NCBI GenBank assembly: GCA_964036045.1
Contig: OZ038379.1
Span: forward strand, 50,282,001-50,346,000
Reading direction: 5' to 3'
DNA length: 64,000 bases
DNA from: Eutreptiella sp. 'Long Island Sound 2002'
Taxonomy: Eukaryota > Protista > Euglenida
Part shown: positions 1-64,000 of the stretch, piece after piece
How the letters are laid out: every line of letters begins with the position of its first letter
How positions within the stretch are numbered: position 1 is the first letter of the stretch
Notes under the pieces: model-generated
What the model saw: the letters and a program-made list of their open reading frames with translations, nothing else
The model's database searches: none
Told to the model about the DNA's origin: nothing
Translations under genes and position numbers: made by a program

Positions 1-340
1 TATGTCCCTGTCCCTGTCCGTGGCCCCATCATGGTTCCTGTCTGTCCTTGTACCTGTCTGCATGCTTGGTCATGTCCATGTTCTTCCCTCTCCATATCTG
101 TGTCCTTGTCCATGCCTATGTCTGCTTATATCTGTTTCCCTGTCTGTGTTTGTACCTAGGACCTGTCTAGAGGCATGTCCATGCCCCCATCCATATCTGT
201 GTTGCTGCCTGTGTCTATGTTTGTGTCCCTGTTTGTGTCTTTATCCATGTCCTGTCTGTGTCCAAATTCCTGTGTCCAAATCCCTGTCCGCGTCCCTGTC
301 CCTGTGTATGTCCCTTTCCTGTCCCTGCAGTGTTCTGACA
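1..340. repeat. Degenerate TGTCCC/TGTGTC-type low-complexity repeat
   Basis: Nearly A-free on the + strand, with recurring TGTCC/CTGTC units. The ORFs here are compositional (S/L/C/V/P). Confidence 0.75.
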
Positions 341-1481
341 TAGTGCAGTGCACACTGCACACCCGGCACAGAGTGGAGTGCACACTCTTCACACTGCGCA
401 CTTTGCACCCTGGTCCCTTCTTTCCAAGCCTTTAGGTAGTTTTAGCGGGCTAAGGTGGGTGAAAATACCTCCAAAAGGCCTACAACCACTTGTTTGCGCA
501 AGAAAAAAATCAATTTTCAGATCAATTTTTGACCCATGGGTGACCTGGCAATCCTACCCTAGCACAGTAAAGTGCACCCCTACCTGGGTGCATTGAAGGG
601 TGTTGGTGGTGCACTAGGGGGCTGCTCGCATTCCTATTCACCATTAACATTATCATTCATCACCACAAGAGTCTCCAAGGCATCCATCCAGTAGGTGAAT
701 CTAGAATATTGGCATTGAAGATCCCTTTGCAGGACTATTTTGTGAAAATTTTCAGACTGAGAAAAAAAAAACTCTTGAGGCCAAAAAAGTGCCGAATAGT
801 GCCCGGAGGTGTTTTTTCATCATGTAAATTGGTTGCAACACAAGGCAAAGCAATGCCCCAATCACATACACCATATTTACCAAAAACTGTCAAAAACAGC
901 CTTTTTTGGCCATTTTTGACAGTTTCAGGAACCCACCACCTGTGCTAGGTGGCCGGCACAGGTGAGTTTTTGGGTTGAAATTTGCATGATTGAACTTCAT
1001 GGTCACAGGTATCAACCAGCAAACTATTTGGCAGAAACAAACCACCATGATGGAGTTCTGATCTGTTGCATGCTTGCAGCAGCAGCAGCTGGTTAAAGGG
1101 GTAGCTGCATAGGTTAAAGAGGGTTATCAAACCTTACTGCTTCTACCTGCTCGGTGAATGGGTCATAAGACCTTACTGGCCCACCCGCTCAGTGAAGACT
1201 TCTTTTTTTACCTACAAACGTTCCTCCCCCTCTGCAGATCAGCAAACTACACACAGTTCTCATGGACCCTCATCAATCTTCACCAACTCTCAAGAATGGC
1301 TGGAAATTGGCGAATTGGGGGGGGAGTTGAGTGAAGGGCGAAAAGCAATTGGTAGAGTAAGTCAAGGCACACCTCAATTGGTCCCTTGATGCCAAATATC
1401 ACCTAATTTCGTCTATTGGCATTCAGATGCACACAAAAAAACTTTGTACAAGCTGGGTGTCAACATTGGGTCAGCACATAC

Positions 1482-1577
1482 CTCCCTCTTGTACTCCCGC
1501 ATCAATTCATATGCCGATCGGACTTCAGACAAAGTGGCTCCTCCGGCCACAAACAGAATGACACGGGGCCCAGACAA
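1482..1577 (-). CDS. Exon of a Sec1/Munc18 (STXBP-like) family gene, C-terminal domain-2 segment
   Basis: 96-nt phase 0-0 exon with acceptor TTGCAG| and donor |GTATGT. It encodes LSGPRVILFVAGGATLSEVRSAYELMREYKRE, matching the Munc18 pattern GPRLIxFxxGGxxxxExRxAYE. Confidence 0.88.
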
Positions 1578-1924
1578 CTGCAATTTGCTTAACTCACTGC
1601 AATGCAATGTGTCAGCGAGCGAACAACACTGATAGGCCTGTAGTGGGCACCTGGTGGCCGTAAATCATGGCTACATATACCACATTTTGTGAATGTTTGA
1701 GACAACAATGCAGCTTTTCCACCGTAATGGCCCATGACATACGAAAGACCATATTTGCACAAAAACACACGATCCACTGTGTATGCACATTACGTACTAC
1801 CCCTTATATCTCGCTGGCAAGGAAGCAAGCAAGCGACAACACTTTTCATTTCTGTTTTGCCAATACCACCGTGCCATCGTGTCGGGATCTACTCAACTTT
1901 ACCCCTCTTCTCCATTGACAGGTG

Positions 1925-2000
1925 CACTTCCCGAATCTAGAGTTTGAGCCCCCAACTCACTGATGGCAGCCTGGGGTGTGGGCGCCAAATTGGAAGGTGC
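1925..2000. repeat. Dispersed ~75-bp repeat (second copy at about 4853-4925)
   Basis: GTTTGAGCCCCCAACTCAC..GGCAGCC..GGGTGTGGG..GCCAA occurs at both positions. Confidence 0.65.
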
Positions 2001-2894
2001 CCTGCCCAACGTGTGCAGTTTTGCACTGAAAATAAAGATTGTTCAACCCAAACCAAACATGGGCTGTATCTTGAGTGAGGTCACTCAAAAACCAATTCCA
2101 CGGGCACCTAGCCCATCTGCAAGCACTACTTTTCCACTACTTTGGATGCTGAAACACACGTTTTTAGCCTGTTTTGAGCCCGTGGTGTCCCGTTTTGGCC
2201 CTCCGAAAGCCCCAAAAGGATTTGAAAGTGCACCTTTAGAGCCAAAATAAGATGGAACGGGCATCAAAAATGCAATTTTCCAAAATGGGCCTTAACCAAT
2301 TTGGGATGCTTAGGAAAATGGTTTTAGCCTCTTTTGAGCTGGTTTGTCTCTTTTTGGCCCATGCATGGACATCCTAAGCCAGAGGCACACATTGTAGCCA
2401 TCCATGGTGCTTTCTAGGGTTGGGGAAGGGGGTGCACATTAGAGGATCTATAGTGCTACACCCCTCGTCCAGCCAACAACTAGCAACAAGCAACAACAGG
2501 CAAGCACGCCCCAAAGCTGTCTTGCGCATATTGGAAAAGAAACACTCCCATTCCAGCTCCAATATGGTTCACTTGACATGTGGCTTCACAAATCCAAAAG
2601 TCCAACCCTAAACTCAACGATGGTGACTTGGGGCGTGGATGCTAGTTGGGAGATGTCCTTTTGAGATCATGTAGTTTTGGGCCAAACAAGCATATTTGGG
2701 CCACAACAGACTTAGAAACCGGTCAAATTGGCGAAGTGGAGGATGGCATATCTCTCTGGGACATCCGCTTCCTGCCAACACGGAGCAAATTCACATTTTT
2801 TCAGACTTTTCTCAACTTTTGGTCTAATGCACCAAAATGTCGTCACCTTGGGGGAGGTATGTGTATGCTATTCGAAATCTGTAAGAGACTGCCG

Positions 2895-3490
2895 TTTCAG
2901 AAATGTATGGGTCAGGGGGGGGGGGGATGACCATATTTTTGGGTACCAAGGCCGGACTTTTCGGCATTTCAGGGTTTTTGGGCCTCAGGTTGCTCTGCGC
3001 ACGCATGCGGGACACCAACTCATAGGTGTTCCCCTGGGTGCCCCGACATATGTGGAGTTGCAGGAAGGTGAAAGGAGATAAGTGGATGCATTTTGACGTG
3101 CTGAATCCAAATATTGTGGTCTCATGTCCCAACTTGACAGCATGTTTGAGAAATTCTGCCATCTTTGATTTGTTGCACTCTGGTGAGCTTGGTGCTGCAA
3201 GTTGAACGAGGCAAGACCCGGGTGTCCAAGGTAGTTATCGGTCAAAGTCTCCAACATATTGGGGTGTTGAGGGGACCCATGTTGCACATGCCTTCTACAC
3301 ATCAAATGCAACAAATCCCACCAAATGACTTGACCCTGATATGCCCATACATTGGAGTAATGGGGGTAGGGGTGCGGTGCAGTCTGTCTGAAACCGGACC
3401 AGGACAGGGGAAAAAAACCCAACCTGTCAACGGCAATGGCCAATTTTCGAAAAAATATGGTCCCCCCCCCCCACCCATACATCTCCGAGA
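2895..3490. mobile_element. MITE-like segment with ~45-bp imperfect terminal inverted repeats
   Basis: GAAATGTATGGGTCA(G)nATGACCATATTTTT at about 2900-2940 is the inverse of AAAAAATATGGT(C)nACCCATACATCTC at about 3450-3487. No TSD was identified. Confidence 0.4.
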
Positions 3491-3949
3491 AGCCCCTCTA
3501 AAGGGCTTTCCGAATATACCCCACATACCCCCCCCTTCGGGACACGCAGCGGGCACAAATGAGGCAACAATGACGGCGACCCCTGAAAACGCTCCGTGTT
3601 GGCAGGTTCCTCAACGTCCCAGAGAGATATGCTGCAACCAGGCTTAGTTGCTCATGACGAAGAGCCCTTTGAGCAAGACCTACTCAAGGTGTGGGTGAAA
3701 TTGCGTGCACCTTTGACGGGTCATCTGAAAGGCAAGACATACATGAGCTGCAGGGAAAATTACAGGCATTTGATGGGCAGCTCACAAAAACCTACTTTCA
3801 AAGGTTGGGCAAAATTTCCATGAGAAATAACGTGATCATTTACTAACTAGCAGATGGCACACGTGGAACCTCCCCCCTGTGGCCGTCAAAAATGCCTGGC
3901 AATAATTATGCGCAGGACCAGCGCTACGGTGACATGTGGGGTACTGCAA

Positions 3950-4550
3950 AGCTATCAGGGCCCCTTTCTTGAGGGCCAAGACAAAGCAGCGCCAAAAAAG
4001 ATGTCAAGGCCACTTTCTTCAGGGCCTAAGTGAGGTGAAAAACCATAAAGTTGTCAAGGCCACTGTCCTGGGGGTCTAGATGAGGCGCCACAAAAAATGC
4101 TGTAAAGTCCACTTTCTTGAGGGCCTAGACAAAATACAACTAAATCCATCCTCCACTCTGAAGGCGGCTTTCTGAGGGCCCGCAAATGTGTCCAAACCAC
4201 CTTGAGGGCCTTGACGAAGTACGGCAAAATTATCAAGGCCACTTTCTTGGGTGCTTGTATGAAATACCGGTGAATTCATCCTCCAACGTCAAGGCAACTT
4301 TCTTGAGGGCCAGATGAGGTGATGCTGGTACCACCAAATTGTCAAGGCCATTTTGCTGATGGCTTAAATGAGGTGTTGCAAATTGTCAAGGTCACTTTGT
4401 TGAGGGCCAAGATGAAGTTCTGCAAAGTTGTCAAGGCCACTTTCCTCAAAGCATAGACAAAATACCACAAAGAAAACCGTCAAGGCCAATTTCCTGAGGG
4501 CCCGGACAAAGTACCTCAAAATTGTCAAGGCCACTTTCCTTAGGGCCTCG
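3950..4550. repeat. Imperfect tandem array, ~45-55-bp period, core GTCAAGGCCACTTTCTTGAGGGCC
   Basis: About 13-14 copies of the core separated by variable linkers. The core contains the inverted pair TCAAG...CTTGA. Confidence 0.8.
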
Positions 4551-4633
4551 CTGGTGGGTGGGGGTTGGGGGATATTGGCCACATATTACTACACCCCTCT
4601 CAGCTTAAACTTAGCAAGCAAGCAAGCAAGAAG

Positions 4634-4634
4634 C

Positions 4635-4729
<95 letters not shown>
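4634..4729 (+). repeat. (CAA)n microsatellite, about 32 perfect units
   Basis: Seen directly. Preceded by (AGCA)n and followed by degenerate CAA/CAT units. Confidence 0.97.
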
Positions 4730-6954
4730 ATACAACAACAACAAAATCATCATCATCAACAACAAGTAACAAGCCTCCTTCCGTTTTGGTGATTAATCCG
4801 CCCCATCGCTTCTGGCTCTACTCTACTCTGCCAATCTTTGTATTCACACATGGCCTTCCCAAATCCGGGGTTTGAGCCCCCAACTCACCGGTGGCAGCCC
4901 AGGGTGTGGGGGCCAATTCCGGAACGCCTGAAAAAAGGCCCCAAATTGCTCCAATTCTGCAACATTCGGCTGCAAAGAGGCCCAAATCGAGAATGGGCCA
5001 TATCTTGGGCTACGTGGCTCATAAACTGATGGTGGTGCACAAAGGCCTCTGTGCATAGAGGCATGCTTTGAAGGTGAGATGCAGGGTCCCGTCCAATGGC
5101 GCACCTTTCTGCAGGGTTACTTGCGGAAGTTGCTGAGGAAAGCTTGGAGGACATGAAGTGGGAGCGGGCCCCACGGAGACTGCGGCCTATGGACTGGGAC
5201 TGGGAGGTATCTTTCGAGGATGATGTGGCACTGTTGACAAAACCACAGAGGGCACTTAGTGCGCAGAGCCCCTCTTCCAGAACAGTACCATGTTGTTGGC
5301 TTGCTCAAGACCGGATGAAATGTGGATGAAATGTGCGCGTCGACACAAAACACATACTTTGCCAGGGACTATGGTCTCTGGTTGCCAACCAACCCAGCAC
5401 CTAGACGGACTCAGTTGTTTCCTTTGACATCGACACATCACATTGGCACAACTCCCCTGAAATTGGCCCAGAAGTCCTGAAGGAATGTGCTGCAAACAGC
5501 TGGCATAAAGAGTGTCTTCACAGCAACCAGCAACCGCCCTGACATGCAGTGAGCTGCCTGCAGTGGGTGGTTTGGGCGGGGTGACCACTGAAACTCAACC
5601 AGACGCCAACGCACCAGCTGCTGCTGTCAATGAACCGAGACCCAGTGAGGGCACACCACAGTTCTGAAACAAAATGGAACCATTGCCCCTCATTCAACAA
5701 GCAGGACCCTGCAATGCACACATTCAACAAAGAATTCAGGCGGTTGTCACCGAAAAATAGAACAAAAAACACAGTAAGTTTTTACTTTGGATAAAAGTCA
5801 GCAAATATAAAAAGGTCATGTTGCAGGAGTTTTTTTTTTCTTCTGATACAACGGAATGGAAAAAGAAATAAGCAAAGCTAACTCTTTCTTGTGAAATTTC
5901 GCTTTAATTTTTTCCCAAGTGGATTAAGGGGGAATGTCTGCCCGGCGCATGCCCGGCGCACTACCTTTGTATTAAGTATCTTATCTCTAGCCCCAAGTTT
6001 ATCCTCACCTTGGCAAGTCCCCCAAGTAGACCGCACTAGACCGCAAACCTTCTCTGCAAGGCACCTTGTATAAGCCGAAATATGAGAATTCAACAACACA
6101 AAATGTCACTCCCCCCACTTCCAACCACCACCCTTGCCATCGTCATAAACTGGGTGCAAAGGATGGGCCAAATTCTTAGACACGGCGAGAAGGTACTCCA
6201 AATTGTTTGGTGAGGTGGGGGCAAAAACAGGCACAAGTGGGGAATGATCAAAAAAAGATGCCCGGCGCGTGCCCGGCGCCTAGCGCGCTAACGCTCCCCT
6301 AAGGTCTGAGAAAAACATTTGGGGAAAAATGGAATCAAATCAGGATTTGATTTTCTTCCCACATGATGAATCATCTAATTCAAAAGTCGGGGAAAATGGG
6401 GCAAAAAAAGACACATCTAGACAGGGGCAGAAAGAGCCACACTTCAGAACGAAGAGTCTGTGGTATGGGGGAGGGGGGGGGGGGGCGGCAACAGGTGAGT
6501 AATTACTGTTTCATCAAAGTCCACCACCATTTCTTTCCATGACCTGCTCGTTGATGAATAATGTTGTTTGTGTCTCTCAAGCGGGAAGCTGCAATCTGTG
6601 GTTCTAACCTAGTGGCATGGTGATCCCAATGCTCAACGTGGCCAAGTACTGCTCAGGTAGTGTCCGCGAGCACCAGACACTTGGGGGGTGGTGTTTTGAA
6701 TGTAAAGAGGGAGGCGTGCCATAAAGGCTGAGTAAGTGTGCTGGTTCGTACTTCCGGGTGTACCCTCCATCCCCCCTTGAAATGTAATCGATGGCACGTG
6801 ATGGTTTTTCCTGACAGCCAAGGGAACATGGCCAAAATGACACTTCCCTCACCCCCAGCCCCACCCCCAAAGGGAAAATCAAGGCTCTGTGTGGCACTGT
6901 TTCTGACATGTGACCTCTGAAGACGCTCAGCAGGGCCAACTGGAATGGGCTCAC

Positions 6955-7024
6955 CTGCTGGAGGCTTGGCTGCCACGTTGCCTGAGGATTTGGCACGAGG
7001 CTTGCCAGCAACTTTGGGAAGGGG
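6955..7024 (-). CDS. Possible additional small exon of the Sec1/Munc18 gene (low-complexity loop)
   Basis: Strong donor CAG|GTGAGC at 6954, with an upstream T-tract and an AAG acceptor. One frame reads PLPKVAGKPRAKSSGNVAAKPPA. The phase cannot be reconciled unambiguously with the neighbouring exons. Confidence 0.25.
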
Positions 7025-7789
7025 CTTGGAACGTGTCAGCATGATCAACATTCAGGGATGAAATTGCAAAAAAAAAAAAAAAGACTGAGTGATCTGCATG
7101 GTACATGGATAAATGCATTGGCTGAGATTCAATGAATGCATTTGCACTACAATGCACAAGTGGTATTGCCATGAACAAGTGCAGGAATCTCACAAAGCCG
7201 GAAACAAAAAAACAGTCGTTGTATTAATTGAAAAGGTCAAAGTGGCGGTCCCGCCAGAGGAAATTGCAAGGACAATAACATTTCAAAGGGGGTGAGGGGT
7301 ACTAAGTTTCACAATCACAAGGGGGTGGGGTGGGGGGGTGGCGGGGGTCCCCCTTGGCAGCCCCCGCCCCTGTACCCATGTGTCCGCAAGTAGGGCCCCT
7401 GAATGAATGTACTACACCACCCAGTTTGTGGCAGCCAAATGGTACATGAGGCATGCAGTGCTGACAACAAAATTCCAAAGACAATTGACAGAGGAACCAC
7501 ATTTGTTGTCCTGCATTGGTAGCAATATTTGCCTTTATGGCAGCATGTACGTCTCACGGGGGGGTCGCAGCAACATGCCATATGCCAACTCCTTCCCGCT
7601 TCCGTGCCACTTTCAGGGTGGGGGGGTTAGGTTTTGGTTTTGGTTTTGGCTAGCATCTAGCCCGTGGTCTCTGGCGCTAGTCTGACTGTGCACGCCCGAC
7701 CTAAGGCATGGGAATGCGGAGTGTACCGCCGGTACTGTCGCGCACGTCCTGTGCTGTGCGCCATTTCTTCGCCCGCTGCTCTGAATGTC

Positions 7790-9299
7790 CGACGCCCTCC
7801 GCTGGCCGTCGACCAGCTCACGGTCGACCCGCTCACGTGCTGTGTCCTTCGTTTCTTTGCGCCACGCAGGCGCTCTGACACTCGTACGTGTGCGCCACAC
7901 AGGCACTCTGTCACCCGTTTCTGTGCACCATGCATGCGCGCTGTCATTCGATTCTGTGCACCATGCTGGTACTCTGCGACTCGTACCTTTGCGCCACGCA
8001 GGCGCTGTGTCACTCATTTTTGTGCGCCATGTAGGACCTCTGAGATTTGTGCCTGTGAGCGATACAGGGGCTGTGTCATTCGTTTCTGTGCGCCAGGCTG
8101 GCGCTCTTAGACTCGCCGCTGTGTGCCGCGCTGGTGCTCTGTCTTTCGTTTCCGTGTGCCATGCAGGCGCTCTAAGACTCGTACCTATGCGCCACGCACG
8201 CGCTCTGCCATTCGTTTCCGTGCGCCATGCAGGCACTCTGAGAGTCACCTCTGCGCCCCACGCAGGAGCTCGGTCTTTCGTTTCCATGCGCCATGCAAGC
8301 GCCCTCAGACTCCCCTCCTTGCGCCATGCAGGCGCTTTGTCATTCGTACATGTGCGCCACACAGGCGCTCTGTCATTCGTTCCTGTGCGGCACTCGTTCC
8401 TGTGCGGCACACTCGCGCTCTGGGACCTGCACTTGCGCACCACACAAGCGCTCTGTCGGTCGTTTTTGTGCGCCATGCAGGCGCTCCGTCCTTTGTTTCT
8501 GTGCGCCACGCAGGCACTCTGACACTTGTACTTGTGTGCCATGCGGGCACTCTGTCCTTCGTTTCTGTGCGCCATGTCGGGGCGATGTTATCCGATTCTG
8601 TGCACCATGCTGGCACTCTGCGACTCGTACCTTTGCGCAGGTGCTGTGTCATTCGTCTTTGTGCGCCATGTAGGACCTCTGAGACTTGTACGTGAGCACC
8701 ATGCAGGCGCTCCGTCATTCGTTTGTGTGCGCCACGCTGACGCTCTTAGACTCGCCTCTGTGCGCCACGCTGGCGCTCTATCTTTCGTTTCCATGTGCCA
8801 TGCAGGCGCTCTAAGACTCGTACCTATGTGCCACGCACGCGCTCTGCCATTCGTTTCCGTGTGCCATGCAGGCACTCTGAGACTCAGCTCTGCGCCCCAC
8901 GCAGGCGCTCGGTCCGTCGTTTCCATGTGTCATGCAGGCGCTCTGAGACTCGCCTCCTTGCGTCAGGCAGGCACCCTTTCATTCGTACCGGTGCGCCACG
9001 CAAGCGCTCTGTAATTCATTCCTGTGCGGCACACTAGTGCTCTAGGACCCGCACTTGTGCACCACACAAGCGCTCTGTACTTTGTTTTTGTGCGCCATGT
9101 AGGCACCCTGAGACTCACTCCTGTGCGCCACGCATGCGCTATGACACTCGTACATATGCGCCATGCGGGCACTCTATCCTTCGTTTTTGTGCGCCACGTA
9201 GGGCCGCTTTCATTCGATTCTGTGCACCATGCTGGCACGTTGCGACTCGTACCTTTGCGCCACGCACGCAATGTGTCATTCATTTATGTGCGCCGAGTA
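7790..9299 (+). repeat. 33-bp satellite, segment 1
   Basis: Monomer TGTGCGCCAYGCAGGCGCTCTG plus 11 nt (TCATTCGTTTC or AGACTCGTACC type). It gives an 11-aa periodicity (VRHAGALSFVS) in the ORF track. Confidence 0.95.
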
Positions 9300-9978
9300 C
9301 TTAGGCGGCTCTATACGCACGTCCCAAAATTGCCACAGTTCCCAAATGGGTACCACCCCAAAACGGGGGCTGAAAAACCACTTTGGAAAATTGCACAATT
9401 GTGCCTTGCAGGGAACACCCCGAAAAACCTGTGAATTATCCAAAATGACTGTGTGTAGGGGGTACTACATGTGCCGGTTAAAAGTCATGTATTCCTTTCA
9501 AATTTGGGCACTGCAGTGTCCATGCGGAGAAAAATCCAATTGTTCCATGTCATCCGCTGGTGCATTTCAAACCACACTGCAAAATGCAACTTAAAACATG
9601 AAGCAAGGAGGATGACAGGCAAGCACATGCAAAACTGTGGTTTGTTTTTTGTTACAGCTGCTGCTGACCCAGTCACTGTGATTGTATGCGAAGCGTGAGA
9701 AACAATGCAGCACCAGTGCAACCAACAAGCAATGGAGGCGGCGCCAGTGCAGCCAATGCAATAATAAATGAGGGCAACAATGCCTGCAAAAGAAATGGCG
9801 CAGCACGGGTAAAAAAATGGCGAGTCGATGAATTTGGGCACTGCAGCGCCAAAAATACCAAAACATGAAAAAGGGCACCAGTCTCACACCTGCGTAGAAC
9901 AGGACGCGCAACAGTGTGCAAATCGAGTTGAAAAAAATACTGACATAGACACAGGCAGTGATAACCGCGCAACGCAGT

Positions 9979-12651
9979 CTACTTCTTCTTCGGGGGAGCC
10001 TTCTTGCACTTGGCCTGACCCACTTTGGCGTGAAACGTATTGAGGGGGGTACTGTCCTTGGCCTTTTTGGCTGGCTTTTTGGGGGGACCATCATCCTCAT
10101 CCCCACTGTCGTCGGAGCACGGCTTCTTCTTGCTGGGTGTGCTCCTCTTCTTGCTGTCACCACCTCCGACCAGCAAGATCTCCTCCTCCTCCTCTTCCTC
10201 CACATCGTCCCCCCCCTCCTCATTCTCCCCGTCCCCCGGCCTCTGCACCACAACTGCCATACAATCCCTAATCCTTGGCATCCAAGGGTCCCAGTTAACC
10301 AAGTAGACACAATCCATCTCCTGAACATACGCCGCTAGCTATTCACAGAACTCGTTAAACAAACCCTGCCGCCCAGTGATACAAGCTGCCAGACAGGGGG
10401 ACTCAGGAAGGCAGGACAGAAGCTGTGCTGGCAATACAGCCGACGCTGTCAGAAGCAAGAGCCACACTTCATCCTCGGACTGCCTGTCCCGTCAGGGAAC
10501 AATGCCAAGCACACGCAGGAGCCAACCAGCCGCTGCCAGACCAATGGTGCTGCCGTATGCACCCTGATCGCAAATGAAAATATTCGGGACCTTCACCCTA
10601 AACTTGTCTGGGACACAGAAGCAAATAGTCCTCTCCTCGAACCGATAGGTCGGGTGACCGACTGCCTGATCCAAAAAAGAGGTCATAATATACTGCCACC
10701 CTCCACACTCCTCAGAGTCGCGCAACTGATTAACCAGAAACTTAACGTCGGCCGCCATTCCACCAATAGCCACAGGTACCAGCTTGCCAACAACCTTCAG
10801 CACCAGGGAATGGATATCGTCCATTTGTTCCTTCATACACTCAATGAAGACCTGTTGTCAAAAGCACATTTCATTAGAGACGGGCACTGCTGTGCCTAAA
10901 GTGACCAACAATGCAAAATTGATCCCATTTTTATGCCTAACGGTTGCATACCAGTTTGTACTCCCTCAATGCAATCGTATACGGAATAGCCTTGCCAGGA
11001 ACCAACGCAATTGCCTGTGCCCGTGCTCCAGTTGCTTCATTCCCATCCTGCGGCTTGTTGAGCCAAATAGTTGTTGATTTCTCCCCATCAGTCGCTGTCA
11101 CTGCACTTTCCTTGACAGGCCTCGCCAGTGCAATCCTGAGGTCAGCCCATTCCTCATCCTGCCACAGCGGTGCTTTCTGGATGGTGTCCCAGCTTGGTAA
11201 GGGATTTTCCGCACTCCAGGTCCATTTCCCCAGTGACAATTTGGCTGCCCTCGGCGACTTTGTAAGCAGTTTGCGGACTCTTTGCATTTCATGCACGTTC
11301 ACTGTTAGAACAGGAGACCACTGGTACCACTGGGATCGAAACAGCCTTACGTTATGTGTCGGGGGGGGGGGGTCAACAGCGATCGCGCCAGACCCTGCCG
11401 CCCCATAAACATACGTCGAGAAGGATGGATGAGCGTGTTGTCCGGGTGAAGGTAAAGCATCTCCCACAAGCGGTCCCGCTTCAACAGTCTGGCCTTGGCA
11501 TGTAGTCCTGCGATCTTGGCCCCATCTCCAGCCATGTACAGCAGTATTTCATCCATTTGGTCGCCATGCAGTCCCGTCAACGGCCGCAAAGTGTAGGGGT
11601 TGAGCACTGCAGTGCAAAAATTAGGGTCGCATCGAATTTGGGCACTAAAGTTCCCATGAACACCAAAAGACGACGAAAATAGCTACTCAGAGGGCACAGT
11701 AGCTTCGTCGGCAGTGTTCTCGAAGCTGTCAATAAACTCAGCCATGCGGCCACCACATATCTGCAGCAACGAAACCAGCGGTCTCCAATGCTTCCGGATT
11801 GAGTCTTGGCAGGCATACAGTGTTGGACAGGCCACAGGTACGCAAAGGACTGACAACGGTGGTCTCATCGTGCATCTCTCATACCATGGATGTTTTCTCA
11901 CCCAGCCGGCCACACTTCCGCAGAGCCACCGGTAACATCTCTTTCGCTTTGCCCTTCTGCACTTCGGTCCAAATTCGTGCGGCCACTTGTCCCATACTTA
12001 GCTTGGTCACTGAGTGTTGTACCGCGTTGTGATCGCCTCCAATAATCTGTGTGATGTCAACAGGACACTCGTGTTTGATCTCCTCGCAGTAGACGTGTTG
12101 TAACTAGTCCGGCAGCGCCCGTGAGTTCCCACACTATTCTCGGTGAAGTCTTTGGAGTGACGTCAGGATATGAGCCCCGCCAAAGCAGTAGGGAATTTCA
12201 GCTGAGACAACAATGCAGCACAGGGAGGTAAGATTAATCGAGATATCACCGAGATGGGCACTGCAGTGCCCAAACGACAAGAATGTGTGAAAATGCCAAT
12301 GTGTGTGAAAGAGGATGGTAGTGTACCTTCGCTTCGCCATATGAGAATGTTTGAGATAGGTCGGCATGGTGCATTTGTACTCAGGCTTGCCATCCGCGAT
12401 AGTACTGAGTCCTCGTCCCTCTCTCTGGTCCGCCCACGCGTGAGGTCAGTGTCAAATTTTATCTTGGTCACCTGTATCTTGACCAGTTGTTTCTTGATCC
12501 ACGTTGTCCGGAATGTTTCCGTTGCCCGGTCTGCCACCGTCCACTTCACTCGAGCCTGCCCCAACTGCGCCCGTGTCTTCTCTGCTGTGTGAACGGCTTG
12601 CGATGCGGTCTGCTGCTCATCCCCTTCCGGCAGTTCGGTATCCGAAGGCAT
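9979..12651 (-). pseudogene. Second gene of element A (interrupted), C-terminal region MTase-fold-like, then an acidic/Lys-rich tail
   Basis: Chain of same-strand ORF pieces (12163-12651, 11683-11913, 11347-11607, 10937-11467, 10492-10836, 9979-10317). It is collinear and homologous with the second gene of element B (DRLWE; HSLVLKVVGKLVPVAIGGMAADV vs HNLVAQLVLSNVPVFICGETADV). Confidence 0.6.
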
Positions 12652-12973
12652 AGCTTAGCAAAGGGGCTAACAAAGGGTCACACGGCACACTACAAAAGGC
12701 CACAGGGCTGCAAATTGTTGATTTACACGCTTCTAATGTTGATGACTACTGGCAGCGCTCGACGATTGAACACAGATGGCAGATTTAGCATCACAGTCGG
12801 ATGCACCTCGTAAAAATTGAGGGTCACACTCATTCAGCTCAGAAAGGACAGCCACGGGGGCATCCGAATCATCACTGTGAACAGATACTACTTCTGGAGG
12901 GGGGGGGTCCGGGTCCCATCCATCATCACCCACAAAAACAGCAGCCCTCAAGTCTGGATCTCCGGCTGCCCCA

Positions 12974-15103
12974 CTAGGGGGGGGGGGTCCTCAACACTGT
13001 CACTGTCGCCATCAGCATTGGGGGGGGGGGGGCGGGTATCCGGGCGGGGTCCCTTCGCGCAAAAGCGCGTGCTGGCTGGCGTCGCTTGTACCGGTCTTGT
13101 GTATTACATGCGCGTAACATGTCCTGTGCCTGTGCTAATGTTGTGTCCATATCACTTGGAGGACGCTGTGGCACGTGTCTACCCAGCTCTGTCATCACCT
13201 CAGCATCAACTTTAACAGGCTTCACAAGTGTTTGCAATGTCTTGGCACGTAGATCTCGGTAATGCTCTGCAGTGAGCACCGTATCTAGTGAACAAGGAAA
13301 ATCCATCTTGGCAGGAGCCCACCTGTCTTGCACGATACTCGACTTCTGACTGGACCAGACCAGGGGGGGTATAACACCAACATCAAAACACTGCATCAAT
13401 CTGGTGAAGCGACGATCAACCAGTTGTGGCAGTCCCTTTGGAACATTAACGTACTGCAGGTCCTTTGGGGTCTGGCCAGCAACGGGAGTGAGTATAAATA
13501 GGTCATGCACCTGTTGCAACGTACAGTTCCCAGGGTGTTGTGCCATTAAGTGCACAACGCGGCTCAACAGGGCCTCACACGGTTCCTCACTGTGTGCCGC
13601 CCCACGTAAGCGGGCAAACCACTGGGACCACAACAACCTAGCAACAACAATGGTGCGCACATATTCGACCTTGTCCTCATAACCTAAGGTGAGCCTCACA
13701 AGGACGTGTAGACAACGGCTCAACAATGGCCCTGCAGCGTGCTGCTCTCCCTGTGCAGACCAATGACAATCCCTCACTTGCGACCCAATAATAAACAAGG
13801 CTGGAATGTAACCATACAGCAGTGTTACCAACCCTTGCACCTGTGTAAGAAGTGTGCTGTGATTAGCGTTACCCGGTCGGTGCAAACCCCTTAGAGTCTG
13901 TAACTTCTGTTCCAAAGGTTGGCGCCACTTATGGGCCAAGTGCAAGAGCACCAAAATCATACGCTCCACATAGATGAGTGTCGGAAAGTTGGGAACTGCA
14001 GTGCCCAAATTGAGTGAACCATACGAGAAATAGGTAAATAAAGGGAAGAATCTTCCGTAGCACAGGGTTACACAATATTCATATGGGTGCCATGTGCCAT
14101 ACACTACTGGGGTACGTGTAATGTACAGGGGCGAGTTGTACCGAGCATAGCTGATGCTATAAACAAGCTTAAGGACGCGGTAGTGTATGTTTTCGTCGAC
14201 CAACAGTGGAAGACGGTGTTGTGTGTGCTGCCGCACCTCCTGGAGACCGTGAATAATAGAGACAAGGTCAGGAGTGGCGGACACAGTTAGGTCTATGAGA
14301 AAAAAGGGGGTCCAAGCTGGGCTGGTAACATTAGCCCGTCGTATGTCCAAGGGACAACGAACATGTTGAAGGCGGATGGGGTCGTCCATCAACCCTTGCA
14401 AGCCATCAATGAAGTTTTTGTGGCTCTGCACCAACAAGTCTGCAGTGTACCCAATCCTCTGCCGCAAAACCGAGAGACTAGGAAAAGACGGCATAACGTC
14501 AACAGGTCGTTTCAAGAGTATGATAGCACCGGCTGTACAATTGAGGGACCGGTTCTCATTACCAGGCACAGGCCGGAAGTTACACCTATAAAAATTATCG
14601 AACCATAGGACAGCGGGTTTACCTTCCAAGGTCTGCCAAAGACTGGGGCACGCAGTTGCTCCTTGGACAGCAAAGGAGGGTACATGGTAAGAACATTGAC
14701 CCATGTGAGCCAAACACCTACGTTGCACACGACTCTTGGGTTGGACACCTATAGCCCTCTTGGCACGTGGACGACACCTCTTGTGTAGAAGAGACCATAT
14801 ATTAAAAACCTCATGCTCAGCAACACGAAACCATTGGTCCGGCAGACAATTAAGGGTACGCATGTCCCTTTGTTGGATGTATTCGCCAACGGACCGCCTA
14901 CTTCTCCACTCGAACCGGAGATCTAACACCCACGTACAAAACTCATCGGCATCCTTATCCCTACCCACAGCCTCAAATAGATCCTTTTTTGAAGCATATA
15001 CCTTCGAACTAAGGAATTGCCGGAAGGGAGCCGCATCCATGGACAAAAGACCTGTTTGCACACAGCAAAGGTAAAGGGACAAAGAGAACAGAGGCACCAT
15101 CAC
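12974..15103 (-). CDS. Putative DDE (RNase H-fold) transposase of element A, 709 aa, DUF6589-like motif pattern
   Basis: Long intact ORF inside a TIR/TSD element. Motif order WFDN - LVDEN - GTWH - EYVR - EEPCE fits D, D, H-containing insertion domain, E. The family assignment is inference. Confidence 0.75.
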   Translation of the reverse strand: MMVPLFSLSLYLCCVQTGLLSMDAAPFRQFLSSKVYASKKDLFEAVGRDKDADEFCTWVLDLRFEWRSRRSVGEYIQQRDMRTLNCLPDQWFRVAEHEVFNIWSLLHKRCRPRAKRAIGVQPKSRVQRRCLAHMGQCSYHVPSFAVQGATACPSLWQTLEGKPAVLWFDNFYRCNFRPVPGNENRSLNCTAGAIILLKRPVDVMPSFPSLSVLRQRIGYTADLLVQSHKNFIDGLQGLMDDPIRLQHVRCPLDIRRANVTSPAWTPFFLIDLTVSATPDLVSIIHGLQEVRQHTQHRLPLLVDENIHYRVLKLVYSISYARYNSPLYITRTPVVYGTWHPYEYCVTLCYGRFFPLFTYFSYGSLNLGTAVPNFPTLIYVERMILVLLHLAHKWRQPLEQKLQTLRGLHRPGNANHSTLLTQVQGLVTLLYGYIPALFIIGSQVRDCHWSAQGEQHAAGPLLSRCLHVLVRLTLGYEDKVEYVRTIVVARLLWSQWFARLRGAAHSEEPCEALLSRVVHLMAQHPGNCTLQQVHDLFILTPVAGQTPKDLQYVNVPKGLPQLVDRRFTRLMQCFDVGVIPPLVWSSQKSSIVQDRWAPAKMDFPCSLDTVLTAEHYRDLRAKTLQTLVKPVKVDAEVMTELGRHVPQRPPSDMDTTLAQAQDMLRACNTQDRYKRRQPARAFARRDPARIPAPPPPMLMATVTVLRTPPP

Positions 15104-15809
15104 AAAACAAACCTGATGCGGCAGAGTTCAAAAGCAGCTAGCAAAGATCCAAACAATGTATCCCCCAAAGGACGTGCGACGTTCCAAAGCCTGGGTACAC
15201 TCCAAGGTGGCAGTCACACAACAGGCAATATATTTCCAATGAGCAGAGGATGAGTACCAACGTCCGATGAGTCATACGTCCTTCGTCAGGTGTTACACAA
15301 TGGGAACCAACAGGAGTGAAATGCGGAGTTTCAAATTTTTTGGCCACTGCAGTGCCCAAAAGTAGTGGAAGCCCATTTTCAAGTGCACATTTGGACAGGA
15401 ATGGAAGTGATTGGGCAAGGTACATTGTACGTGGCCTTCCGAGTATAACACTGCCGTGCGATGACCCATTGATGACCGGTATGCCAAGGTTTGATGCCTG
15501 CTGCTGCAGTAGGACATCACCTGAGGAGATGACTACAGAGCTGTATTGGAGAACCGACTGAAAAAAGCCATTTCAAATTTGCAATGCCTGAAAATTTTAA
15601 ATGACACAATTTTCAACCCGGAACAGGGGGTGTATATGTGCACCCGTGGAAGCGACAAAAGGCAAGGTTGTTGTATCCCACGATGAAAATACACGTGTAG
15701 TTGGCCGAAAAAATGATATGCTTTTTTTGGGTGCAAAAAATGGATGTTGAAATCGCCATGAATTGTGCCTTTTAGCGACGAAGGCTACGTGCGTAACGAG
15801 CCGCCTAAG

Positions 15810-18800
15810 GAGTAGGACCTCTAAGACTTGTACCTGTGCGCCATGCGGGCGCTCTGTCATTCATTTGTGTGCGCACGCTGGCGCTCTTAGACTCGCCTTT
15901 GCGCACCACGCTGGCGCTCTTAGACTCATACCCGTGCGCCACGCAGGCGCTCTGTCATTCATTTCCTTGCGCCAGGCAGGCACTCTGAGACTCACCTGTG
16001 CGGCCCACACGAGTGCTCTATCCCTTGTCTCCATGCGCCATGCAAGCGCTCCGAGACTCGCCTCCTTGCCACGCATGCACTCTGTCATTCGCATTTGTGC
16101 GCCACACAGGCGCTCTGTCATTCGTTCCTGTGCGGCACGCTCGCGCTCTGGGGCCCGCACCTGTGCGCCACACATGCGCTGTCTCGTTCGTTTATGTGTG
16201 CCATGCAGGCGCTCTGAGACTTGCTCCCGCGCTCCACACAAGCGATTTGTCATTCGTACCTATGTGCCACGTAGGCACTTTGCGATTTGTTTCTGTGCGG
16301 CACGCTCGCGCTTTGAGACCCTTACCTCTCTGCCACGGAGGCGCTCTCTCCTTCGTTTCTGTGCGCCAGTCGAGGCGCTCTGAGACTCGCTCCTGCGCCC
16401 CACGCACGCACTCTGTCATTCGTTTCTGTGCGCCACGCAGGCACTCTGTCCGTCGTTTTAGTGCGCCATGCAGGCACTCTGAGACTCATTCTTGTGCGCC
16501 GGGTAGGCTCTCTGACACTCGTACCTCTGGGCCATGTGGGCACTCTCTCCCTCATTTCCGTGCGCCATGCAGGGGCGCTATCATTCGACTCTCTGCACCA
16601 TGCTGGCACTCTGCGACTTGTACCTTTCCGCCATGAAGGCGATTTGTCATTCGTCTCAGTGCGCCATGTTGGCCCTCTCAGATTTGTACCTGTGCGCCAT
16701 GCAAGCGCTTTGACATTCGTTTCTGTGCGCCACGGTGGCGCTCTTAGACGCGCCTCTGTGTCCCACGCTGGCACTGTATCATTTGTTTCCGTATGATATG
16801 CTGGCGCTCTAAGACTCGTACCTGTGCGCCATGCAGGCGCTCTGTCATTCTTTTGCGTGCCCTATGCATGCACTCTGAGACTCACCTCTGTGCCCCACGC
16901 AGGCGTTAGGTCCTTCGTTTTCATGCGCCATGCAAGCGCTCTGAGACTCGCCTCCACGCGCCATGCAGGCGCTTTGCCATTTGTACCTGTGCGCCACGCA
17001 GGCGCTATGACACTCGTACATGTGCGCCATGCGGGCAGGCTATCCTTCGTTTTTGTGTGCCACGTCGGGCCGCTGTCATTCGAGTCTGCGCACCATGCTG
17101 GCACTTTGCGACTCGTACCTTTGCGCCACGCACGCAATGTGTCATTCATTTCCGTGCGCCGCGTAGGACCTCTGAGACTTGTACCTGTGCGCCATGCGGG
17201 CGCTCTGTCATTCATTTGTGTGCGTACGCTAGCGCTCTTAGACTCGCCTTTGTGCACCACACTGGCGCTCTTAGACTCATACCCGTGCGCCACGCAGGCG
17301 CTCTGTCATTCGCATTTGTGTGCCACACAGGCGCTCTGTCATTCGTTCTTGTGCGGCACGCTTGCGCTCTGGGGCCCGCACCAGTGCACCACACATGCGC
17401 TGTCTCGTTCGTTTATGTGCGCCATGCAGGCGCTCGGAGACTTGCTCCCGCGCCCCACACAGGCGCTTTGTCATTCGTACCCATGTGCCACGTAGGCACT
17501 TTGTCATTTGTTTCTGTGCGGCACGCTCGCGCTTTGAGACCCGCATCTGTGCGCCACGGAGGCGCTCTCTCCTTCGTTTCTGTGCGCCACTCGAGGCGCT
17601 CTGAGACTCGCTCTTGCGCGGCACGCAGGCACTGTGTCATTCGTTGTAGTGCGCCATGCAGGCACTCTAAGACTCATTCTTGTGCGCCGGGTAGGCGCTC
17701 CGACACGCGTACCTCTGGGCCATGTGGGCACTCTCTCCCTCATTTCTGTGCGCCATGCAGGGGCGCTATCATTCGATTGTCTGCACCATGCTGGCACTCT
17801 GCGACTTGTACGTTTGCGCCATTAAGGCGAATTGTCATTCGTCTCAATGCGCCATGTTGGCCCTCTCAGATTTGTACCCGTGCGCTATGCAAGCGCTTTG
17901 ACATTCGTTTCTGTGCACCACGGTGGCACTCTTAGACTCGCCTCTGTGTCCCACGCTGGCGCTGTATCATTTGCTTCTGTGTGATAAGCTGGCGCTCTGA
18001 GACTCGTACCTGTGCGCCATGCTAGCGCTCTGTCATTGGTTTCCGTGCCCTATGCATGCACTCGGAGACTCACCTGTGTGCCCCACGCAGGCGTTAGGTC
18101 CTTCGTTTTCATGCGCAATGCAAGCGCTCTGAGACTCGCCTCCACGCGCCATGCAGGCACTTTGACATTTGTACTTGTGTGCCACGCAGGCGCTATGACA
18201 CTCGTACATGTGCACCACGCGGGCACTCTATCCTTCGTTTTTGTGCGCCAGATAGGGCCGCTGTCATTCGATTCTGTGCACCATGCTGGCACTTTGCGAC
18301 TCGTACCTTTGCGCCACGCACGCAATCTGTCATTCATTTATGTGCGCCGAGCAGGACCTCTGAAGCTTGTACCTGAACGCCATGCGGGCGCTCTGTCATT
18401 CATTTGTGTGCGCACGCTAGCGCTCTTAGACTCGCCTTTGTGCACCACGCTGGCGCTCTTAGACTCATACCCGTGCGCCACGCAGGCGCTCTGTCATTCA
18501 TTTCCTAGCTCCATGCAGGCACTGTGAGACTCACCTCTGCGGCCCACACAAGCGCTGTATCCCTTGTCTCCATGCGCCATGCAAGCGCTCCGAGACTCGC
18601 CTCCTTGCCACGCATGCACTCTGTCATTCGCATTTGTGCGCCACACAGGCGCTCTGTCATTCGTTCCTGTGTGGCACGCTCGCGCTCTGGGGCCCGCACC
18701 TATGCGCCACACATGCGCTGTCTCGTTCGTTTATGTGTGCCATGCAGGCGCTCTGAGACTTGCTCCCGCGCCCCACACGGGCGCTTTGTCGTTCGCACCT

Positions 18801-21800
18801 ATGTGCCACGTAGGCATTTTGTCGTTTGTTTCTGTGCGGCACGCTCGCGCTTTGAGACCCGCACCTGTGCGCCACGGAGGCGCTCTCTCCTTCGTTTCTG
18901 TGCGCCATTCGAGGCGCTCTGAGACTCGCTCCTGCGCCCCACGCAGGCACTCTGTCATTCGTTTCTGTGCGCCACGCAGGCGCTCCGTCCGTCGTTTTAG
19001 TGCGCCAAGGGCACTGTGAGACTCATTCTTGTGCGCCGGGTAGGCGCTCTGACACTCGTACCTCTGGGCCATGTCGGCACTCTCTCCCTCATTTCTGTGC
19101 GCCATGCAGGGGCGCTATCATTCGATTGTCTGCACCATGGTGGCACTTTGCGACTTATACCTTTGCGCCATGAAGGCGAATTGTCATTCGTCTCAGTGCG
19201 CCATGTTGGCCCTCTCAGATTTGTACCTGTGCGCCATGCAACCGCTTTGACATTCGTTTTTGTGCACCACGGTGGCGCTCAGAGACTTGCCTCTGTGTCC
19301 CACGCCGGCGCTGTATCATTCGTTTCCGTGTGATATGCTTGCGCTCTAAGACTTGTACCTGTGCGCCATGCAGGCGCTCTGTCATTCGTTTCCGTGCCCT
19401 ATGCATGCACTTTGAGACTCACCTCTGTGCCCCACGCAGGCGTTAGGTCCTTCGTTTTCATGCGCCATGCAAGCGCTCTGAGACTCGCCTCCACGCGCCA
19501 TGTAGGCGCTTTGCCATTTGTACCTGTGCGCCACGCAGGCGCTATGACACTCGTACATGTGCGCCATGCGGGCACTCTATCCTTCGTTTTTGTGCGCCAC
19601 GTAGGGCCACGTCGCTGTCATTCAATTATGTGCACCATGCTCGCACTTTGTGACTCGTACCTTTGCGCCACGCATGCAATGTGTCATTTATTTATGTGCG
19701 CCGAGCAGGACATCTGAGACTTGTACCTGTGCGCCATGCGGGCGCTCTGTCATTCATTTGTGTGCGCACGCTAGCGCTCTTAGACCCGCCTTTGTGCACC
19801 ACGCTGGCGCTCTTAGACTCATACCCGTGCGCCACGCAGGCGGTCTGTCATTCATTTCCTTGCGCCATGCAGGCACTGTGAGACTCACCTCTGCGGCCCA
19901 CACAGGCGCTCTATCCCTTGTCTCCATGCACCATGCAAGCGCTCCGAGACTTGCCTCCTTGCCACGCATGCACTCTGTCATTCGCATTTGTGCGCCACAC
20001 ATGCGCTCTGTCATTTGTTCCTGTGCGGCGGCTCGCGCTATGGGGCCCGCACCTGTGCGCCACACATGCGCTGTCTCGTTCGTTTATGTGCGCCATGCGG
20101 GCGCTCTGAGACTTGCTCCCGCTCCCCACACAAGCGATTTGTCATTCGTACCTATGTGCCGGGTAGGCACTTTGCAATTTGTTTCTGTGCGGCACGCTCG
20201 CGCTTTGAGACCCGCACCTGTGCGCCACGGAGGCGCTCTCTCCTTCCTTTTTGTGCGCCATTCGAGGCGCTCTGAGGCTCGCTTCTGCGCCCCACGCATG
20301 CACTCTGTCATTCGTTTATGTGCGCCACGCAGGCGCTCTGTCCGTCGTTTTAGTGCGCCATGCCGGCACTCTAAGACTCATTCTTGTGCGCCGGGTAGGC
20401 GCTCTGACACGCGTACCTCTGGGCCACATCGGCACTCTCTCCCTCATTTCTGTGCGCCATGCAGGGACGCTATCATTCGATTCTCTGCACCATGCTGGCA
20501 CTCAGCGATTTGTACCTGTGCGCCATGCAACCGCTTTGACATTTGTTTCTGTGCACCACGGTGGCGCTCATAGACTCGCCTCTGTGTCCCACGCTGGCGC
20601 TGTATCATTCGTTTCCGTGTGATGTGCTGGCGCTCTAAGACTCGTACCTGTGCCCCATGCCATGCAGGCGCTCTGTCATTCGTTTCCGTGCCCTATGCAT
20701 GCACTTTGAGACTCACCTCTGTGCCCCACACAGGCGTTAGGTCCTTCGTTTTCATGCGCAATGCAAGCGCTCTGAGACTCGCCTCCACGCGCCATGCGGG
20801 CGCTTTGCCATTTGTACCTGTGCGCCACGCAGGCGCTATGACACTCGTACATGTGCGCCATGCGGGCACTCTATCCTTCGCTTTTGTGCGCCACGTAGGG
20901 CCGCTTTCATTCGATTATGTGCACCATGCTCGCACTTTGTGACTCATACCTTTGCGCCACGCATGCAATGTGTCATTTATTTATGTGCGCCGAGCAGGAC
21001 CTCTAAGACTTGTACCTGTGCGCCATTCGCGCGCTCTGTCATTCATTTGTGTGCGCACGCTAGCGCTCTTAGACTCGCCTTTGTGCACCACGTTGGCGCT
21101 CTTAGACTCACACCCGTGCGCCACGCAGGCGGTCTGTCATTCATTTCCTTGCAACATGCCAGCACTCTGAGACTCACCTGTGCGGCCCACACAGGCGCTC
21201 TATCCCTTGTCTCCATGCGCCATGCAAGCGCTCCGAGACTTGCCTCCTTGCCACGCATGCACTGTGTCATTCGCATTTGTGCGCCACACAGGCGCTCTGT
21301 CATTCGTTCCTGTGCGGCATGCTCGCGCTGTGGGCCCCGCACCTGTGCGCCACACATGCGCTGTCTCGTTCGTTTATGTGCGCCATGCGGGCGCTCTGAG
21401 ACTTGCTCCCGCGCCCCACACAAGCGATTTGTCATTCGTACCTATGTGCCACGTAGGCACTTTGCGATTTATTTCTGTGTGGCACGCTCGCGCTTTGAGA
21501 CCCGCACCTGTGCGCCACGGAGGCGCTCTCTCCTTCATTTCTGTGCGCCACTCGAGGCGCTCTGAGACTCACTCTTGCGCCCCACGCAGGCAATCTGTCA
21601 TTCGTTTCTGTGCGCCACGCAGGCGCTCTGTCCGTCGTTTTAGTGCGCCATGCAGGCACTCTAAGACTCATTCTTGTGCGCCGGGTAGGCGCTCTGACAC
21701 GCGTACCTCTGGGCCATGTGGGCACTCTCTCCCTCATTTCTGTGCGCCATGCAGGGGCGCTATCATTCGATTGTCTGCACCATGCTGGCACTCAGCGATT

Positions 21801-24800
21801 TGTACCTTTGCGTCATGAAGGCGAATTGTCATTCGTCTCAGTGCGCCATGTTGGCCCTCTCAGATTTGTACCTGTGCGCCATGCAAGCGCTTTGACATTC
21901 GTTTGTGTGCCCCACATTGGAGCTCTTAGACTCGCCTCTGTGTCCCACGCTGGCGCTGTATCATTCGTTTCCTTGTGATATGCTGGCGCTTTGAGACTCG
22001 TACTTGTGCGCCATGCAGGCGCTCTGTCATTCGTTTCCGTGCCCTATGCATGCACTCTGAGACTCACCTTCGTGCCCCACGCAGGCGTTAGGTCCTTCGT
22101 TTTCATGCGCCATGCAAGCGCTCTGAGACTCGCCTCCACGCGCCATGCAGGCGCTTTGCCATTTGCACCTCTGCGCCATGCAGGCGCTCTGTCATTCGTT
22201 TCCGTGCCCTATGCATGCACTTTGAGACTCACCTCTGTGCCCCACGCAGGCGTTAGGTCCTTCGTTTTCATGCGCCATGCAAGCGCATTGAGACTCGCCT
22301 CCACGCGCCATGTAGGCGCTTTGCCATTTGTACCTGTGCGCCACGCAGGCGCTATGACACTCGTACATGTGCGCCATGCGGGCACTCTATCCTTCGTTTT
22401 TGTGCGCCACGTAGGGCCACGTCGCTGTCATTCAATTCTGTGCACCATGCTCGCACTTTGTGACTCGTACCTTTGCGCCACGCATGCAATGTGTCATTTA
22501 TTTATGTGCGCCGAGCAGGACATCTGAGACTTGTACCTGTGCGCCATGCGGGCGCTCTGTCATTCATTTGTGTGCGCACGCTAGCGCTCTTAGACTCGCC
22601 TTTGTGCACCACGCTGGCGCTCTTAGACTCATACCCGTGCGCCACACAGGCGGTCTGTCATTCATTTCCTTGCGCCATGCAGGCACTGTGAGACTCACCT
22701 CTGCGGCCCACACAGGCGCTCTATCCCTTGTCTCCATGCACCATGCAAGCGCTCCGAGACTTGCCTCCTTGCCACGCATGCACTCTGTCATTCGCATTTG
22801 TGCGCCACACATGCGCTCTGTCATTTGTTCCTGTGCGGCGGCTCGCGCTATGGGGCCCGCACCTGTGCGCCACACATGCGCTGTCTCGTTCGTTTATGTG
22901 CGCCATGCGGGCGCTCTGAGACTTGCTCCCGCTCCCCACACAAGCGATTTGTCATTCGTACCTATGTGCCGGGTAGGCACTTTGCAATTTGTTTCTGTGC
23001 GGCACGCTCGCGCTTTGAGACCCGCACCTGTGCGCCACGGAGGCGCTCTCTCCTTCCTTTTTGTGCGCCATTCGAGGCGCTCTGAGGCTCGCTTCTGCGC
23101 CCCACGCATGCACTCTGTCATTCGTTTATGTGCGCCACGCAGGCGCTCTGTCCGTCGTTTTAGTGCGCCATGCCGGCACTCTAAGACTCATTCTTGTGCG
23201 CCGGGTAGGCGCTCTGACACGCGTACCTCTGGGCCACATCGGCACTCTCTCCCTCATTTCTGTGCGCCATGCGGGGGCGCTATCATTCGATTCTCTGCAC
23301 CATGCTGGCACTCAGCGATTTGTACCTGTGCGCCATGCAACCGCTTTGACATTTGTTTCTGTGCACCACGGTGGCGCTCATAGACTCGCCTCTGTGTCCC
23401 ACGCTGGCGCTATATCATTCGTTTCCGTGTGATGTGCTGGCGCTCTAAGACTCGTACCTGTGCGCCATGCCATGCAGGCGCTCTGTCATTCGTTTCCGTG
23501 CCCTATGCATGCACTTTGAGACTCACCTCTGTGCCCCACACAGGCGTTAGGTCCTTCGTTTTCATGCGCCATGCAAGCGCTCTGAGACTCGCCTCCACGC
23601 GCCATGCGGGCGCTTTGCCATTTGTACCTGTGCGCCACGCAGGCGCTATGACACTCGTACATGTGCGCCATGCGGGCACTCTATCCTTCGCTTTTGTGCG
23701 CCACGTAGGGCCGCTGTCATTCGATTATGTGCACCATGCTCGCACTTTGTGACTCATACCTTTGCGCCACGCATGCAATGTGTCATTTATTTATGTGCGC
23801 CGAGCAGGACCTCTAGGACTTGTACCTGTGCGCCATTCGCGCGCTCTGTCATTCATTTGTGTGCGCACGCTAGCGCTCTTAGACTCGCCTTTGTGCACCA
23901 CGTTGGCGCTCTTAGACTCACACCCGTGCGCCACGCAGGCGGTCTGTCATTCATTTCCTTGCAACATGCAAGCACTCTGAGACTCACCTGTGCGGCCCAC
24001 ACAGGTGCTCTATCCCTTGTCTCCATGCGCCATGCAAGCGCTCCGAGACTCGCCTCCTTGCCACGCATGCACTGTGTCATTCGCATTTGTGCGCCACACA
24101 GGCGCTCTGTCATTCGTTCCTGTGCGGCATGCTCGCGCTGTGGGCCCCGCACCTGTGCGCCACACATGCGCTGTCTCGTTCGTTTATGTGCGCCATGCGG
24201 GCGCTCTGAGACTTGCTCCCGCGCCCCACACAAGCGATTTGTCATTCGTACCTATGTGCCACGTAGGCACTTTGCGATTTATTTCTGTGTGGCACGCTCG
24301 CGCTTTGAGACCCGCACCTGTGCGCCACGGAGGCGCTCTCTCCTTCATTTCTGTGCGCCACTCGAGGCGCTCTGAGACTCACTCTTGCGCCCCACGCAGG
24401 CAATCTGTCATTCGTTTCTGTGCGCCACGCAGGCGCTCTGTCCGTCGTTTTAGTGCGCCATGCAGGCACTCTAAGACTCATTCTTGTGCGCCGGGTAGGC
24501 GCTCTGACACGCGTACCTCTGGGCCATGTGGGCACTCTCTCCCTCATTTCTGTGCGCCATGCAGGGGCGCTATCATTGGATTCTCTGCACCATGCTGGCA
24601 CTCAGCGATTTGTACCTTTGCGTCATGAAGGCGAATTGTCATTCGTCTCAGTGCGCCATGTTGGCCCTCTCAGATTTGTACCTGTGCGCCATGCAAGCGC
24701 TTTGACATTCGTTTGTGTGCCCCACAGTGGAGCTCTTAGACTCGCCTCTGTGTCCCACACTGGCGCTGTATCATTCGTTTCCGTGTGATATGCTGGCGCT

Positions 24801-25198
24801 TTGAGACTCGTACCTGTGCGCCATGCAGGCGCTCTGTCATTCGTTTCCGTGCCCTATGCATGCACTCTGAGACTCACCTTCGTGCCCCACGCAGGCGTTA
24901 GGTCCTTCGTTTTCATGCGCCATGCAAGCGCTCTGAGACTCGCCTCCACGCGCCATGCAGGCGCTTTGCCATTTGTACCTCTGCGCCACGCAGGGGCTCT
25001 GTCATTCGCGCCTGTGCGGCACAATGGCGCCTTGGGACCCGCACCTGTACGCTACACAGGCGTTTGTCCTTCGTTAGTGTGCGCCATGCAGCCACTCCGA
25101 GACTCGCTCCTGCGCACCTCGAAGGCGCTCTGTCATTTGCTACCGGTGCCACGCACGCGCTCTGTCCTTCATTTCTGTGCACCATGCAGGCACCGTGA
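15810..25198 (+). repeat. 33-bp satellite, main array with higher-order repeats (~1.2-1.5 kb and 2810 bp)
   Basis: Near-identical ORFs recur at an exact offset of 2810 (19650/22460, 20619/23429, 20939/23749, 21610/24420). A marker ORF recurs at 16845, 18033, 19382, 20676, 22192 and 23486. Confidence 0.97.
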
Positions 25199-27349
25199 GT
25201 TTCCCATGCCGGCAACACAAGCACAAAGGAATCTGCGAGATCAGCCAGCGGACACATAGTTATTGTACTGATGGACCTGCAGGTGCATGTCTCCAAAATT
25301 GTGCCCCGGCTCTCGGAGAACATGGGGCTCCGAACAATAGTGACTGGGTGGGTTGAGATGGGCGGGCAACTCATAGGTTAGAAAAACCTGTCATTGAACG
25401 GCAAAGGTCCCACAAGCCCTCCAAAGAAAACAACAGTTTAGCGAGAGCCCAACTGTCGTTTCCCATGCCGCCGACACAAGCACAAAGGAATCTGCGGGAT
25501 CAGGCCGCAGTATATATTGCCAACCCCCCCCCCCGTCGACCCCTAAACCGCCGTGTGGGCATCCGGGCGGAACCCGGACTGCCGGTAGAAGCCGCCATAC
25601 CAACAAAACGCACCCTGACTCGACACCGAGGACACCCACGCACATGCAAGGTTAGACCCACCCCTCAGCAACGCCCAGACCCCCGCAACTGGAAGACATC
25701 CACCCCACTCCCCTCGGGGGCCAGTCGCCATCATACAAAAAATACAAAGAGACGCCGCGGGGCTACGCCTGCCATCACCCACTCACAAACAAAAATGCAG
25801 CCGGCCAAAGCATGCGCGGGCACCCAGCCCTCGGCGGAATGACCACCGTTCTGATTGTTTCTTAGGGCCAAAGTTGCTCCACGCAATGACCTCAGCCGGC
25901 CTCAGGGGGAAGGGGAAACAGAGGACCGAGGATCACCAACGCTGAAACACAATCCATAAATCCGCGGACCGGGGTGCCGTGCTGTCTCCAATCCGTCAGC
26001 ACCGTACCAATTACCCGCCACAAGAGCTGTTCCCCGACCCTCAATGAGGGTGCCGCCATGACGGGAACCCGGCCGCCCCCAAAAGCCGCGGCCGCGTGCC
26101 GACCACATGCTTTCCCGGCAACACAATAAACACGACTTGCCATACCCTCCCCAACCTGCCCAAAACAATGGCCGTGGCTGCGTACGTATCCCGGTCCTGC
26201 AATGCATCTCCCATTTTACAACAAAAAGTATGTCCCCTACAATTCAGCCCCACCATGTGCCCTGGTCCTGCCCAAACGAACCCCGCCACGTAACCCTCCA
26301 CCAAAATTAATCTCCTGAGAGGGGCTTCGTCCCAACCCGGCATGTGGGTACAGCCCTCTTGGACCATGCCCCCATGCCAGACAGGGGCAAACAGTGCATG
26401 CAAGAGAGGCAAGGTCGCCCCCTCGCTCCAATGCAAACGCCAGTAGCGGCACGCGCTCGTCTCTCCTGAGTACCGCCACCGCAGGGCCTCCACGAGGGCT
26501 GGCACCGCGATGCCCAACCCCTGGGGCGTGTTGTAGATGGAGGCCCTGGGCTCCAGCACTCCGGTGGCAACATAGGGCTTGAAAGCGCCAACCAGAACAT
26601 CCTCCGGGGCCAACACACCCAGCACAACCGCCGGCACAGCCCACCGCGCATAGGCACGCTCGGCCACCCGCATCTTAGTCCGGGCCACCGGCTGACTCCC
26701 CGTGAGCTCCCGAACCTAAGCGCGAATGACGGGGACCGGATGCACCTGTTGCAGCAGCACATGCATCGCCCTCCTCCACTCCTTCCAGCTCGCCTCCAAC
26801 CCGGCAGGCATAAAGCTAAACGCACCATATACCCCTGAGCCCTCAATCCACCCATCGACCAACTGCCCCAAAGAACACCGCAAAAGGTAGCAAGGGCACG
26901 GGGTGGGGAGAAAAAGGCCCTTGCTATATTGGACCTTATGGTGGAGGACAATCTTGGACGACTCCCAAGAGACAACGGGATTCAAACCAGGGACTATCGC
27001 TCTACTGGACGAGTGCAAGACCCAGTGTACTAGTAGAAGAGGGTATTAGAAAAGGCAGCGGGGCGACACACAAAAAAATTCCACCCACTGCTTCACTCAC
27101 GCTATGATGCCTGCAACCCACGCCGCGGGCAATCAACCCGCGAGTGCCAGCAAGCACCGATGCCAACCTCCGCTGCCGGTCACTCCGGCATCCAAACCCA
27201 GTCTCCCTTAGAGCCCACGAGACGAATAAACCCACCCTCCCGCTCCACCCGTCCCGATACCCACGAGGAGCCAAAGAGCCCCACATCCCCATCGCCTCCC
27301 CCCTCCAACTCACCGGGCAACGGGACTACAGGCCCCAGCGCTTCACCCA

Positions 27350-29190
27350 CATACTGAGCCATTGACCCGATGTATAAAGCATGACACATATTGTCCCCGA
27401 GCTGCCGCTGTATCCCACGGGTAGCCTCAAAAGCCCGTGCTTTGCACCCCCCACAAAACGCCTCTAATCTAGAGATAGGGTGGACCCACTGCTGGACCCA
27501 CAAACCCACTGAGGCCCTCCCCCTCACCCCTTGGTTAATGGCCACGGCATTGTCCAGGAACAAGGTTACCCCCCCCCCGCAAATCCCAGGTGACAAGCCA
27601 GCCTCAACGCCGTCCACGCTCCCCAAAGCTCAGCTATCTGCTGGTTCAACCGCTACTTGCGGGCACCCAAGGAAAATGTTGTCCCTAAACATTCTACTCG
27701 CGTGCCCAGCCTGGGCGAGAAAAGGCCCACCATTTAACCCTTCGTCCCCGCAAAGAATCGGACGCGGCGTCAACAGTTGGTGGTAGACCATTACCGGATG
27801 ATCGCACCCCGTTCCACAGGGCACCAGCACCCCCCCCCCCAGCCTCTCGAACCCCAAACCGGTTCTCAACCCCCCCCCCCCCCCCCCCAGAGTCCAACCA
27901 AGCGTACCCCCAGTCGGTGGCCACGGCAACCTGACGTGCCCCAGGACCTGAGCAAGCGCCTCACTCACACCTGCAGGTAACCCATCGCAAGGTTCCCTAC
28001 CCCACACCTCCCAAGCAAGGGGCCCCGTCACCATAGGCCCCAAACCCGTACGGGGCTGCATAGCCCACTGCAATGACCCCATAAACGACTGCAAGCAAGG
28101 TTGGGTATACGGAGTAACACTAAGCCTCATCGAGGCAAAAACCAGCTTCGCCAGGGAGAGCTGTGTGTTAGCGATGATTCCCCCGCCCACATCGAACAAC
28201 TTACCTAGGCAGTGAAGCGAGTCCGTAGGCTCCAATGTACTCTTGAGGTTAACAAGGAACCTGACCTCTCTCAACCGCGCTGCCACCCGTCCCGTCACCC
28301 CCCCTCAGCCTAACCCTATCCCTGGCAAGTAAAAGAAAATCATCCAAATAATGGATAAGCAAAACATCGGGCGGGATGAGGTCCCGAACCAAAGAGCCCA
28401 AAAGCGGTTGGCATGTAATCGGCGATTGTTTCTAGCCGAAAGGCAACCTCTTCATATCCGATAACTTCCCACCAAATCTAAACCTAAACATCCCTTCCGA
28501 CCCAGCAGGGAGCAAGAAACTCCAAAAAGTGTTAGACAAATCAACATGTGTCATGCACAAACCCCCCCCCATAGACCTGCAATCACTCCCCCAACCGTTC
28601 CAAGAGGCCAAAAAGAAATTGGGGGGGGGGGCGGCTGAGGGTCCGCTGCGTTCCCCGGGATGCAATCTAGAATCATCGATGCCTTGATGTCATTTTGGGG
28701 GATAACAAAGGGGGTACAGTTGGGACCCCCTTGTTCACCCTGCTGAACCTGCACCTCGGCAAATACCCCCGGCCTCTTCAGTACCTCCAACATCACCTCC
28801 ATCCTAGGGCTTGGGTGACCCTTGCCCTCCGGTAGCCGCACCCCACGCAATCTTTCCGGCGGGCCCGCCGGGAGGAGTTCATCCCAGAGTTCCCTAGGGA
28901 TGGGATACTGCCCCATTTCTCCCAAGCCTTTACGCAATATTTCCTCCGAAATTGATGCCTTCTTGGGTGTGGGGCAAGTACTCAGGTGGGCCAAAGACTC
29001 CAATGCGTCCTCGTTCATGTCCCCCAAGAGCCCCAAAAAACGAGTAACAATCTCCTCCATCCCCCAATCCTCCGCCGCAGCGAAAAACCCTTTCCGCGAG
29101 GATCGTGCATCTACCCAAGAGCCGCAGGAGGTCGATCTTGAGCCTTGGAGCCAGCCACAACACCACCCGCGCCAACTCCGCCAGGCACTA
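27350..29190 (-). pseudogene. Reverse transcriptase / RNase H of DIRS type (frameshifted)
   Basis: Motifs in order: CTPFVIP..ILD, DLSNTFWSF..FRF..LPFG, HYLDDFLL (about 28335-28355), FLVNLKSTLEPT..HCLGK, then RNase H-like LFLDNAVA and PISR. Confidence 0.88.
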
Positions 29191-29859
29191 AACTAGTGGC
29201 GGCCACCTTGGGTTGATTCGGGCCTGCCCCTCCACCCGGAAGCCGTGCCCGTGACGCACGCCGGACGCGACCAACAACGCCCCCACCGGCGCACGCGTCG
29301 TCCTCGGCCGACGCGTACTCCCGGCAGGAGCCACAAGTGGCCTTCTCCCCATCCCTGGGGTACCCCGCACCGGAGGGGTTTTGGACCCCCCGATGCCCTG
29401 ACGTGGCCTTGCACCAATGAGGAATCCCCCCCCCCCTCCCCCTACGTCCCCGTTCGAGGCCGAGGACACGCAGATGGCCTCATCGCCAGCTGGTGCCCCC
29501 CTTGGCCCAGCACCGGGAGCCTCAAAAGCCCTCCCTCTGGCGCCTTCCTCAGCGGAAGAATCTCCCCCATCGGGGGAAGTGGTGGCTTCCGAAGTGAAAA
29601 CTTTGCCGGCACATTTCGGTGCCCCCCCCCCCCCCCCCTGAAGCTGGCAGACGCCTTCGGACTTGGGCGCACATTTGCCCTCCCAACTCTGGAAGCCGAT
29701 GCCCACCTCCTCGGACGTCTTAAGGGGGAAGGGGGGGGGGGTTCTGAGAGGGACCCATCGCCTGAGCAGGTTGACTCCCCTGATACCCGCTCACCGCTCC
29801 CATCGACGCTCCCCACGAGTGCACCCCGCTCCTTGCAACCCCTAGCCCTGGAGCCCTAG

Positions 29860-29968
29860 GTACTTGTATGAAAAGTAGTATTGTTCATAATTCATTTTTT
29901 ATTTATGAACGGTTCATATATGAACCATGAATTACGAACAGTTATTATGAACGCTTCTTTCTCCACAG
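29860..29968 (+). other. GT-AG intron C1 with GTTCATAA/TTATGAAC inverted motifs
   Basis: AG|GTACTT ... CTTCTTTCTCCACAG|. The donor could alternatively be at 29866. Confidence 0.65.
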
Positions 29969-30698
29969 ATTTTGTTATGTCTTATTGTCCCTCCGTCTTC
30001 ACGGAGCTGAACATGATGCTTGTTCGGCTTAGTGGTGCCACCAGTCTTCGGCGCAACAAGTGTTCCGACCTTTTGGCCCAATGGATGTCATCGTCCCCCC
30101 TCATGCGGGCCCGTTTTACGGAGGCAATGGACCACGCTCCCCTCCCGGCGGTCCACGAAACCAACGTGCACGCCATCTGTACGTATGCGGAGGCCCTCTT
30201 TCCCGCACCCTATCTGATAGGGCTCCTATTGGAGTTGCGTGCACCCCGGTCCGGCGTCCGCGTGTTGTCTGAGTACATCACCCGCCGGGGCGACGCCTAC
30301 ACCGCCCACACCGGGCTGCCCTTTCCACGGCCCATCCCCACACGGGACCAATTTGACGCAACGTGGAAGTCATTGACCGCACCGTTTGTGTTGTCCCCCC
30401 CGGTAGAATGTGCCGACCCCCCATCGTCGCGTCACTGCTGGCTCATGCGGTCGTGGGCACAATACGTGCAATCCCGGCCAGCCCTGTGCCAGTCTATTGA
30501 CTGGACCTGCCCCCTCACCCTTGTGGTGCGGCGTGACGGGTATCCTTGCGCCGGTGGCGGTTGGTCGCAGCTATCGGTGGGGCTATTGAACCATCGGGTA
30601 AGAGTGCGCACACTTGCCTTCCAATGTGTCATCGGCATGGCCCTCACGGGGACAAGGCTATGGTTGCCTTCGGCCAAATTTGGGCTAAGGTGCTACAG

Positions 30699-30844
30699 GT
30701 AGTCTGCATTATCGTGTTCATCACTGGTTCATAATTGACGCGTTCATGATTCGAAAACTGCCGTCATAAAACGCCGTACTGCCGAATTCTGAATTGTGAA
30801 CGTGTTTTATGAACACGACTTATGAACACCTTTTATGAACACAG
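30699..30844 (+). other. GT-AG intron C2 (146 nt) with GTTCAT/ATGAAC motifs
   Basis: CAG|GTAGTC ... TTATGAACACAG|. This phase-0 join gives KVLQ-RL*SIFDRKSYYW..GGDQ, in frame with ORF 30995. Confidence 0.8.
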
Positions 30845-31946
30845 CGCCTGTAGTCAATTTTTGACCGCAAAAGTTATTACTGGTGTGACAGCTGCGTGCC
30901 GGCAACGGTCCTCCTTGGTGGGGACCAGCCGTGGCCCCGGAGGTTGCTGGGCATCACCGTGGCTCCCCAAGTGTAGAGCATTTTCAACGAGGCCGTGCGT
31001 GACAACAAGGCCAAGTGGTGGAATGGCGTCGCTGCACCGAGGACAACGCGGTCGGATGCAAACAATCATTGTCGCTATCTGGTGACCCGCAAAAATTTGG
31101 ATGCGGCAGGATGCACCGGCGAGCCGCTGCTGGTCATAGCCAGAAATTGGGTATTATTGTGCATATTGCACTGTTGCATGGCCTTCGGGAGGCTCTTGGT
31201 GGCCTTCTTGGGGGCCCAGGTGGGAAATCATCCCCATGAGGTTGCAGGGGAGGTACAGAAAATTATGTACTGCAACCGTTGTGGCGTGCGGTTGGGGGTG
31301 CACAACGTACCGGACGGGGAGGAGGCCCACAACCTGTTCTGTGCAAGGGAGCAGATTGCGCCGCTGCTTGCATGCGTCAAGGAGGACCCCACGTGGCAAG
31401 CGGTTGGAGGGCTGCGAACATTGCTACGCACTTTGTACTCGCCGATTCCGGTTGTGGCACGCCCTTCGTGCCGAATCGTTGCTGCTGCGTTTCGGGAACA
31501 CTGCTGCGGCCAGTCGGGTTCACACTATTTGTTGTTGCTCGAAGAGGACTGTGATGCCATGCTCGAGAGTGCGAATGCATGTGGGGTGGGATTGGCTGCT
31601 GCGTCCGGGGACGTTGTGGACAGCACAAATTACACTTTGAAGAAGGGATGTAATGGGCATAGTTCCAGGGGTGCGGGTGTGGGTAAGAATGCAGCGGAAC
31701 GGGAAGCAATGGTCGTCCTGCAGGTTTGAAAATGGTGGTTTCTAACCTTTGACCTGCCAATGTTGCACTACAACACCCCACATACCGCGGCGTGCACCGC
31801 CGTCTCACTTCTAAGCACCACCCCCCAAGCACCGTCCACCCACGCGCCCTTTGCGACCGAGCTTTATTACTCTTCGCCCATCCATGGACGCCGCCGAGCT
31901 GAGGAAGCTACTGGAGGAGAGCCAGAAGGCAACCTTGGCCCTAGTG

Positions 31947-32096
31947 GTATGCTGTCAGTGTGCTGTTGTGCGCGTTCATATTGCGTTGATGATTCGGCGT
32001 TCATAAAACGGAAACTGCCGTCGTAAATGAATTCATTATGAACCGATTTATGAACTGATGAATTATGAATCGCTTGTATGAACGATTTATGAACAG
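31947..32096 (+). other. GT-AG intron C3 (150 nt) with GTTCATAA/TTATGAAC motifs
   Basis: GTG|GTATGC ... TTTATGAACAG|. Confidence 0.7.
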
Positions 32097-33194
32097 CGTC
32101 CCCCATGTCCACATGAGCAGCGACTGGAGGCCATGCTCCAGCTCCAGCTCAGCCTCGAGCTCCACCTCCACCTCCACCTTCACCTCAAGCTCCTCTGCCT
32201 CCTCAAGCCCACGTCCAACCCCATGCCGCTCACCCCGCGTGCCAACCCGCCGCCGACTCCTCGACTGAGGAGTCAACAGACTCCTCGGAGCAAGAGAGGA
32301 AGAGGAGGAAGAAGGAGGAGGAGAAGGAGGAGGAGAAGAGGAAGAAGGAGAAGAGGAAGGAGGAGAAGAGGAGGAAGAAGGAGGCAGCGGGGGGGAGGGG
32401 GGTGCGGGAGGAGGAGGCCGCGACCGACATTGAGGACGTGAAGGCCGAGATCGAGGACATGGCAGTGGAGGGGGACGCAGGGGGGGGGGGGAGGGGGGGG
32501 GGGTTGTGGCCCCATGGTTGAGGGGGGAGGCGGGCCATGCGTGGGGCCTGGGCCACACCAACCAACGCAACGTGTTGACCCTCCCCCGGGCGCAAGGAGG
32601 GCTGAACAGTGGGTAGTCCCCCGATGCCCCGCTTTTTTCGAGCCCCGAGGTGACTTACGTCACCCTGCGCTGGGCATTTCGCCGCCTTGTGCCGCACCGC
32701 ATCCGCAATAAGGGGGGGGCCTGGCGGTACACGGGGAGGGGGGGGGGGGCATAGGCATGGAAGCCCAAGCCGGGAAAGCCTCTGCCCCCCATCCCCGAAC
32801 CAATTGGGGCTGGGGATTTGACGCGGTCCAAAGTTTTTTCGGGGCCGCGTGGGGCCTTGACGCGGGCCTCCCATTGGGAGCTGTTGTTCCTCCACTGGGG
32901 GGAAATGGGGTGGGTGAAGCTGCAGCGCTCCGTGCGCAATTTCGGGTGCATCCCCAAGTGGGAATCAATTTTGGGGGGGGGGGTTATGACCCGTGGCAGG
33001 AGGCGTTGTACGAGGGGGCCGTGGAGGGCCTCACCATCACCCGCCCCATCAAGCCCCTTTGCCGGGCAGCCCGGGCCACCAGCAGCACCACGGGCCTCAC
33101 TGGCGCCCCCCAGGGCACCCCTCCTAGCGCGGCTGCGAATGTGCGGAACGCCTTGGGCGCCATGCAGACCATCGGACGACAGCCGGATTTTGAG

Positions 33195-33323
33195 GTATGT
33201 GCGTTCATAATTCGTTCATAATTCGTTCATTATTCGGCATTCATAATTCTGCGACCCTGCACTGCCCGTTTATGAACCATGAAAGCGTTTTATGAACGCG
33301 TTTTATGAACGGCACTGTCACAG
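33195..33323 (+). other. GT-AG intron C4 (129 nt), hairpin-like
   Basis: GAG|GTATGT, then 3-4 GTTCATAA-like copies, then 3 TTATGAAC copies, then TCACAG|. The splice is frame-preserving (phase 0). Confidence 0.82.
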
Positions 33324-33979
33324 GTCGTGGACGTGGAAGTGAAACCGGCGGACGTCGCGGGGGTTCGCATCCGGTACCGGTTGGGCACCGCCGAGTTCAG
33401 CATCCCCCTGTCCGCCCTGTACTAGCTGTTGCTCCTCAGCCCCCAACGGGGGTGCGCCATCCTCTCCGGGCTGTGGGAGAGGGAGCGCTCCCGCCGCTTA
33501 ACGGACACTTGGGCGGCGAATACGCCCTGCTGGGCGAGGCTGGGGGAGTTGGGGTGGGAGGGGTGTGCTGACGAGGAGATCCTGCTGTCCAGTTGTGGGT
33601 TGAGCCCCCCCACCCCCGGCAGCCCCCGCAGCACCTCCCGAGCAAAGCCCGCCGCCGAGAAACCCAAACGCCCTGCCGTGCCCCCCCCCCCCCAACCCAC
33701 GCAACCCAAAAAGCCCCCCCCCTCTGAAGCGCAAGTCCTTCGAATCGTGCAGCAGCTCATCGTAGGACCAGGCACACCCCCGTGGACATGGGAAGGGGGT
33801 GAAGGGGAAGCAGCCCGAGCAGCAAAAGCGGCGCAAAGAACCCCCCTCTTTGGAGGGGGATGAGTCACCTGACCGACAGGCCCTAGCCCTGAGGTTTAGG
33901 GCGGCATGAACAAGCAAGGACAAGGAAGGACAAGCCAGTATAGGAAAGATTGAAGCTTGAGCGATTTTTGTGTGCCTTT

Positions 33980-34086
33980 GTATTTGTTCATAAAACGTGT
34001 TCATAAAAAGCGATCATAAAACGCTCGGCGCGTTCATGAAACGGGTTTTGAATTACGAACTGAATTATGAACCGAATTATGAACAG
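33980..34086 (+). other. Fifth GTTCATAA/TTATGAAC block (GTATTT...TTATGAACAG), either a 3'-UTR intron or a subterminal array
   Basis: Same architecture as C1-C4, but outside any recognisable coding sequence. Confidence 0.55.
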
Positions 34087-34429
34087 GGGAGGGTGTTTTC
34101 ATAATTTTCAAAAATTGGCACAAATGGCAATTTTTCCAAAAAAAACCCGGCAGACAAAAAAGAACTCACCTCAAGGGGGTTGACCCCACCCCCCAGTTTT
34201 GAACGAAAAAGGCCCATGGGTACCCTAGCAAGAGCAAAATCGGTCCATATTGCATTAAACCATTTATGATGAACAAAACTACCTTTCATACACGTACCAA
34301 GGGAGGATCACGAAAACCCTGCAGGTGGGCTAGGGTCATCCGAGTCAAGGTCCCCCCCCCCCCCCCCCCCGCACCGTTGTCCCCCCCTTCCAAGCCTCTC
34401 GGATGTAAATTGCACCCCCGCCCAAACCT

Positions 34430-35100
34430 AGCTTGCCGCCAGGTCCCGGAATTCCAAAGTGTCCCCGTCCCCGGGCCACGGCAAGGGGAGGTCGCCCAGC
34501 ACCATGGGATCCTGAAAATCCTTGGCATACGCCATGGCCGTTCGTTTATCCTCCCACCTCCCGAAGGATAGGAACCACGCTTTTGGCGGCCCACGTGTCC
34601 ACGCAGCCCCCCCACCCCCCTGTGGTGTCCATGCCACCTCCCATCTCCCCACTCCGTCCCTTGAAGGAACCCCGCCAAAGCAGTCTCATACACCATCTCC
34701 CCAAGGAACCACCCCCTCTGCGCCCTCCCAACCCCTGGTGTACTAGCGCAGGTACCTCCTCCATGCCTTCGACCACTCCGACCACGTGCGTCATTTCCGA
34801 CCAATAATCCCCCTCTTGGTAGCCCAAAATCCAAGTGCTTTGTCCCCCAGAATATCCGCAACCCGTATGGATGCGGCTTCACCAACCCGGAGGAATGCAA
34901 ACCAGGACAAGCACATAAGAGCCACCAAGGGTCTCCCACCCGGTTCCCCCCACCCTCTTCTCGCCGCATCCCGCAACACCCGGGGAAAGAGGTAAAAATG
35001 GAACCCACAACCCCACCCACTCTTGGCAAGTTAACTGTGAATCGGGGCCACGGCTGCGGGGATCCACCCCATGTCCTCCGCAATTTTCACAGCTGAGATC
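34430..35100 (-). pseudogene. Tyrosine recombinase (YR) domain
   Basis: LSWFAFLRVGEAASIR (catalytic R box) and FGRWEDKRTAMAYAKD (GRW...Y box). The HxxR region is frameshifted at a G-run. Confidence 0.85.
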
Positions 35101-35399
35101 GTCCCCCGCATCGTCTACGACGAGGCTCCATCTCCGGACTGGTGAAACAAGTATCGAGAAAGGACCTCCTACTCCCCCTTGCCCGGGCTCCCCATGGCGA
35201 ACTTCCATAACTTCCCCACACAACCCCCCCCCCCAACGTCTAGAGGTGCAGTCAGCGACGCAATGAACTGCCAGCGCTTCCGGGCTATCCTCCTGCTCTT
35301 GCACCCTCGCTTCCCAGAGTTGTCCCCGTGCGAAGCGGTATCCGGTTTGCCCGAAAGCGGGACGCATTTCGGTTCGCTTCCCATGGACTGAAAGCATAG

Positions 35400-36200
35400 C
35401 TCCCCCTGGTGCAATGCCACTTCCGGCCCCCTGTAAAATCCCGGTCGCCTGATAGCAACCACCCCCCCTCCCCCCTCACCTCCGCCCTTGGACTCTTTCT
35501 ACTGCCCATTTGCCCCCTTCTCGGAACCGCCCCATTTGGCTCCATACTCCCGTTGGTTCCGCACCATACCCACACAGTTCCCCACGCAAACTTATTCCAG
35601 GGGGTCCCACCGTCTTCAGGGGGCGTCAGGACAATGTCGGAATCCACGACCCCTCCCCCATCCCCTCCTTCTATCCCTTCCATGTCTTCAACAACCCATT
35701 CCTCCCCCGGACGCCCCAAAAACTCCTTCAAGAGTTTGCATTGCCACGACGTCCACCGGAGCATATGGGGGTACCTTGCATCTACTCCACGTTGGCCACC
35801 TAAATCAGAGGGATGGGCTCCTCCTTCTCCTCCTTCTGCTTCTCCTTCCCCTTGCCGCTCTTCAACTCCTCCGACTCCTTCCGCATGCCGCTTGTACTGG
35901 CGGCCAGCAATTGCAGCACCTCGCCCTGCAGCCGCATCATCTCCATCTTCTTCGCCAGCGTCTGCCCCATCCCAACCTCCCCCTCTTGCGGCCCCCACGA
36001 TGCCCCCGCCTGTCCCGCCTCACCCTCCCCTCCCCCTCCGTCGCCGCGGAAGCGGACTTGAATGTGGTCCCCCGTGTGCAACTCCTCCTTCTCGTCACAT
36101 AGCACTCTTCCCCCTGGAACAAGCCACCATGCTCCCACAGGCGCCCCCCAAGCTTCCTGCACCGCGCGGTGCAAGTCCTCCATCCCACCCACTTGCCGCT
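35400..36200 (-). pseudogene. gag-like ORF of the YR element with an N-terminal ubiquitin-like segment and a coiled coil
   Basis: EDLHRAVQEAWGAPVGAWWLVPGGRVLCDEKEELHTGDHIQVRFRGDGG, followed by LAKKMEMMRLQGEVLQLL and an E/K-rich stretch. Confidence 0.5.
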
Positions 36201-36229
36201 GGCACCAACCCTCGTACCTGACTGGGCCC

Positions 36230-37550
36230 CGGGCCGTCTTTCATTCGTTTTTGCGCATCACAGAGGCACTCTGTCATTCAATTCTGCACACCACGTTGGC
36301 GCTAGGAGACTCGTACCTGTGCGCCACGCAGCAAATGTGTCATTTCATTCTTTGCGCCACGGAGGCACTTTGTTAGTCGATCCTGCACGCCTTAGACTCC
36401 TACTTGAGCGCCCCGCAGGCCCACTGTCGTTCGCTTTTCCGCACCATGGAAGCGCTCTGGGACTTGCCTCCGTGCATCATACACGCGCTCTATTCGTACT
36501 TGTGCGCCACGCAAGCCCTCTGTCATTCGTTCCTGTGCGCCACACACGGGGTCTGAGAACAATCCCTGTGCGCCATGCCGGCGCTTAGATAGTCGTTCCT
36601 CTGCGCCACTCAGGCTGTCAAAGACTCGCCTCCGTGCACCACGCAAGCGCTCTGTGATTTGTTTGTGTGTGCTGGGCAGGTGCTATGAGAGTCATCGATG
36701 TGTGGCACGCAGGCGCTATGTCATTTGGTTTTGTGCGCCACGCAGGCGCCCGGCGACTCGCCTCCGTGCGCCACATAAACCTTCTACCATTCTTTTGTGT
36801 ATGCCACAAAGGCCCTCTGTCATTCGTCTTCTGTGCGCCGTGCTGGCGCTCGAAGACTCATACGTGTGCGCCACACAACACTATGTCATCCATTCCTGTC
36901 CGCCTTGCTAGTGCTCTAGGACCCGTACCCGTGCGCCACACAGGCGCTCTATCTTTCGTTCCTGTGCGCCACGGAGGCAGTCTCAGAGTCGTGGCTGAGC
37001 ACCGCGAAGGCGCTCTGTCATTCGATTCCGCGCACCAAGCAAGCGCTGGAGAACAGCCTCCATGTGCCACGGAGGCACTCCGTCATTCGTTTCTTTGCGT
37101 CATGCAAGTGCCGTGAGAATTGCCTCAGTGTGCCATACAGGCGGTATTTCATTTCTTCCTATGCGGCATGTTGGCGCTCCGAGACTTGCACCCGTGCGCC
37201 AGGCCTGGCAGCTGTCATGCAGGCGCTCTAAAATTTGTCGGTGTGCGCCTCGTAGGCACTCTATCTACGTTCCTGTGCGCCACGCAGGCACTTTGGGACT
37301 CGCCTCAGTGCGCCACGCAAGCGTTCTGTCCTTCATTCCTCTGCGCCACGCAAGCGTTCTTTCTGTCGTTCTTCTGCGCCACACGGGTGCTCCATCATGT
37401 GTTTCTAAGCGCCATGTAGGCGTTCTACAACTCATACTTGTGCCCCACGCAGGCACTATATCATATGATCCGTTTCTGTGCACCACCTAGGTGCTCTAAG
37501 AGTTGCACGTGTGTGCCCCGCGGGTGACCTGCCATTCGCTCGTGTGCGGC
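36230..37550 (+). repeat. 33-bp satellite, diverged forward segment
   Basis: GTGCGCCAYGCAGGCGCT cores at about 33-bp spacing. Confidence 0.9.
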
Positions 37551-37639
37551 ACCTCAGCGTTTGGACGGGCTCCTTCTATATCATTTTCATTATTCTCCTC
37601 CGCCCCTGTTGGTTCTGTATGTTCTCCTAGAGGACCAGA

Positions 37640-39230
37640 ATCACGGAGGCGAGTCTCATAGCGCCTGCATGGCGCACGGGAACACAGAACAGAGCGCCAA
37701 CGTGTGGCACGCAGAGGTGAGTCACAAACCGCCTGCGTGGCGCAGAGATGCGTGTGTGGGAGTGCCTCTGTGTTGCACAAGGACCAGTCCCAGAGCGCCT
37801 GTGTGGCACACGGGAATGAATGATAGAGCGCCTGCATGGCGCACAAGAGCAAAAGACACAATGAGTGCCTGCGTGGTGTGCATAGGCGAGTGTGAGAGCG
37901 CCTGCATGGCGTAGAGATGCGTCTCTCGCACTGCCGGCGTGGTGCTAGGAGGCTAGTCTCAGGGCGCCTGCATGGCGCCGGGTAACCAAGGACAGGGTGC
38001 CTGCATGGCGCACAAGAACGAATCAAAGAGCGCCTGCATGGTGCACCGGATGGAATGGCAGAGCACATCGTGGCGCGCAGAGGTGAGTCGTAAAGCGCCT
38101 GCGTGGCGCACAGATGCGTGTCTCGGACTGCCTGTGTGTTGCACAAGGACGAGTCCCAGAGCGCCTGCGCGGCACACGGCAAGGAATGACAGGGCGCCTG
38201 CATGGCACACAAGATGAAAAGACACAATGAGTGCCTGTGTGGTGCGTACAGGCGAGTCTGATATCGCCTACATGGCGCACAGATGCGTCTCTCACACTGC
38301 CGGCGTGGTGCAAAGGGGCTAGCCTCAGGGCGCCTGCATGGCGCAGGGAAACCTAGGACAGAGCGCCTGGATGGTGCACAAGAGCGAATGGAAGAGCGCC
38401 TGCATGGCGCACCGGGACAAGTCCGAAAGTGTCTGTGTGGCGCAAAGGAACCAAATACATAGCGACTGCATGGCACACAGGTAGGGATCTCAGAGCGCCG
38501 CCATGGCACACAGGAACGAATCACAGAGCGCCTACATGGCACAAGAGTACGAGTTTGGGAGCGCCTGCATGGGACCCGCAAATATATGGCAGAGCGCCAA
38601 CGTGGCGCATCGGAGCGAGTCCCAAAGCGCCAGCGGTGCGCCCTTGCACGAACGACCCAGCGCCTGTGTGTGGCGCACGCAGGCGAGTATCAAGACACTT
38701 GCATGGCGCACAGACACAACTGACAGGGCGCCTCCGTGTGGCGCCCAAAGGCGAGTCTCTCAGTGCCAGCATGGCACACAGAAACGAATGTTAGATGACC
38801 AGCTTGGAACGAGTGCACAGCGCACGGAGGGGAATCTCAGGGTGGTGCACAGGATTGAGTCTCAAGACGCTAGCGGGACGCACAGAAGACGAATGACAAA
38901 GCACCTGTTCGGCGTACATAGAAGAATGACAGACTGCGTATGTGGTGCACGGTGGCGAGTCTCAGAGCGCCTGTGTGGCGTACAAAGGTGCTTCTCAAAG
39001 CGCCTACTTGGCACACAGAAAGAAATGACGGATCGCCTACGGGGCGCACAACGACGAGTCTCAGAGTGCATGCATGGCGCACCAAAATGAATGACACGGC
39101 GCCTGCGTGGCACATGGGGGCGAGTCTCAGAGTGCCCGTATCGCGCACAGAAAGGAATCAAAGAGCGCCTGTGAGGCGCTCAAGTACGAGTCTCGGACCG
39201 CCTCTGTGGCTGAACGCAGGCGAACCTCAA
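37640..39230 (-). repeat. 33-bp satellite, inverted segment
   Basis: Reverse-complement cores (AGCGCCTGCRTGGCGCAC) throughout. Confidence 0.9.
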
Positions 39231-39249
39231 ACGTGTTGAAGACAAGGAC

Positions 39250-40690
39250 CCCGTGGTGGCCGCCTTAGCTTCCCTAGTGTCATCCCTTCCCCCGTCCGAG
39301 ACCACACCTATTCATGGATTCGAGAAGATGGCCACAGTGGCCAATGCCAAGGTCAAAGCCTGGAGGACGGCAGCAAAGAAAGGAAAAGGAAAGGATGCGG
39401 CTTTGGGACCGATGTTCGGAGCCACGTGGGGCGATGACACGTTCCAAATACCTTATGGCGAATGTGATGCGTCGGCGTCGGCCCATTCGTCATACTGAGA
39501 ACCCAACTGGGGATGCAATGAACCTACGCCCTCAAAGGAGCCTAAGGAGCCTTAGTGCCTGCAGCGAGAACCCTCTCCGAGGGGGGTGGCTCCAGGACCT
39601 TCAGGCGTGGAACGAGGTTTGCCCCCACACATGGCATCCCCTAAGCTGGGTCTCGATGAGACCATGGAGCTGTGTTCCCGGGTCCTGGGTGCAGGTGATG
39701 AAGACCCAGACCTGAGTGCCCGGTCAGCGGCACTCAAAGCAAGACTCGGGCTCTCTGACCTGAAGAAGCCCCGCCCTACCATGTCCCCTGGTGTGGAACT
39801 GTTGACCAGGGATGTGAAGAGCTGCCGAGGCATCCGCAGCTCCCCTATGGACACCTGTCCTAGCCCTTTCCACCCCTCTGTGAGGGCTGTGCCTGTCTGT
39901 AGTGTAGGCGACACCTCAGAGGCTGAGATGAAGAGCTATGGCCTAGCTGCATTGGCGCCATTAGCCACTACATACCCCTCACCCCGTTCAGGTGGAACAC
40001 GTGACCCAGGTGTACCATGTAGGGGAACGAAGGCCATCGCCACGGCAAACGTTGAGATTGAACTCCCAGAGTTTGATCCCAAAAATCTGCCCGAGTGGGC
40101 TGAGGAGTTCTCCGAATTTTTACTCCTCACGGGTCGGCAACATGCTAACGTCAGGACAAAGTGCACACTTATCAAGAAGTCGTGCAGAAAGAAATTTCTT
40201 CAGCGGCAGGTGAAGACCGCTATCAGGAAGAGCGCCAACTGGGGCGACTACCTCAAGAGACTGGAACAGATGGACCAAGTCTACGAGACATTACTCCCCG
40301 AATTGCCTACATTTGCCCGTATCTCAGAGTTTGTGGCGCAGCTGGAAGAGCTCACGGGGCGTATGAACCCCACGTCCTATAGGCCTACAGAGCCTCACCT
40401 TTGACTCGTAGGGAAGATCCCTCCCAAGACTTGGGAGAAATTCAGGGAGACGTTCGAGAGGAAAGCTCGGACGCACTCCTATGATGACCTGATGGATCTG
40501 TTGATCGAGTTGGCCATGGAGAGGGAGAATGATTCGCACATGGACAAGTACCTGCGCAAGCCTCCGCGGAGGGAGACCCCTGCAGAGCAAGGTCCTAGTG
40601 GGAGGTCGCCTCAACCCCACTCTAACCCTGGGAAGGACCGAGGTGGACAGTTGAAACACATGAAGGAGACCCCCCCCTGCAACGGTAAAG
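39250..40690 (+). pseudogene. Retrotransposon gag (capsid-like) remnant
   Basis: ELPEFDPKNLPEWAEEFSEFLL...TWEKFRETFERKARTHSYDDLMDLLIELA. Homologous to 55620-56760 (-). Truncated by satellite at 40690. Confidence 0.65.
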
Positions 40691-40999
40691 GGGCCCCCGT
40701 GCGCCACCCGCAGCCGCTCTTTCATTCGTTTTTGTGCGCCATGCAAGCACGTGGTCCTTCCTTTCCATGTGCCATGCAGGCGCTTTGAGACTAGCCCGTG
40801 TACACCACGCGAGGGCTGCGAGACATGCTTTTGTGCGCCACACGAGCGCTCTGAGACTCACCTTTGCGCGCTACGCACACGGTCTATCCTTCGATCGAGT
40901 GCACCATGCAGGCACTTTGAGACTCGCCTCTGTGCGCCACACACAAGCAGTCAGTCATCCGTTTCTCTGCGCCATGTGGGCGCTTGGAGACTCGCCCCT
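40690..40999 (+). repeat. 33-bp satellite segment
   Basis: Same monomer. Continues at 48787 after element B. Confidence 0.9.
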
Positions 41000-41699
41000 C
41001 TTAGACGTCACAGCCCTTCGCCCCCACCTTGGCGCTATGTCCCACGGAAGTCCATGTTGTAGTGAGAAGAAAACTATCACAAAAGGCGTGTTCTTTTGGG
41101 GGTAGCCCCCCCCCGCAAGTGGCAATATGTAGAATGAAGGTACGTATGTCTAATGTATGTCAATATTTCCAATTCCGGTTACACAACAGATTTCCAGATG
41201 CAGGCCCCCAATCACAATAAAATGGGAAGCACTTCACATTCAGACCAGTGCATTCCCGTGGTTTCGGGGGGGGGGGGGGGGTTATTGTTGATGGTACCCC
41301 TTGTTTCCAACATTACCACAGAACCCACGAATATACCCTGGTCACAAGAACAGTAAAAATAGGGCTCATTCAACACCAAAGAATATATCCCCCAAAGTAT
41401 CCGACCGCATTTCCGAGCTTTCCGAAGCTGGGCGAAATTTCGGCCAACTCTTCAAAAAAAAATCCAAATCCACCGTTGTATGCAGCATAATGGCCGAAGT
41501 TGCGCAAAATTTCGGCCGGGCGTTGAGCACATGAAATAATGTCGCAGATAAAGGGCACCTACAACAACAAACATGTGCAAGGAACATAGGAGCAGTACAA
41601 TTGCAAGATATTGTGCAATGCAGTATAGTTAATGGATCCAAAAGATTGAGATATGAGTCAGCCTATGTAGGTCCTGCACGGTGCGCGTACAGGGGTCCA

Positions 41700-44290
41700 C
41701 ACACAAGCAGCACGTGGCAGAGCCACTGTGCCGCACCCCAAGCCTCACCCTTAGTGTACATGGCGCGAGAGAAGGACCCGCGCCAAGGGCTTAGGTGTCG
41801 TCGCTGCGGGCCCTTCCGCGCCCCTTGCCCGGGGCCTCAGATCCTCTCGGGGGCGGAGACTATCTCCCCTGCGCCTCATCCCCTGACGGCATGACCAAAG
41901 GCGATCGGGTGAAGCCCAGAAAAGGCCGTGTGCTGCGGCTGGGCGACGGCGTCCTGACGCTGGCGCCTTATTGGCGCTGCCAGCCCCCGCAAGCCCCCGG
42001 TCCCCTCTTGGGCTTGCTTGGGGTGGAGACCCTTGGTGACCCGGCTTGCACCAGTCGCTTGCCCGCGGCCGTGGGGCGGCGGTGTGCCGAGGGTTGGCTG
42101 AGGTCCCCTTGCCCCCCCCCCCCCCCTCCCTTGCGGGGTTGCCTACTAGCTGCCCTCCTATGCTTCCGCCCCCTCCCTAGGGTGGACGCTCCGGCTCTGG
42201 AGTCGATTGTGCTGCCGCTGTGGCCGCCCCTCCCACGGCCAATATCCAACCGGTGGCGGAGGCGGGGGGTTTGGGGGCGGAGAAAGTCAAGGGGGGGGGG
42301 TGCGGGAAGGCCGCTCCTCGGCTCCCGCTCGGGGAGCAGGGTGGCCCGTAAGGGGGGGGGGGGGCGAGATCCTTTGGCTGTGATCCCCTTGCTGCCTACG
42401 TGCCTGCCTTGTGGCACTTCTATTGGCACTAGGTCCCGTCCGCGGGGTCCCCCGGCGACGCGCGCTTCTGGCCCTTGCCCGGCCCCATCCGGTTGTTTGG
42501 TTCATGGGCCGCAAGTGAAGGTGGTGACGGCGCGTTCTGGTTCTCCGATTCACTCGGCCGCCGGAGCCAGCCATGCATGCCTCTGGCCGTGGAGACCCGC
42601 TCCGCCTGCGGTAGCCTCCGCATGCCTTGCCGCGTGACGTACGATCCCCGGCCCGTTGGTGCTCCTGTTGCCCTAGGTCGGCTGTGTGTCCGTATTGGCA
42701 GCATTTGGCAACCACATGGCCCGTAGCCCGGCAGCGCTCGCATGGCGGCGCCCCATGTGTGGGGCAGAGCCTTCCTGTGGAGCCACCTCCCTTGCCTAGG
42801 CTGCGCCGAGAGGAGAGGACCCCCGGCGCGGCTGCTCGCTGCGCCGCTCCCGAGCTGGCGGACTACTCCGCCGGCCGCGCCGGCGGGCAGCGCGGCCGCG
42901 GTTGCGCCCCCTGGTACGGCCGAAGGGGGGCCTTGCCTGCTAGTGCCGGAGGAAAGAATCCTCCCAAGAAACGAAGCATTGGTGCCGCGTCTATGGGCCT
43001 ATTCAGCCGCCACTGCCAATGCGTGACACAGTGCGCTGCCAAGCCCTCAAGCATCCTCACCATTTCGCCGCGGGCAACAAACTAGGGTCGCCCCTTCAAG
43101 CCAAGGGATGTACGACCCCCTAATGCAATTACGGCACCTGGGGGACTCCTCTGCAAGTAGGAGGCGGCCCATCAGTATGTGCGGCTAGAGCGCCTTGGCC
43201 GCCTGCCGTAGGACCACTGCTCGTTCCTGCAGTAAAAGCACGGCCATCCAGAGGGCGTGCTCCGGGCGCGCGGGTAGCGCCCCATCCGAAGTGGCCTCGA
43301 AATCCATTGGGAGCTCCGCGCACGACACCTCCCCCTCGCGCCAACGTAGCATGGAAGCCCATGAGACGAGGTATGCGGCCAGCTGCTAGTCCCACTTCTA
43401 TCCGCAGGGTAAGCTCGCTGCCAACCGCAGTTGTGGACCGCGGTCCGGACGTGACAGCGGACCGACTAGTTCCTGCCACGGGTACGTGCGCCCCCGTTTT
43501 GGCTGCGGCATATCCAGAAAGAGGAGCGCAACGTGGCCCATGTCGGACGTAGCTTGCTCTGCCCTCATGCGCGCCACCAGTACAGACAATGCCAACCCGA
43601 ACAACGGGTAGGCAAACTCGTCAACCTGCTGTGGGTCAACACCTTCCGTGGCCCAGGAGGGAACCAGACGGGCATGCTGCAGGCAAGCTGGCCAATTATC
43701 GACTATTGTGTTCAAAGCAGGCAGGTTACCGGTGGCCTCTCACAACCACTAGAGCCATGTGTGCCTTTCGGTCGTCCAGCACGCGCAGTGCGACAGGATG
43801 TGCCGCTCGTCATTGGTCACTTGGGCCGCACAGTACGGGCAGGTCAGGCGAGGGCTCATGCGCTGCTTGCCCGCCCGAGAAGCAGTCCATGTGGCCCGTC
43901 TGAGCACGCCCCGCAAGATGGAGAGCTCGGTCTCCCTGTGGAAGCGTGCGAAACCCGTCCGGCATGCCCGCTGGTCAATGGCCCCCGCCAGCCCCCCCAA
44001 CGTCTGCGGCCGCCGCGCCTCTAACCGCAGTAGGGCCGCTCATCGCAGTGACTGCCGTATGCGGTTTCGCAACAGGGCCCATTCCTCAGCCACTAGGTCC
44101 AATGGCTCGCCCTGCCCCGGTACGCGCCAACGCCACCATACCCCAATTGGGGCCGAATCCAAGCGCACTGGCTGTGCGGACCGAACGTCCTGCAGGCCCG
44201 TGCAACGAGGTGCATCCCTGCATTCCCAGATGGCATACATGAGGACCTGGGCAGCGCCGGGCACCCAGGCCAGTTGGGCCGTCATCCAAA
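41700..44290 (-). mobile_element. 5'-truncated non-LTR retrotransposon (LINE) 3' portion nested in B
   Basis: WALLRNRIRQSLR ... LSILRGVLRRATW ... LTCPYCAAQVTNDERHILSHC (post-RT CCHC finger). GC-rich and lacks the B palindrome. Boundaries approximate, no TSD found. Confidence 0.65.
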
Positions 44291-44900
44291 TGATTGAGAT
44301 ACAACAATTGAATACAAGGCAGCGCAATGGCTGTAGAAAAATTATCGAAACGTGTGTAGCAAAAGGTGCACAGGCACATGCTGGCCGAAATGTCGGCCAG
44401 CCTTTATACGAACAGACAATACAGACCATTGAGAGAGGTGTTAGCGCTTCCTCAGCCCCAAAGCACGAGGCTTCTTGGGTCCTGGCTTAGGGGCAGGCTT
44501 GGCAGCAGAATTGGCACTGCCAGTGGTAGTGGCAGCAGCTTGTGACTGTGTGTTGCCGCCCTGTGATGGTGAAAAATGATTGAAAAAAGTATTCAAACCC
44601 TTGCAAGTAGGGGCCACACTGCCAGTGGAGGATGCCGACGCGGGCTGCGCGCACTGTGTGTTGCTAGGAGACTCAAGAGCCTTGGAATTGTCACTTTTGG
44701 CTTCCTTGGTGTCTGTTCCTCCTTCTGTGAATCTGCCTGGTGGTCCTCCTCCTTATCATCACCCTCAACATACCGATTACCAAAACAATCAACATGACCC
44801 CTGAGCTCAAGTCATCGTACGCGTCATTCCATGCCTTGGGGGGTCAGGTGTCAGCCTTGCTAATGGACGCCCTTAAGGACTCAACAAAGTCCCCTGGTAT

Positions 44901-47061
44901 TTAACACTCTTCGGCCAGGAGGTCGCAAACAACACTACAGTCCCTGGAAAATGTGGTAGTTAGCATGCTTGCGAAATGCACAGACATGGTCCCAAGCAGA
45001 AACCAGTTGCCTGCCCGTGTGGGGACTGGTACAAGGCTCAAAAGGTATGAAAAAATCTCAATAGGCAGCACACAAGGCAAATGGCCCTGAGTAAAGGCTA
45101 CATAACGTGGCAGTTTTGTATCAAAAGCTGTAGCGGAGCAGATCGAAAAGAGATGGGAACTTGCATTATACAATGGGGTCCTAGTAGACAAATTAAAAAT
45201 AGAGATGTCACACCGGTGCAAATCCTCAGCAACCGTGGCTTGCAGACCAGCAACAGTGGCATTCACATCAGCAGTCTCACCACAAATGAAGACAGGCACA
45301 TTGGACAGCACAAGCTGGGCAACCAAGTTATGCAAACCAGAAGTATAGAGGTGTGGCACCTCAATGATGCAGGCGGCAAAGGGCAGTGAGCTAATGATAC
45401 TTGGAATAGGGGATCCACAACGCATTGCCATCACCTCTACACGACCTGCCTCAGCAGGTCGTAGTCCTCCTTAGTGTGTTTCAACCTGCGTGAACGTAGC
45501 ACACTGGATACTGACCAGACCCGTATCCGTCCTTTCACAAATAGGCTTAGCAACAGGGCGCTGCAACAATGCCCGCAGCCCCGCATATTTTGCCTCCTTC
45601 CATAGAGGTGCGTTAATTACTGCTGATCAAGGTAGCCAGGGCTTCTCTTTAGACGAGGTCTAGCAACCATAAGCTACCTTTAGGGGGGACGCAATTGCAC
45701 ATTGCTTTTGGCCATTTCGATAGTACCAAGTGTAGCTGCAGATAAGTAGGGGAACAGAGGGATGGATGTGCACGGTCCATTATTTGAAAGAAACGAAAAT
45801 TGGCCGAAATTTCGGCCAGGTACGTTGCATAATAAGAACACAGATTCCTGTTTGACGGTAACATACCTCTGCTAATGTCAACAAGCCCATTGGCAACCGT
45901 ATCAAGATGGAGTATGTGCCACGACCACATCTGGGCCTCTTCCACATCCTTTATAACTTTTTTGAGACCGGATAGGGTACTTTTTGTCCCATCCATGTAC
46001 CCTACGATCTCCCAAAGCCGATCAAGCATAATGCCTTCCACGTCCTTGAACGTGCCCAAGCTTGGGTACAACCCGCGTTTCTCCATGGCTGCCATGGCTT
46101 CAATTGCAGCGGCACCAACATATTTCACCAACCGTCCCACGCCGCTCCAACGTTTTGGCAACAACAATCTGCACATTAAAAAAGTAAGTGACACGAAAGC
46201 TGTCCATAATTTCGGCCAGGTTCATCAAAAACAAAGTACGAAACACACTAATGAGCCTTCCTCGGGTGTTATACCACACTCCTCAAGCATTACAGCAATG
46301 TGCGACAAAAGGGTCTTCTCCTCACCCTTCTCCTCATCTTGTATCCTGTCCAACAGTAGGGATATTCGCTCTAAGGTAGTGGAAGGTGAGGCAGCTGTAG
46401 TTTGGATTTGGTGAAATCCTGCAAGGCAGCGCCTGGCGTGTAATGGGCAGTCTTATTAAATTTCGTATCCACCAAAAACTAGGGTGCAATTCGGGCTCTC
46501 CATGGTTCTCTGCTCCAATTCCTGCTTGTGTTTCTGGGGAGCACTGAAAACATGCTGACCCCTGAGCGAGTAGCTACGGCTGAAAAAGGGGAAACCGAGC
46601 GATTGACAGATATCGGAAGGACCGTACTATCGAAAACAGTAGTTCCAAAAACATACAAGTCACTTTATAAAAAAGGACGTCCCGGATGTAATCCACAGGT
46701 CGCGTTGCATTGATGTCATCGTACCGGCGCTGCACCCGATCCTGAGGTAAATTTTCTGAACCTGGCCATAGCTCTGGTCGTGGTCAATAACGATTTGATC
46801 CCAACGAACTGATATTTTGCTTGTTGAGGTAACCTAGTCCAGTAATTTGACAGCACTTTTTTTCTTTGGGCTTGTCGTGGCTTTCTTTTGAACTCCCTGC
46901 GTGCTTGGATTGTCCCCTTGGAAATGATCTCCGCTTTGGGATGGTCTAATTTGTGACGCTGCGTCACCTGATGGAGGATTAACCACCTCTTGTGACTCCT
47001 TGGCAGGCTCAGACATTAAAAGTGAATGCGAAAGCACAGTGATCAAAGGAATATAGATCAA
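44901..47061 (-). pseudogene. Second gene of element B, C-terminal region resembling a beta-class amino-methyltransferase fold
   Basis: Pieces at 46834-47061, 45649-46194 (DRLWE) and 44901-45434. Homologous and collinear with the second gene of A. Confidence 0.55.
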
Positions 47062-47399
47062 CCAATAGGGCCAAAGCTACAATGACAACCACAATTTATG
47101 CGAAAAAGGGCTGAGAACTGGAGTTGGACCCAATCCTTCGAACAACCTGGCCGAAATTCCGGCTAGCTTTGTAGTGAACACAAAAGCCGTGTTCAAATTC
47201 GGTTTTTCAACAGGCTGGCCGAAATTTCGGCTAGAAAGGTATGTGTGTTGTAAATGGAGATGCACACATGACAAATTAAAGACTTTGGGCGAAATTTCGG
47301 CCAGCTCACTGCCGAAACGTGTCATGTACATGGTAAAACACAATGGCAATGCATGGCACACCCTTATTCATAGTCACAGGCACACATTATTTCCTTCAA

Positions 47400-48456
47400 A
47401 GGTAAAATCAGTCCCAGTGTGCTTTATCAACACCAATGTGCTCGCCCTCATCCAACGTGGCAATGCTATCTGCATCACAGTCAATCTCCTCCTCACTATC
47501 ACAGGAATCAATACCAATTGGGGCATCATGAGCATCAGCAACATACGTGCGCGCCCGGGGGGCACGGGGCTTGGGCGGGTGCTTTGGAGGCAGGGCACCT
47601 CCCCCCCCATTAGATGCAGGACGGTTGGCGGCAAGGATTCAAGCATATGCAGTGCGCAGTACCCCTTGTTGCAGAGGCGTGCGAGCAGAAGCATTGGCCT
47701 GTACAGCATCTTGAACACCCTTAGGGACCCTGGGACGTGAAATGAGGTTTTTCATTGCATGCAACAAAACCACTTTCACCCGGTGTGCAAAAAAGCAACA
47801 ACAGTACAATTTAAAGTTAAGTCAAGTGAGTGGGGATCGGCTCCTGACCTATGACGCCTCACGTTATCAAACCCTGTACAAACTTGGCGACGGTGCATGG
47901 TGTTCCACAGGGTATGTGCTACAAGTCTTGCACGCTGGTGAATGGACTCCTACCTAGTGTTGCACTGGCCAAGGACCCCTACGTTGCGCTATTGCCGACG
48001 CGACATGATACCCCAATTGTACCCAGACCCAAAATTAGAGTATAGGAGGGCCATACGACGTAGAAGGCAGTACAAGGCATGTAATTGGTGCAAAAATGTC
48101 TGGTACCAATGTGGAGGCTTCTTCTGGGCGGCTGTTGTCTTCACGTGAGCCATGTAATGCCACCTTTTGCGATTCTTCCGCAATGAGAGACAAAATTGCG
48201 AAAACTTTTGAAGATTTCCACCACATAGAGCATTTTGTGTAAGCCCTTTGGCTGCAGGTGCAAAGGCACCAACCACGGCAGCATGTTCAACATTTACGGT
48301 AATAGCACATGACATTAAGGCTGTATAGCACAAGAGTACGGCTTTGTAGGACAGTAAACTGCAATAGTCCTGACCCATAACAATTGCAAGGTGGCAGAAA
48401 CTTCGGCGAGATGTATTCAATGGCAAAACAAGTGGTACCATGTAGAAAAATGGCAA
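47400..48456 (-). pseudogene. Truncated transposase of element B
   Basis: Reading through stops gives LGQCNT...VCTGFDNVRRHRSGADPHSLDLTLNCTVVAFL, homologous to A's MGQCSY...VLWFDNFYR..NRSLNCTAGAII. The later D/H/E motifs were not found. Confidence 0.7.
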
Positions 48457-48786
48457 AATCTATGCGAAATTTCGGCTAATTGTAATAAAATGCCAAATAG
48501 GATGGTATGAAGTGTGCTTGGTAAAGAAACGTGTGCGAAATTTCGGCCAGCCCTAAAAAAAATTTGAAATAGGTAGACCTAAATGACATGAAGCTCAAAA
48601 GCTGGCCAAAGTTTCGGCCAGAAGTGTTCAAAATTGTATATACACATGCCTAACGGCTAACTCATCACCACCTATTTCAATCAGTGTCACACAACACGTG
48701 TAACAAAAAAGCACACATACATTAAATAGAATACTTAAATTGAACATGTGCAACGGTTGTCCTACGGGTAGGTTGTGACGCCTAAG

Positions 48787-49385
48787 CCTATGTGCGCCAC
48801 ACGCTGGCGCTCTGTCATTCGCTTCTGTGCGCCAGTGAGGCGCTCCGGGACTCATACTTGTGTGCCACTCAGCCACTCAGTCACTCGATCTTGTGCGCCA
48901 TGTAGGCGCCCTGAGATTGGCCTTTGTGCACCACACGCGAGCCCTGTCATGTGTTTCTGTGTGCCATGCGAGCGCTATGAGACCGGTACCTGTGCGCCAT
49001 GCAGGCACTCGCTCCGTTGCCATGCGCCATGCAGGTCACCTCTCTGCGCGACACGCGGGCGCTCTGTCATGCATTTCTGTGTGCCATGCAAGCCCTCTGA
49101 GACTCGCCCCTATGCGCCACACACAGGCACTCTGTCATTCGTTTCTGTGCGCCATGCACGCGCTCTAAGACTCGTACATCTTTGCCATGCAGGCACTCTG
49201 TCCGTTTCCATGCGCCATGTGGGTCTCTGGGACTCGCCTCTTTGCGCCACACGCAGGCGCTCTGTCCTTTGTTCTTGTGCGCCATGCCGGCGCTTTTGTC
49301 ACTGGTTTCCATGCGCCGCGTAGGCGCTCTGAGACTCGCCCCTGCGTGCCACGTAAGCGCTCTGTCAGCCGATTCTGTGTGCCAC
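48787..49385 (+). repeat. 33-bp satellite, last segment
   Basis: Same monomer. Confidence 0.9.
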
Positions 49386-49409
49386 AGAGGCACTCTGAGT
49401 CTACCTCTT

Positions 49410-49960
49410 TTCGCAGTGCCGGCCACACACCGAAGCACCTGGGTCACAGACTCCGGTCATCACATTGCTCAGCCCATGTGTCGCTGTACCGGCACCAAGC
49501 CCACGCACCCAGGGCTCTTCCAGTCTACCCTTGTATCGCAGTGCCGGCCATACACCAGAGCACCAAGGTCATTGACTCGAGTCGTCACACCGCTCAACCC
49601 ATATATCGCGGTGCCGGCACCAGGCCAACGCACCCAGGGCTCTTCGAGTCTACCCTCGTATCGCTTTGCCAGCTATTCGCCAAGGCACCACGGTCACTGA
49701 CTCTGAACGACGGATTGCCACATCCCGTCCGCCATCCTGCGGCAGTGCGCGGCAGGCCGCGCACCCAGGCTCCGAGTCTACCCTCGTGTCGCAGTGCCGG
49801 CATTACGCCTAGGCACCAGGGTCACTGACTCGGATTGTCGGTCCACCGGATCTCGCACTCTCACGCTTTGTCTTGGCACGCCGCGCCTGCGAGGCACTAC
49901 AGCAAGTGCAGGCAGCCTCGGGTCCTGCCACGCACTGCCCACTCGTCGTGGCGCCGGCAC
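49410..49960 (+). repeat. ~124-bp tandem repeat with two subunits, each starting CGCAGTGCCGGC
   Basis: CGCAGTGCCGGC..CACCCAGGGCTC..GAGTCTACCC recurs near 49413, 49537, 49661 and 49788. Confidence 0.75.
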
Positions 49961-50509
49961 CAAGGGCGCCCGATGTACTTTTCTGTGGGCATCGCGGGAC
50001 AAGGTTGGCTCCCTGTTCGCTGCCTTGACCCTCGTCCTCTTGCGTTGGCACTGCATACGGGATCCGTCCTGAGGGTTTTTAGACTGGTGCCAGGTGGTCA
50101 CCTGTGGGGGGGTTAGGGGGCCAGCTAGAGGGGGGGGGGGGGGCTCCGTACCCCTACATATATGGCTTGAAATGGCCATCTCATTGCGCCATAGGGGCAT
50201 GACAACATTGATGGGAAAATATTGGCACCGGACTGTGGATGTGTCCATAGTGTCCATAGGTTCACTGCGAACCGTGGGCACCACACTGTAGACATGTTCA
50301 TGGATCGCGAATGCCCCACCCCTTCAGCCCTGCATTGGGCCAATACCTGGTTGTGGGTACGCTCATGGTGGGGGGGGGGGGGGGTAGCCATAAAGGCTGA
50401 GTCAGTATGCCGCTTTGTTTACCATTGAAGGCCTAGCTCGGCACAACCATCCCGATGCATCTACTCCGCATTTCCCTAAGCAGCAAGTCCTCTGCTACAC
50501 AGGTAATAC

Positions 50510-50605
50510 TTGGAGGACGGCGGCTCCTTAGTGTACGGGAAGTCTGCAAGGTTGAGTTTGCCGTTGAGCTCTGCCTCGCCGACGGCTTTTACAGCAGGCA
50601 AATAC
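50510..50605 (-). CDS. Exon of the Sec1/Munc18 family gene
   Basis: Acceptor TTTGCAG|G TAT. It joins the AG of the previous exon to give YDVSR-YLPAVKAVGEAELNGKLNLADFPYTKEPPSS, matching the Sec1 pattern YxxSRYxPxxKxxxE..gkL...fPy. Donor AA|GTATTA is less certain. Confidence 0.85.
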
Positions 50606-51239
50606 CTGCAAAGTTGCAAGGGCAGGAGAACTACCAAACCAGACCAGCACACAGACTCGAGGCACAACGCCATCACACAGACAGGCATGCACACCCACAA
50701 CAGCGAGGCACACAAGGCACAGGAAGACCGTCCACTGAGTGCAGAACCTCGGGTGTTCTTCAAGCAAAAAGAATGCTGGACTGGCTGCCCTTCTCTGGAC
50801 AGTCAGGGGAGGACTGGTCAGCAGATCTGTCAAAACACAGATGTTGCTGCAGCTCAGATCTCAAAAGTGCAACTGTTTGGACTTTACCATGCAGCTGCCT
50901 CCCTGTTCCATATGGATCCAAGGAACCCACAATTGAAAATATTGCGATCATTTGCAAGCGCAAAGAAGGGGAGGCAGCAACGCCACATGTGCACGCTAAT
51001 GCTCATTCGCATTCACACACACCCACACACACCCACACACACAGGAGGAGGAGGAGGAGATGCGGTCCCCCGGTAGGGCGCGCTCGCCATCCCCATGGTG
51101 CCTGCTGGCCCCCACCGATCTGGACCGGCAATCGATAAGGGGGACCCTGACCAGGGGCCCAGTCCGGTTCAGCATCATGGCTGCAGCTCTCCTCTTTGTC
51201 TCTTCCCCATGGACTCCTGACCCATGCAACACCCCGACC

Positions 51240-53910
51240 GTGTGTCGTATGCGCACACAGCCGCACCCGTACCATATCCCCTAACCAGCACCGGCATTGG
51301 GCGTCACTATCCCCCTACCGGCACCCCGTGGCCAGCGGGGACATGTGTGTATCCGCCGCTGCGTCGGAGGGAAGGGACTTCACCCACCTGTAAGCTCCCC
51401 CAATGGGTTGTCTGTGTCCCCACACGGTCCGTCTAGGACCGAGGGGACTAGGGTGTGTCCACCGCCGGGTGGCAAGTGGGGGACTGCACTCACCTGCACC
51501 ATCCCCCGAAAGGGCGTCGGTAGCCCCACGCGGTCTGCCTAGGACCGAGGGGACTCGGGTGTATCCGCCGTTGTGTGGGGGGTGAGGGACTGCACCCACC
51601 TGCACCATCCCCCCACGGAGCGTCCCTATCCCGACATGGTCATCTTAGGACCAAGGGGACGCGGCTCTATTTGCCGCAATGGCGGGGGGGGGGGGGGGCT
51701 GCACTCACCTGCACCATCCCCCCAAAGGGCGTCTGTAGCTCCACGCGGTCTGCTTAGGACCGAGGGGACTTCGGTGTATCCCGCACTGTGTGGGGGGTGA
51801 GGGAATGCACACACTTGCACCATTCCCCAAAATGGGGTGTCCCTATCCCCACACGGTCCGTCCACGATCGAGGGGACCCGGCTGTGTCCGCCGCTGTGTG
51901 TGAGGAAGGGGGGGGGGGTGCACACACCTGCACCATCCCCCCATGGAGCGGTCCCAGCTCCACACGAACCGCCGAGGGCCGAGGACACTTGGGTGTATCT
52001 GTTGCTGTTTGGGAGGGTGAGGGATTGCAACCTTCTGCACCATGCCCCCACGGGGCATCCATAGCCACACACGGTTGGCCGTGTGCCGAGGGGACTCGTG
52101 TGTATGCGCCGCTGTGTGGGAGGTGAGCGACTACATTAGCGCCATTCCCCTAAGGGGCGTATCTGCCGCTTTGTGGAGGGGGGGGGGGGGGGTACTGCAC
52201 ACCCCTACACCTTCCCCCCCAAAAGGCGTCCGTAACCTCACGCGGTCCACCTAGGATCGAGGGGATTCAGGTGTATCTGGCGCTCTATGGAGGGTGAGGG
52301 GCTCGGCATACTGGCACCATTCCCCTAGATGGGGTGTCCCTATCCCCACATGGTCCACCCAGGACCGAGGGGAGTCGGGTGTATCCGCCGTTGTGTGGGG
52401 GGTGAGGCACTGCATCAATTTGCACCATCCCCACGGGGCGGCCTTCTCCCCACACGGTCAGCCTAGGACCGAGGGGAAGCGGTTGTATCTGCCGGTGAGT
52501 GGGGAGAGAGAGACTGCACACACCTGCACCATCCTCCCACGGGGAGTTCCTATCCCCACACGGTCGGCCTCGGACCGAGGGGACTAGGGTGTATCCGCCG
52601 CTGTGTTGGGGGTGAGGGGACTGCACACACTTGCAATTTCCCCAAAGGAGGCATCCCTATCCCCACAGGGTCCGCCTAGGGCCGAGGACACTCGGATGTA
52701 TCCGCCGCTGTGTGGGGGGGAGGGAATGCGCACACCTGCACCATACCCTCACGGGGCGTCCCTATCCCCACGCGGTCCACCCAAGGCGGAGGGGACTCGG
52801 GTGTATTTGCCGCTATGTGGGTGGTGAGGGACTGCAGCCATTTGCGCTATCCCCCCAAAGGGTGTCTCTATCCCCACATGGTCCATCTAGGACAGAGGGG
52901 AATCAAGTGTATCCACCGCTGTGTGGGGGCTGAGGCACTGCAGCAATGTGCACCATCCCCACGGGGAGTTCCTATTCTCATGCGGTCGCTGGAGGATCGA
53001 AGGGACCTTGCTGAGTCGGCCAACGTGTGTGGGGAACAGGGGGGGGGGGGGGGGCTGCATGCACGTGCACCACGCTCCCACGGGGCGTCCCTATCCCTAT
53101 CTATCCTATCAAGAGGGTCCACCTTGAACCAAGGGGACCGAGGTGTATCCGCCGCTGTGTGGGGGGTGAGGGACTGCACCAACCTGCAATTTCTTCCAGG
53201 GGGGCGTCCCTATCCCCACACGGTCCGTGCATGATCGAGGGGACCCGGCTGTATCCGCCGCTGTGTGCGAGGAAGGGGGGGAGGGGGGTGCACACACCTG
53301 CACCATCCCCCCATGGACTGGTCACAGCTCCACACGAACCGCCAAGGGCCGAGGACACTTGGGTGTATCTGTTGCTGTTTGGGAGGGTGAGGGATTGCAA
53401 CCTTCTGCACCATGCCCCCGCGGGGCGTCCATATCCACACATGGTTGGCCCAAAACCCAAGGACCCTGGGCGTATGTGCCGTTGTGTGGGGCTTGAGGGA
53501 CTGCACCCATTTGGGCCATCCCCCATCAGGGTGTCCCTATCACCACATAATCGGCCCAAGACCGAGGGGAGGAGGGAGTTGGGTGTATCTGCCGTTGTGT
53601 GGAGGGGGGAGGTACTGCACACACTTGCACCGTGCCCCCACGAGGCGTCCGTAGCCCCACGCGGTCCGCCTAGGCTCGAGGGGACTCGGGTGTATCCCGC
53701 ACTGTGCGGGGGGTGAGGGAGTACACACACTTGCACCATTCCCCCACATGGGGCGTCCAGATCCACCCAGGCGCGAGGAGACTCAAGTGTATCCACCGCT
53801 GTGTGTGTGGCGGGGGGGAAGCAATGGCACCAGTCTGCCCCAGCCCCACGGGGCATCCCTATCCCCACACGGTCAGCCTAGGACTGAGGGGGACGCGGTT
53901 TTATGTGCCG

Positions 53911-53942
<32 letters not shown>

Positions 53943-55610
53943 CAGGGACTGCACACACCTACACTATCCCCCCACGGGAGTTCCTACCCCCACCGGGGTC
54001 TTCGAGGACCGAGGAGACCCGGATTTATTCGCCGCTGTGTGTGGGGATGGGGGAGGGGGGGTGCACACACCTACACCATGGCCCCACGGGGCGTTCCTAT
54101 CCCTATAAGGTCCGCCTAGAACCAAGGGGACTCGGGTGTATCCACCGCAGTGTGGGAGCTGAGGGAGTGCACCCACCTGCAATTCCCCCCAAAGGGGCGT
54201 CCCTATCCCCACACGGTCAGCCTACGACAAGAAGATTTGGGTGTGTTAATAGCCATGTGTCGGAGACGGACTGCAGTATCTGCACCATCCCCCCGCACGG
54301 TCGGCTCAAGGCCCGGGAGACTCGGGTGTATCCGACGCGGCGTGAAGGGGGGAGGGACTAAACAAACTTGCACCTCCACATGGTCCGCCCAGGACCGAGG
54401 GGACTAGGGTGTATGTATTTGCCGCTATGTGGGGGGTGAGGGACTGCACCCACCTGCACCTTCCCCCCGACAAGGCGTCTGTCGCCCCACGCGGTCTGCC
54501 TAGGATCCATGGGACTCGGGTGTATCTAGCGTTGTGTGGGGGGTAAGGGACTACACACACTTGCACCATTCCCCGACATGAGGCGTCCCTATCCCCACAC
54601 CGTCCACCCATGACCGAGGGGACTCGGGTGTATCCGCCGCTGTGGTGGGCAATGAGGCACTGCATCAATCTGCACCGTCCCCTCATGGGGCGTCCCTATC
54701 CCCACACAATCAGCCCAGGACCAAGGGGACGCAGCTGCATCTGCCAGTGTGTGGGGGGGAGGAACTGCACACACCTGCACTATCCCCCCACAAGGAGTTC
54801 CTATCCCCACCCGGGCCATCCACAATCGATGGAACACGGGTGTTTCTGCTGTGTGTGGGGAAGGGGGGGGGGTGTACACAGCCGCACCATGCCCCGAAGA
54901 GCCATCCATAACCCTACAGGGTCCGCCTTTAATCAAGGGGACTTAGGTGCATCCGCCGCTCTGTGGGGGGTGAGGGACTACACACACATACACAATTCCG
55001 CCAAGGGGGCGTCCCTATCCCCACACAATCCGTCCAGGATCCCGGCATGGCCTTTTTTGTTGGGAGAAAGCTCTCCAAGGCTTTCATGTGGCCCATAGAG
55101 TTGTAGTTAAGGTCTGGCACGCGGCGGTGTAGGCAATTGACATGGGGTTAAGGGCTCCCACACCCCGGTGAGGCCCCATTGACTTGGGGTGAACGACTTG
55201 CACGCTTTGGAGCGGTTCCCTTGAATTGGGGGTGAAAGACTCCCAAGCTGTGGTATGACCCGGCTATATCCGCCGTTGTGTGTGTGGAAGGGGGGGGGGG
55301 TACACACACTTGCACCATGCCCCCAAGGGGTGTCCCTATTCCCAGATGTTCCGTAGGGCTGAGGAGACTGTGTTGCATCCGCTGCTGCCTGGAGGTGTGA
55401 GGGTTTGTACCCATCTGCAACATGCCCCCACACGGCATCCCTATCCCCGCACGGTTGGCCGAGGACCGAGGGGACTCGGGTGTATCCGCCGCTGTGCGAG
55501 GGGGAGGGATTGCACACACCTGCACCATTCCCCCATGGGGCGTCCCTATCCCCACATTGTCCACCCTCGGCGGCGCGGACTCGGGTGTAGTTGCCAGGAA
55601 GTGCAGGGTG
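51240..55610 (+). repeat. GC-rich ~105-110-bp satellite, about 40 copies
   Basis: Unit GGGACTGCACACACCTGCACCATCCCCCACGGGGCGTCCCTATCCCCACACGGTCCGCCTAGGACCGAGGGGACTCGGGTGTATCCGCCGCTGTGTGGGGGGTGA. Interrupted by non-repeat DNA at about 55045-55255. Confidence 0.95.
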
Positions 55611-55619
55611 AGGGTCACC

Positions 55620-56760
55620 ATGCCCCCATGCAGCGCCGCCATCCCCACAAGGGCGGCTCAAGACCGAGAAATGGAAGGGATAGGATTGGAGCTGAATGCT
55701 GCATGGAGGCGCACAAGAGCGCTGTGGGGGGTTGTGACCACCCTTTGTACCCCCATCTTTTTAGGGGAGGAGTTCCCCCTCTTCTGGTCACCTTGAGGTT
55801 TATCGGAGCTTTGCTAGTTCTGATGGCGTTCATACTCATGGTGCTTGGGTTTTTCATTCTCGCAATTCTTGATGCGGCACCTGTCCTTGTAATGCCCCCT
55901 CTTCCCACTCAAACCACGGGTGATAGTACACCTAAAATGGTCCTGATGGGATACCTTCGTTCCATCCTTGGTCACTTGGTAACGCTTAGGCTGCACCATG
56001 CAGCGACGGTAATTGTCACCATTGTTGGCGTGACATGGTCTTCCGTTGTCGTCCATGCGGCGACAATACAAGAGAAGGGGGAGGTGTGAGGAAAAGGGAG
56101 TAGAGCTCACCTCGTGCACGGCACGTAGGGTACCCGCACCCCTACCCTTGGGGGGGGGGGGGGGCTCTGAGGTCGTTTAATTCCATCGTTCTTATAGTGG
56201 CGGGGGTTCCTCCCTAAATGCCTCTGGAGAAATTTTTCCGTGTTGGAGTCAATGTCTTTCTCAAACGCCAGCTTGATGAGTACGTCGACCAGCTTGTCGT
56301 ACGTGCGAGCACGCCTCTTTGTCTGAGAAGTGGCACCGCAGTCCTCCCAAATTTTAGGGGGAATTTGTGGCACCAACCAAAGATGCGACTCAACGAGTCT
56401 AATGAACCCAAGTAAAATTTGGACATCAAATATTCCGAAACGCACAAATTTTCAGATATTCGTGCAGCACTGGGGAACTCAAGAAGCATTGGCAGTTCCT
56501 CTATCTGATGCCTGACATGGAGGTCCTTCTCTTAGACCCGGCAGGTCTTCTCAAGTGTCTGCAGCACCTGACCCTGGGTGCAACAAAACTTGATGACCAC
56601 TTGTACTGGGTTTTGCAAGTATCTTTTTTGGCAAGACCGTTTAAGAAGGAAAACTTGGTTCCCAAATGGGTGGACAGCAAAAACTCAAAGAACTCCTCAG
56701 CCAACTCGGGTAAATTCTTCGGGTCAAACTCCGGGAGTTCCATCTGGATATGTGCATGAG
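55620..56760 (-). pseudogene. Retrotransposon gag remnant with a degenerate zinc knuckle
   Basis: ELPEFDPKNLPELAEEFFEFLL, PPKIWED..RARTYDKLVDVLIKLA, and the knuckle relic GLSGKRGHYKDRC. Confidence 0.65.
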
Positions 56761-57074
56761 TGATGGATTTCCTAGATGTTTCTCCGACTTAGGGGGGGGG
56801 GGGGGGGCAGTGGCGAGGGCTCCGAGCACCGTCAATCCCGGTCCCTCATACTCCTCAAGAGAGGTCTCTTCAATCTTGGATACAAGGACCATGCCTTCGT
56901 GGCTGGAACGGACTAGGGCAAGTGACCTTGGGTAGTCCTATGGTCTAGCTTATAAGTCCTCTGTAGATTTGCGGCCACAGTGGCCAGGCCACCGGAAGGT
57001 GAGTTAACCACCGGTGTGGCCAAAGGCTCCGTGATACCTAGCCCAGCCTTGATAGCTCATGCTGAAGAGCTTGG

Positions 57075-57850
57075 TTAGGAGCTTCGCCGTCCTTTCAACA
57101 ATCCTGTCAATGTCCCATTCTTCGTCCTCGGCCCAGTGAGAGGACGACAACGCTTTTGAAGGTGCCTCCTCTTAGACGCAATGTCCCAATCTCCGTCCTT
57201 GTTGGAGGACTCGAACCCGAACTTCTCCGCGGGGGGTGGGCTTGGGGGTGCGCAAGGTGGTGGTGCTCGTGGGTGGTGGGTGAGTTTGGGGGGGGGGTTG
57301 ACGGAAGGCACGGAGGCCTTTGTGGGCTGGGGAAGGGGCTTTGGAAGCCGCGCAAGAATGGGGATGGGGTCTCCAGTGACGTTGGGGGGTAGAACCCCAC
57401 TACCCTCTGCCATCAACTCTTGCCTTCCGAAGCCCATCCACCCGTGCCACATTCCCTGCAACCTAGACCCCTTTCTTGCCCTCCCCCACCTCTCCAGCGC
57501 ATCTAGCACCTCAATCACCACCAAGGGAGACACCATCATGCACGCGTAGAGCGTCGGCAAGGACCAGGCGCATGTCGCCGCTAGGCCTCCAGAACCGGAT
57601 CCAGGCACCCCACGGATCCCAGGATTTGGTCTCCACATCCGATACCTACGAAGTGGATGCGGATCTAGAAGTGTTCTACAACTCAATTCTAAAACCGTTT
57701 TAATCATAAAAGCGGCGATGAGGCAACGGCGTTTTTTGGAACGGTTTTACGGTTTATGAGTAGAACGGGTTTAAAACGATCACACGATGCACGTAACAAA
57801 CCTGGATACTTTGGTCCATCCATGTCGCCAATGCCCGCAGTGCCGCACAC
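57075..57850 (-). pseudogene. Spliced ORF downstream of transposase D, similar to the second gene of C
   Basis: EEELCAALRALATWMDQSIQ | intron 57665-57801 | ... WSLPTLYACMMVSPLVVIEVLDALERWGR, then a Pro-rich region. Confidence 0.45.
57665..57801 (-). other. GT-AG intron D3 (137 nt) with GTTCTA/TAGAAC inverted motifs
   Basis: CCAG|GTTTGT ... TAGAACACTTCTAG|. Confidence 0.6.
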
Positions 57851-58049
57851 AACTCCTCCTCGGGGTGGGGGGCTCGGCTACCTTGGGGGGTAGGTGCAAT
57901 GGTAAGGCTAGGGCGGCGGCCTGGCACTCCTTGCCTCCCCGCTTGTGGATCCTCGCCCTACCCCCCCCGAACCCCCTTGCCAAGGCCTTTGCTACATGGA
58001 ACCCCCCAAAACGTAAGATGGCATCGCCGTCGGGTTGCCATGCCCCCCC

Positions 58050-59510
58050 CCCCCCCCCTGCCCCTTCCCCATTTCAACCACCTTCCCCAACCTGGCCGCC
58101 TCCCACACCCGGAAGCACAAAGAAAATTGGCCGCATTAGCCCACCCAACAAAGCATGACCAAAAAATTAGCTGAGCCCCCTTGCTTAGTGTGTAACACGG
58201 ACCACCCGCAGCGGTTGTCCACAGGTAGCTTCTCCACTCGAACCTTGTCCCCCTAGTGCAGCTGGCATGCAAGGGGCTCTGTACAGGCACCCTACAAGTG
58301 CCCCAATGCCATAACACAAAGGAGCATGCAGGGGACCACTCAATGCCCGGGACGCCGAAGCAGGGGGTAAGCGCTATATTGCGCTGCTTGTAGGGAGGGT
58401 GCCCCCTTCATGTACTTGGGCAAGTGGGTGGCATCGCCCTCAACACTGCGCTGCATGTCCAAAATGCGCCACTGTTTGGCCTTGCTATCCCACACACCCT
58501 TGTTGAAGAGGGTTGCCACTTGGGGAGACACGGAGATGCCCATAATGCGACCAAGGACCGGGCTGTCACCACCCACTCTCAATGTGGCAGGTTGGGGCCC
58601 CTCCGAGCCCCATGCAACCGGTTTGTGGTGCATGTTCTGGAGTTCTCCTAATAGTGCGATTCTAAGATAGTTCTAAAACCGCCTCCGATGCAGCTGGTTT
58701 TCAGCATTAGAACTGTTTCAGAACGACTTTTAGAAGGCTTCTGGAACTTTCATTTCCCGTACAAGCTGCAAACCATCGTTGGCAGTCTTTCTTCCAAAGG
58801 GTGCCCACGGACTTCCTTTCCTTGTCGCTACAATTAGCCAAGGCTATTACCCATACCCCCCCCCCCCCCTGGGTGTGCGGGCTACCTGGCCAAAGTAGGC
58901 CGGGTTGGTGGACATCCGTGTCAATGAAGTGCCCGCAACCCGCAACCGGGTGGCTGTCCCCACGCACTATGAAGGTGGAATCACGGCTGCGGTCATTGAC
59001 ACCTTGGAGAGGCTGTGCAGGTACCGGATCCATGACTTAAGCGACCATCTCATACCGGTGGCTCGGGGGAATGCGGAGCACACCGGGGGGTCCAGCTAAA
59101 GTGGGGCGGGCAACTCCTTCTAGAAGGCGTCGAGCGGGTCCCGGGTGCAGAAGGGCCGTGAGTACCACATACTCCACCACACCGTATTGCGGTATCTAAG
59201 GCCCTGCAATGAGAGTTCCAACAGCCGCCGGAATCCCTTACGAAGTGCCCGCATATCCAAGATGAGGCTGACAACGGCTGTGGGGGTAAACAGGTGTTTG
59301 GCATATTAGGCCACAACAGCTTTGCAAGCGTCATCATGGATTTGGGGGCCCAACTCGGCGAGGGCCACCTTGAGTTGATGTTGAGCCAAGGAGGAAGACT
59401 GGAACCATTGCACAAGCAAGTGGCCCACACGGAAAACCCCCAAACTGGTAGCGCCGCTGAGGGTAAGCACTTGCTTACACAACTCATGGATTTTGGACAT
59501 AAACAAAAAC
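58050..59510 (-). pseudogene. RAG1/Transib-like transposase D, paralogue of C, spliced and 3'-deleted
   Basis: Collinear matches to C: LSGATSL; LLVQWFQSS vs LLAQWMSSS; VRGDSHP vs VRRDGYP; PATLRVGGDSPVLGRIMGISVSPQV vs PATVLLGGDQPWPRRLLGITVAPQV; VVPCMLLCVMALG vs VLLCILHCCMAFG; DNRCG vs CNRCG. Confidence 0.8.
58637..58762 (-). other. GT-AG intron D2 with TTCTAA/TTAGAA inverted motifs
   Basis: Donor |GTACGG at 58762. The acceptor is either TAG (intron end 58648) or CAG (58637). It lies within a few codons of C2's position. Confidence 0.6.
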
Positions 59511-59626
59511 CTAGGAGTAAAAAGGCGTTCCAAAACAGCTCTAAACGTGAGTTATTCTGAAATTCCAAATTCTAAAATAGCTGTTTCTTTTAGAATTCCA
59601 ATTAGAACAAAACCACTCGTTCTAAC
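59511..59626 (-). other. GT-AG intron D1 with TTCTAA/TTAGAA inverted motifs
   Basis: Acceptor CCTTTTTACTCCTAG| directly precedes FLFMSK, as C1 precedes DFVMSY. The donor (59626 or 59616) is uncertain. Confidence 0.6.
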
Positions 59627-60634
59627 GGTCCCCGGGGCCAACGAACGGGCGCCAGCGAGCGGACGTCCCGAGCATCATTGACATTGTGACACAGTTCAGC
59701 TTTTTCAAATACCACCATACCACCTTCAATCACATACATCCTGCTTGCTTATGATGCAATGATGTTTGGCAACAACGTGGGCCCAGGCACCACAACATGG
59801 CACCCAAATGCGGGCTTATTGGTCACCATCTAGGTCCCAATCTTCTGATTTCAGCCCTCTAGTAGGCCTTGTGGTCCGCCACAAGGTGTGTGGCCCCTGA
59901 GACATGATGCCATTGGGTCCGAAGGTCTGGGTACGAGAGGGTGGCCGAGGGGACAAAGTGCAAGTTTTTGGCGACGGGAGACAATGCAGTAGGCCCCCTG
60001 GTGAATTGGTGATTGCACGTATTGGCGCTCTCCCAGATGAGGTGGGGCCTGGGATTGCTTGTAGCTAGAATCCGGGGGCTGCATTTGGGCCATGAGGGTG
60101 GCGGTGTTAGTGAGCGGGTAGGCACAATGCAAGAGGTATTAGGCCCCCGCTTGGGTGAGGGGTTAGCGGCTGCTAGCGGCGCGGAGGAGGGTGTTTGTGA
60201 GTTGGACAGTGTTGCGAAGGCACAGTTCTGGGTAGCATGCAGCCCCGTCTCCAGTGGGCAAGGAAGGAAGTGGAAGGGGGTCCAAATACGCAGATGGATT
60301 GCACAGTGGTAGTGGCAATTGGTGAGTGTTTGGAGGATCACTAGGGACAAGTGTGCGTAGGACACCATGGGTAACAAAATCGAGCTTGGCCAAGGATTAG
60401 GCATGGAAAATTTGGATGCAGAGGAGGGGGTTCACGTGGTCCTCTGCCGCAATGTGACAGTCTACCTTGCGGAACTTGGGAATCCGTTTGGCGAGACTCT
60501 GACTTGAGATGGGGATATGGATCATCCCCTTTTTTTGGGGGGGGGGGGTCCAAAGACGGCATGCTTTATGCAGCCGCAGCCGTTAAGGACTGTTTTCTTT
60601 TGTTGTGGTCCGGCCTTAAGGCCAATTTTGTCCC

Positions 60635-60935
60635 TGTGTTGGGGCCCCCCAAGGAGGCGGGGTTATGTGGCCATTACCCCCACATGTGGGCCCCCGAGAA
60701 GGCAGGGTTGAAGTAGACACCTCTGATTTTGTCCCCTTGTATGGGACCTCCGAGAAAACGGGGGTTATGTCGCCATCTGGCCCAGGTTTGGGACACTTCT
60801 CATTCTGTGCTTGCGCTTGGCATTGGAGAACCCCAAGAAGGCAAGGGTTATGTCACCGTTTTGGCCACATTTGTGCCATTTTTGACTTTGTCCTGAAACT
60901 TAGCACCGGGTACCCCTAAGGAGGCAGGGTTTAGG
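60635..60935. repeat. Short imperfect array: CCCCCAAGRAGGCRGGGTTATGT-like motif, 4-5 copies
   Basis: Motif variants near 60645, 60690, 60745, 60830 and 60913. Possibly a subterminal repeat. Confidence 0.5.
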
Positions 60936-60939
60936 TTTA

Positions 60940-63070
60940 GGCTTGTGGGGGTTGTACGCTATTGTCGGCAGATACCTGTCCCTCACGCCAAGAGCGGCCA
61001 CCGGCGTCCATTGGAGATACGCCGTACCCGAGGCAGCAATGAGTGGTCTGCATGTGCGCTGCCGTCCGCGCACCGCAAGCTTGGGTTGGCGGGTGTTGCC
61101 GGCGTTCATTTGCGCGCGCGTGCGGTGCGGTTCAAGCACGTTGGGATCCGCCGTGCTGGGCACCTTGTCCCAACATGACCTGTGCATTGTGGTGTCACCC
61201 CGGTTGCATACGGGTCTCTACACCTCATAGACCATGCTACATATCACCGCTGCCAATGTAGACTTGGTTTCAAGGGCTACGGTGATACCCTACACCTCAT
61301 ATGGTCCTTTCGCGGCCATGCTTTCAGCTATTGCACCCCAGCCGCCTTTTGGCATGTGTGGCTGTGTGGCCTCTCGAGGTCAGTGCCGATGTATGCTGCA
61401 GTAGGGCATCAAGGTGCATGGGCAGGCACCGCCCCTCAATCTCCTTGACGCAGTGACACCAAACATTGGCAATGGATGTTGGCATGGCTCTAAGGGGGTG
61501 CACCAGGTGAAGCCAAGTACATGGGAGGCCCTAGCGGCCGGGCATCCCATGAGATACCATGCATGACATTTATCATCACACCGTTGCCGAGGTACACATT
61601 GCGGACGGGGCCGGTGGCTGTTTTGAATGGTTAAGGCCGCCACGGGGCACGCAAAAAATCGACCTAACAGGTATGTTATGTCCTGGATGCATGTCAGCAG
61701 TGTGAAACAGCGAGGGATGCCGCGAGGACACAACAAAAAATGACGGCTAGCTGGCTGTCAATGGCCGGATAGGCAGGTAGGGTCAGCACTGGTGCTACCG
61801 CCATGAGCAAGTGGCTCCATGGTAGGGAGTGCAATGATATGCTCAGCAATATACTGTGGGCAATGATGAGGCGCCAGTGTGGGCAGAGGGTGATACAGGA
61901 TGGGGTGTTGGATTGGAGCGAGGCTACCCACCACAAGGGTCACCCACCGACAGCGTGCGGCAAGGCGGCGAGGGCGTCGTGGTAAGTCTAATCAAGGTGC
62001 AAACAGCCTGAGGTGCACGATAGCTAGCGCATAAGGGCGGGGCGCTCCAAGCAGCGGAAGCCAAGTGCGGCCCGGGCCGCGTGTGGGTGCGCCACATGCC
62101 ACCCACTGAGTACCACCGAGGGTTGCGATATGGTGATTGTCTGGGTACAGAGGTTCGGCAACACCCCGGTGCAAGCGAAACCATAGGACATCAGCGCATC
62201 ACAAATGATGATGCCGTCTCGTCCCTCAATCGTGGCGCCACTTATGGTCCCCCGGGTCAAGGCCCGCAAAACAGAGGCGGCGTGCCACATCGTCCATGCT
62301 AGCTGGGCGTAGTAGAAGTAGGGGCATTCAGAGCGAAGGTGGGTGGTGATGTGGTGCACAAAGGTATTGTAGTAGGGGCAAGGGCAACAGCCAACACTAG
62401 TAGGCGTGGGTGTACGTGTTGTACACGGGCTGTTTGTTACTCTCCTTGCATGAAGAGCTATCTCTGCCTAGGCTGGGGCTATTTAGCAATGGAGCTATGG
62501 GGAGAGGGGTCGTCGCAGAGCTCGAGCACAGAGCTGGGTGATGCAGATGGCCGTGTCCAACACGAGGGCACCCAACGTTGCATCCGTGCAGAGCCTCGGG
62601 TAGGACGATGGTGTGGGGGGCTACAAAGGGAGCCACTACCAAACCCCGTCACCTCTATGAGTCTCATTGACCCCTCTCATTGGTCTCCCCCATGGTGGCC
62701 TTCGAAGCCGGCTCCGGGGGACAGCTAACTAGGGCCACCTTGGAGCTGATAGGCACCTCCAACCTTGAGCTATCCGCTTACCGCCCGGAAATCCGACCTA
62801 GTTTCATGGTCTTTGCAACTGGCGCCGCTCTTCCACGGGCCCTCCTGTAATAGCGTTAGGCACTTGTTGGTAAGTTGGAGGTGCCCGATGCCCGCAATCG
62901 CAAGGCTACTGCTACAGGCATCCCGGCCCTCACCCACCACGTTTGAGACTTCGCAGACTGGTTTTGCTGCTACGACAATTTTATCTCACTGTGTATACTC
63001 ACGGATGTGGGTTTCACGAAACCCATCCCCAGCAAGGAGAGCGCCATCGGGGGGGGGGGGGGGTAGCACC
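60940..63070 (-). mobile_element. Highly degenerate coding-like remnant, possibly a non-LTR RT region
   Basis: Weak only: SPCWDGFRETHI (cf. sPGxDG) and LAIAGIGHLQLTNKCL (cf. PIAxGExxxRLxxKCL) at about 62870-63040. No YxDD was found. Confidence 0.25.
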
Positions 63071-63439
63071 TAACTAGCGCTTGAACACACTCAAGCATGC
63101 CTCAATACCAGCCTTACCACCTATGCCGACATGTCTCTGTGTAGCGCATGAAACCCCCTCCATACGACCACGCTGTTTTAGCGATGACCGCTTCCTAGCT
63201 GCATCGCTCCCACGGCTATCCTCGAGTGTGTGCAATGCTCCCATGCCACGGGGGGGGCTTCCCAACCCCAATACGCTGTACTTCCCGATTAGCGTGGACA
63301 ACGACTCACCTCATATGGTATCCCCCCTAATCCCGGATATGCAAGCGACCACCGAGAAGACCCCACCCTCTCTCGTCGCCATCACATTTCTCTCGCACCC
63401 CCCCCCACCACTCCCCCGGGGTCACCCAAACTTCCATTT

Positions 63440-63770
63440 TTGATCTTTTTTACTTTTGTTGTTTGGTTTAACTTGTTTTTCACTGCTACTGCATGTCATT
63501 TTGTTTTCACTCTCAGAACGTGTAATTTTTTTTCTTTGCTGTCGGGGTTTGCACGAAAAAAAAATCGTCATGCCGTGTATCTTTTTTTGTGGCTATCATG
63601 GCATGTATTTTTTTTTTGCTGTCACACTGTGGATCCAAAAAACAAAATCACACACGCTGACAGCAAAAAAAAGTACACAATGCGACAATTTTTTTTCGAT
63701 ACCCACGCTACGGTGACAGTGAGAAAAAAAATACACGACTCACAACATACACTTGCAAGAAAATCCATGT
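63440..63770. repeat. AT-rich imperfect inverted-repeat block
   Basis: T-rich left half and A-rich right half. TTTTTTGCTGTCA (about 63612-63625) pairs with TGACAGCAAAAAAA (about 63658-63672). Confidence 0.55.
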
Positions 63771-63874
63771 GAAGGAATGTTCATTTGAGTGAAAAATGTA
63801 GTATGCATGAAATGTCATGACTGCCAGTTGGCAAAGGATCAATCATGAACCAGAGCGCAGACACAAAAGCACAC

Positions 63875-63934
63875 CTGGAAACGTCGTAGGCATCTTTGTT
63901 GACACCCCCTCGAAATGGCTTCTTCTTTTTGGTC
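63875..63934 (-). CDS. Exon of the Sec1/Munc18 family gene (most 5' exon in the window)
   Basis: Encodes (R)TKKKKPFRGGVNKDAYDVS-R, with donor AG|GTGTGC at 63874 in the phase needed to join 50605. The acceptor is at 63934, or at 63981; the frame stays open to the window end. Confidence 0.75.
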
Positions 63935-64000
63935 CTGTTCAGGTTGGGGGATGCGAATGTACTATCCCTTGAGCATGTGTTCTGTGATGTGGATTCAAGA

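Follow-up and report, generated by a model that had tools for sequence, protein, structure and literature searches.

A mobile element has to act on copies of itself while leaving relatives and host DNA alone, and, to our knowledge, this self-specificity and its change as lineages split are well understood in very few families of eukaryotes, one of them VANDAL/VANC. In En/Spm (TnpA) and PIF/Harbinger (a Myb-like partner), a second element protein binds repeated subterminal motifs and recruits or positions the transposase, and in ParB-parS systems dimeric ParB reads short palindromes, often present in several copies, with a specificity that co-evolves per replicon and with spreading and bridging. 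In Arabidopsis, VANC21, the element-encoded protein of the VANDAL21 anti-silencing system, binds its own family at introns, intergenic stretches and terminal non-coding regions (Hosaka et al. 2017, PMC5735166). The giant Plavaka (CACTA/EnSpm-type) transposons of red algae encode an accessory protein, PAG3, with a ParB-like N-terminal domain and carry adjacent inverted-repeat arrays, and PAG3 has been proposed to bind the inverted repeats on its own element (Petroll et al. 2025, bioRxiv 10.1101/2025.02.11.637652). Ectocarpus Sola1-1 encodes a ParB-like and DNA-methyltransferase accessory protein (PMC12477816), and ParB-HTH Dam fusions occur in chlorophytes (PMC4738411). The pairing of a ParB-like accessory protein with inverted repeats has been known from red-algal transposons since 2025, and we describe here what appears to be a similar pairing.

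Element A lies within the 64-kb window, the whole stretch of DNA that was analysed (Table 1). Judged from its sequence, element A is a cut-and-paste DNA transposon of the DDE type, with terminal inverted repeats (TIRs), a target-site duplication (TSD), an acidic triad, and multiple copies with different flanks. A sister copy, L001:7223-13743, is 92.8% identical to element A from end to end and is flanked by CATGT, unlike the duplication at element A, and the L003 locus holds an internal-deletion derivative of the A family that lacks most of both genes. The copy in the window is decayed and not fully intact: the transposase, called intact in the first-pass annotation, is frame-shifted at a G-run in its C-terminus, and gene 2 contains an in-frame stop near 12105 and a mutated intron-3 donor. 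The gene-2 model was built on the intact L001 copy, where it is open, encodes 719 aa and has GT-AG introns, and was then mapped to the window.

The transposase belongs to a large family (1705 clusters at E<=1e-3, counted as 50% identity clusters in public data), and an alignment of 32 diverse members revealed invariant columns at D148, D282 and E485/486/489. Pfam searches with the transposase, and then with 10 and 32 family members, returned nothing meaningful and recognised no DNA-binding domain, and a PDB profile search with the transposase alignment gave chance matches only. The element A transposase represents a DDE family that is unclassified, whose termini are CTTAGGCG and whose TSD is 5 bp long. 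The nearest clusters to the transposase in the Atlas are DUF6589 clusters, a lead only, which does not fix a superfamily name.

Table 1. Features of element A in the window, with sister element B and the palindromes of related lineages.
Feature	Position	Strand	Remarks
Element A, two-gene TIR DNA transposon	9300..15809	-	6510 bp; both genes on minus strand; insertion site is satellite
TSD of element A	9295-9299 and 15810-15814		GAGTA, 5 bp
TIRs of element A	9300-9322 and 15787-15809		23 nt, CTTAGGCGGCTC..
Half-site	9331..9341	.	CAGTTCCCAAA; ~32-42 bp inside terminus; also in L001:13695-13715
Subterminal palindrome copy	9503..9524	.	~205-225 bp from terminus at 9300
Palindrome copy	9833..9854	.	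~125 bp downstream of gene-2 stop codon
Gene 2 (partner gene)	9977..12651	-	six exons: 12651-12327, 12201-11885, 11805-11703, 11606-11415, 11301-10952, 10851-9977
Palindrome copy in gene-2 intron 5 (10951-10852)	10879..10900	.	4 mismatches to 20-mer
Palindrome copy across intron-3 acceptor	11599..11620	.	central CTGCAG gives the AG; one half coding
Palindrome copy in gene-2 intron 3	11637..11658	.	4 mismatches to 20-mer
Palindrome copy, centre of gene-2 intron 1 (12326-12202)	12253..12274	.	non-coding
Transposase ORF	12974..15040	-	ATG at 15040 matches that of P0001
Palindrome copy in transposase coding sequence	13988..14009	.	in frame, N-L-G-T-A-V-P-N
Palindrome copy	15339..15360	.	~300 bp upstream of transposase ATG; 1 mismatch to 22-mer
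Ninth subterminal site, decayed remnant	15572..15598	.	perfect 22-mer at L001:7440-7461
Sister element B	41428..48786	-	palindrome CTGGCCGAAATTTCGGCCAG at at least 10 sites; two arrays, ~70-bp spacing; right terminus ..GTGACGCCTAAG ends at 48786
L002 palindrome			GAATGAGCCATGGCTCATTC; 6 perfect copies
L004 palindrome			TTTGCGTAATTACGCAAA; ~42 copies
L005 palindrome			TTATGCGCA-CT/AG-TGCGCATAA; ~23 copies
L006 palindrome			GGTGTT-TTTC-AACACC; 3 copies
L007 palindrome			GACGGCGAGGCCTCGCCGTC; 5 copies
L009 palindrome			GTCCGCGAA-AG/CT-TTCGCGGAC

The first-pass annotation had described element A as studded with eight copies of a perfect 20-bp palindrome, none of them outside the element. A recognisable copy was found at all eight positions, yet each differs from the 20-mer TTGGGCACTGCAGTGCCCAA at one to four positions, and perfection belongs only to the consensus and to a single 22-mer in L001. 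Six of the copies match with one to three mismatches, against 0.02 expected by chance in the 64-kb window, and all six are inside element A; the remaining two, at 10880 and 11638, have four mismatches each. The full motif is about 22 bp long (TTTGGGCACTGCAGTGCCCAAA), and its flanks often add A/T symmetry. Confinement to the element was borne out, as we found no copy elsewhere in the 64-kb window, none outside A-family elements in 57 kb from three other loci of the same assembly, and none in host DNA across 121 kb. The L001 and L003 loci contain nine and six copies, respectively, all of them inside A-family elements. L001 shares the eight positions of the window copy and has a ninth, perfect site, and several of its other copies carry one mismatch. 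A, L001 and L003 carry their sites at the same positions, which are kept between copies that are 7% apart and in an internal-deletion derivative. Near the ends, the 9503..9524 site mirrors an L001 site approximately 218 bp from the opposite terminus, and the half-site noted near 9334 is also present.

The same annotation placed copies "even inside coding sequence", which holds for one complete site, in frame in the transposase as reported (LGTAVP), and for one half of the 11600 site, but is overstated for the others, which are intronic or otherwise non-coding; the 12254 copy, taken to be part of the coding sequence of the second gene, is at the centre of its first intron. In L001, coding DNA makes up 65% of the element and contains only one of nine site centres (P=0.0013). 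Three of the five gene-2 introns in element A carry the motif, and the other two are ordinary GT-AG introns without it. For intron 3, the frame stays open only with the two CAG acceptors at palindrome centres, and an 11431-type acceptor agrees with L005 homology. A single RNA contig, with an X16 loose end at 12325, is consistent with the splicing of intron 1, and the other metatranscriptome contigs span exons and introns alike.

Comparison with related elements revealed that at least nine lineages, namely A, B, a variant of B and six metagenomic relatives, bear private palindromes of 16-22 bp. When the motifs of seven lineages were matched against 13 loci, matches fell almost exclusively within the motif's own lineage, giving a near-diagonal matrix. 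In each arm a single base separates the palindrome of B from that of the B variant in L003, and the palindromes of the close relatives L004, L005 and L009 have a GCG-N6-CGC skeleton in common; closely related lineages thus have related palindromes, the sequence of which turns over as the two-fold symmetry stays. Palindromes with an asymmetric centre occur in both orientations, as would be expected of sites for a symmetric dimer on DNA. A related-locus search with a 10-member transposase alignment yielded three short loci only.

Placement of the sites is also shared across the family, which has subterminal arrays, introns with sites at conserved positions and, usually, one site in the transposase gene. 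Periodic arrays occupy non-coding stretches, either close to the termini or upstream of the transposase, with a 28-bp period in L004 and a spacing of approximately 70 bp in B and L002. Most L004 introns carry the motif, and only one of the 42 L004 sites is in the transposase coding sequence (P=2e-4). Six lineages keep one site within their intron-less transposase ORF, and in four of them this site falls within a single variable stretch of some 55 residues; the 13988..14009 copy of element A belongs to a variable region midway along the transposase, which in L004, L005 and L007 likewise holds the lineage's own palindrome.

The partner genes of L002, B and L005 are homologues of gene 2. An intron located just before a (D/S)GKYF..SGQHR segment has a conserved position in A, L002, L004 and L005, and in each of them it holds that lineage's own palindrome. 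The exon encoding GQHR in four L005-lineage proteins matched three PHROG 'ParB-like partition protein' families (E 1.8e-4 to 5e-2), and ParB_N or DUF6551 clusters account for 74 of its 100 named neighbours in the Atlas. These similarities suggest that in related lineages the N-terminal part of the gene-2 protein belongs to the ParB/sulfiredoxin-like class; this protein is the most likely candidate binder of the palindromes. The ParB-type motif is degenerate in A, which has GGAHI for GQHR, and reads AKQHL in L002; the homologous exons of A and L002 matched no profile, ParB included. Pfam and NCBIfam searches with all gene-2 exon pieces and a PDB profile search with the GQHR-exon alignment were blank or gave chance matches, tblastn of this exon against plasmids and PHROG searches with the C-terminal exons of gene 2 returned no hits, and an hhalign comparison of the exon alignment with P1 ParB gave a negative result. 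AF2 modelled the GQHR exon poorly (pLDDT 67), with no fold match, because the conserved intron splits the ParB-like domain, leaving only a half-domain to be modelled. The AF2 model shows helices, at low confidence, beyond the GQHR segment, and no helix-turn-helix was identified. For the C-terminal exon (pLDDT 61), Foldseek and VIA-align gave weak and conflicting matches: the best match by Foldseek was to beta-class N6A/N4C DNA methylases (E 7e-4, TM 0.28, on a low-confidence model) and by VIA-align to an Alba-like fold over the first 83 residues (Z 9.4, likewise weak). This model gave no oxygenase match, and neither a methylase sequence profile nor an evident DPPY-type motif was found in the C-terminal part.

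Taken together, the private palindromes and the conserved partner gene suggest that the palindromes are probably parS-like docking sites of a predicted element-encoded dimer, probably of the gene-2 protein. We consider it reasonably likely, on the distribution and symmetry of the sites, that they are cognate to a two-fold symmetric DNA-binding protein encoded by the element itself, most plausibly the gene-2 product, and function in the manner of parS or VANC motifs. Binding at the palindromes, the identity of gene 2 as binder and the effect of binding are what we infer from this pattern. Through its private sites the putative gene-2 protein would distinguish copies of its own lineage from any other DNA; those close to the two ends could bring the protein, and via the protein the transposase, to the termini, and sites across introns, untranslated regions and one tolerant transposase loop would let it cover the whole element, possibly for chromatin marking, anti-silencing or bridging. 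The first-pass annotation had proposed an element-specific site that the second-gene product or the transposase reads in a self-marking system like VANDAL/VANC. The core of this proposal is strongly backed by the lineage comparison, the fixed site positions, the avoidance of coding DNA, the subterminal arrays and a VANC21-like distribution, with anti-silencing or autoregulation as putative roles.

A more far-reaching reading, which we put forward only tentatively and hold to be doubtful, is that an unnamed, large superfamily of eukaryotic transposons has domesticated a ParB-parS module, in which a ParB-like clamp would load at many private parS-like palindromes approximately a kilobase apart and coat or bridge the whole element. 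If this were true, these sites would be kept at that spacing although they constrain introns and one transposase loop, and the clamp would provide each lineage with a private identity tag for transposase recruitment, for a silencing shield or for tethering excised DNA to chromatin. EBNA1 and E2 do the last of these for viral episomes, using arrays of palindromic sites. The resemblance to ParB-parS lies in short palindromes present in cis, in several copies and specific to the replicon. Unlike those systems, element A has two genes only, with no ParA-like ORF or Pfam match and hence no ParA partner, it is a nuclear transposon of a eukaryote, lineage A has lost the NTP-binding arginine motif (GGAHI), and no link to segregation was seen.

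The other systems introduced above resemble element A in part. Like the motifs of VANDAL21, to which VANC21 binds, the palindromes are family-specific, are concentrated in introns, intergenic DNA and terminal non-coding DNA, and diverge between related families. VANC motifs, however, are 9-bp, non-palindromic, of one orientation and in tandem, whereas the sites described here are palindromes of 16-22 bp and mostly single; VANC is unrelated to ParB, and VANDAL is a Mutator-like element, whereas neither gene of element A has a MULE or VANC-type Pfam match and its 5-bp TSD and short TIRs are unlike those of MULEs. In Plavaka the transposase is of the Plavaka/CACTA type, while that of element A has no Pfam match and its termini (CTTAGGCG, with a 5-bp TSD) are not CACTA-type; PAG3 ends in a 2OG oxygenase, for which the gene-2 C-terminal model gave no match; and the Plavaka repeats are tandem and beside the gene, whereas here single sites occur element-wide, in introns, at one position in the transposase coding sequence and at both ends. 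With Sola1-1 and ParB-HTH Dam the likeness would be a transposon accessory protein with a ParB-type part, for which binding and modification of its own element have been suggested, but a methyltransferase domain in gene 2 is suggested only by the weak Foldseek match to a low-confidence model. The motifs of En/Spm and PIF/Harbinger are subterminal only and not perfect palindromes, and sites in introns or coding sequence are not a feature of these elements.

The transposase family, with its 1705 clusters, presents a simple and readable code of one private palindrome per lineage together with a conserved partner gene. If the palindromes are cognate sites for a gene-2 dimer, the family would offer dozens of natural candidate protein-site pairs for studying the co-evolution of DNA-binding specificity, a test of a bacterial ParB-type module working on eukaryotic chromatin, and a case in which selection for DNA sites has influenced what introns, and even one coding sequence, contain.

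The binder could instead be the transposase itself, acting through its N-terminal region on subterminal and internal sites, with gene 2 in another role, which we regard as unlikely. Subterminal and internal transposase-binding sites are found in Ac, hAT and P elements, and several of our observations are consistent with such an arrangement: sites occur approximately 200 bp from both ends, with a half-site about 35 bp from one of them, arrays adjoin the termini in B and L004, the L003 derivative retains six sites in spite of having lost most of both genes, and the transposase, too, diverges between lineages. However, such sites are normally restricted to the ends, while here most are internal, in introns and coding sequence; moreover, searches with the transposase revealed no DNA-binding domain, and a ParB-like partner is a more natural reader of palindromes.

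Much less probable is that the palindromes act in RNA, as pre-mRNA hairpins that aid intron definition or removal or influence transcript fate, with the copies outside introns being secondary. The frequency of the motif in the introns of A and L004, its exactly central position in intron 1, the use of a CTGCAG centre as the intron-3 acceptor, and the introns with inverted-repeat halves in unrelated elements of the window would all fit such a role. Against it, copies within a lineage are identical and not merely complementary, degenerate copies lack compensatory changes, and arrays and single sites lie in terminal and upstream DNA and downstream of a stop codon, which led us to reject a purely RNA-level hairpin; in addition, the two motif-free introns of A are ordinary GT-AG introns, the stems would be only 9-11 bp, and Rfam found nothing in the whole window.

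Capture of a host-factor site, such as a promoter, enhancer or insulator element, might be read from the two copies upstream of the transposase start and the one downstream of gene 2, but we rejected this explanation as highly improbable because the A, B and L002 lineages share one genome and yet have unrelated palindromes, and because no copy was found in host DNA across 121 kb. Template switching can generate palindromes, and some copies do have extended, A/T-rich symmetric flanks, but an origin as tiny foldback micro-insertions or as functionless by-products of replication slippage has next to no likelihood, since TSDs flank none of the copies, the positions in A, L001 and L003 are fixed (thereby rejecting the micro-insertion with its own TSD that the first-pass annotation had raised), one copy is read in frame within a partly conserved stretch of protein, and the motif turns over lineage-wide with its symmetry retained and coding DNA avoided. 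Element A itself is present at very high copy depth in run X2.

In element A, a TIR transposon of 6510 bp (TIRs of 23 nt beginning CTTAGGCGGCTC; 5-bp TSD, GAGTA), the 20-mer TTGGGCACTGCAGTGCCCAA gave six window matches at ≤3 mismatches, against 0.02 expected; two further copies with 4 mismatches each were picked up by a 12-mer core search and a repeat finder. The real repeat unit is ~22 bp, TTTGGGCACTGCAGTGCCCAAA. The first-pass annotation had called the repeat a perfect palindrome restricted to the element. No copy of the motif in the window is perfect; the restriction stands, with no copies elsewhere in the window beyond 9300-15809. A second copy of A in the same assembly (L001:7223-13743; 92.8% identity over its full length), whose TSD is CATGT, unlike that of the window copy, contains all eight sites, confirming that their positions are conserved, as well as a ninth, perfect site 218 bp from its left end that corresponds to a decayed remnant in the window. 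The L001 sites differ from the 22-mer by 0, 1, 1, 2, 3, 4, 4, 1, and 3 mismatches and are nearer the consensus than those of the window copy. An internal-deletion derivative (L003:7678-11997; 96-97% identical) lacks element positions 2301-4498 and most of both genes and retains six palindromes. Word depths for the family reach tens of thousands in Logan contigs from one run, indicating that it is highly repeated. The insertion target of A is a satellite, with units of ~60-65 bp (..GTGCGCCACGCAGGCGCTCTG..) present on both sides (8800-9299 and 15815-16400).

Palindrome sites of element A and palindromes of related lineages (single positions are window coordinates)
Element	Location	Motif	Mismatches to 20-mer	Placement or copies
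A	9504		≤3	~205-225 bp from the 9300 terminus
A	9834		≤3	~125 bp past gene-2 stop codon
A	10880		4	gene-2 intron 5
A	11600		≤3	across gene-2 intron-3 acceptor, AG provided by its CTGCAG
A	11638		4	within gene-2 intron 3
A	12254		≤3	exact centre of gene-2 intron 1
A	13989		≤3	in frame within transposase (NLGTAVPN)
A	15340		≤3	upstream of transposase
A, remnant	~15572-15598			upstream of transposase; mirrors 9504 at opposite end
B	41428-48786	CTGGCCGAAATTTCGGCCAG		10 or more; two arrays, ~70-bp spacing
B variant	L003:2700-7400	..GGCGAAATTTCGCC..		B motif one base shorter per arm
L002		GAATGAGCCATGGCTCATTC		6 perfect copies
L004		TTTGCGTAATTACGCAAA		~42; 28-bp arrays upstream of transposase and near right end; most gene-2 introns
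L005		TTATGCGCA(CT/AG)TGCGCATAA		~23; both orientations
L006		GGTGTT-TTTC-AACACC		3
L007		GACGGCGAGGCCTCGCCGTC		5
L009		GTCCGCGAA(AG/CT)TTCGCGGAC		9

The transposase of A is a single minus-strand ORF (ATG at 15040) with 92% identity to the protein P0001. Its partner, gene 2, was modelled on the intact L001 copy and the model then transferred to the window; in L001 the gene comprises six exons separated by five GT-AG introns and encodes an uninterrupted 719 aa. The window copy has decayed, with a frameshift at a G-run in the transposase C-terminus and, in gene 2, an in-frame stop and a mutated intron-3 donor. G runs of 10-16 (C on the coding strand) occur at 11359-11375, 12894-12910, 12974-12990, and 13018-13034, and also at L001:11667-11682; one lies in intron 4 and several at the transposase C-terminus. 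Length differences between copies, some of which may be sequencing errors, shift the frame. Mapping the palindromes onto these genes bore out the earlier reading of the 13989 copy as in frame in the transposase, in a segment partially conserved in distant relatives. The 12254 copy does lie within gene 2, as had been proposed, but is intronic rather than coding; introns 2 and 4 of A hold no sites. Only one of the nine L001 site centres falls in coding DNA, which makes up 65% of the element (P=0.0013), and only one of 42 L004 sites in the transposase CDS (P=2e-4), both depletions. One metatranscriptome contig stops at 12325, its loose letters matching the exon-2 side of the spliced intron-1 junction, while other RNA contigs read through introns, and support for the splicing model thus comes chiefly from reading frame and homology. 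Opposite-strand contig joins were seen in two runs at 10799/10997 and 10912/11108, close to the 10880 palindrome, and could reflect either fold-back artefacts or rearranged, inverted copies.

No Pfam domain was found in the A-type transposase, whose family comprises 1705 clusters at E<=1e-3 (50%-identity representatives) with invariant D, D, and E/E/E columns; its closest Atlas neighbours, fungal DUF6589 clusters, are treated as a lead only. Every fetched relative lineage with enough non-coding DNA has its own palindrome, none being seen in four short contigs that are nearly ORF only. Scoring seven motifs against each of 13 loci placed nearly all matches on the diagonal of the matrix, and a GCG-N6-CGC skeleton is common to the close relatives L004, L005, and L009. 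Six lineages carry one site within the intron-less transposase ORF, and four of these six (A, L004, L005, and L007) place it in the same variable stretch of ~55 residues. The L005 transposase has an intron-like gap (L005:3384-3560) between ORFs 1789-3399 and 3564-4250, with three L005 palindromes. Element B, the sister element in the window, is broken at ~41700-44250 by what looks like a nested insertion, a GC-rich block with 66% GC over 42001-44000; the left terminus of B was not found.

Gene-2 homology extends across A, L002, B, and L005, and an intron directly ahead of the (D/S)GKYF..SGQHR..A segment occupies the same position in A, L002, L004, and L005, in each case holding the palindrome of its own lineage. 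A shared intron position with a different palindrome per lineage implies that these introns are old and that the sites within them have been replaced over time. In the gene-2 region of the metagenomic scaffold L004, an N run (scaffold gap) at L004:8021-8120 is flanked by a duplicated 60-bp stretch, and the exon structure is uncertain there. Four exon pieces of the L005 lineage match three PHROG 'ParB-like partition protein' families (E 1.8e-4 to 5e-2), and 74 of 100 named Atlas neighbours of the GQHR exon are ParB_N or DUF6551 clusters. No match came from searching gene-2 exons in Pfam, NCBIfam, and PDB profiles, from tblastn of the GQHR exon against plasmids, or from hhalign against P1 ParB, and AF2 modelled the half-domain poorly. 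GQHR is replaced by GGAHI in A and AKQHL in L002, with loss of the arginine typical of the nucleotide-binding motif. With the C-terminal domain model (pLDDT 61), Foldseek matched beta-class DNA methylases only weakly, and the first part of the model gave a marginal Alba-like match.

The palindromes would fit best as targets of an element-encoded, dimeric, sequence-specific DNA-binding protein, as the copies of any one lineage share the same sequence, two-fold symmetry persists from lineage to lineage despite turnover of the sequence, sites with asymmetric centres occur in both orientations, arrays adjoin the termini, and coding DNA is avoided; alternatives fit poorly. Given its ParB-like relatives and published precedents, we favour the gene-2 protein as the putative reader, with the transposase itself a serious alternative. 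Sites are spread more or less evenly, and even the long transposase ORF holds one, a pattern suggesting that it is important for the entire element to be covered; binding could then serve marking, spreading, or bridging beyond end recognition alone. A role as RNA hairpins keeps some weight, since the sites are intron-rich, with one at an exact intron centre and one providing a splice acceptor, and introns with inverted-repeat halves also occur in unrelated window elements, the halves GTTCATAA ... TTATGAAC occurring twice in one of them (29883-29910 and 31999-32043) against 0 expected; however, hairpins would leave both the terminal and upstream arrays and the sequence identity among copies unexplained. 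Insertion of a palindrome-bearing mini-element fits poorly with the absence of TSDs, the fixed positions, and the in-frame copy, and is further disfavoured by the replacement of sites within old introns. Host-factor sites fit poorly as well, as three lineages of one genome have unrelated motifs.

For a gene-2 protein that would read the palindromes of its own element, the closest published analogue is the red-algal Plavaka accessory protein PAG3, which has a ParB-like domain, whose gene is adjoined by inverted-repeat arrays, and which its authors propose binds its own transposon (bioRxiv 10.1101/2025.02.11.637652). Ectocarpus Sola1 encodes a ParB-like and methylase accessory protein (PMC12477816), and Arabidopsis VANC21 binds family-specific motifs in introns and in intergenic and terminal non-coding DNA (PMC5735166), the same distribution as that of the A palindromes. 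In contrast to the published cases, the elements described here belong to an unclassified transposase family. Their sites are true palindromes 16-22 bp long that occur singly and dispersed as well as in arrays; introns at conserved positions host some of them, a single site recurs within the transposase CDS, and across many lineages the pattern is clearly one palindrome per lineage. Elsewhere in the window, positions 16000-24000 show a strong negative AT skew (-0.29 to -0.34) and palindromic 8-mers every ~1300-1350 bp, suggesting a tandem repeat of that period.

Follow-up and report, generated by a model that had tools for sequence, protein, structure and literature searches.

Element C and its genes

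Positions 29854 to 34303 of the window, the whole 64-kb stretch of DNA analysed here, are occupied by element C, a two-gene transposon with terminal inverted repeats (TIRs) and a transposase with a RAG1/Transib-like core. Its features, together with a diverged paralogue in the same window, are as follows.

29854..34303, + strand: whole element C, a TIR transposon of ~4.45 kb in a decayed copy, delimited by its inverted repeat arms, contig depth and a second copy (L007)
29854..29901, + strand: left TIR, with tip CCCTAGG, conserved GAAARGTAG and the first motif copy beginning at position 30
29860..29968, + strand: block C1, left subterminal motif array, beginning 6 nt inside the element and made of the left TIR plus an array
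29977..30698, + strand: gene 1 exon 1, an N-terminal helical region and the first catalytic Asp motif (VVRRDGYP), with a 1-nt loss near 30648 that shifts the frame
30699..30844, + strand: intron C2, of 146 nt and phase 0, a hairpin that separates the first catalytic Asp motif from the second
30845..31946, + strand: gene 1 exon 2, with GGDQPW (second Asp), CILHCxMAxGRL, PDGEE, DVV(E>D)SxN and RGGG; RAG1/Transib-like core
31884..31946, + strand: gene 2 exon 1, 21 codons from the ATG
31947..32096, + strand: intron C3, 150 nt, phase 0, hairpin, with an alternative in-frame AG at 32120
32097..33194, + strand: gene 2 exon 2, Pro-rich, then Lys/Glu-rich, then Gly-rich
33195..33323, + strand: intron C4, 129 nt, phase 0, hairpin, frame kept exactly
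33324..33863, + strand: last exon of gene 2, in which the window copy has a single in-frame TAG at 33426
33980..34086, + strand: block C5, right subterminal motif array, past the last ORF and at a distance of 216 nt from the right tip
34256..34303, - strand: right TIR, with one inward-facing motif copy beginning at position 30 from the tip
57665..59637, - strand: paralogue D, a copy both decayed and truncated, which shares 40-43% amino acid identity with C and has a phase-0 intron of 126 nt (58762-58637) at the C2 site

The inverted repeat arms (29854-29901 and 34256-34303) are 48 nt long and 81% complementary. Element C is present in hundreds of copies. In DNA contigs from three runs of one study, summed depth rises ~30-fold at its left end and, just before 29855, ~30 contigs per run diverge; the alignment to the second copy, L007, starts exactly at 29854 and has 85% identity. 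The motif described below occurs once in each TIR, facing inward, and its first copy begins at exactly position 30 from the tip in six ends (C-left, C-right, both L007 ends, D, and L005). Both ends of element C have the same geometry, a 7-nt tip, a spacer of ~22 nt, and an A/T-rich 8-9-mer starting at position 30, and the tip sequence is CCCYRGG, not CAC. The window copy is flanked by ..TGGAG and AGGAT..; these flanks would allow a 2-bp AG/AG match and gave no 5-bp target duplication at any offset tried. A 2-bp match in L007 was discounted because the right end of that copy belongs to a rearranged piece. No empty insertion site for element C was found in the window, L007, or L010, and a search of the 64-kb window against Rfam returned no match.

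Gene 1 has an uncertain end, which overlaps with where gene 2 begins. The window copy carries stops at 30851, 30974, and 33426, plus frameshifts; the TAG at 30974, in gene 1 exon 2, is GAG in most copies, and in gene 2 exon 2 a C is missing after 32127 and G runs carry further breaks. A conventional 59-nt intron at 30598-30656 was considered as the cause of the frame change in gene 1 exon 1 and rejected, as this stretch aligns to the relative P0047 as coding and the window copy has lost one G. The large ORF of another element, element A, was compared with gene 1 and is unrelated to it.

The transposase core is predicted to fold like RAG1/Transib, from a model with pLDDT above 90 in the core and 66 overall. 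Alignment of this model with VIA-align gave Z-scores of 10.9 for RAG1 (264-292 residues aligned), 10.8 for BbRAGL, 8.1 for HzTransib, and 7.1 for the P element transposase, with the first unrelated chain at 6.2, and the top 45 Foldseek matches all belonged to the same family (best E 7e-4). At the sequence level, 27 protein pieces and homologues gave no match in Pfam, and sequence and profile searches of the PDB and a search of the ESM Atlas also gave none. An AlphaFold prediction for the putative DNA-binding N terminus reached a pLDDT of 50, too low for a comparison with nonamer-binding folds.

Motif arrays in five AT-rich blocks

A preliminary description of this DNA had noted five AT-rich blocks with GT...AG ends, and these are confirmed, with 29-42% GC in the blocks vs 58-67% in the exons. 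Their signature is a short element-specific motif repeated near both element ends in mirror orientation. The motif, GTTCATAA, has 20 exact sites in the 64-kb window vs 1.1 expected, a count reached by 0 of 100 shuffles, and 20 of 20 fall inside blocks C1-C5, mostly spaced 11-13 nt apart. Exact copies in every block lie on the plus strand first and on the minus strand after, an order with a chance of 1/2880 by hand count. The described layout of plus copies in the 5′ half and reverse complements in the 3′ half holds for these exact copies, and the interspersion that had been seen in C1 appears once one mismatch is allowed.

C2 and C3 resemble each other in more than the motif, having a loop module in common, and the 5′ ends of the blocks are similar to the inner TIR. 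The C4 of L007 has one additional 12-nt motif unit, indicating that arrays change by whole units, and arrays do recombine, because the DNA contigs show hybrid blocks and deletions in which one block's 5′ half is fused to the 3′ half of a block farther along. Between the two decayed copies, motif positions are conserved at 91.4% vs 86.7% for spacers (p 0.07), a comparison biased by the choice of motif positions.

The idea that all five blocks are spliceosomal introns was supported for C2-C4 and not for the outer two, which have GT..AG ends and lie outside the coding sequence. C1 is the left TIR plus a subterminal array, and C5 is the right subterminal array. The 3′ end of C1 is a pyrimidine tract and CAG 9 nt upstream of the gene 1 ATG (29977), and D, L005, L006, and L007 carry an equivalent C/T-rich tract with AG 9-10 nt ahead of their ATG. 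This CAG looks more like a candidate trans-splice or 5′UTR acceptor than the end of a demonstrable intron.

Probable spliceosomal introns at conserved sites

The identification of C2-C4 as spliceosomal introns is well supported by comparison of coding sequences. All three are phase 0, with borders GTAGTC..ACACAG (C2), GTATGC..GAACAG (C3), and GTATGT..GTCACAG (C4), and relatives have comparable borders (GTGCCC..CGCCAG in L005, GTTTGT..CTTCAG in L006, and GTCGCG..CTTCAG in L008). Removal of C2 and C4 had been said to restore the reading frame exactly. This is correct for C4; for C2 it requires that a 1-nt loss in the G run near 30648, where L007 is intact, be allowed. The end of C2 given previously, 30853, is a second in-frame AG, and 30844 is preferred because the following 9 nt encode VLQ in L007 and relatives; in the window copy they carry a stop.

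The C2-site intron lies five residues past a conserved Trp and recurs in about ten diverged lineages. It is present in C, L007, D, L005, L006, and L008, a matching acceptor is found in L009 and L010, and the ORFs of P0152, P0153, and P0154 continue past the site from a GT codon. In L001/P0047 the coding sequence is contiguous across the site and aligned on both sides. The C3 site, after a gene 2 first exon of 21-22 codons, is shared by three lineages (C, L005, and L008), and in L005 and L008 a hairpin intron comes after a first exon of 22 codons. The conserved coding sequence picks up exactly at the end of each internal block, with pyrimidine tract and AG ends at the shared site. Because the catalytic Asp motifs flank C2, this intron must be removed in a family with hundreds of copies, and the comparison as a whole suggests that C2-C4 are spliced. 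The intron of L009 is not a clean inverted array.

Motif change between lineages

The motif differs per lineage, taking the forms GTTCATAA, GTTCTAAAA, GTTCAAA, CGTTCTAC, TTTCTAG, and GTGTGCATCA, and that of paralogue D is GTTCTAAAA/TTTTAGAAC. The top k-mers are GTTCATA in C and L007, CGTTCAA in L005 and L008, CGTTCTA(C) in L001, TTCTAAA in D, TTTCTAG in L006, and GTGTGCATCA in L010; each is private to its element and restricted to the blocks of that element. In every lineage examined the motif switches in step between ends and introns, and the plus-then-minus order and helical spacing are held in most internal blocks among lineages only 30-40% identical in protein. L001 has no block at the C2 site and has one at a different place in exon 1.

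Outside the element, no motif blocks were found in the window or in two further loci of the same assembly, the rest of L007 and L010 (~88 kb of genome covered). No TIR tips or target duplications flank the blocks, and none of the DNA joints listed skips one block precisely. Scanning metagenomes for pairs of motif copies separated by 3-5 nt gave 120 loci, mostly due to chance, and the clustered loci among them (L043, L102, and L045) are low-GC, bacterial-looking, and unrelated to element C.

RNA folding

Each block forms a long hairpin as RNA, with z-scores against shuffled controls of -3.0 (C1), -3.4 to -4.0 (C2), -3.35 (C3), -3.9 (C4), and -2.6 (C5) and stem ends 2-17 nt from the splice sites, in agreement with the prediction that folding brings these sites together. 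When the spacers were shuffled with the motif copies fixed, z fell to between -0.5 and -1.9 (C5, +0.4) and the fold was no longer special. The hairpin thus follows from the motif arrays being inverted. Folding is also seen in the intron of L005 (z -2.5) and is weak in D (-1.8) and L006 (-1.2), and the one-orientation arrays of L010 form no hairpin. The +4..+6/-8..-6 CAG/CTG pairing of euglenid nonconventional introns is absent from the blocks in both sequence and folds, so that the likeness to structured euglenid introns previously suggested extends to canonical borders with a stable structure and not to the nonconventional signature.

A predicted role for the intronic arrays

The reading preferred here, with a probability of about one half, is that the introns store arrays of the element's end-recognition site as predicted docking sites for its own protein. 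The ends would be recognised via a short A/T-rich site, (C)GTTCATAA(A/T)(A/T), lying 22 nt inside the 7-nt tip, a layout with the heptamer-spacer-nonamer geometry of recombination signals. Further copies of this site, without the tip, are arrayed about one helical turn apart in the subterminal blocks C1 and C5 and in introns C2-C4, each intron holding left-end-type copies followed by right-end-type copies. The arrays would have been placed in introns since coding sequence could not hold them, and splicing would strip them from the mRNA. Binding at the DNA level would be by the N-terminal part of the transposase or by the gene 2 product, and it would either concentrate the element's own protein on the element or titrate and repress that protein. 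The RNA hairpin arises automatically from the inverted motif arrangement and may aid splicing by uniting the splice sites. Protein binding to the arrays and an effect on transposition are both putative.

Two explanations had been offered in the preliminary description, mobile introner-like units and transposase-binding arrays hidden from the protein by splicing. The latter, still putative, is the better fit, given the TIR copy at position 30 and the in-step motif change. Such in-step change could also arise by homogenisation among arrays, the internal ones having no function. Other points against the preferred reading are motif positions kept little better than spacers, the L009 intron with its untidy array, a tip other than CAC, and the lack of a 5-bp target duplication at the window flanks. 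A broader and more tentative proposal, held as less likely than not, is that a protist RAG1/Transib-like lineage multiplied a nonamer-like site into conserved introns and that its sister lineages switched site and transposase together, the per-lineage motifs given above, from GTTCATAA to GTGTGCATCA, being the switched sites.

Binding by the element's own protein has to be weighed against a neutral origin, in which ordinary old introns were filled and overwritten again and again with sequence from the subterminal arrays, copied by slippage, by unequal exchange, or in gap repair following excision, with only the terminal arrays functional and the internal ones tolerated since they are spliced out. 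This is unlikely, although the gain and loss of whole 12-nt units, the hybrid blocks and half-to-half deletions, the loop module common to C2 and C3, and motif positions hardly better kept than spacers all speak for it. It requires, however, homogenisation thorough enough to match end and intron motifs in every lineage examined, and the order and helical spacing kept in most internal blocks at 30-40% protein identity also count against it. That the hairpin itself is what matters, at the RNA level, is quite doubtful. The folding of all blocks well below shuffled controls, the stems 2-17 nt from the splice sites, and the fold in the L005 intron are what such a function would produce, and euglenid introns with canonical borders and stable structure have been described (PMC4770533), as has a need for terminal pairing in nonconventional introns (PMC12501133). 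Yet the spacers contribute nothing beyond the motif arrangement, the motif also occurs in TIRs and in the one-orientation L010 arrays, where there is no hairpin, the folds in D and L006 are weak, and the CAG/CTG signature is absent.

The introner-like alternative, small non-autonomous insertions with their own splice signals that jump even into their parent element, is improbable. The displaced L001 block with an empty C2 site, the C2/C3 likeness beyond the motif, and the resemblance of block 5′ ends to the inner TIR would suit it, but no blocks lie outside the element in the window, the rest of L007, and L010; the blocks have neither TIR tips nor target duplications, the C2 and C3 sites have stayed in place between deeply diverged lineages, and no precise block-skipping joint is among the DNA joints listed. 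Most improbable of all is that the blocks are not introns and interrupt dead pseudogenes from which they are never removed, with GT..AG ends by chance. The decay of the window copy, with its three stops and frameshifts, would allow this, but each of the three internal blocks is in phase 0, begins with GTA, ends in CAG, and is followed directly by conserved coding sequence, and the same site recurs in about ten lineages with a GT start and a pyrimidine tract/AG end, one relative being contiguous there.

Should the transposase bind the arrays, the lineages would amount to about six natural pairs of enzyme and site for a RAG1-like recombinase, of use in work on the evolution of signal recognition, and under the broader proposal this matched recombinase/signal series would show how RAG-type enzymes shift DNA specificity. 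The intron DNA would then serve the mobile element and not the mRNA and, again under the broader proposal, would be a new transposon use of introns as protein-docking or self-limiting DNA.

Comparison with known systems

Binding-site arrays near transposon ends and structured introns in euglenids are both already known; no description was found of fixed-position transposon introns made of the element's own end-recognition motif, or of an intron motif changing in step with element ends from lineage to lineage. In En/Spm (a CACTA element with 12-bp TnpA sites) and Ac/Ds, all arrays lie within a few hundred subterminal bp. Element C resembles these systems in having two genes with introns and a short element-specific motif, direct and inverted near both ends, that would serve an element-encoded binding protein, but differs in that introns at conserved gene positions consist of arrays and the motif varies among sister lineages. 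Introners and MITE-derived introns occur in Micromonas, Aureococcus, and dinoflagellates and, like the blocks of element C, are short structured inverted-repeat units with splice signals linked to a DNA transposon family. The blocks differ from them in being absent from host genes in the ~88 kb covered, in lacking TIR tips and duplications, and in occupying ancient rather than recent sites.

Extra binding sites are reported to tune transposition in the P element, with internal THAP sites (PMC7776569), and at piggyBat ends (PMC11707139). The likeness is that extra sites inside an element enhance or restrain its own transposition, and the difference is that their sites lie in end regions and were established experimentally, whereas those of element C are intronic with a predicted role. 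Nonconventional euglenid introns pair +4..+6 with -8..-6, usually as CAG/CTG, with the consensus CCAGG / CCTG (PMC4770533, PMC11170887), and the Euglena acceptor is CAG (PMC11170887). The closer likeness is to conventional and intermediate euglenid introns (PMC4770533), since element C has GT..AG borders, a stable stem nearing the intron ends, and a CAG acceptor, but its stem is built from a repeated motif common to the transposon ends and lacks the CAG/CTG terminal pairing.

In Transib TIRs, as in recombination signal sequences (RSSs), a 22-23 bp spacer separates a heptamer from an A-rich nonamer (PMC1131882). The spacers of such signals are of the 12/23 type and the heptamer is of the CAC type. 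Element C resembles Transib/RAG1 in its predicted DDE core fold and in its 7-nt tip, ~22 nt spacer, and A/T-rich 8-9-mer at position 30. It differs in its tip, CCCTAGG rather than CAC, and in showing no 5-bp target duplication at the flanks of the window copy, which leaves the analogy with Transib incomplete, and it has no sequence-level Pfam or PDB match. It differs further in its second, unrelated gene, its protist host, and the multiplication of its site into arrays that also lie in introns. The family would extend RAG1/Transib-like elements, with RSS-like end geometry, to a protist.

Element C and its motif blocks

Element C, a transposon with terminal inverted repeats (TIRs) that encodes a transposase (gene 1) and a second protein (gene 2), belongs to a repeat family of hundreds of copies with its left end at 29854/29855. 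In DNA contigs from three public runs, summed depth rises ~30-fold at the left boundary, and ~30 contigs per run diverge immediately before 29855. A second copy, on the 365-kb public assembly contig L007, aligns with C from position 29854 precisely (85% identity), and both copies are decayed. Comparisons drew on the window itself and a small number of public contigs.

Features of element C
29854-29901 with 34256-34303, 48-nt inverted repeat, 81% complementary
29860-29968, C1, beginning 6 nt inside the element; left TIR and subterminal array
29977, gene 1 start
30699-30844, C2, within coding sequence; CAG acceptor
31884, gene 2 start, a 21-codon exon
31947-32096, C3, within coding sequence, phase 0
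33195-33323, C4, within coding sequence, 129 nt, phase 0
33980-34086, C5, 3′ of the last ORF, 216 nt from the right tip

The window holds 20 exact matches to GTTCATAA against 1.1 expected from shuffles, all confined to the five AT-rich blocks C1-C5, which carry ~35 copies at ≤1 mismatch. Most neighbouring copies are spaced by 11-13 nt, roughly a turn of the helix. GC content is 29-42% in the blocks versus 58-67% in exons. As the preliminary description proposed, the motif occupies the 5′ half of the blocks and its reverse complement the 3′ half: exact copies run plus strand before minus strand in 5/5 blocks, an order with a probability of 1/2880 by hand count. The greater interspersion described for C1 is seen once one-mismatch copies are included. 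A metagenome scan for the motif returned unrelated low-GC contigs, bacterial in appearance, with mirror-oriented clusters of TGTTCATAA/TTATGAACA (L043 7250-7430, L102 3095-3250, and L045 865-1080); these resemble iteron or origin-type arrays of bacteria, and their likeness to the motif is coincidental.

No host gene is evident in the window, all of which derives from repeats. A 33-nt satellite forms large arrays that flank the transposons (15834-25191, 7839-9294, and 36100-38600), and another transposon, element A, carries a 20-22-nt palindrome of its own (GGGCACTGCAGTGCCC core) at seven sites, its two ends among them (9504, 9834, 10880, 11600, 12254, 13989, and 15340), whose centre, CACTG·CAGTG, resembles two heptamer-type tips placed head to head. 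Long G/C homopolymer runs are frequent (29620-29640, 32479-32503, 34349-34372, and others); public-run contigs break there, and several frame breaks of the window copy of C fall within them.

Probable introns within the coding sequence

The five blocks, all originally taken for spliceosomal introns, are not equivalent: C1 and C5 are terminal arrays, whereas C2-C4 interrupt coding sequence, are all phase 0, and are probable introns, the C2 and C3 sites being common to relatives. Excising C4 preserves the frame exactly, as had been claimed; the same holds for C2 only after allowing for bases lost from the window copy. Comparison with L007 and relatives places the C2 donor, and the apparent frame problem arises because the window copy lost four bases (GTTT) in the donor region and one G near 30648. 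Directly after the C2 acceptor, 9 nt code for VLQ in L007 and for AIQ or ELQ in relatives; a CAG-to-TAG change in the window copy creates a stop there. A 59-nt intron at 30598-30656 was ruled out, as that segment is coding.

The first and second catalytic Asp motifs of gene 1 flank C2. Because C2 separates the two Asp residues and the family reached high copy number with it present, its inferred removal from the mRNA is the sole workable reading. In D, a minus-strand paralogue (57665-59637) with 40-43% amino acid identity on both sides, an intron likewise lies 15 codons before the PAT..GGD motif. In other relatives, from metagenome and assembly contigs, a conserved Trp precedes the equivalent site by five residues.

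Commonest 7-mer of each element and state of its C2-equivalent site (L, contigs; P, homologous proteins of gene 1)
C, L007: GTTCATA
D: TTCTAAA; 126-nt phase-0 GT..AG intron
L005: CGTTCAA; GT..AG block, 185 nt
L008: CGTTCAA; GT..AG block
L006: TTTCTAG; GT..AG block, 294 nt
L009: acceptor present
L010: GTGTGCATCA (11-nt period, single orientation); acceptor present
L001 (encoding P0047): CGTTCTA(C); contiguous, with a motif block instead at a more 5′ position in exon 1; this block has a C-rich tract and AG at its 3′ end
P0152, P0153, P0154: ORFs continue from the GT codon; P0154 reads through ~50 codons, then resumes VLQEVLD
P0016 (window-family copy): C2-like block by chance open in frame

In L005 and L008, gene 2 begins with a 22-codon exon followed by a hairpin intron. 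The gene 1 frame stays open beyond the conserved domain, through the gene 2 ATG to the C3 donor (31730-31946), likewise in the L007 copy (P0001); the genes may overlap, or C3 may be common to both through alternative splicing.

A RAG1/Transib-like core

The gene 1 product has 298 homologues at E ≤ 1e-3 among 1.84 billion representatives, sharing the motifs RGDGYP, GGDxPWLRRLLG, CILHCxMAxGRL, PDGEE, DVVESxN, and RGGG; sequence searches of Pfam and PDB did not recognise the family. An AlphaFold model of P0047 (pLDDT 66 overall, >90 in the core), searched exhaustively by structure, matched RAG1 (Z 10.9, 264-292 residues aligned), BbRAGL (10.8), HzTransib (8.1), and P element transposase (7.1), with the first unrelated chain at 6.2. 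The first 45 Foldseek matches were RAG1/Transib-type proteins (best E 7e-4). The model thus supports a RAG1/Transib-like enzyme at the level of fold.

Function and origin of the arrays

The motif is best understood as the end-recognition site of the element, with introns holding tip-less arrays of it. Each TIR of C carries one inward-facing copy, and the first GTTC starts exactly at position 30 from the CCCYRGG tip at both ends of C, both L007 ends, L005, and D; in D the tip position was itself set in part by its distance from the motif. The commonest 7-mer is restricted to the blocks of its own element and varies between lineages, and within one element the end and intron versions are always identical. 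This match makes transposase-binding arrays hidden by splicing, one of two origins first suggested, the best-supported reading. At the DNA level, a protein encoded by the element would dock on the intronic arrays or be titrated by them; the RNA hairpin would arise incidentally and may also aid splicing. In the chief rival reading, the terminal arrays alone have a function and the internal ones are tolerated copies of them.

Three observations weaken a purely RNA-level role: the motif also occurs in TIRs, single-orientation arrays exist, and folds are unexceptional against spacer shuffles. All five blocks form a long imperfect hairpin as RNA, and the suggested comparison with shuffled controls bore this out (z = -2.6 to -4.0, dinucleotide shuffles); when only spacers were shuffled and motif copies fixed, real blocks were unexceptional (z -0.5 to -1.9; C5 +0.4). 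The hairpin thus arises directly from the inverted motif arrays rather than from additional complementarity. Mobile introner-like units, the other origin first suggested, are possible for the birth of individual introns: the L001 block sits at a different site and C2 and C3 have a common loop module, but intron sites are old, the blocks have neither tips nor duplications, and none was seen outside the element in the window and further contig sequence examined.

The arrays themselves are labile. C4 of L007 has one additional 12-nt unit, and DNA contigs from other genomic copies include hybrids in which the 5′ half of one block is fused to the 3′ half of another lying further along (29890>30821, 31956>33288, and 33246>34061), with the intervening exon deleted. 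Arrays thus expand, contract, and recombine, and blocks are breakpoints producing shorter derivatives. L007 is also rearranged at 3895-8867, where a 270-nt right-end piece and 76 nt lie at the point matching window 32789 before the element resumes; the arrangement suggests an insertion that was nested or aborted. Short telomere-like CCCTAA/CCCTAG (or GGGCTAG) repeats adjoin ends or subterminal arrays in several family members (window 29838-29859 and 33881-33900; L005 49-70; L001 1757-1775; L010 7320-7390); they may belong to the ends or be a favoured target.

Comparison with known systems

In Transib TIRs, as in the RSS, a 23-bp spacer separates a heptamer from an A-rich nonamer (Kapitonov and Jurka; PMC1131882). 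The geometry of C is alike, but its tip is without CAC, and no 5-bp target duplication was seen at C.

Reported acceptors of introns and outrons have a C-rich tract and CAG (PMC11170887). The GT of C1 belongs to the TIR tip (CCCTAG·GTAC), and its 3′ end is a pyrimidine tract and CAG 9 nt before the ATG. D, L005, L006, and L007 have an equivalent sequence at a distance of 9-10 nt from the ATG. If the host is a euglenid, the C1 site would fit such acceptors and may, as a lead rather than a finding, be a point of spliced leader addition, which would free C from needing its own promoter. The suggested likeness to structured euglenid introns holds for one class only. Nonconventional introns are defined by CAG/CTG pairing (+4..+6/-8..-6), which is absent from the blocks of C; the blocks fit instead a class of introns described as combining canonical borders with a stable structure (PMC4770533).

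Follow-up and report, generated by a model that had tools for sequence, protein, structure and literature searches.

The closest described relatives of the element reported here are Transib, ProtoRAG, and RAG1, with which it has in common the fold of the catalytic core, cut-and-paste transposition, and terminal inverted repeats. Each end falls into two parts, one terminal and conserved, the other a separate putative recognition part, an arrangement that recalls heptamer plus nonamer. A second point of comparison is provided by the subterminal arrays of plant and insect transposons, such as the TnpA 12-mers of En/Spm, the AAACGG hexamers of Ac, and the internal sites of Hermes and P; these arrays are presumed to load the element protein and to help pair the ends. 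In a limited literature search, we found no description of RAG1/Transib-like elements in Euglena or of end motifs stored in introns. Euglena introns with terminal pairing are known, the pairing is required for splicing, and the hairpin introns of euglenids have been proposed to stem from MITEs, miniature inverted-repeat elements (PMC12501133).

Within the window, by which we mean the whole 64,000-nucleotide stretch that was analysed, the segment shown above is a dead copy of a cut-and-paste transposon with a RAG1-like transposase fold. Our main reading, to which we give a probability of roughly 0.6, is that this element, D, belongs, as a dead copy, to the GTTCTAA subfamily of a euglenid transposon with the RAG1/Transib fold, and that the motif would be a recognition site for the element's own protein. 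The features of D are as follows.

57290 to 59637, minus strand: element D, a decayed RAG1/Transib-like DNA transposon copy from the GTTCTAA subfamily, complete at the 5' end and truncated at the 3' end
59511 to 59637, minus strand: block 1, the 5' terminal inverted repeat and subterminal motif array
58782 to 59500, minus strand: remnant of transposase exon 1, located by tblastn against intact E-type exons
58621 to 58781, plus strand: inverted segment, comprising intron 1 (58621-58765, block 2) and about 13-16 nt of exon 2
58188 to 58620, minus strand: what is left of transposase exon 2 (GGDSP ... LLC), interrupted by stop codons, up to a ~1 kb deletion junction near 58187
57793 to 58186, minus strand: remnant of the second-gene exon upstream of intron 3 (...AALRALATWMDQSIQVCY), by homology to L061, L062, and L065
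57646 to 57792, minus strand: block 3, which is intron 3 (GTGCATCG ... CGTAG), a decayed hairpin array with junctions as in L061
57290 to 57645, minus strand: remnant of the last exon, followed by the truncation, by homology to D-type copies

The transposase was identified through its predicted structure. D is too decayed to be modelled and is tied by exon homology to P0007, an E-like relative that is a database ORF reading through its own 42-nt intron and that was used for a full-length model. The AF2 model of P0007 has pLDDT values of 83-98 over residues 260-520, and a Foldseek search with this model gave RAG1, BbRAGL, and HzTransib as the top 45 PDB matches (best E 4e-6). With VIA-align, P0007 matches RAG1 with a Z of 17.0 (296 residues, 4.6 A; RAG1 572-978), followed by BbRAGL (14.9), HzTransib (13.0), the P element (8.8), and Hermes (5.7). 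Judged by the fold of this model, the transposase has a RAG1/Transib-like core, that is, an RNase H-like domain with inserted helical domains. The candidate catalytic residues are invariant, namely the D of R-G-D-G in exon 1 and, in exon 2, D27 in GGD and E261 in V-E-S-x-N; these candidate D/D/E motifs may resemble those of RAG1. Sequence searches were run exon by exon, without a joined spliced model; neither phmmer nor a 10-sequence profile found RAG1/Transib among the PDB sequences, and Pfam returned nothing useful for ten D-region ORFs, five C and A ORFs, and three intact E exons. A first structure model, built from a 10-sequence exon 2 alignment, was discarded (pLDDT 48).

Unlike Transib, ProtoRAG, and RAG1, to which sequence profiles detect no similarity, the elements described here contain two genes and several introns with arrays of the putative recognition motif, and they reach a very high copy number, with >5000 first-look candidate copies in the euglenid genome. 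Their terminus is CCCTWGGTAC and not CAC-type; the CAC heptamer-like start typical of Transib is not found at the C, D, or E termini. The terminal inverted repeats of the family are ~40 bp long and consist of this decamer, then one motif copy in reverse and one in forward orientation, and the termini read CCCTAGGTAC / CCCTTGGTAC in C and E and CCCCGGGGAC in D. The terminal decamer is restricted to the element ends and is absent from the internal arrays. These arrays span ~110-150 bp and are built of forward copies, a GC-richer loop, and reverse copies. The 5' terminal repeat leads into one such array, whose closing AG lies just ahead of the start codon; further arrays occupy ordinary GT-AG introns, in both the transposase gene and the second gene, at codons that stay fixed, and another is found ~200 bp in from the 3' end. 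Every lineage has a motif of its own, which switches in the terminal repeat and all arrays alike: it is GTTCATAA in C, GTTCTAA in D, and GTTCCGGCGAC in E.

Element C, from the same window, has the same architecture as D, which represents a second motif state, and serves as the comparison.

29854 to 34303, plus strand: element C, of the GTTCATAA subfamily, with terminal repeats at both ends
up to 29968, plus strand: 5' array of C, following the 5' terminal repeat
30699 to 30844, 31947 to 32110, and 33198 to 33325, plus strand: introns of C, with the limits of intron 1 taken from intact copies
33980 to 34086, plus strand: 3' array of C, inside the 3' end

The 5' terminus of C is marked by 27 copies that begin at 29853/4. 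Its first true intron is 30699-30844 and not 30699-30891, as intact copies continue from VLQSIID. Like the plant and insect subterminal arrays, these elements carry many short copies of a single motif, in both orientations, adjoining both ends. Unlike them, they also carry arrays deep inside, each in a spliceosomal intron at a fixed codon, and the motif has been replaced wholesale between sister lineages.

A sequence-only reading of this DNA had described three introns in D. The three AT-rich blocks are real and lie close to where that reading placed them, with limits now refined to 59637-59511, 58621-58765, and 57792-57646; the second and third are introns by position, but the first is the end of the element. 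We rejected block 1 as an intron, since it starts at the element terminus, 59637, and therefore has no upstream exon; upstream homology is lost exactly at this position in eight D-type copies. Block 1 aligns base for base with the C end at 29854 and consists of the terminal decamer CCCCGGGGAC, TTAGAAC, a 10-nt spacer, GTTCTAA, and then the subterminal array, whose closing AG lies 10 nt ahead of the ATG at 59500 (8 nt for the 5' block of C). The start-codon context, TTTTGTTTATGTC, is common to D, C, and L061. A D-type 3' terminal repeat that matches block 1 is found at L065:3311, and both L061 and L065 show the 3' array and terminal repeat of the D type.

The first two D introns had also been placed near the first two of C. 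The middle block is indeed located at exactly the intron codon of C (phase 0, after LW-x4-Q), but the third block is the positional counterpart of the third C intron, 33198-33325, with an offset of one codon, and not of the second. Block 3 reads GT...AG, and both its 5' and its 3' junctions are common to L061:5352-5216. The second-gene reading of D, ...AALRALATWMDQSIQVCY, aligns with the ...NALGAMQTIGRQPDFE of C, and the exon after the block reads V-S-DVET-K where the C counterpart is VVDVEVK. The middle block reads GTTTGTGG...AAG on the plus strand, antisense to the D gene. This inversion is private to D, with a BLAST orientation opposite to that of the flanks in four other D-type copies, L061, L063, L021, and L023, and flipping 58621-58781 in silico restores the alignment. 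The left breakpoint lies no more than 1-2 nt from the 5' splice site, and about 10 nt have been lost at the right breakpoint.

Decay is evident elsewhere in D. Stop codons are present in both transposase exons, the first of which still includes an FIVRGD motif whose aspartate is the candidate first catalytic residue. About 1 kb is missing at a point where L061 has 1036 extra bases, and these include the D-type counterpart of the second C intron. The match to L061, L062, and L065 stops at about 57290-57313, and D contains neither a 3' block nor a 3' terminal repeat. The earlier description of the D introns as spliced does not hold for this copy, which is dead and has one of its introns inverted. 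In D the motif system is a fossil, with the 3' end gone and one intron array flipped.

The relatives of D are informative as to intron type. Intron 1 has GT...polypyrimidine-AG borders in phase 0 in C, E, F, D-type copies, and four environmental contigs; exon 2 invariably opens with x-(L/I)-Q-x-(I/V)-(I/V)-D, and the 5' splice region GTTTGT is common to C and D. From the GT-AG borders, the phase-0 continuity in intact copies, and the existence of relatives without the intron or the array, we infer that the introns are spliced. Like euglenid nonconventional and intermediate introns (PMC12501133, PMC4770533), they are short and their two halves pair into a hairpin. They differ from nonconventional introns in having GT-AG borders with a polypyrimidine tract, in pairing through motif copies and not through the intron ends, and in that the same site can carry a plain 42-nt intron. 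The combination of non-GT-AG borders and paired intron ends that defines euglenid nonconventional introns (PMC12501133) was not seen at these introns, whose borders are GT-AG. The plain version is found in L082, an E-like relative whose intron at this codon is 42 nt long, with GT-AG borders, and has no array, while its other blocks retain CCGGAAC; intron and array are separable. Contigs of the G lineage (L070), which could be transcripts or genomic DNA, have no intron 1 and an exactly intron-less junction. L070 may carry a block elsewhere.

The inverted TTCTAA/TTAGAA copies reported for the D blocks were borne out. The three blocks hold 9 of the 18 copies in the window (four in block 1, four in intron 1, and a single exact TTAGAA in block 3). 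The expectation from dinucleotide-shuffled blocks is 0.57, and a count of 9 was not reached in any of 2000 shuffles. When the D blocks are read in the direction of the gene, the forward copies come before the reverse ones. The C and D motifs are mutually exclusive, with 22 TTCATAA and no TTCTAA in the five C blocks and no TTCATAA in the D blocks, and every C- and D-motif cluster of the window sits within C or D.

The same organization extends to nine lineages, each with its own motif and each with the array order of forward copies, loop, and reverse copies; five of the nine are on environmental contigs. Eight of them share the codon and the phase of intron 1. The motifs in this intron are GTTCATAA in C, GTTCTAA in D, GTTCCGG(C/T)GAC in E, and GTTCTA(A/G) in F, and GTTATAGCG, GTCAAAA, a CTTATAA type, and GTTCAAAG on the four environmental contigs. 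A check set beforehand was whether the motifs track the transposase phylogeny, and they do: in a tree of 19 rows, clades C (support 100/100), E (100/100), and D (99/98) each have one motif, D and F group together (83/86) and both have GTTCTAA, and L075 and L077 (100/99) both have a CTTATA core. Comparison of the intron motifs with the terminal sequences of each subfamily had likewise been proposed; when the homologous terminal repeats of C, D, and E are aligned, the lineages diverge from one another at the motif positions. The proposal that the motif changed in concert while the positions persisted, through element-specific selection or homogenisation, is supported by the one constant intron 1 codon and its eight motifs.

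Under neutral homogenisation, the arrays would be functionless, with slippage, gene conversion, and master-element copying keeping the blocks alike while the motif drifts. The blocks of one element do have a common build, with arrays around an AAAAC-plus-GC-rich loop, as copying between blocks would give, and L082 has lost its array and kept the intron. This explanation nevertheless seems unlikely to us, as arrays persist at the same sites in lineages whose transposases are only 30-45% identical and the motif switches at homologous positions of the terminal repeat as well. In two alignments of D-type blocks, motif columns are also better conserved than the neighbouring columns (82-84% vs 61%; p = 0.011 and 0.0004), values that may be inflated because the aligner anchors on repeated words and the copies share ancestry. 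Motif and spacer columns are equally conserved in the young C family, as homogenisation would have it, and any constraint is therefore visible only in the older comparisons.

An RNA role, in which the intronic hairpins would bring the splice sites together or feed double-stranded RNA into small RNAs that regulate or silence the element, appears less probable still. Intact introns fold far better than their shuffles (z of -4.0 for C and -3.6 for E), the D blocks modestly so (-2.3, -2.2, and -1.8 for block 1, block 2 on its ancestral strand, and block 3), and the Euglena introns that need terminal pairing offer a precedent (PMC12501133). The borders are, however, of the ordinary GT...polypyrimidine-AG kind, and a hairpin-free 42-nt version exists at the same site. 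Moreover, a hairpin needs complementarity only within its own intron, which leaves the use of one motif across all introns and the DNA termini unexplained.

It is very improbable that the blocks are miniature derivatives of the element, two ends fused, that inserted into its own genes and were then spliced. Each block does resemble a pair of half-arrays in opposed orientation, the proposal that euglenid hairpin introns derive from MITEs offers a precedent (PMC12501133), and the G lineage, without intron 1, may have its block at another place; but the blocks are without the terminal decamer of true ends, the codon and phase of intron 1 are shared by all eight lineages, the intron of L082 exists without an array, and C and D have the GTTTGT splice region in common. 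Three genomic matches that cover only block 1, looked at as candidate MITE insertions, are ordinary truncated 5'-terminal fragments. Chance or low-complexity AT-rich sequence is refuted, even though the D blocks are short and decayed and block 3 has a single exact hexamer, by the shuffles and by the D-type ends, with the same motif at the same places in independent D-type copies.

We return to the reading of the motif as a recognition site. Predicted binding sites for the element's own protein, stored in introns, are the most likely function of the arrays. The motif may be recognized by the DNA-binding part of that protein, either the N-terminus of the transposase or the product of the second gene, while the conserved decamer would be the cleavage site, in parallel to the heptamer and nonamer of the RAG recombination signal. 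The intron arrays would then be extra binding sites, kept where the coding sequence is undisturbed, and they could help to assemble the element ends and stop co-resident subfamilies from mobilising one another. A more specific version, which we put forward only tentatively, is that the arrays are auxiliary sites for a fast-evolving DNA-binding module of the RAG1-like transposase or its partner and form a private "address code" for each subfamily. Such a code, present in terminal repeats and introns, would keep thousands of relatives from cross-mobilising and would, by analogy, be a diversifying natural counterpart of the pair formed by the V(D)J nonamer and the nonamer-binding domain. The internal inversions in D and in several C copies might then have arisen incidentally, through action of the enzyme on internal sites.

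Read in this manner, the family would be a series of RAG1-fold transposons in which the recognition part was replaced many times and the cleavage-proximal part stayed, and it offers a ready-made system for how RAG-like enzymes gain and change end specificity. It also suggests that a transposon can hold many putative protein-binding sites in its own genes harmlessly, by means of introns. The separability of intron and hairpin cargo bears on the debate over the origin of euglenid hairpin introns.

Some smaller observations concern the ends and the interior of the elements. The environmental contigs were searched for the terminal decamer without a regular match; on visual inspection, L078 shows a related end, which starts CCCTAGAAGC. 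Internal segments are inverted in several C copies as well. At C, the sole copy examined with both ends, the flanks, where a 5-bp target-site duplication of the RAG1/Transib kind would lie, read TGGAG and AGGAT and are equal at 3/5 positions.

Element D, a decayed transposon copy on the minus strand (59637 to ~57290), provides a second motif state beside that of element C (29854..34303, plus strand). The sequence-only reading had taken three AT-rich blocks in 57665-59626 as introns of the D transposase. The blocks exist, but the first starts at the element terminus and therefore has no upstream exon:

Block 1, 59637-59511, minus strand, AT-rich.
Block 2, 58773-58630, coordinates in minus-strand reading, AT-rich.
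Block 3, 57792-57646, minus strand, AT-rich.

In the 64-kb window, which is without long prokaryote-type genes, TTCTAA/TTAGAA occurs 18 times, and nine of these copies lie within the 416 bases of the D blocks. Dinucleotide shuffles of the blocks give a mean of 0.57 copies, and none of 2000 reaches nine. The C motif, TTCATAA, is absent from the D blocks; C's five blocks hold 22 copies of it and none of the D motif. Read in gene orientation, forward motif copies stand ahead of reverse copies in every block.

D shares 37-41% protein identity with C 30000-31200 and has ~40 relatives elsewhere in the genome at 65-84% DNA identity; the C family numbers >5000 first-look candidates. Because homology to eight D-type copies breaks off upstream of 59637, we place the D 5' terminus there. 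The C 5' start falls at 29853/4 in 27 copies, with a matching inverted end at 34303. The ends of C, D, and a further lineage, E, align base for base, with the differences located at the motif: a terminal decamer (CCCTAGGTAC, CCCCGGGGAC, and CCCTTGGTAC), the motif in reverse, a spacer, and then TTG followed by the motif in forward orientation. The decamer occurs at true ends only and is never found in internal arrays. We read block 1 as a terminal repeat plus subterminal array. It closes with AG 10 nt ahead of the ATG (59500; conserved context TTTTGTTTATGTC), and the C layout is the same (AG at 29968, ATG at 29977); the AG that closes block 1 could serve as a spliced-leader acceptor. D itself is truncated and dead: both transposase exons carry stop codons, its homology ends near 57290 without a 3' array or terminal repeat, and its best relative, L061, has 1036 additional bases at window 58187. 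A D-type 3' terminal repeat is present in another copy (L065:3311). In L061:4583-4690, a D-type 3' array is abutted by a C-type element end in opposite orientation, the two subfamilies having inserted beside or into one another. Runs of 12-19 nt of C or G (58037-58063, 58855-58870, and 29621-29640) recur in both elements and their relatives.

The D introns had also been described as near-equivalent in position to those of C. This holds for block 2, which lies at the C intron codon, but block 3 corresponds to C's third intron. Block 2 is a phase 0 intron after LW-x4-(Q/K/E). Intact C copies place the true C intron 1 at 30699-30844, with exon 2 beginning VLQSIID, and the E-type (L066) and F-type (L068) introns interrupt the identical codon. 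Compared with four other copies (L061, L063, L021, and L023), D carries segment 58621-58781 in inverted orientation; the alignment is regained once this segment is flipped, and with it the GTTTGT 5' splice region common to C and D. One breakpoint lies ≤1-2 nt from the 5' splice site and the other ~17 nt into exon 2, with ~10 nt lost. Internal segments of 200-640 bp are likewise inverted, with respect to the remainder of the copy, in 5 of 29 C-family copies. A rearrangement process that recurs, nesting of insertions, or errors of assembly could each account for this (loci in C coordinates):

L034, 30561-30758, inverted segment.
L035, 30031-30668, inverted segment.
L039, 30364-30651, inverted segment.
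L047, 30301-30502, inverted segment.
L057, 29851-30051, inverted segment.

At the intron 1 codon, where the other lineages carry an array, an E-like relative from another assembly (L082, 70% identity) carries a plain 42-nt in-frame GT-AG intron (3221-3262) without a motif array, and its other blocks keep CCGGAAC arrays. The environmental contig L070, which may be genomic, has an exactly intron-less junction at this site. Intron and array are separable, which is relevant because a transposon origin has been proposed for the hairpin introns of Euglena (PMC12501133).

Block 3 reads GTGCATCG...CGTAG. The following exon (VSDVETK) matches the C exon after 33325 (VVDVEVK), so we take block 3 as the counterpart of C's third intron, offset by one codon. 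The D-type counterpart of C's second intron (L061 5972-5856) lies within the stretch missing from D. Both C introns belong to an additional gene:

C second gene, window 31885-33425: ATG at 31885, second array intron after 21 codons.

The gene contains a long low-complexity stretch rich in E/K/R, and its final exon comes after the third array intron. One piece (32757-33221) gave no Pfam match. We consider its product a candidate motif-binding partner.

Motifs by lineage.
C, this genome: GTTCATAA
D, this genome: GTTCTAA
F (L068), this genome: GTTCTA(A/G) with TTAGAAC
E (L066, L069), this genome: GTTCCGG(C/T)GAC
L070-L074, public-assembly contigs: GTTCTAC
L075, metagenome contig: GTTATAGCG
L076, metagenome contig: GTCAAAA
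L077, metagenome contig: CTTATAA-type plus GTCTAA
L078, metagenome contig: GTTCAAAG

The sequence-only reading had staked its motif switch on agreement with the transposase phylogeny, and in an exon-2 protein tree (19 rows; D rows partial, with X at stops) the motif does track lineage. Support is 100/100 for C, 100/100 for E, and 99/98 for D, with deeper branches not resolved. A D+F clade (83/86) has GTTCTAA in common, and an L075+L077 clade (100/99) a CTTATA core. Intron 1 sits at the same codon in all four metagenome contigs. Among D-type copies, conservation of the columns under D motif copies is 82% and 84%, vs 61% elsewhere in the blocks (p = 0.011 and 0.0004), figures that may be inflated by aligner anchoring and kinship of the copies.

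A private motif is thus common to terminal repeats and fixed-site arrays and changes with lineage. We suggest that a protein encoded by the element would bind the motif, that the conserved decamer would be the site of cleavage, and that the introns may store extra binding sites. Neutral homogenisation would spread one motif through an element, and self-insertion of miniature derivatives would supply arrays, yet both explain the terminal-repeat changes less simply than does a binding site. The same applies to an RNA hairpin or small-RNA role. As RNA, folding gains over shuffles are only modest for the D blocks (z -2.3, -2.2, and -1.8) and reach z -4.0 and -3.6 in intact C and E introns. No account of such elements turned up in a literature search.

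Pfam and PDB sequence searches of the element proteins gave no match. Full-length modelling used P0007, a database ORF from L082 in which the gene caller read through the 42-nt intron; the alignment input (A2) was exon translations plus homologues. The core, modelled with confidence, matches RAG1 (Foldseek E 4e-6; Z 17.0 over 296 residues, RAG1 572-978), followed by BbRAGL (14.9) and HzTransib (13.0), with the P element (8.8) and Hermes (5.7) far below. The predicted fold confirms a RAG1/Transib-like transposase without implying Transib proper, which, unlike this family, has a CAC-type terminus. The flanks of C (TGGAG and AGGAT) do not give a clear target-site duplication either.

Five sequencing runs (L070-L074) yielded the same ~1.85 kb contig with GTTCTAC/GTAGAAC (L070:1-130 and 1577-1700). 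It starts within an array, followed by an open frame matching mid exon 1; the array may occupy a new position or mark a truncated element. Beside a D-type fragment, L067:4848-5682 carries dense arrays of GTCGACA (×8), AAGTGTC (×5), and AAATTGCGG (~×5), so other repeat families of the genome may also bear private motif arrays. Telomere-like CCCTAA or CCCTAG repeats adjoin the ends of two environmental relatives, L070 (1758-1774) and L078 (50-75), and immediately outside the C 5' end is a stretch of CCCTAG-CCCTGGAG (29840-29853); such repeats may point to a preferred target or to some connection with the CCCTAGG terminus.
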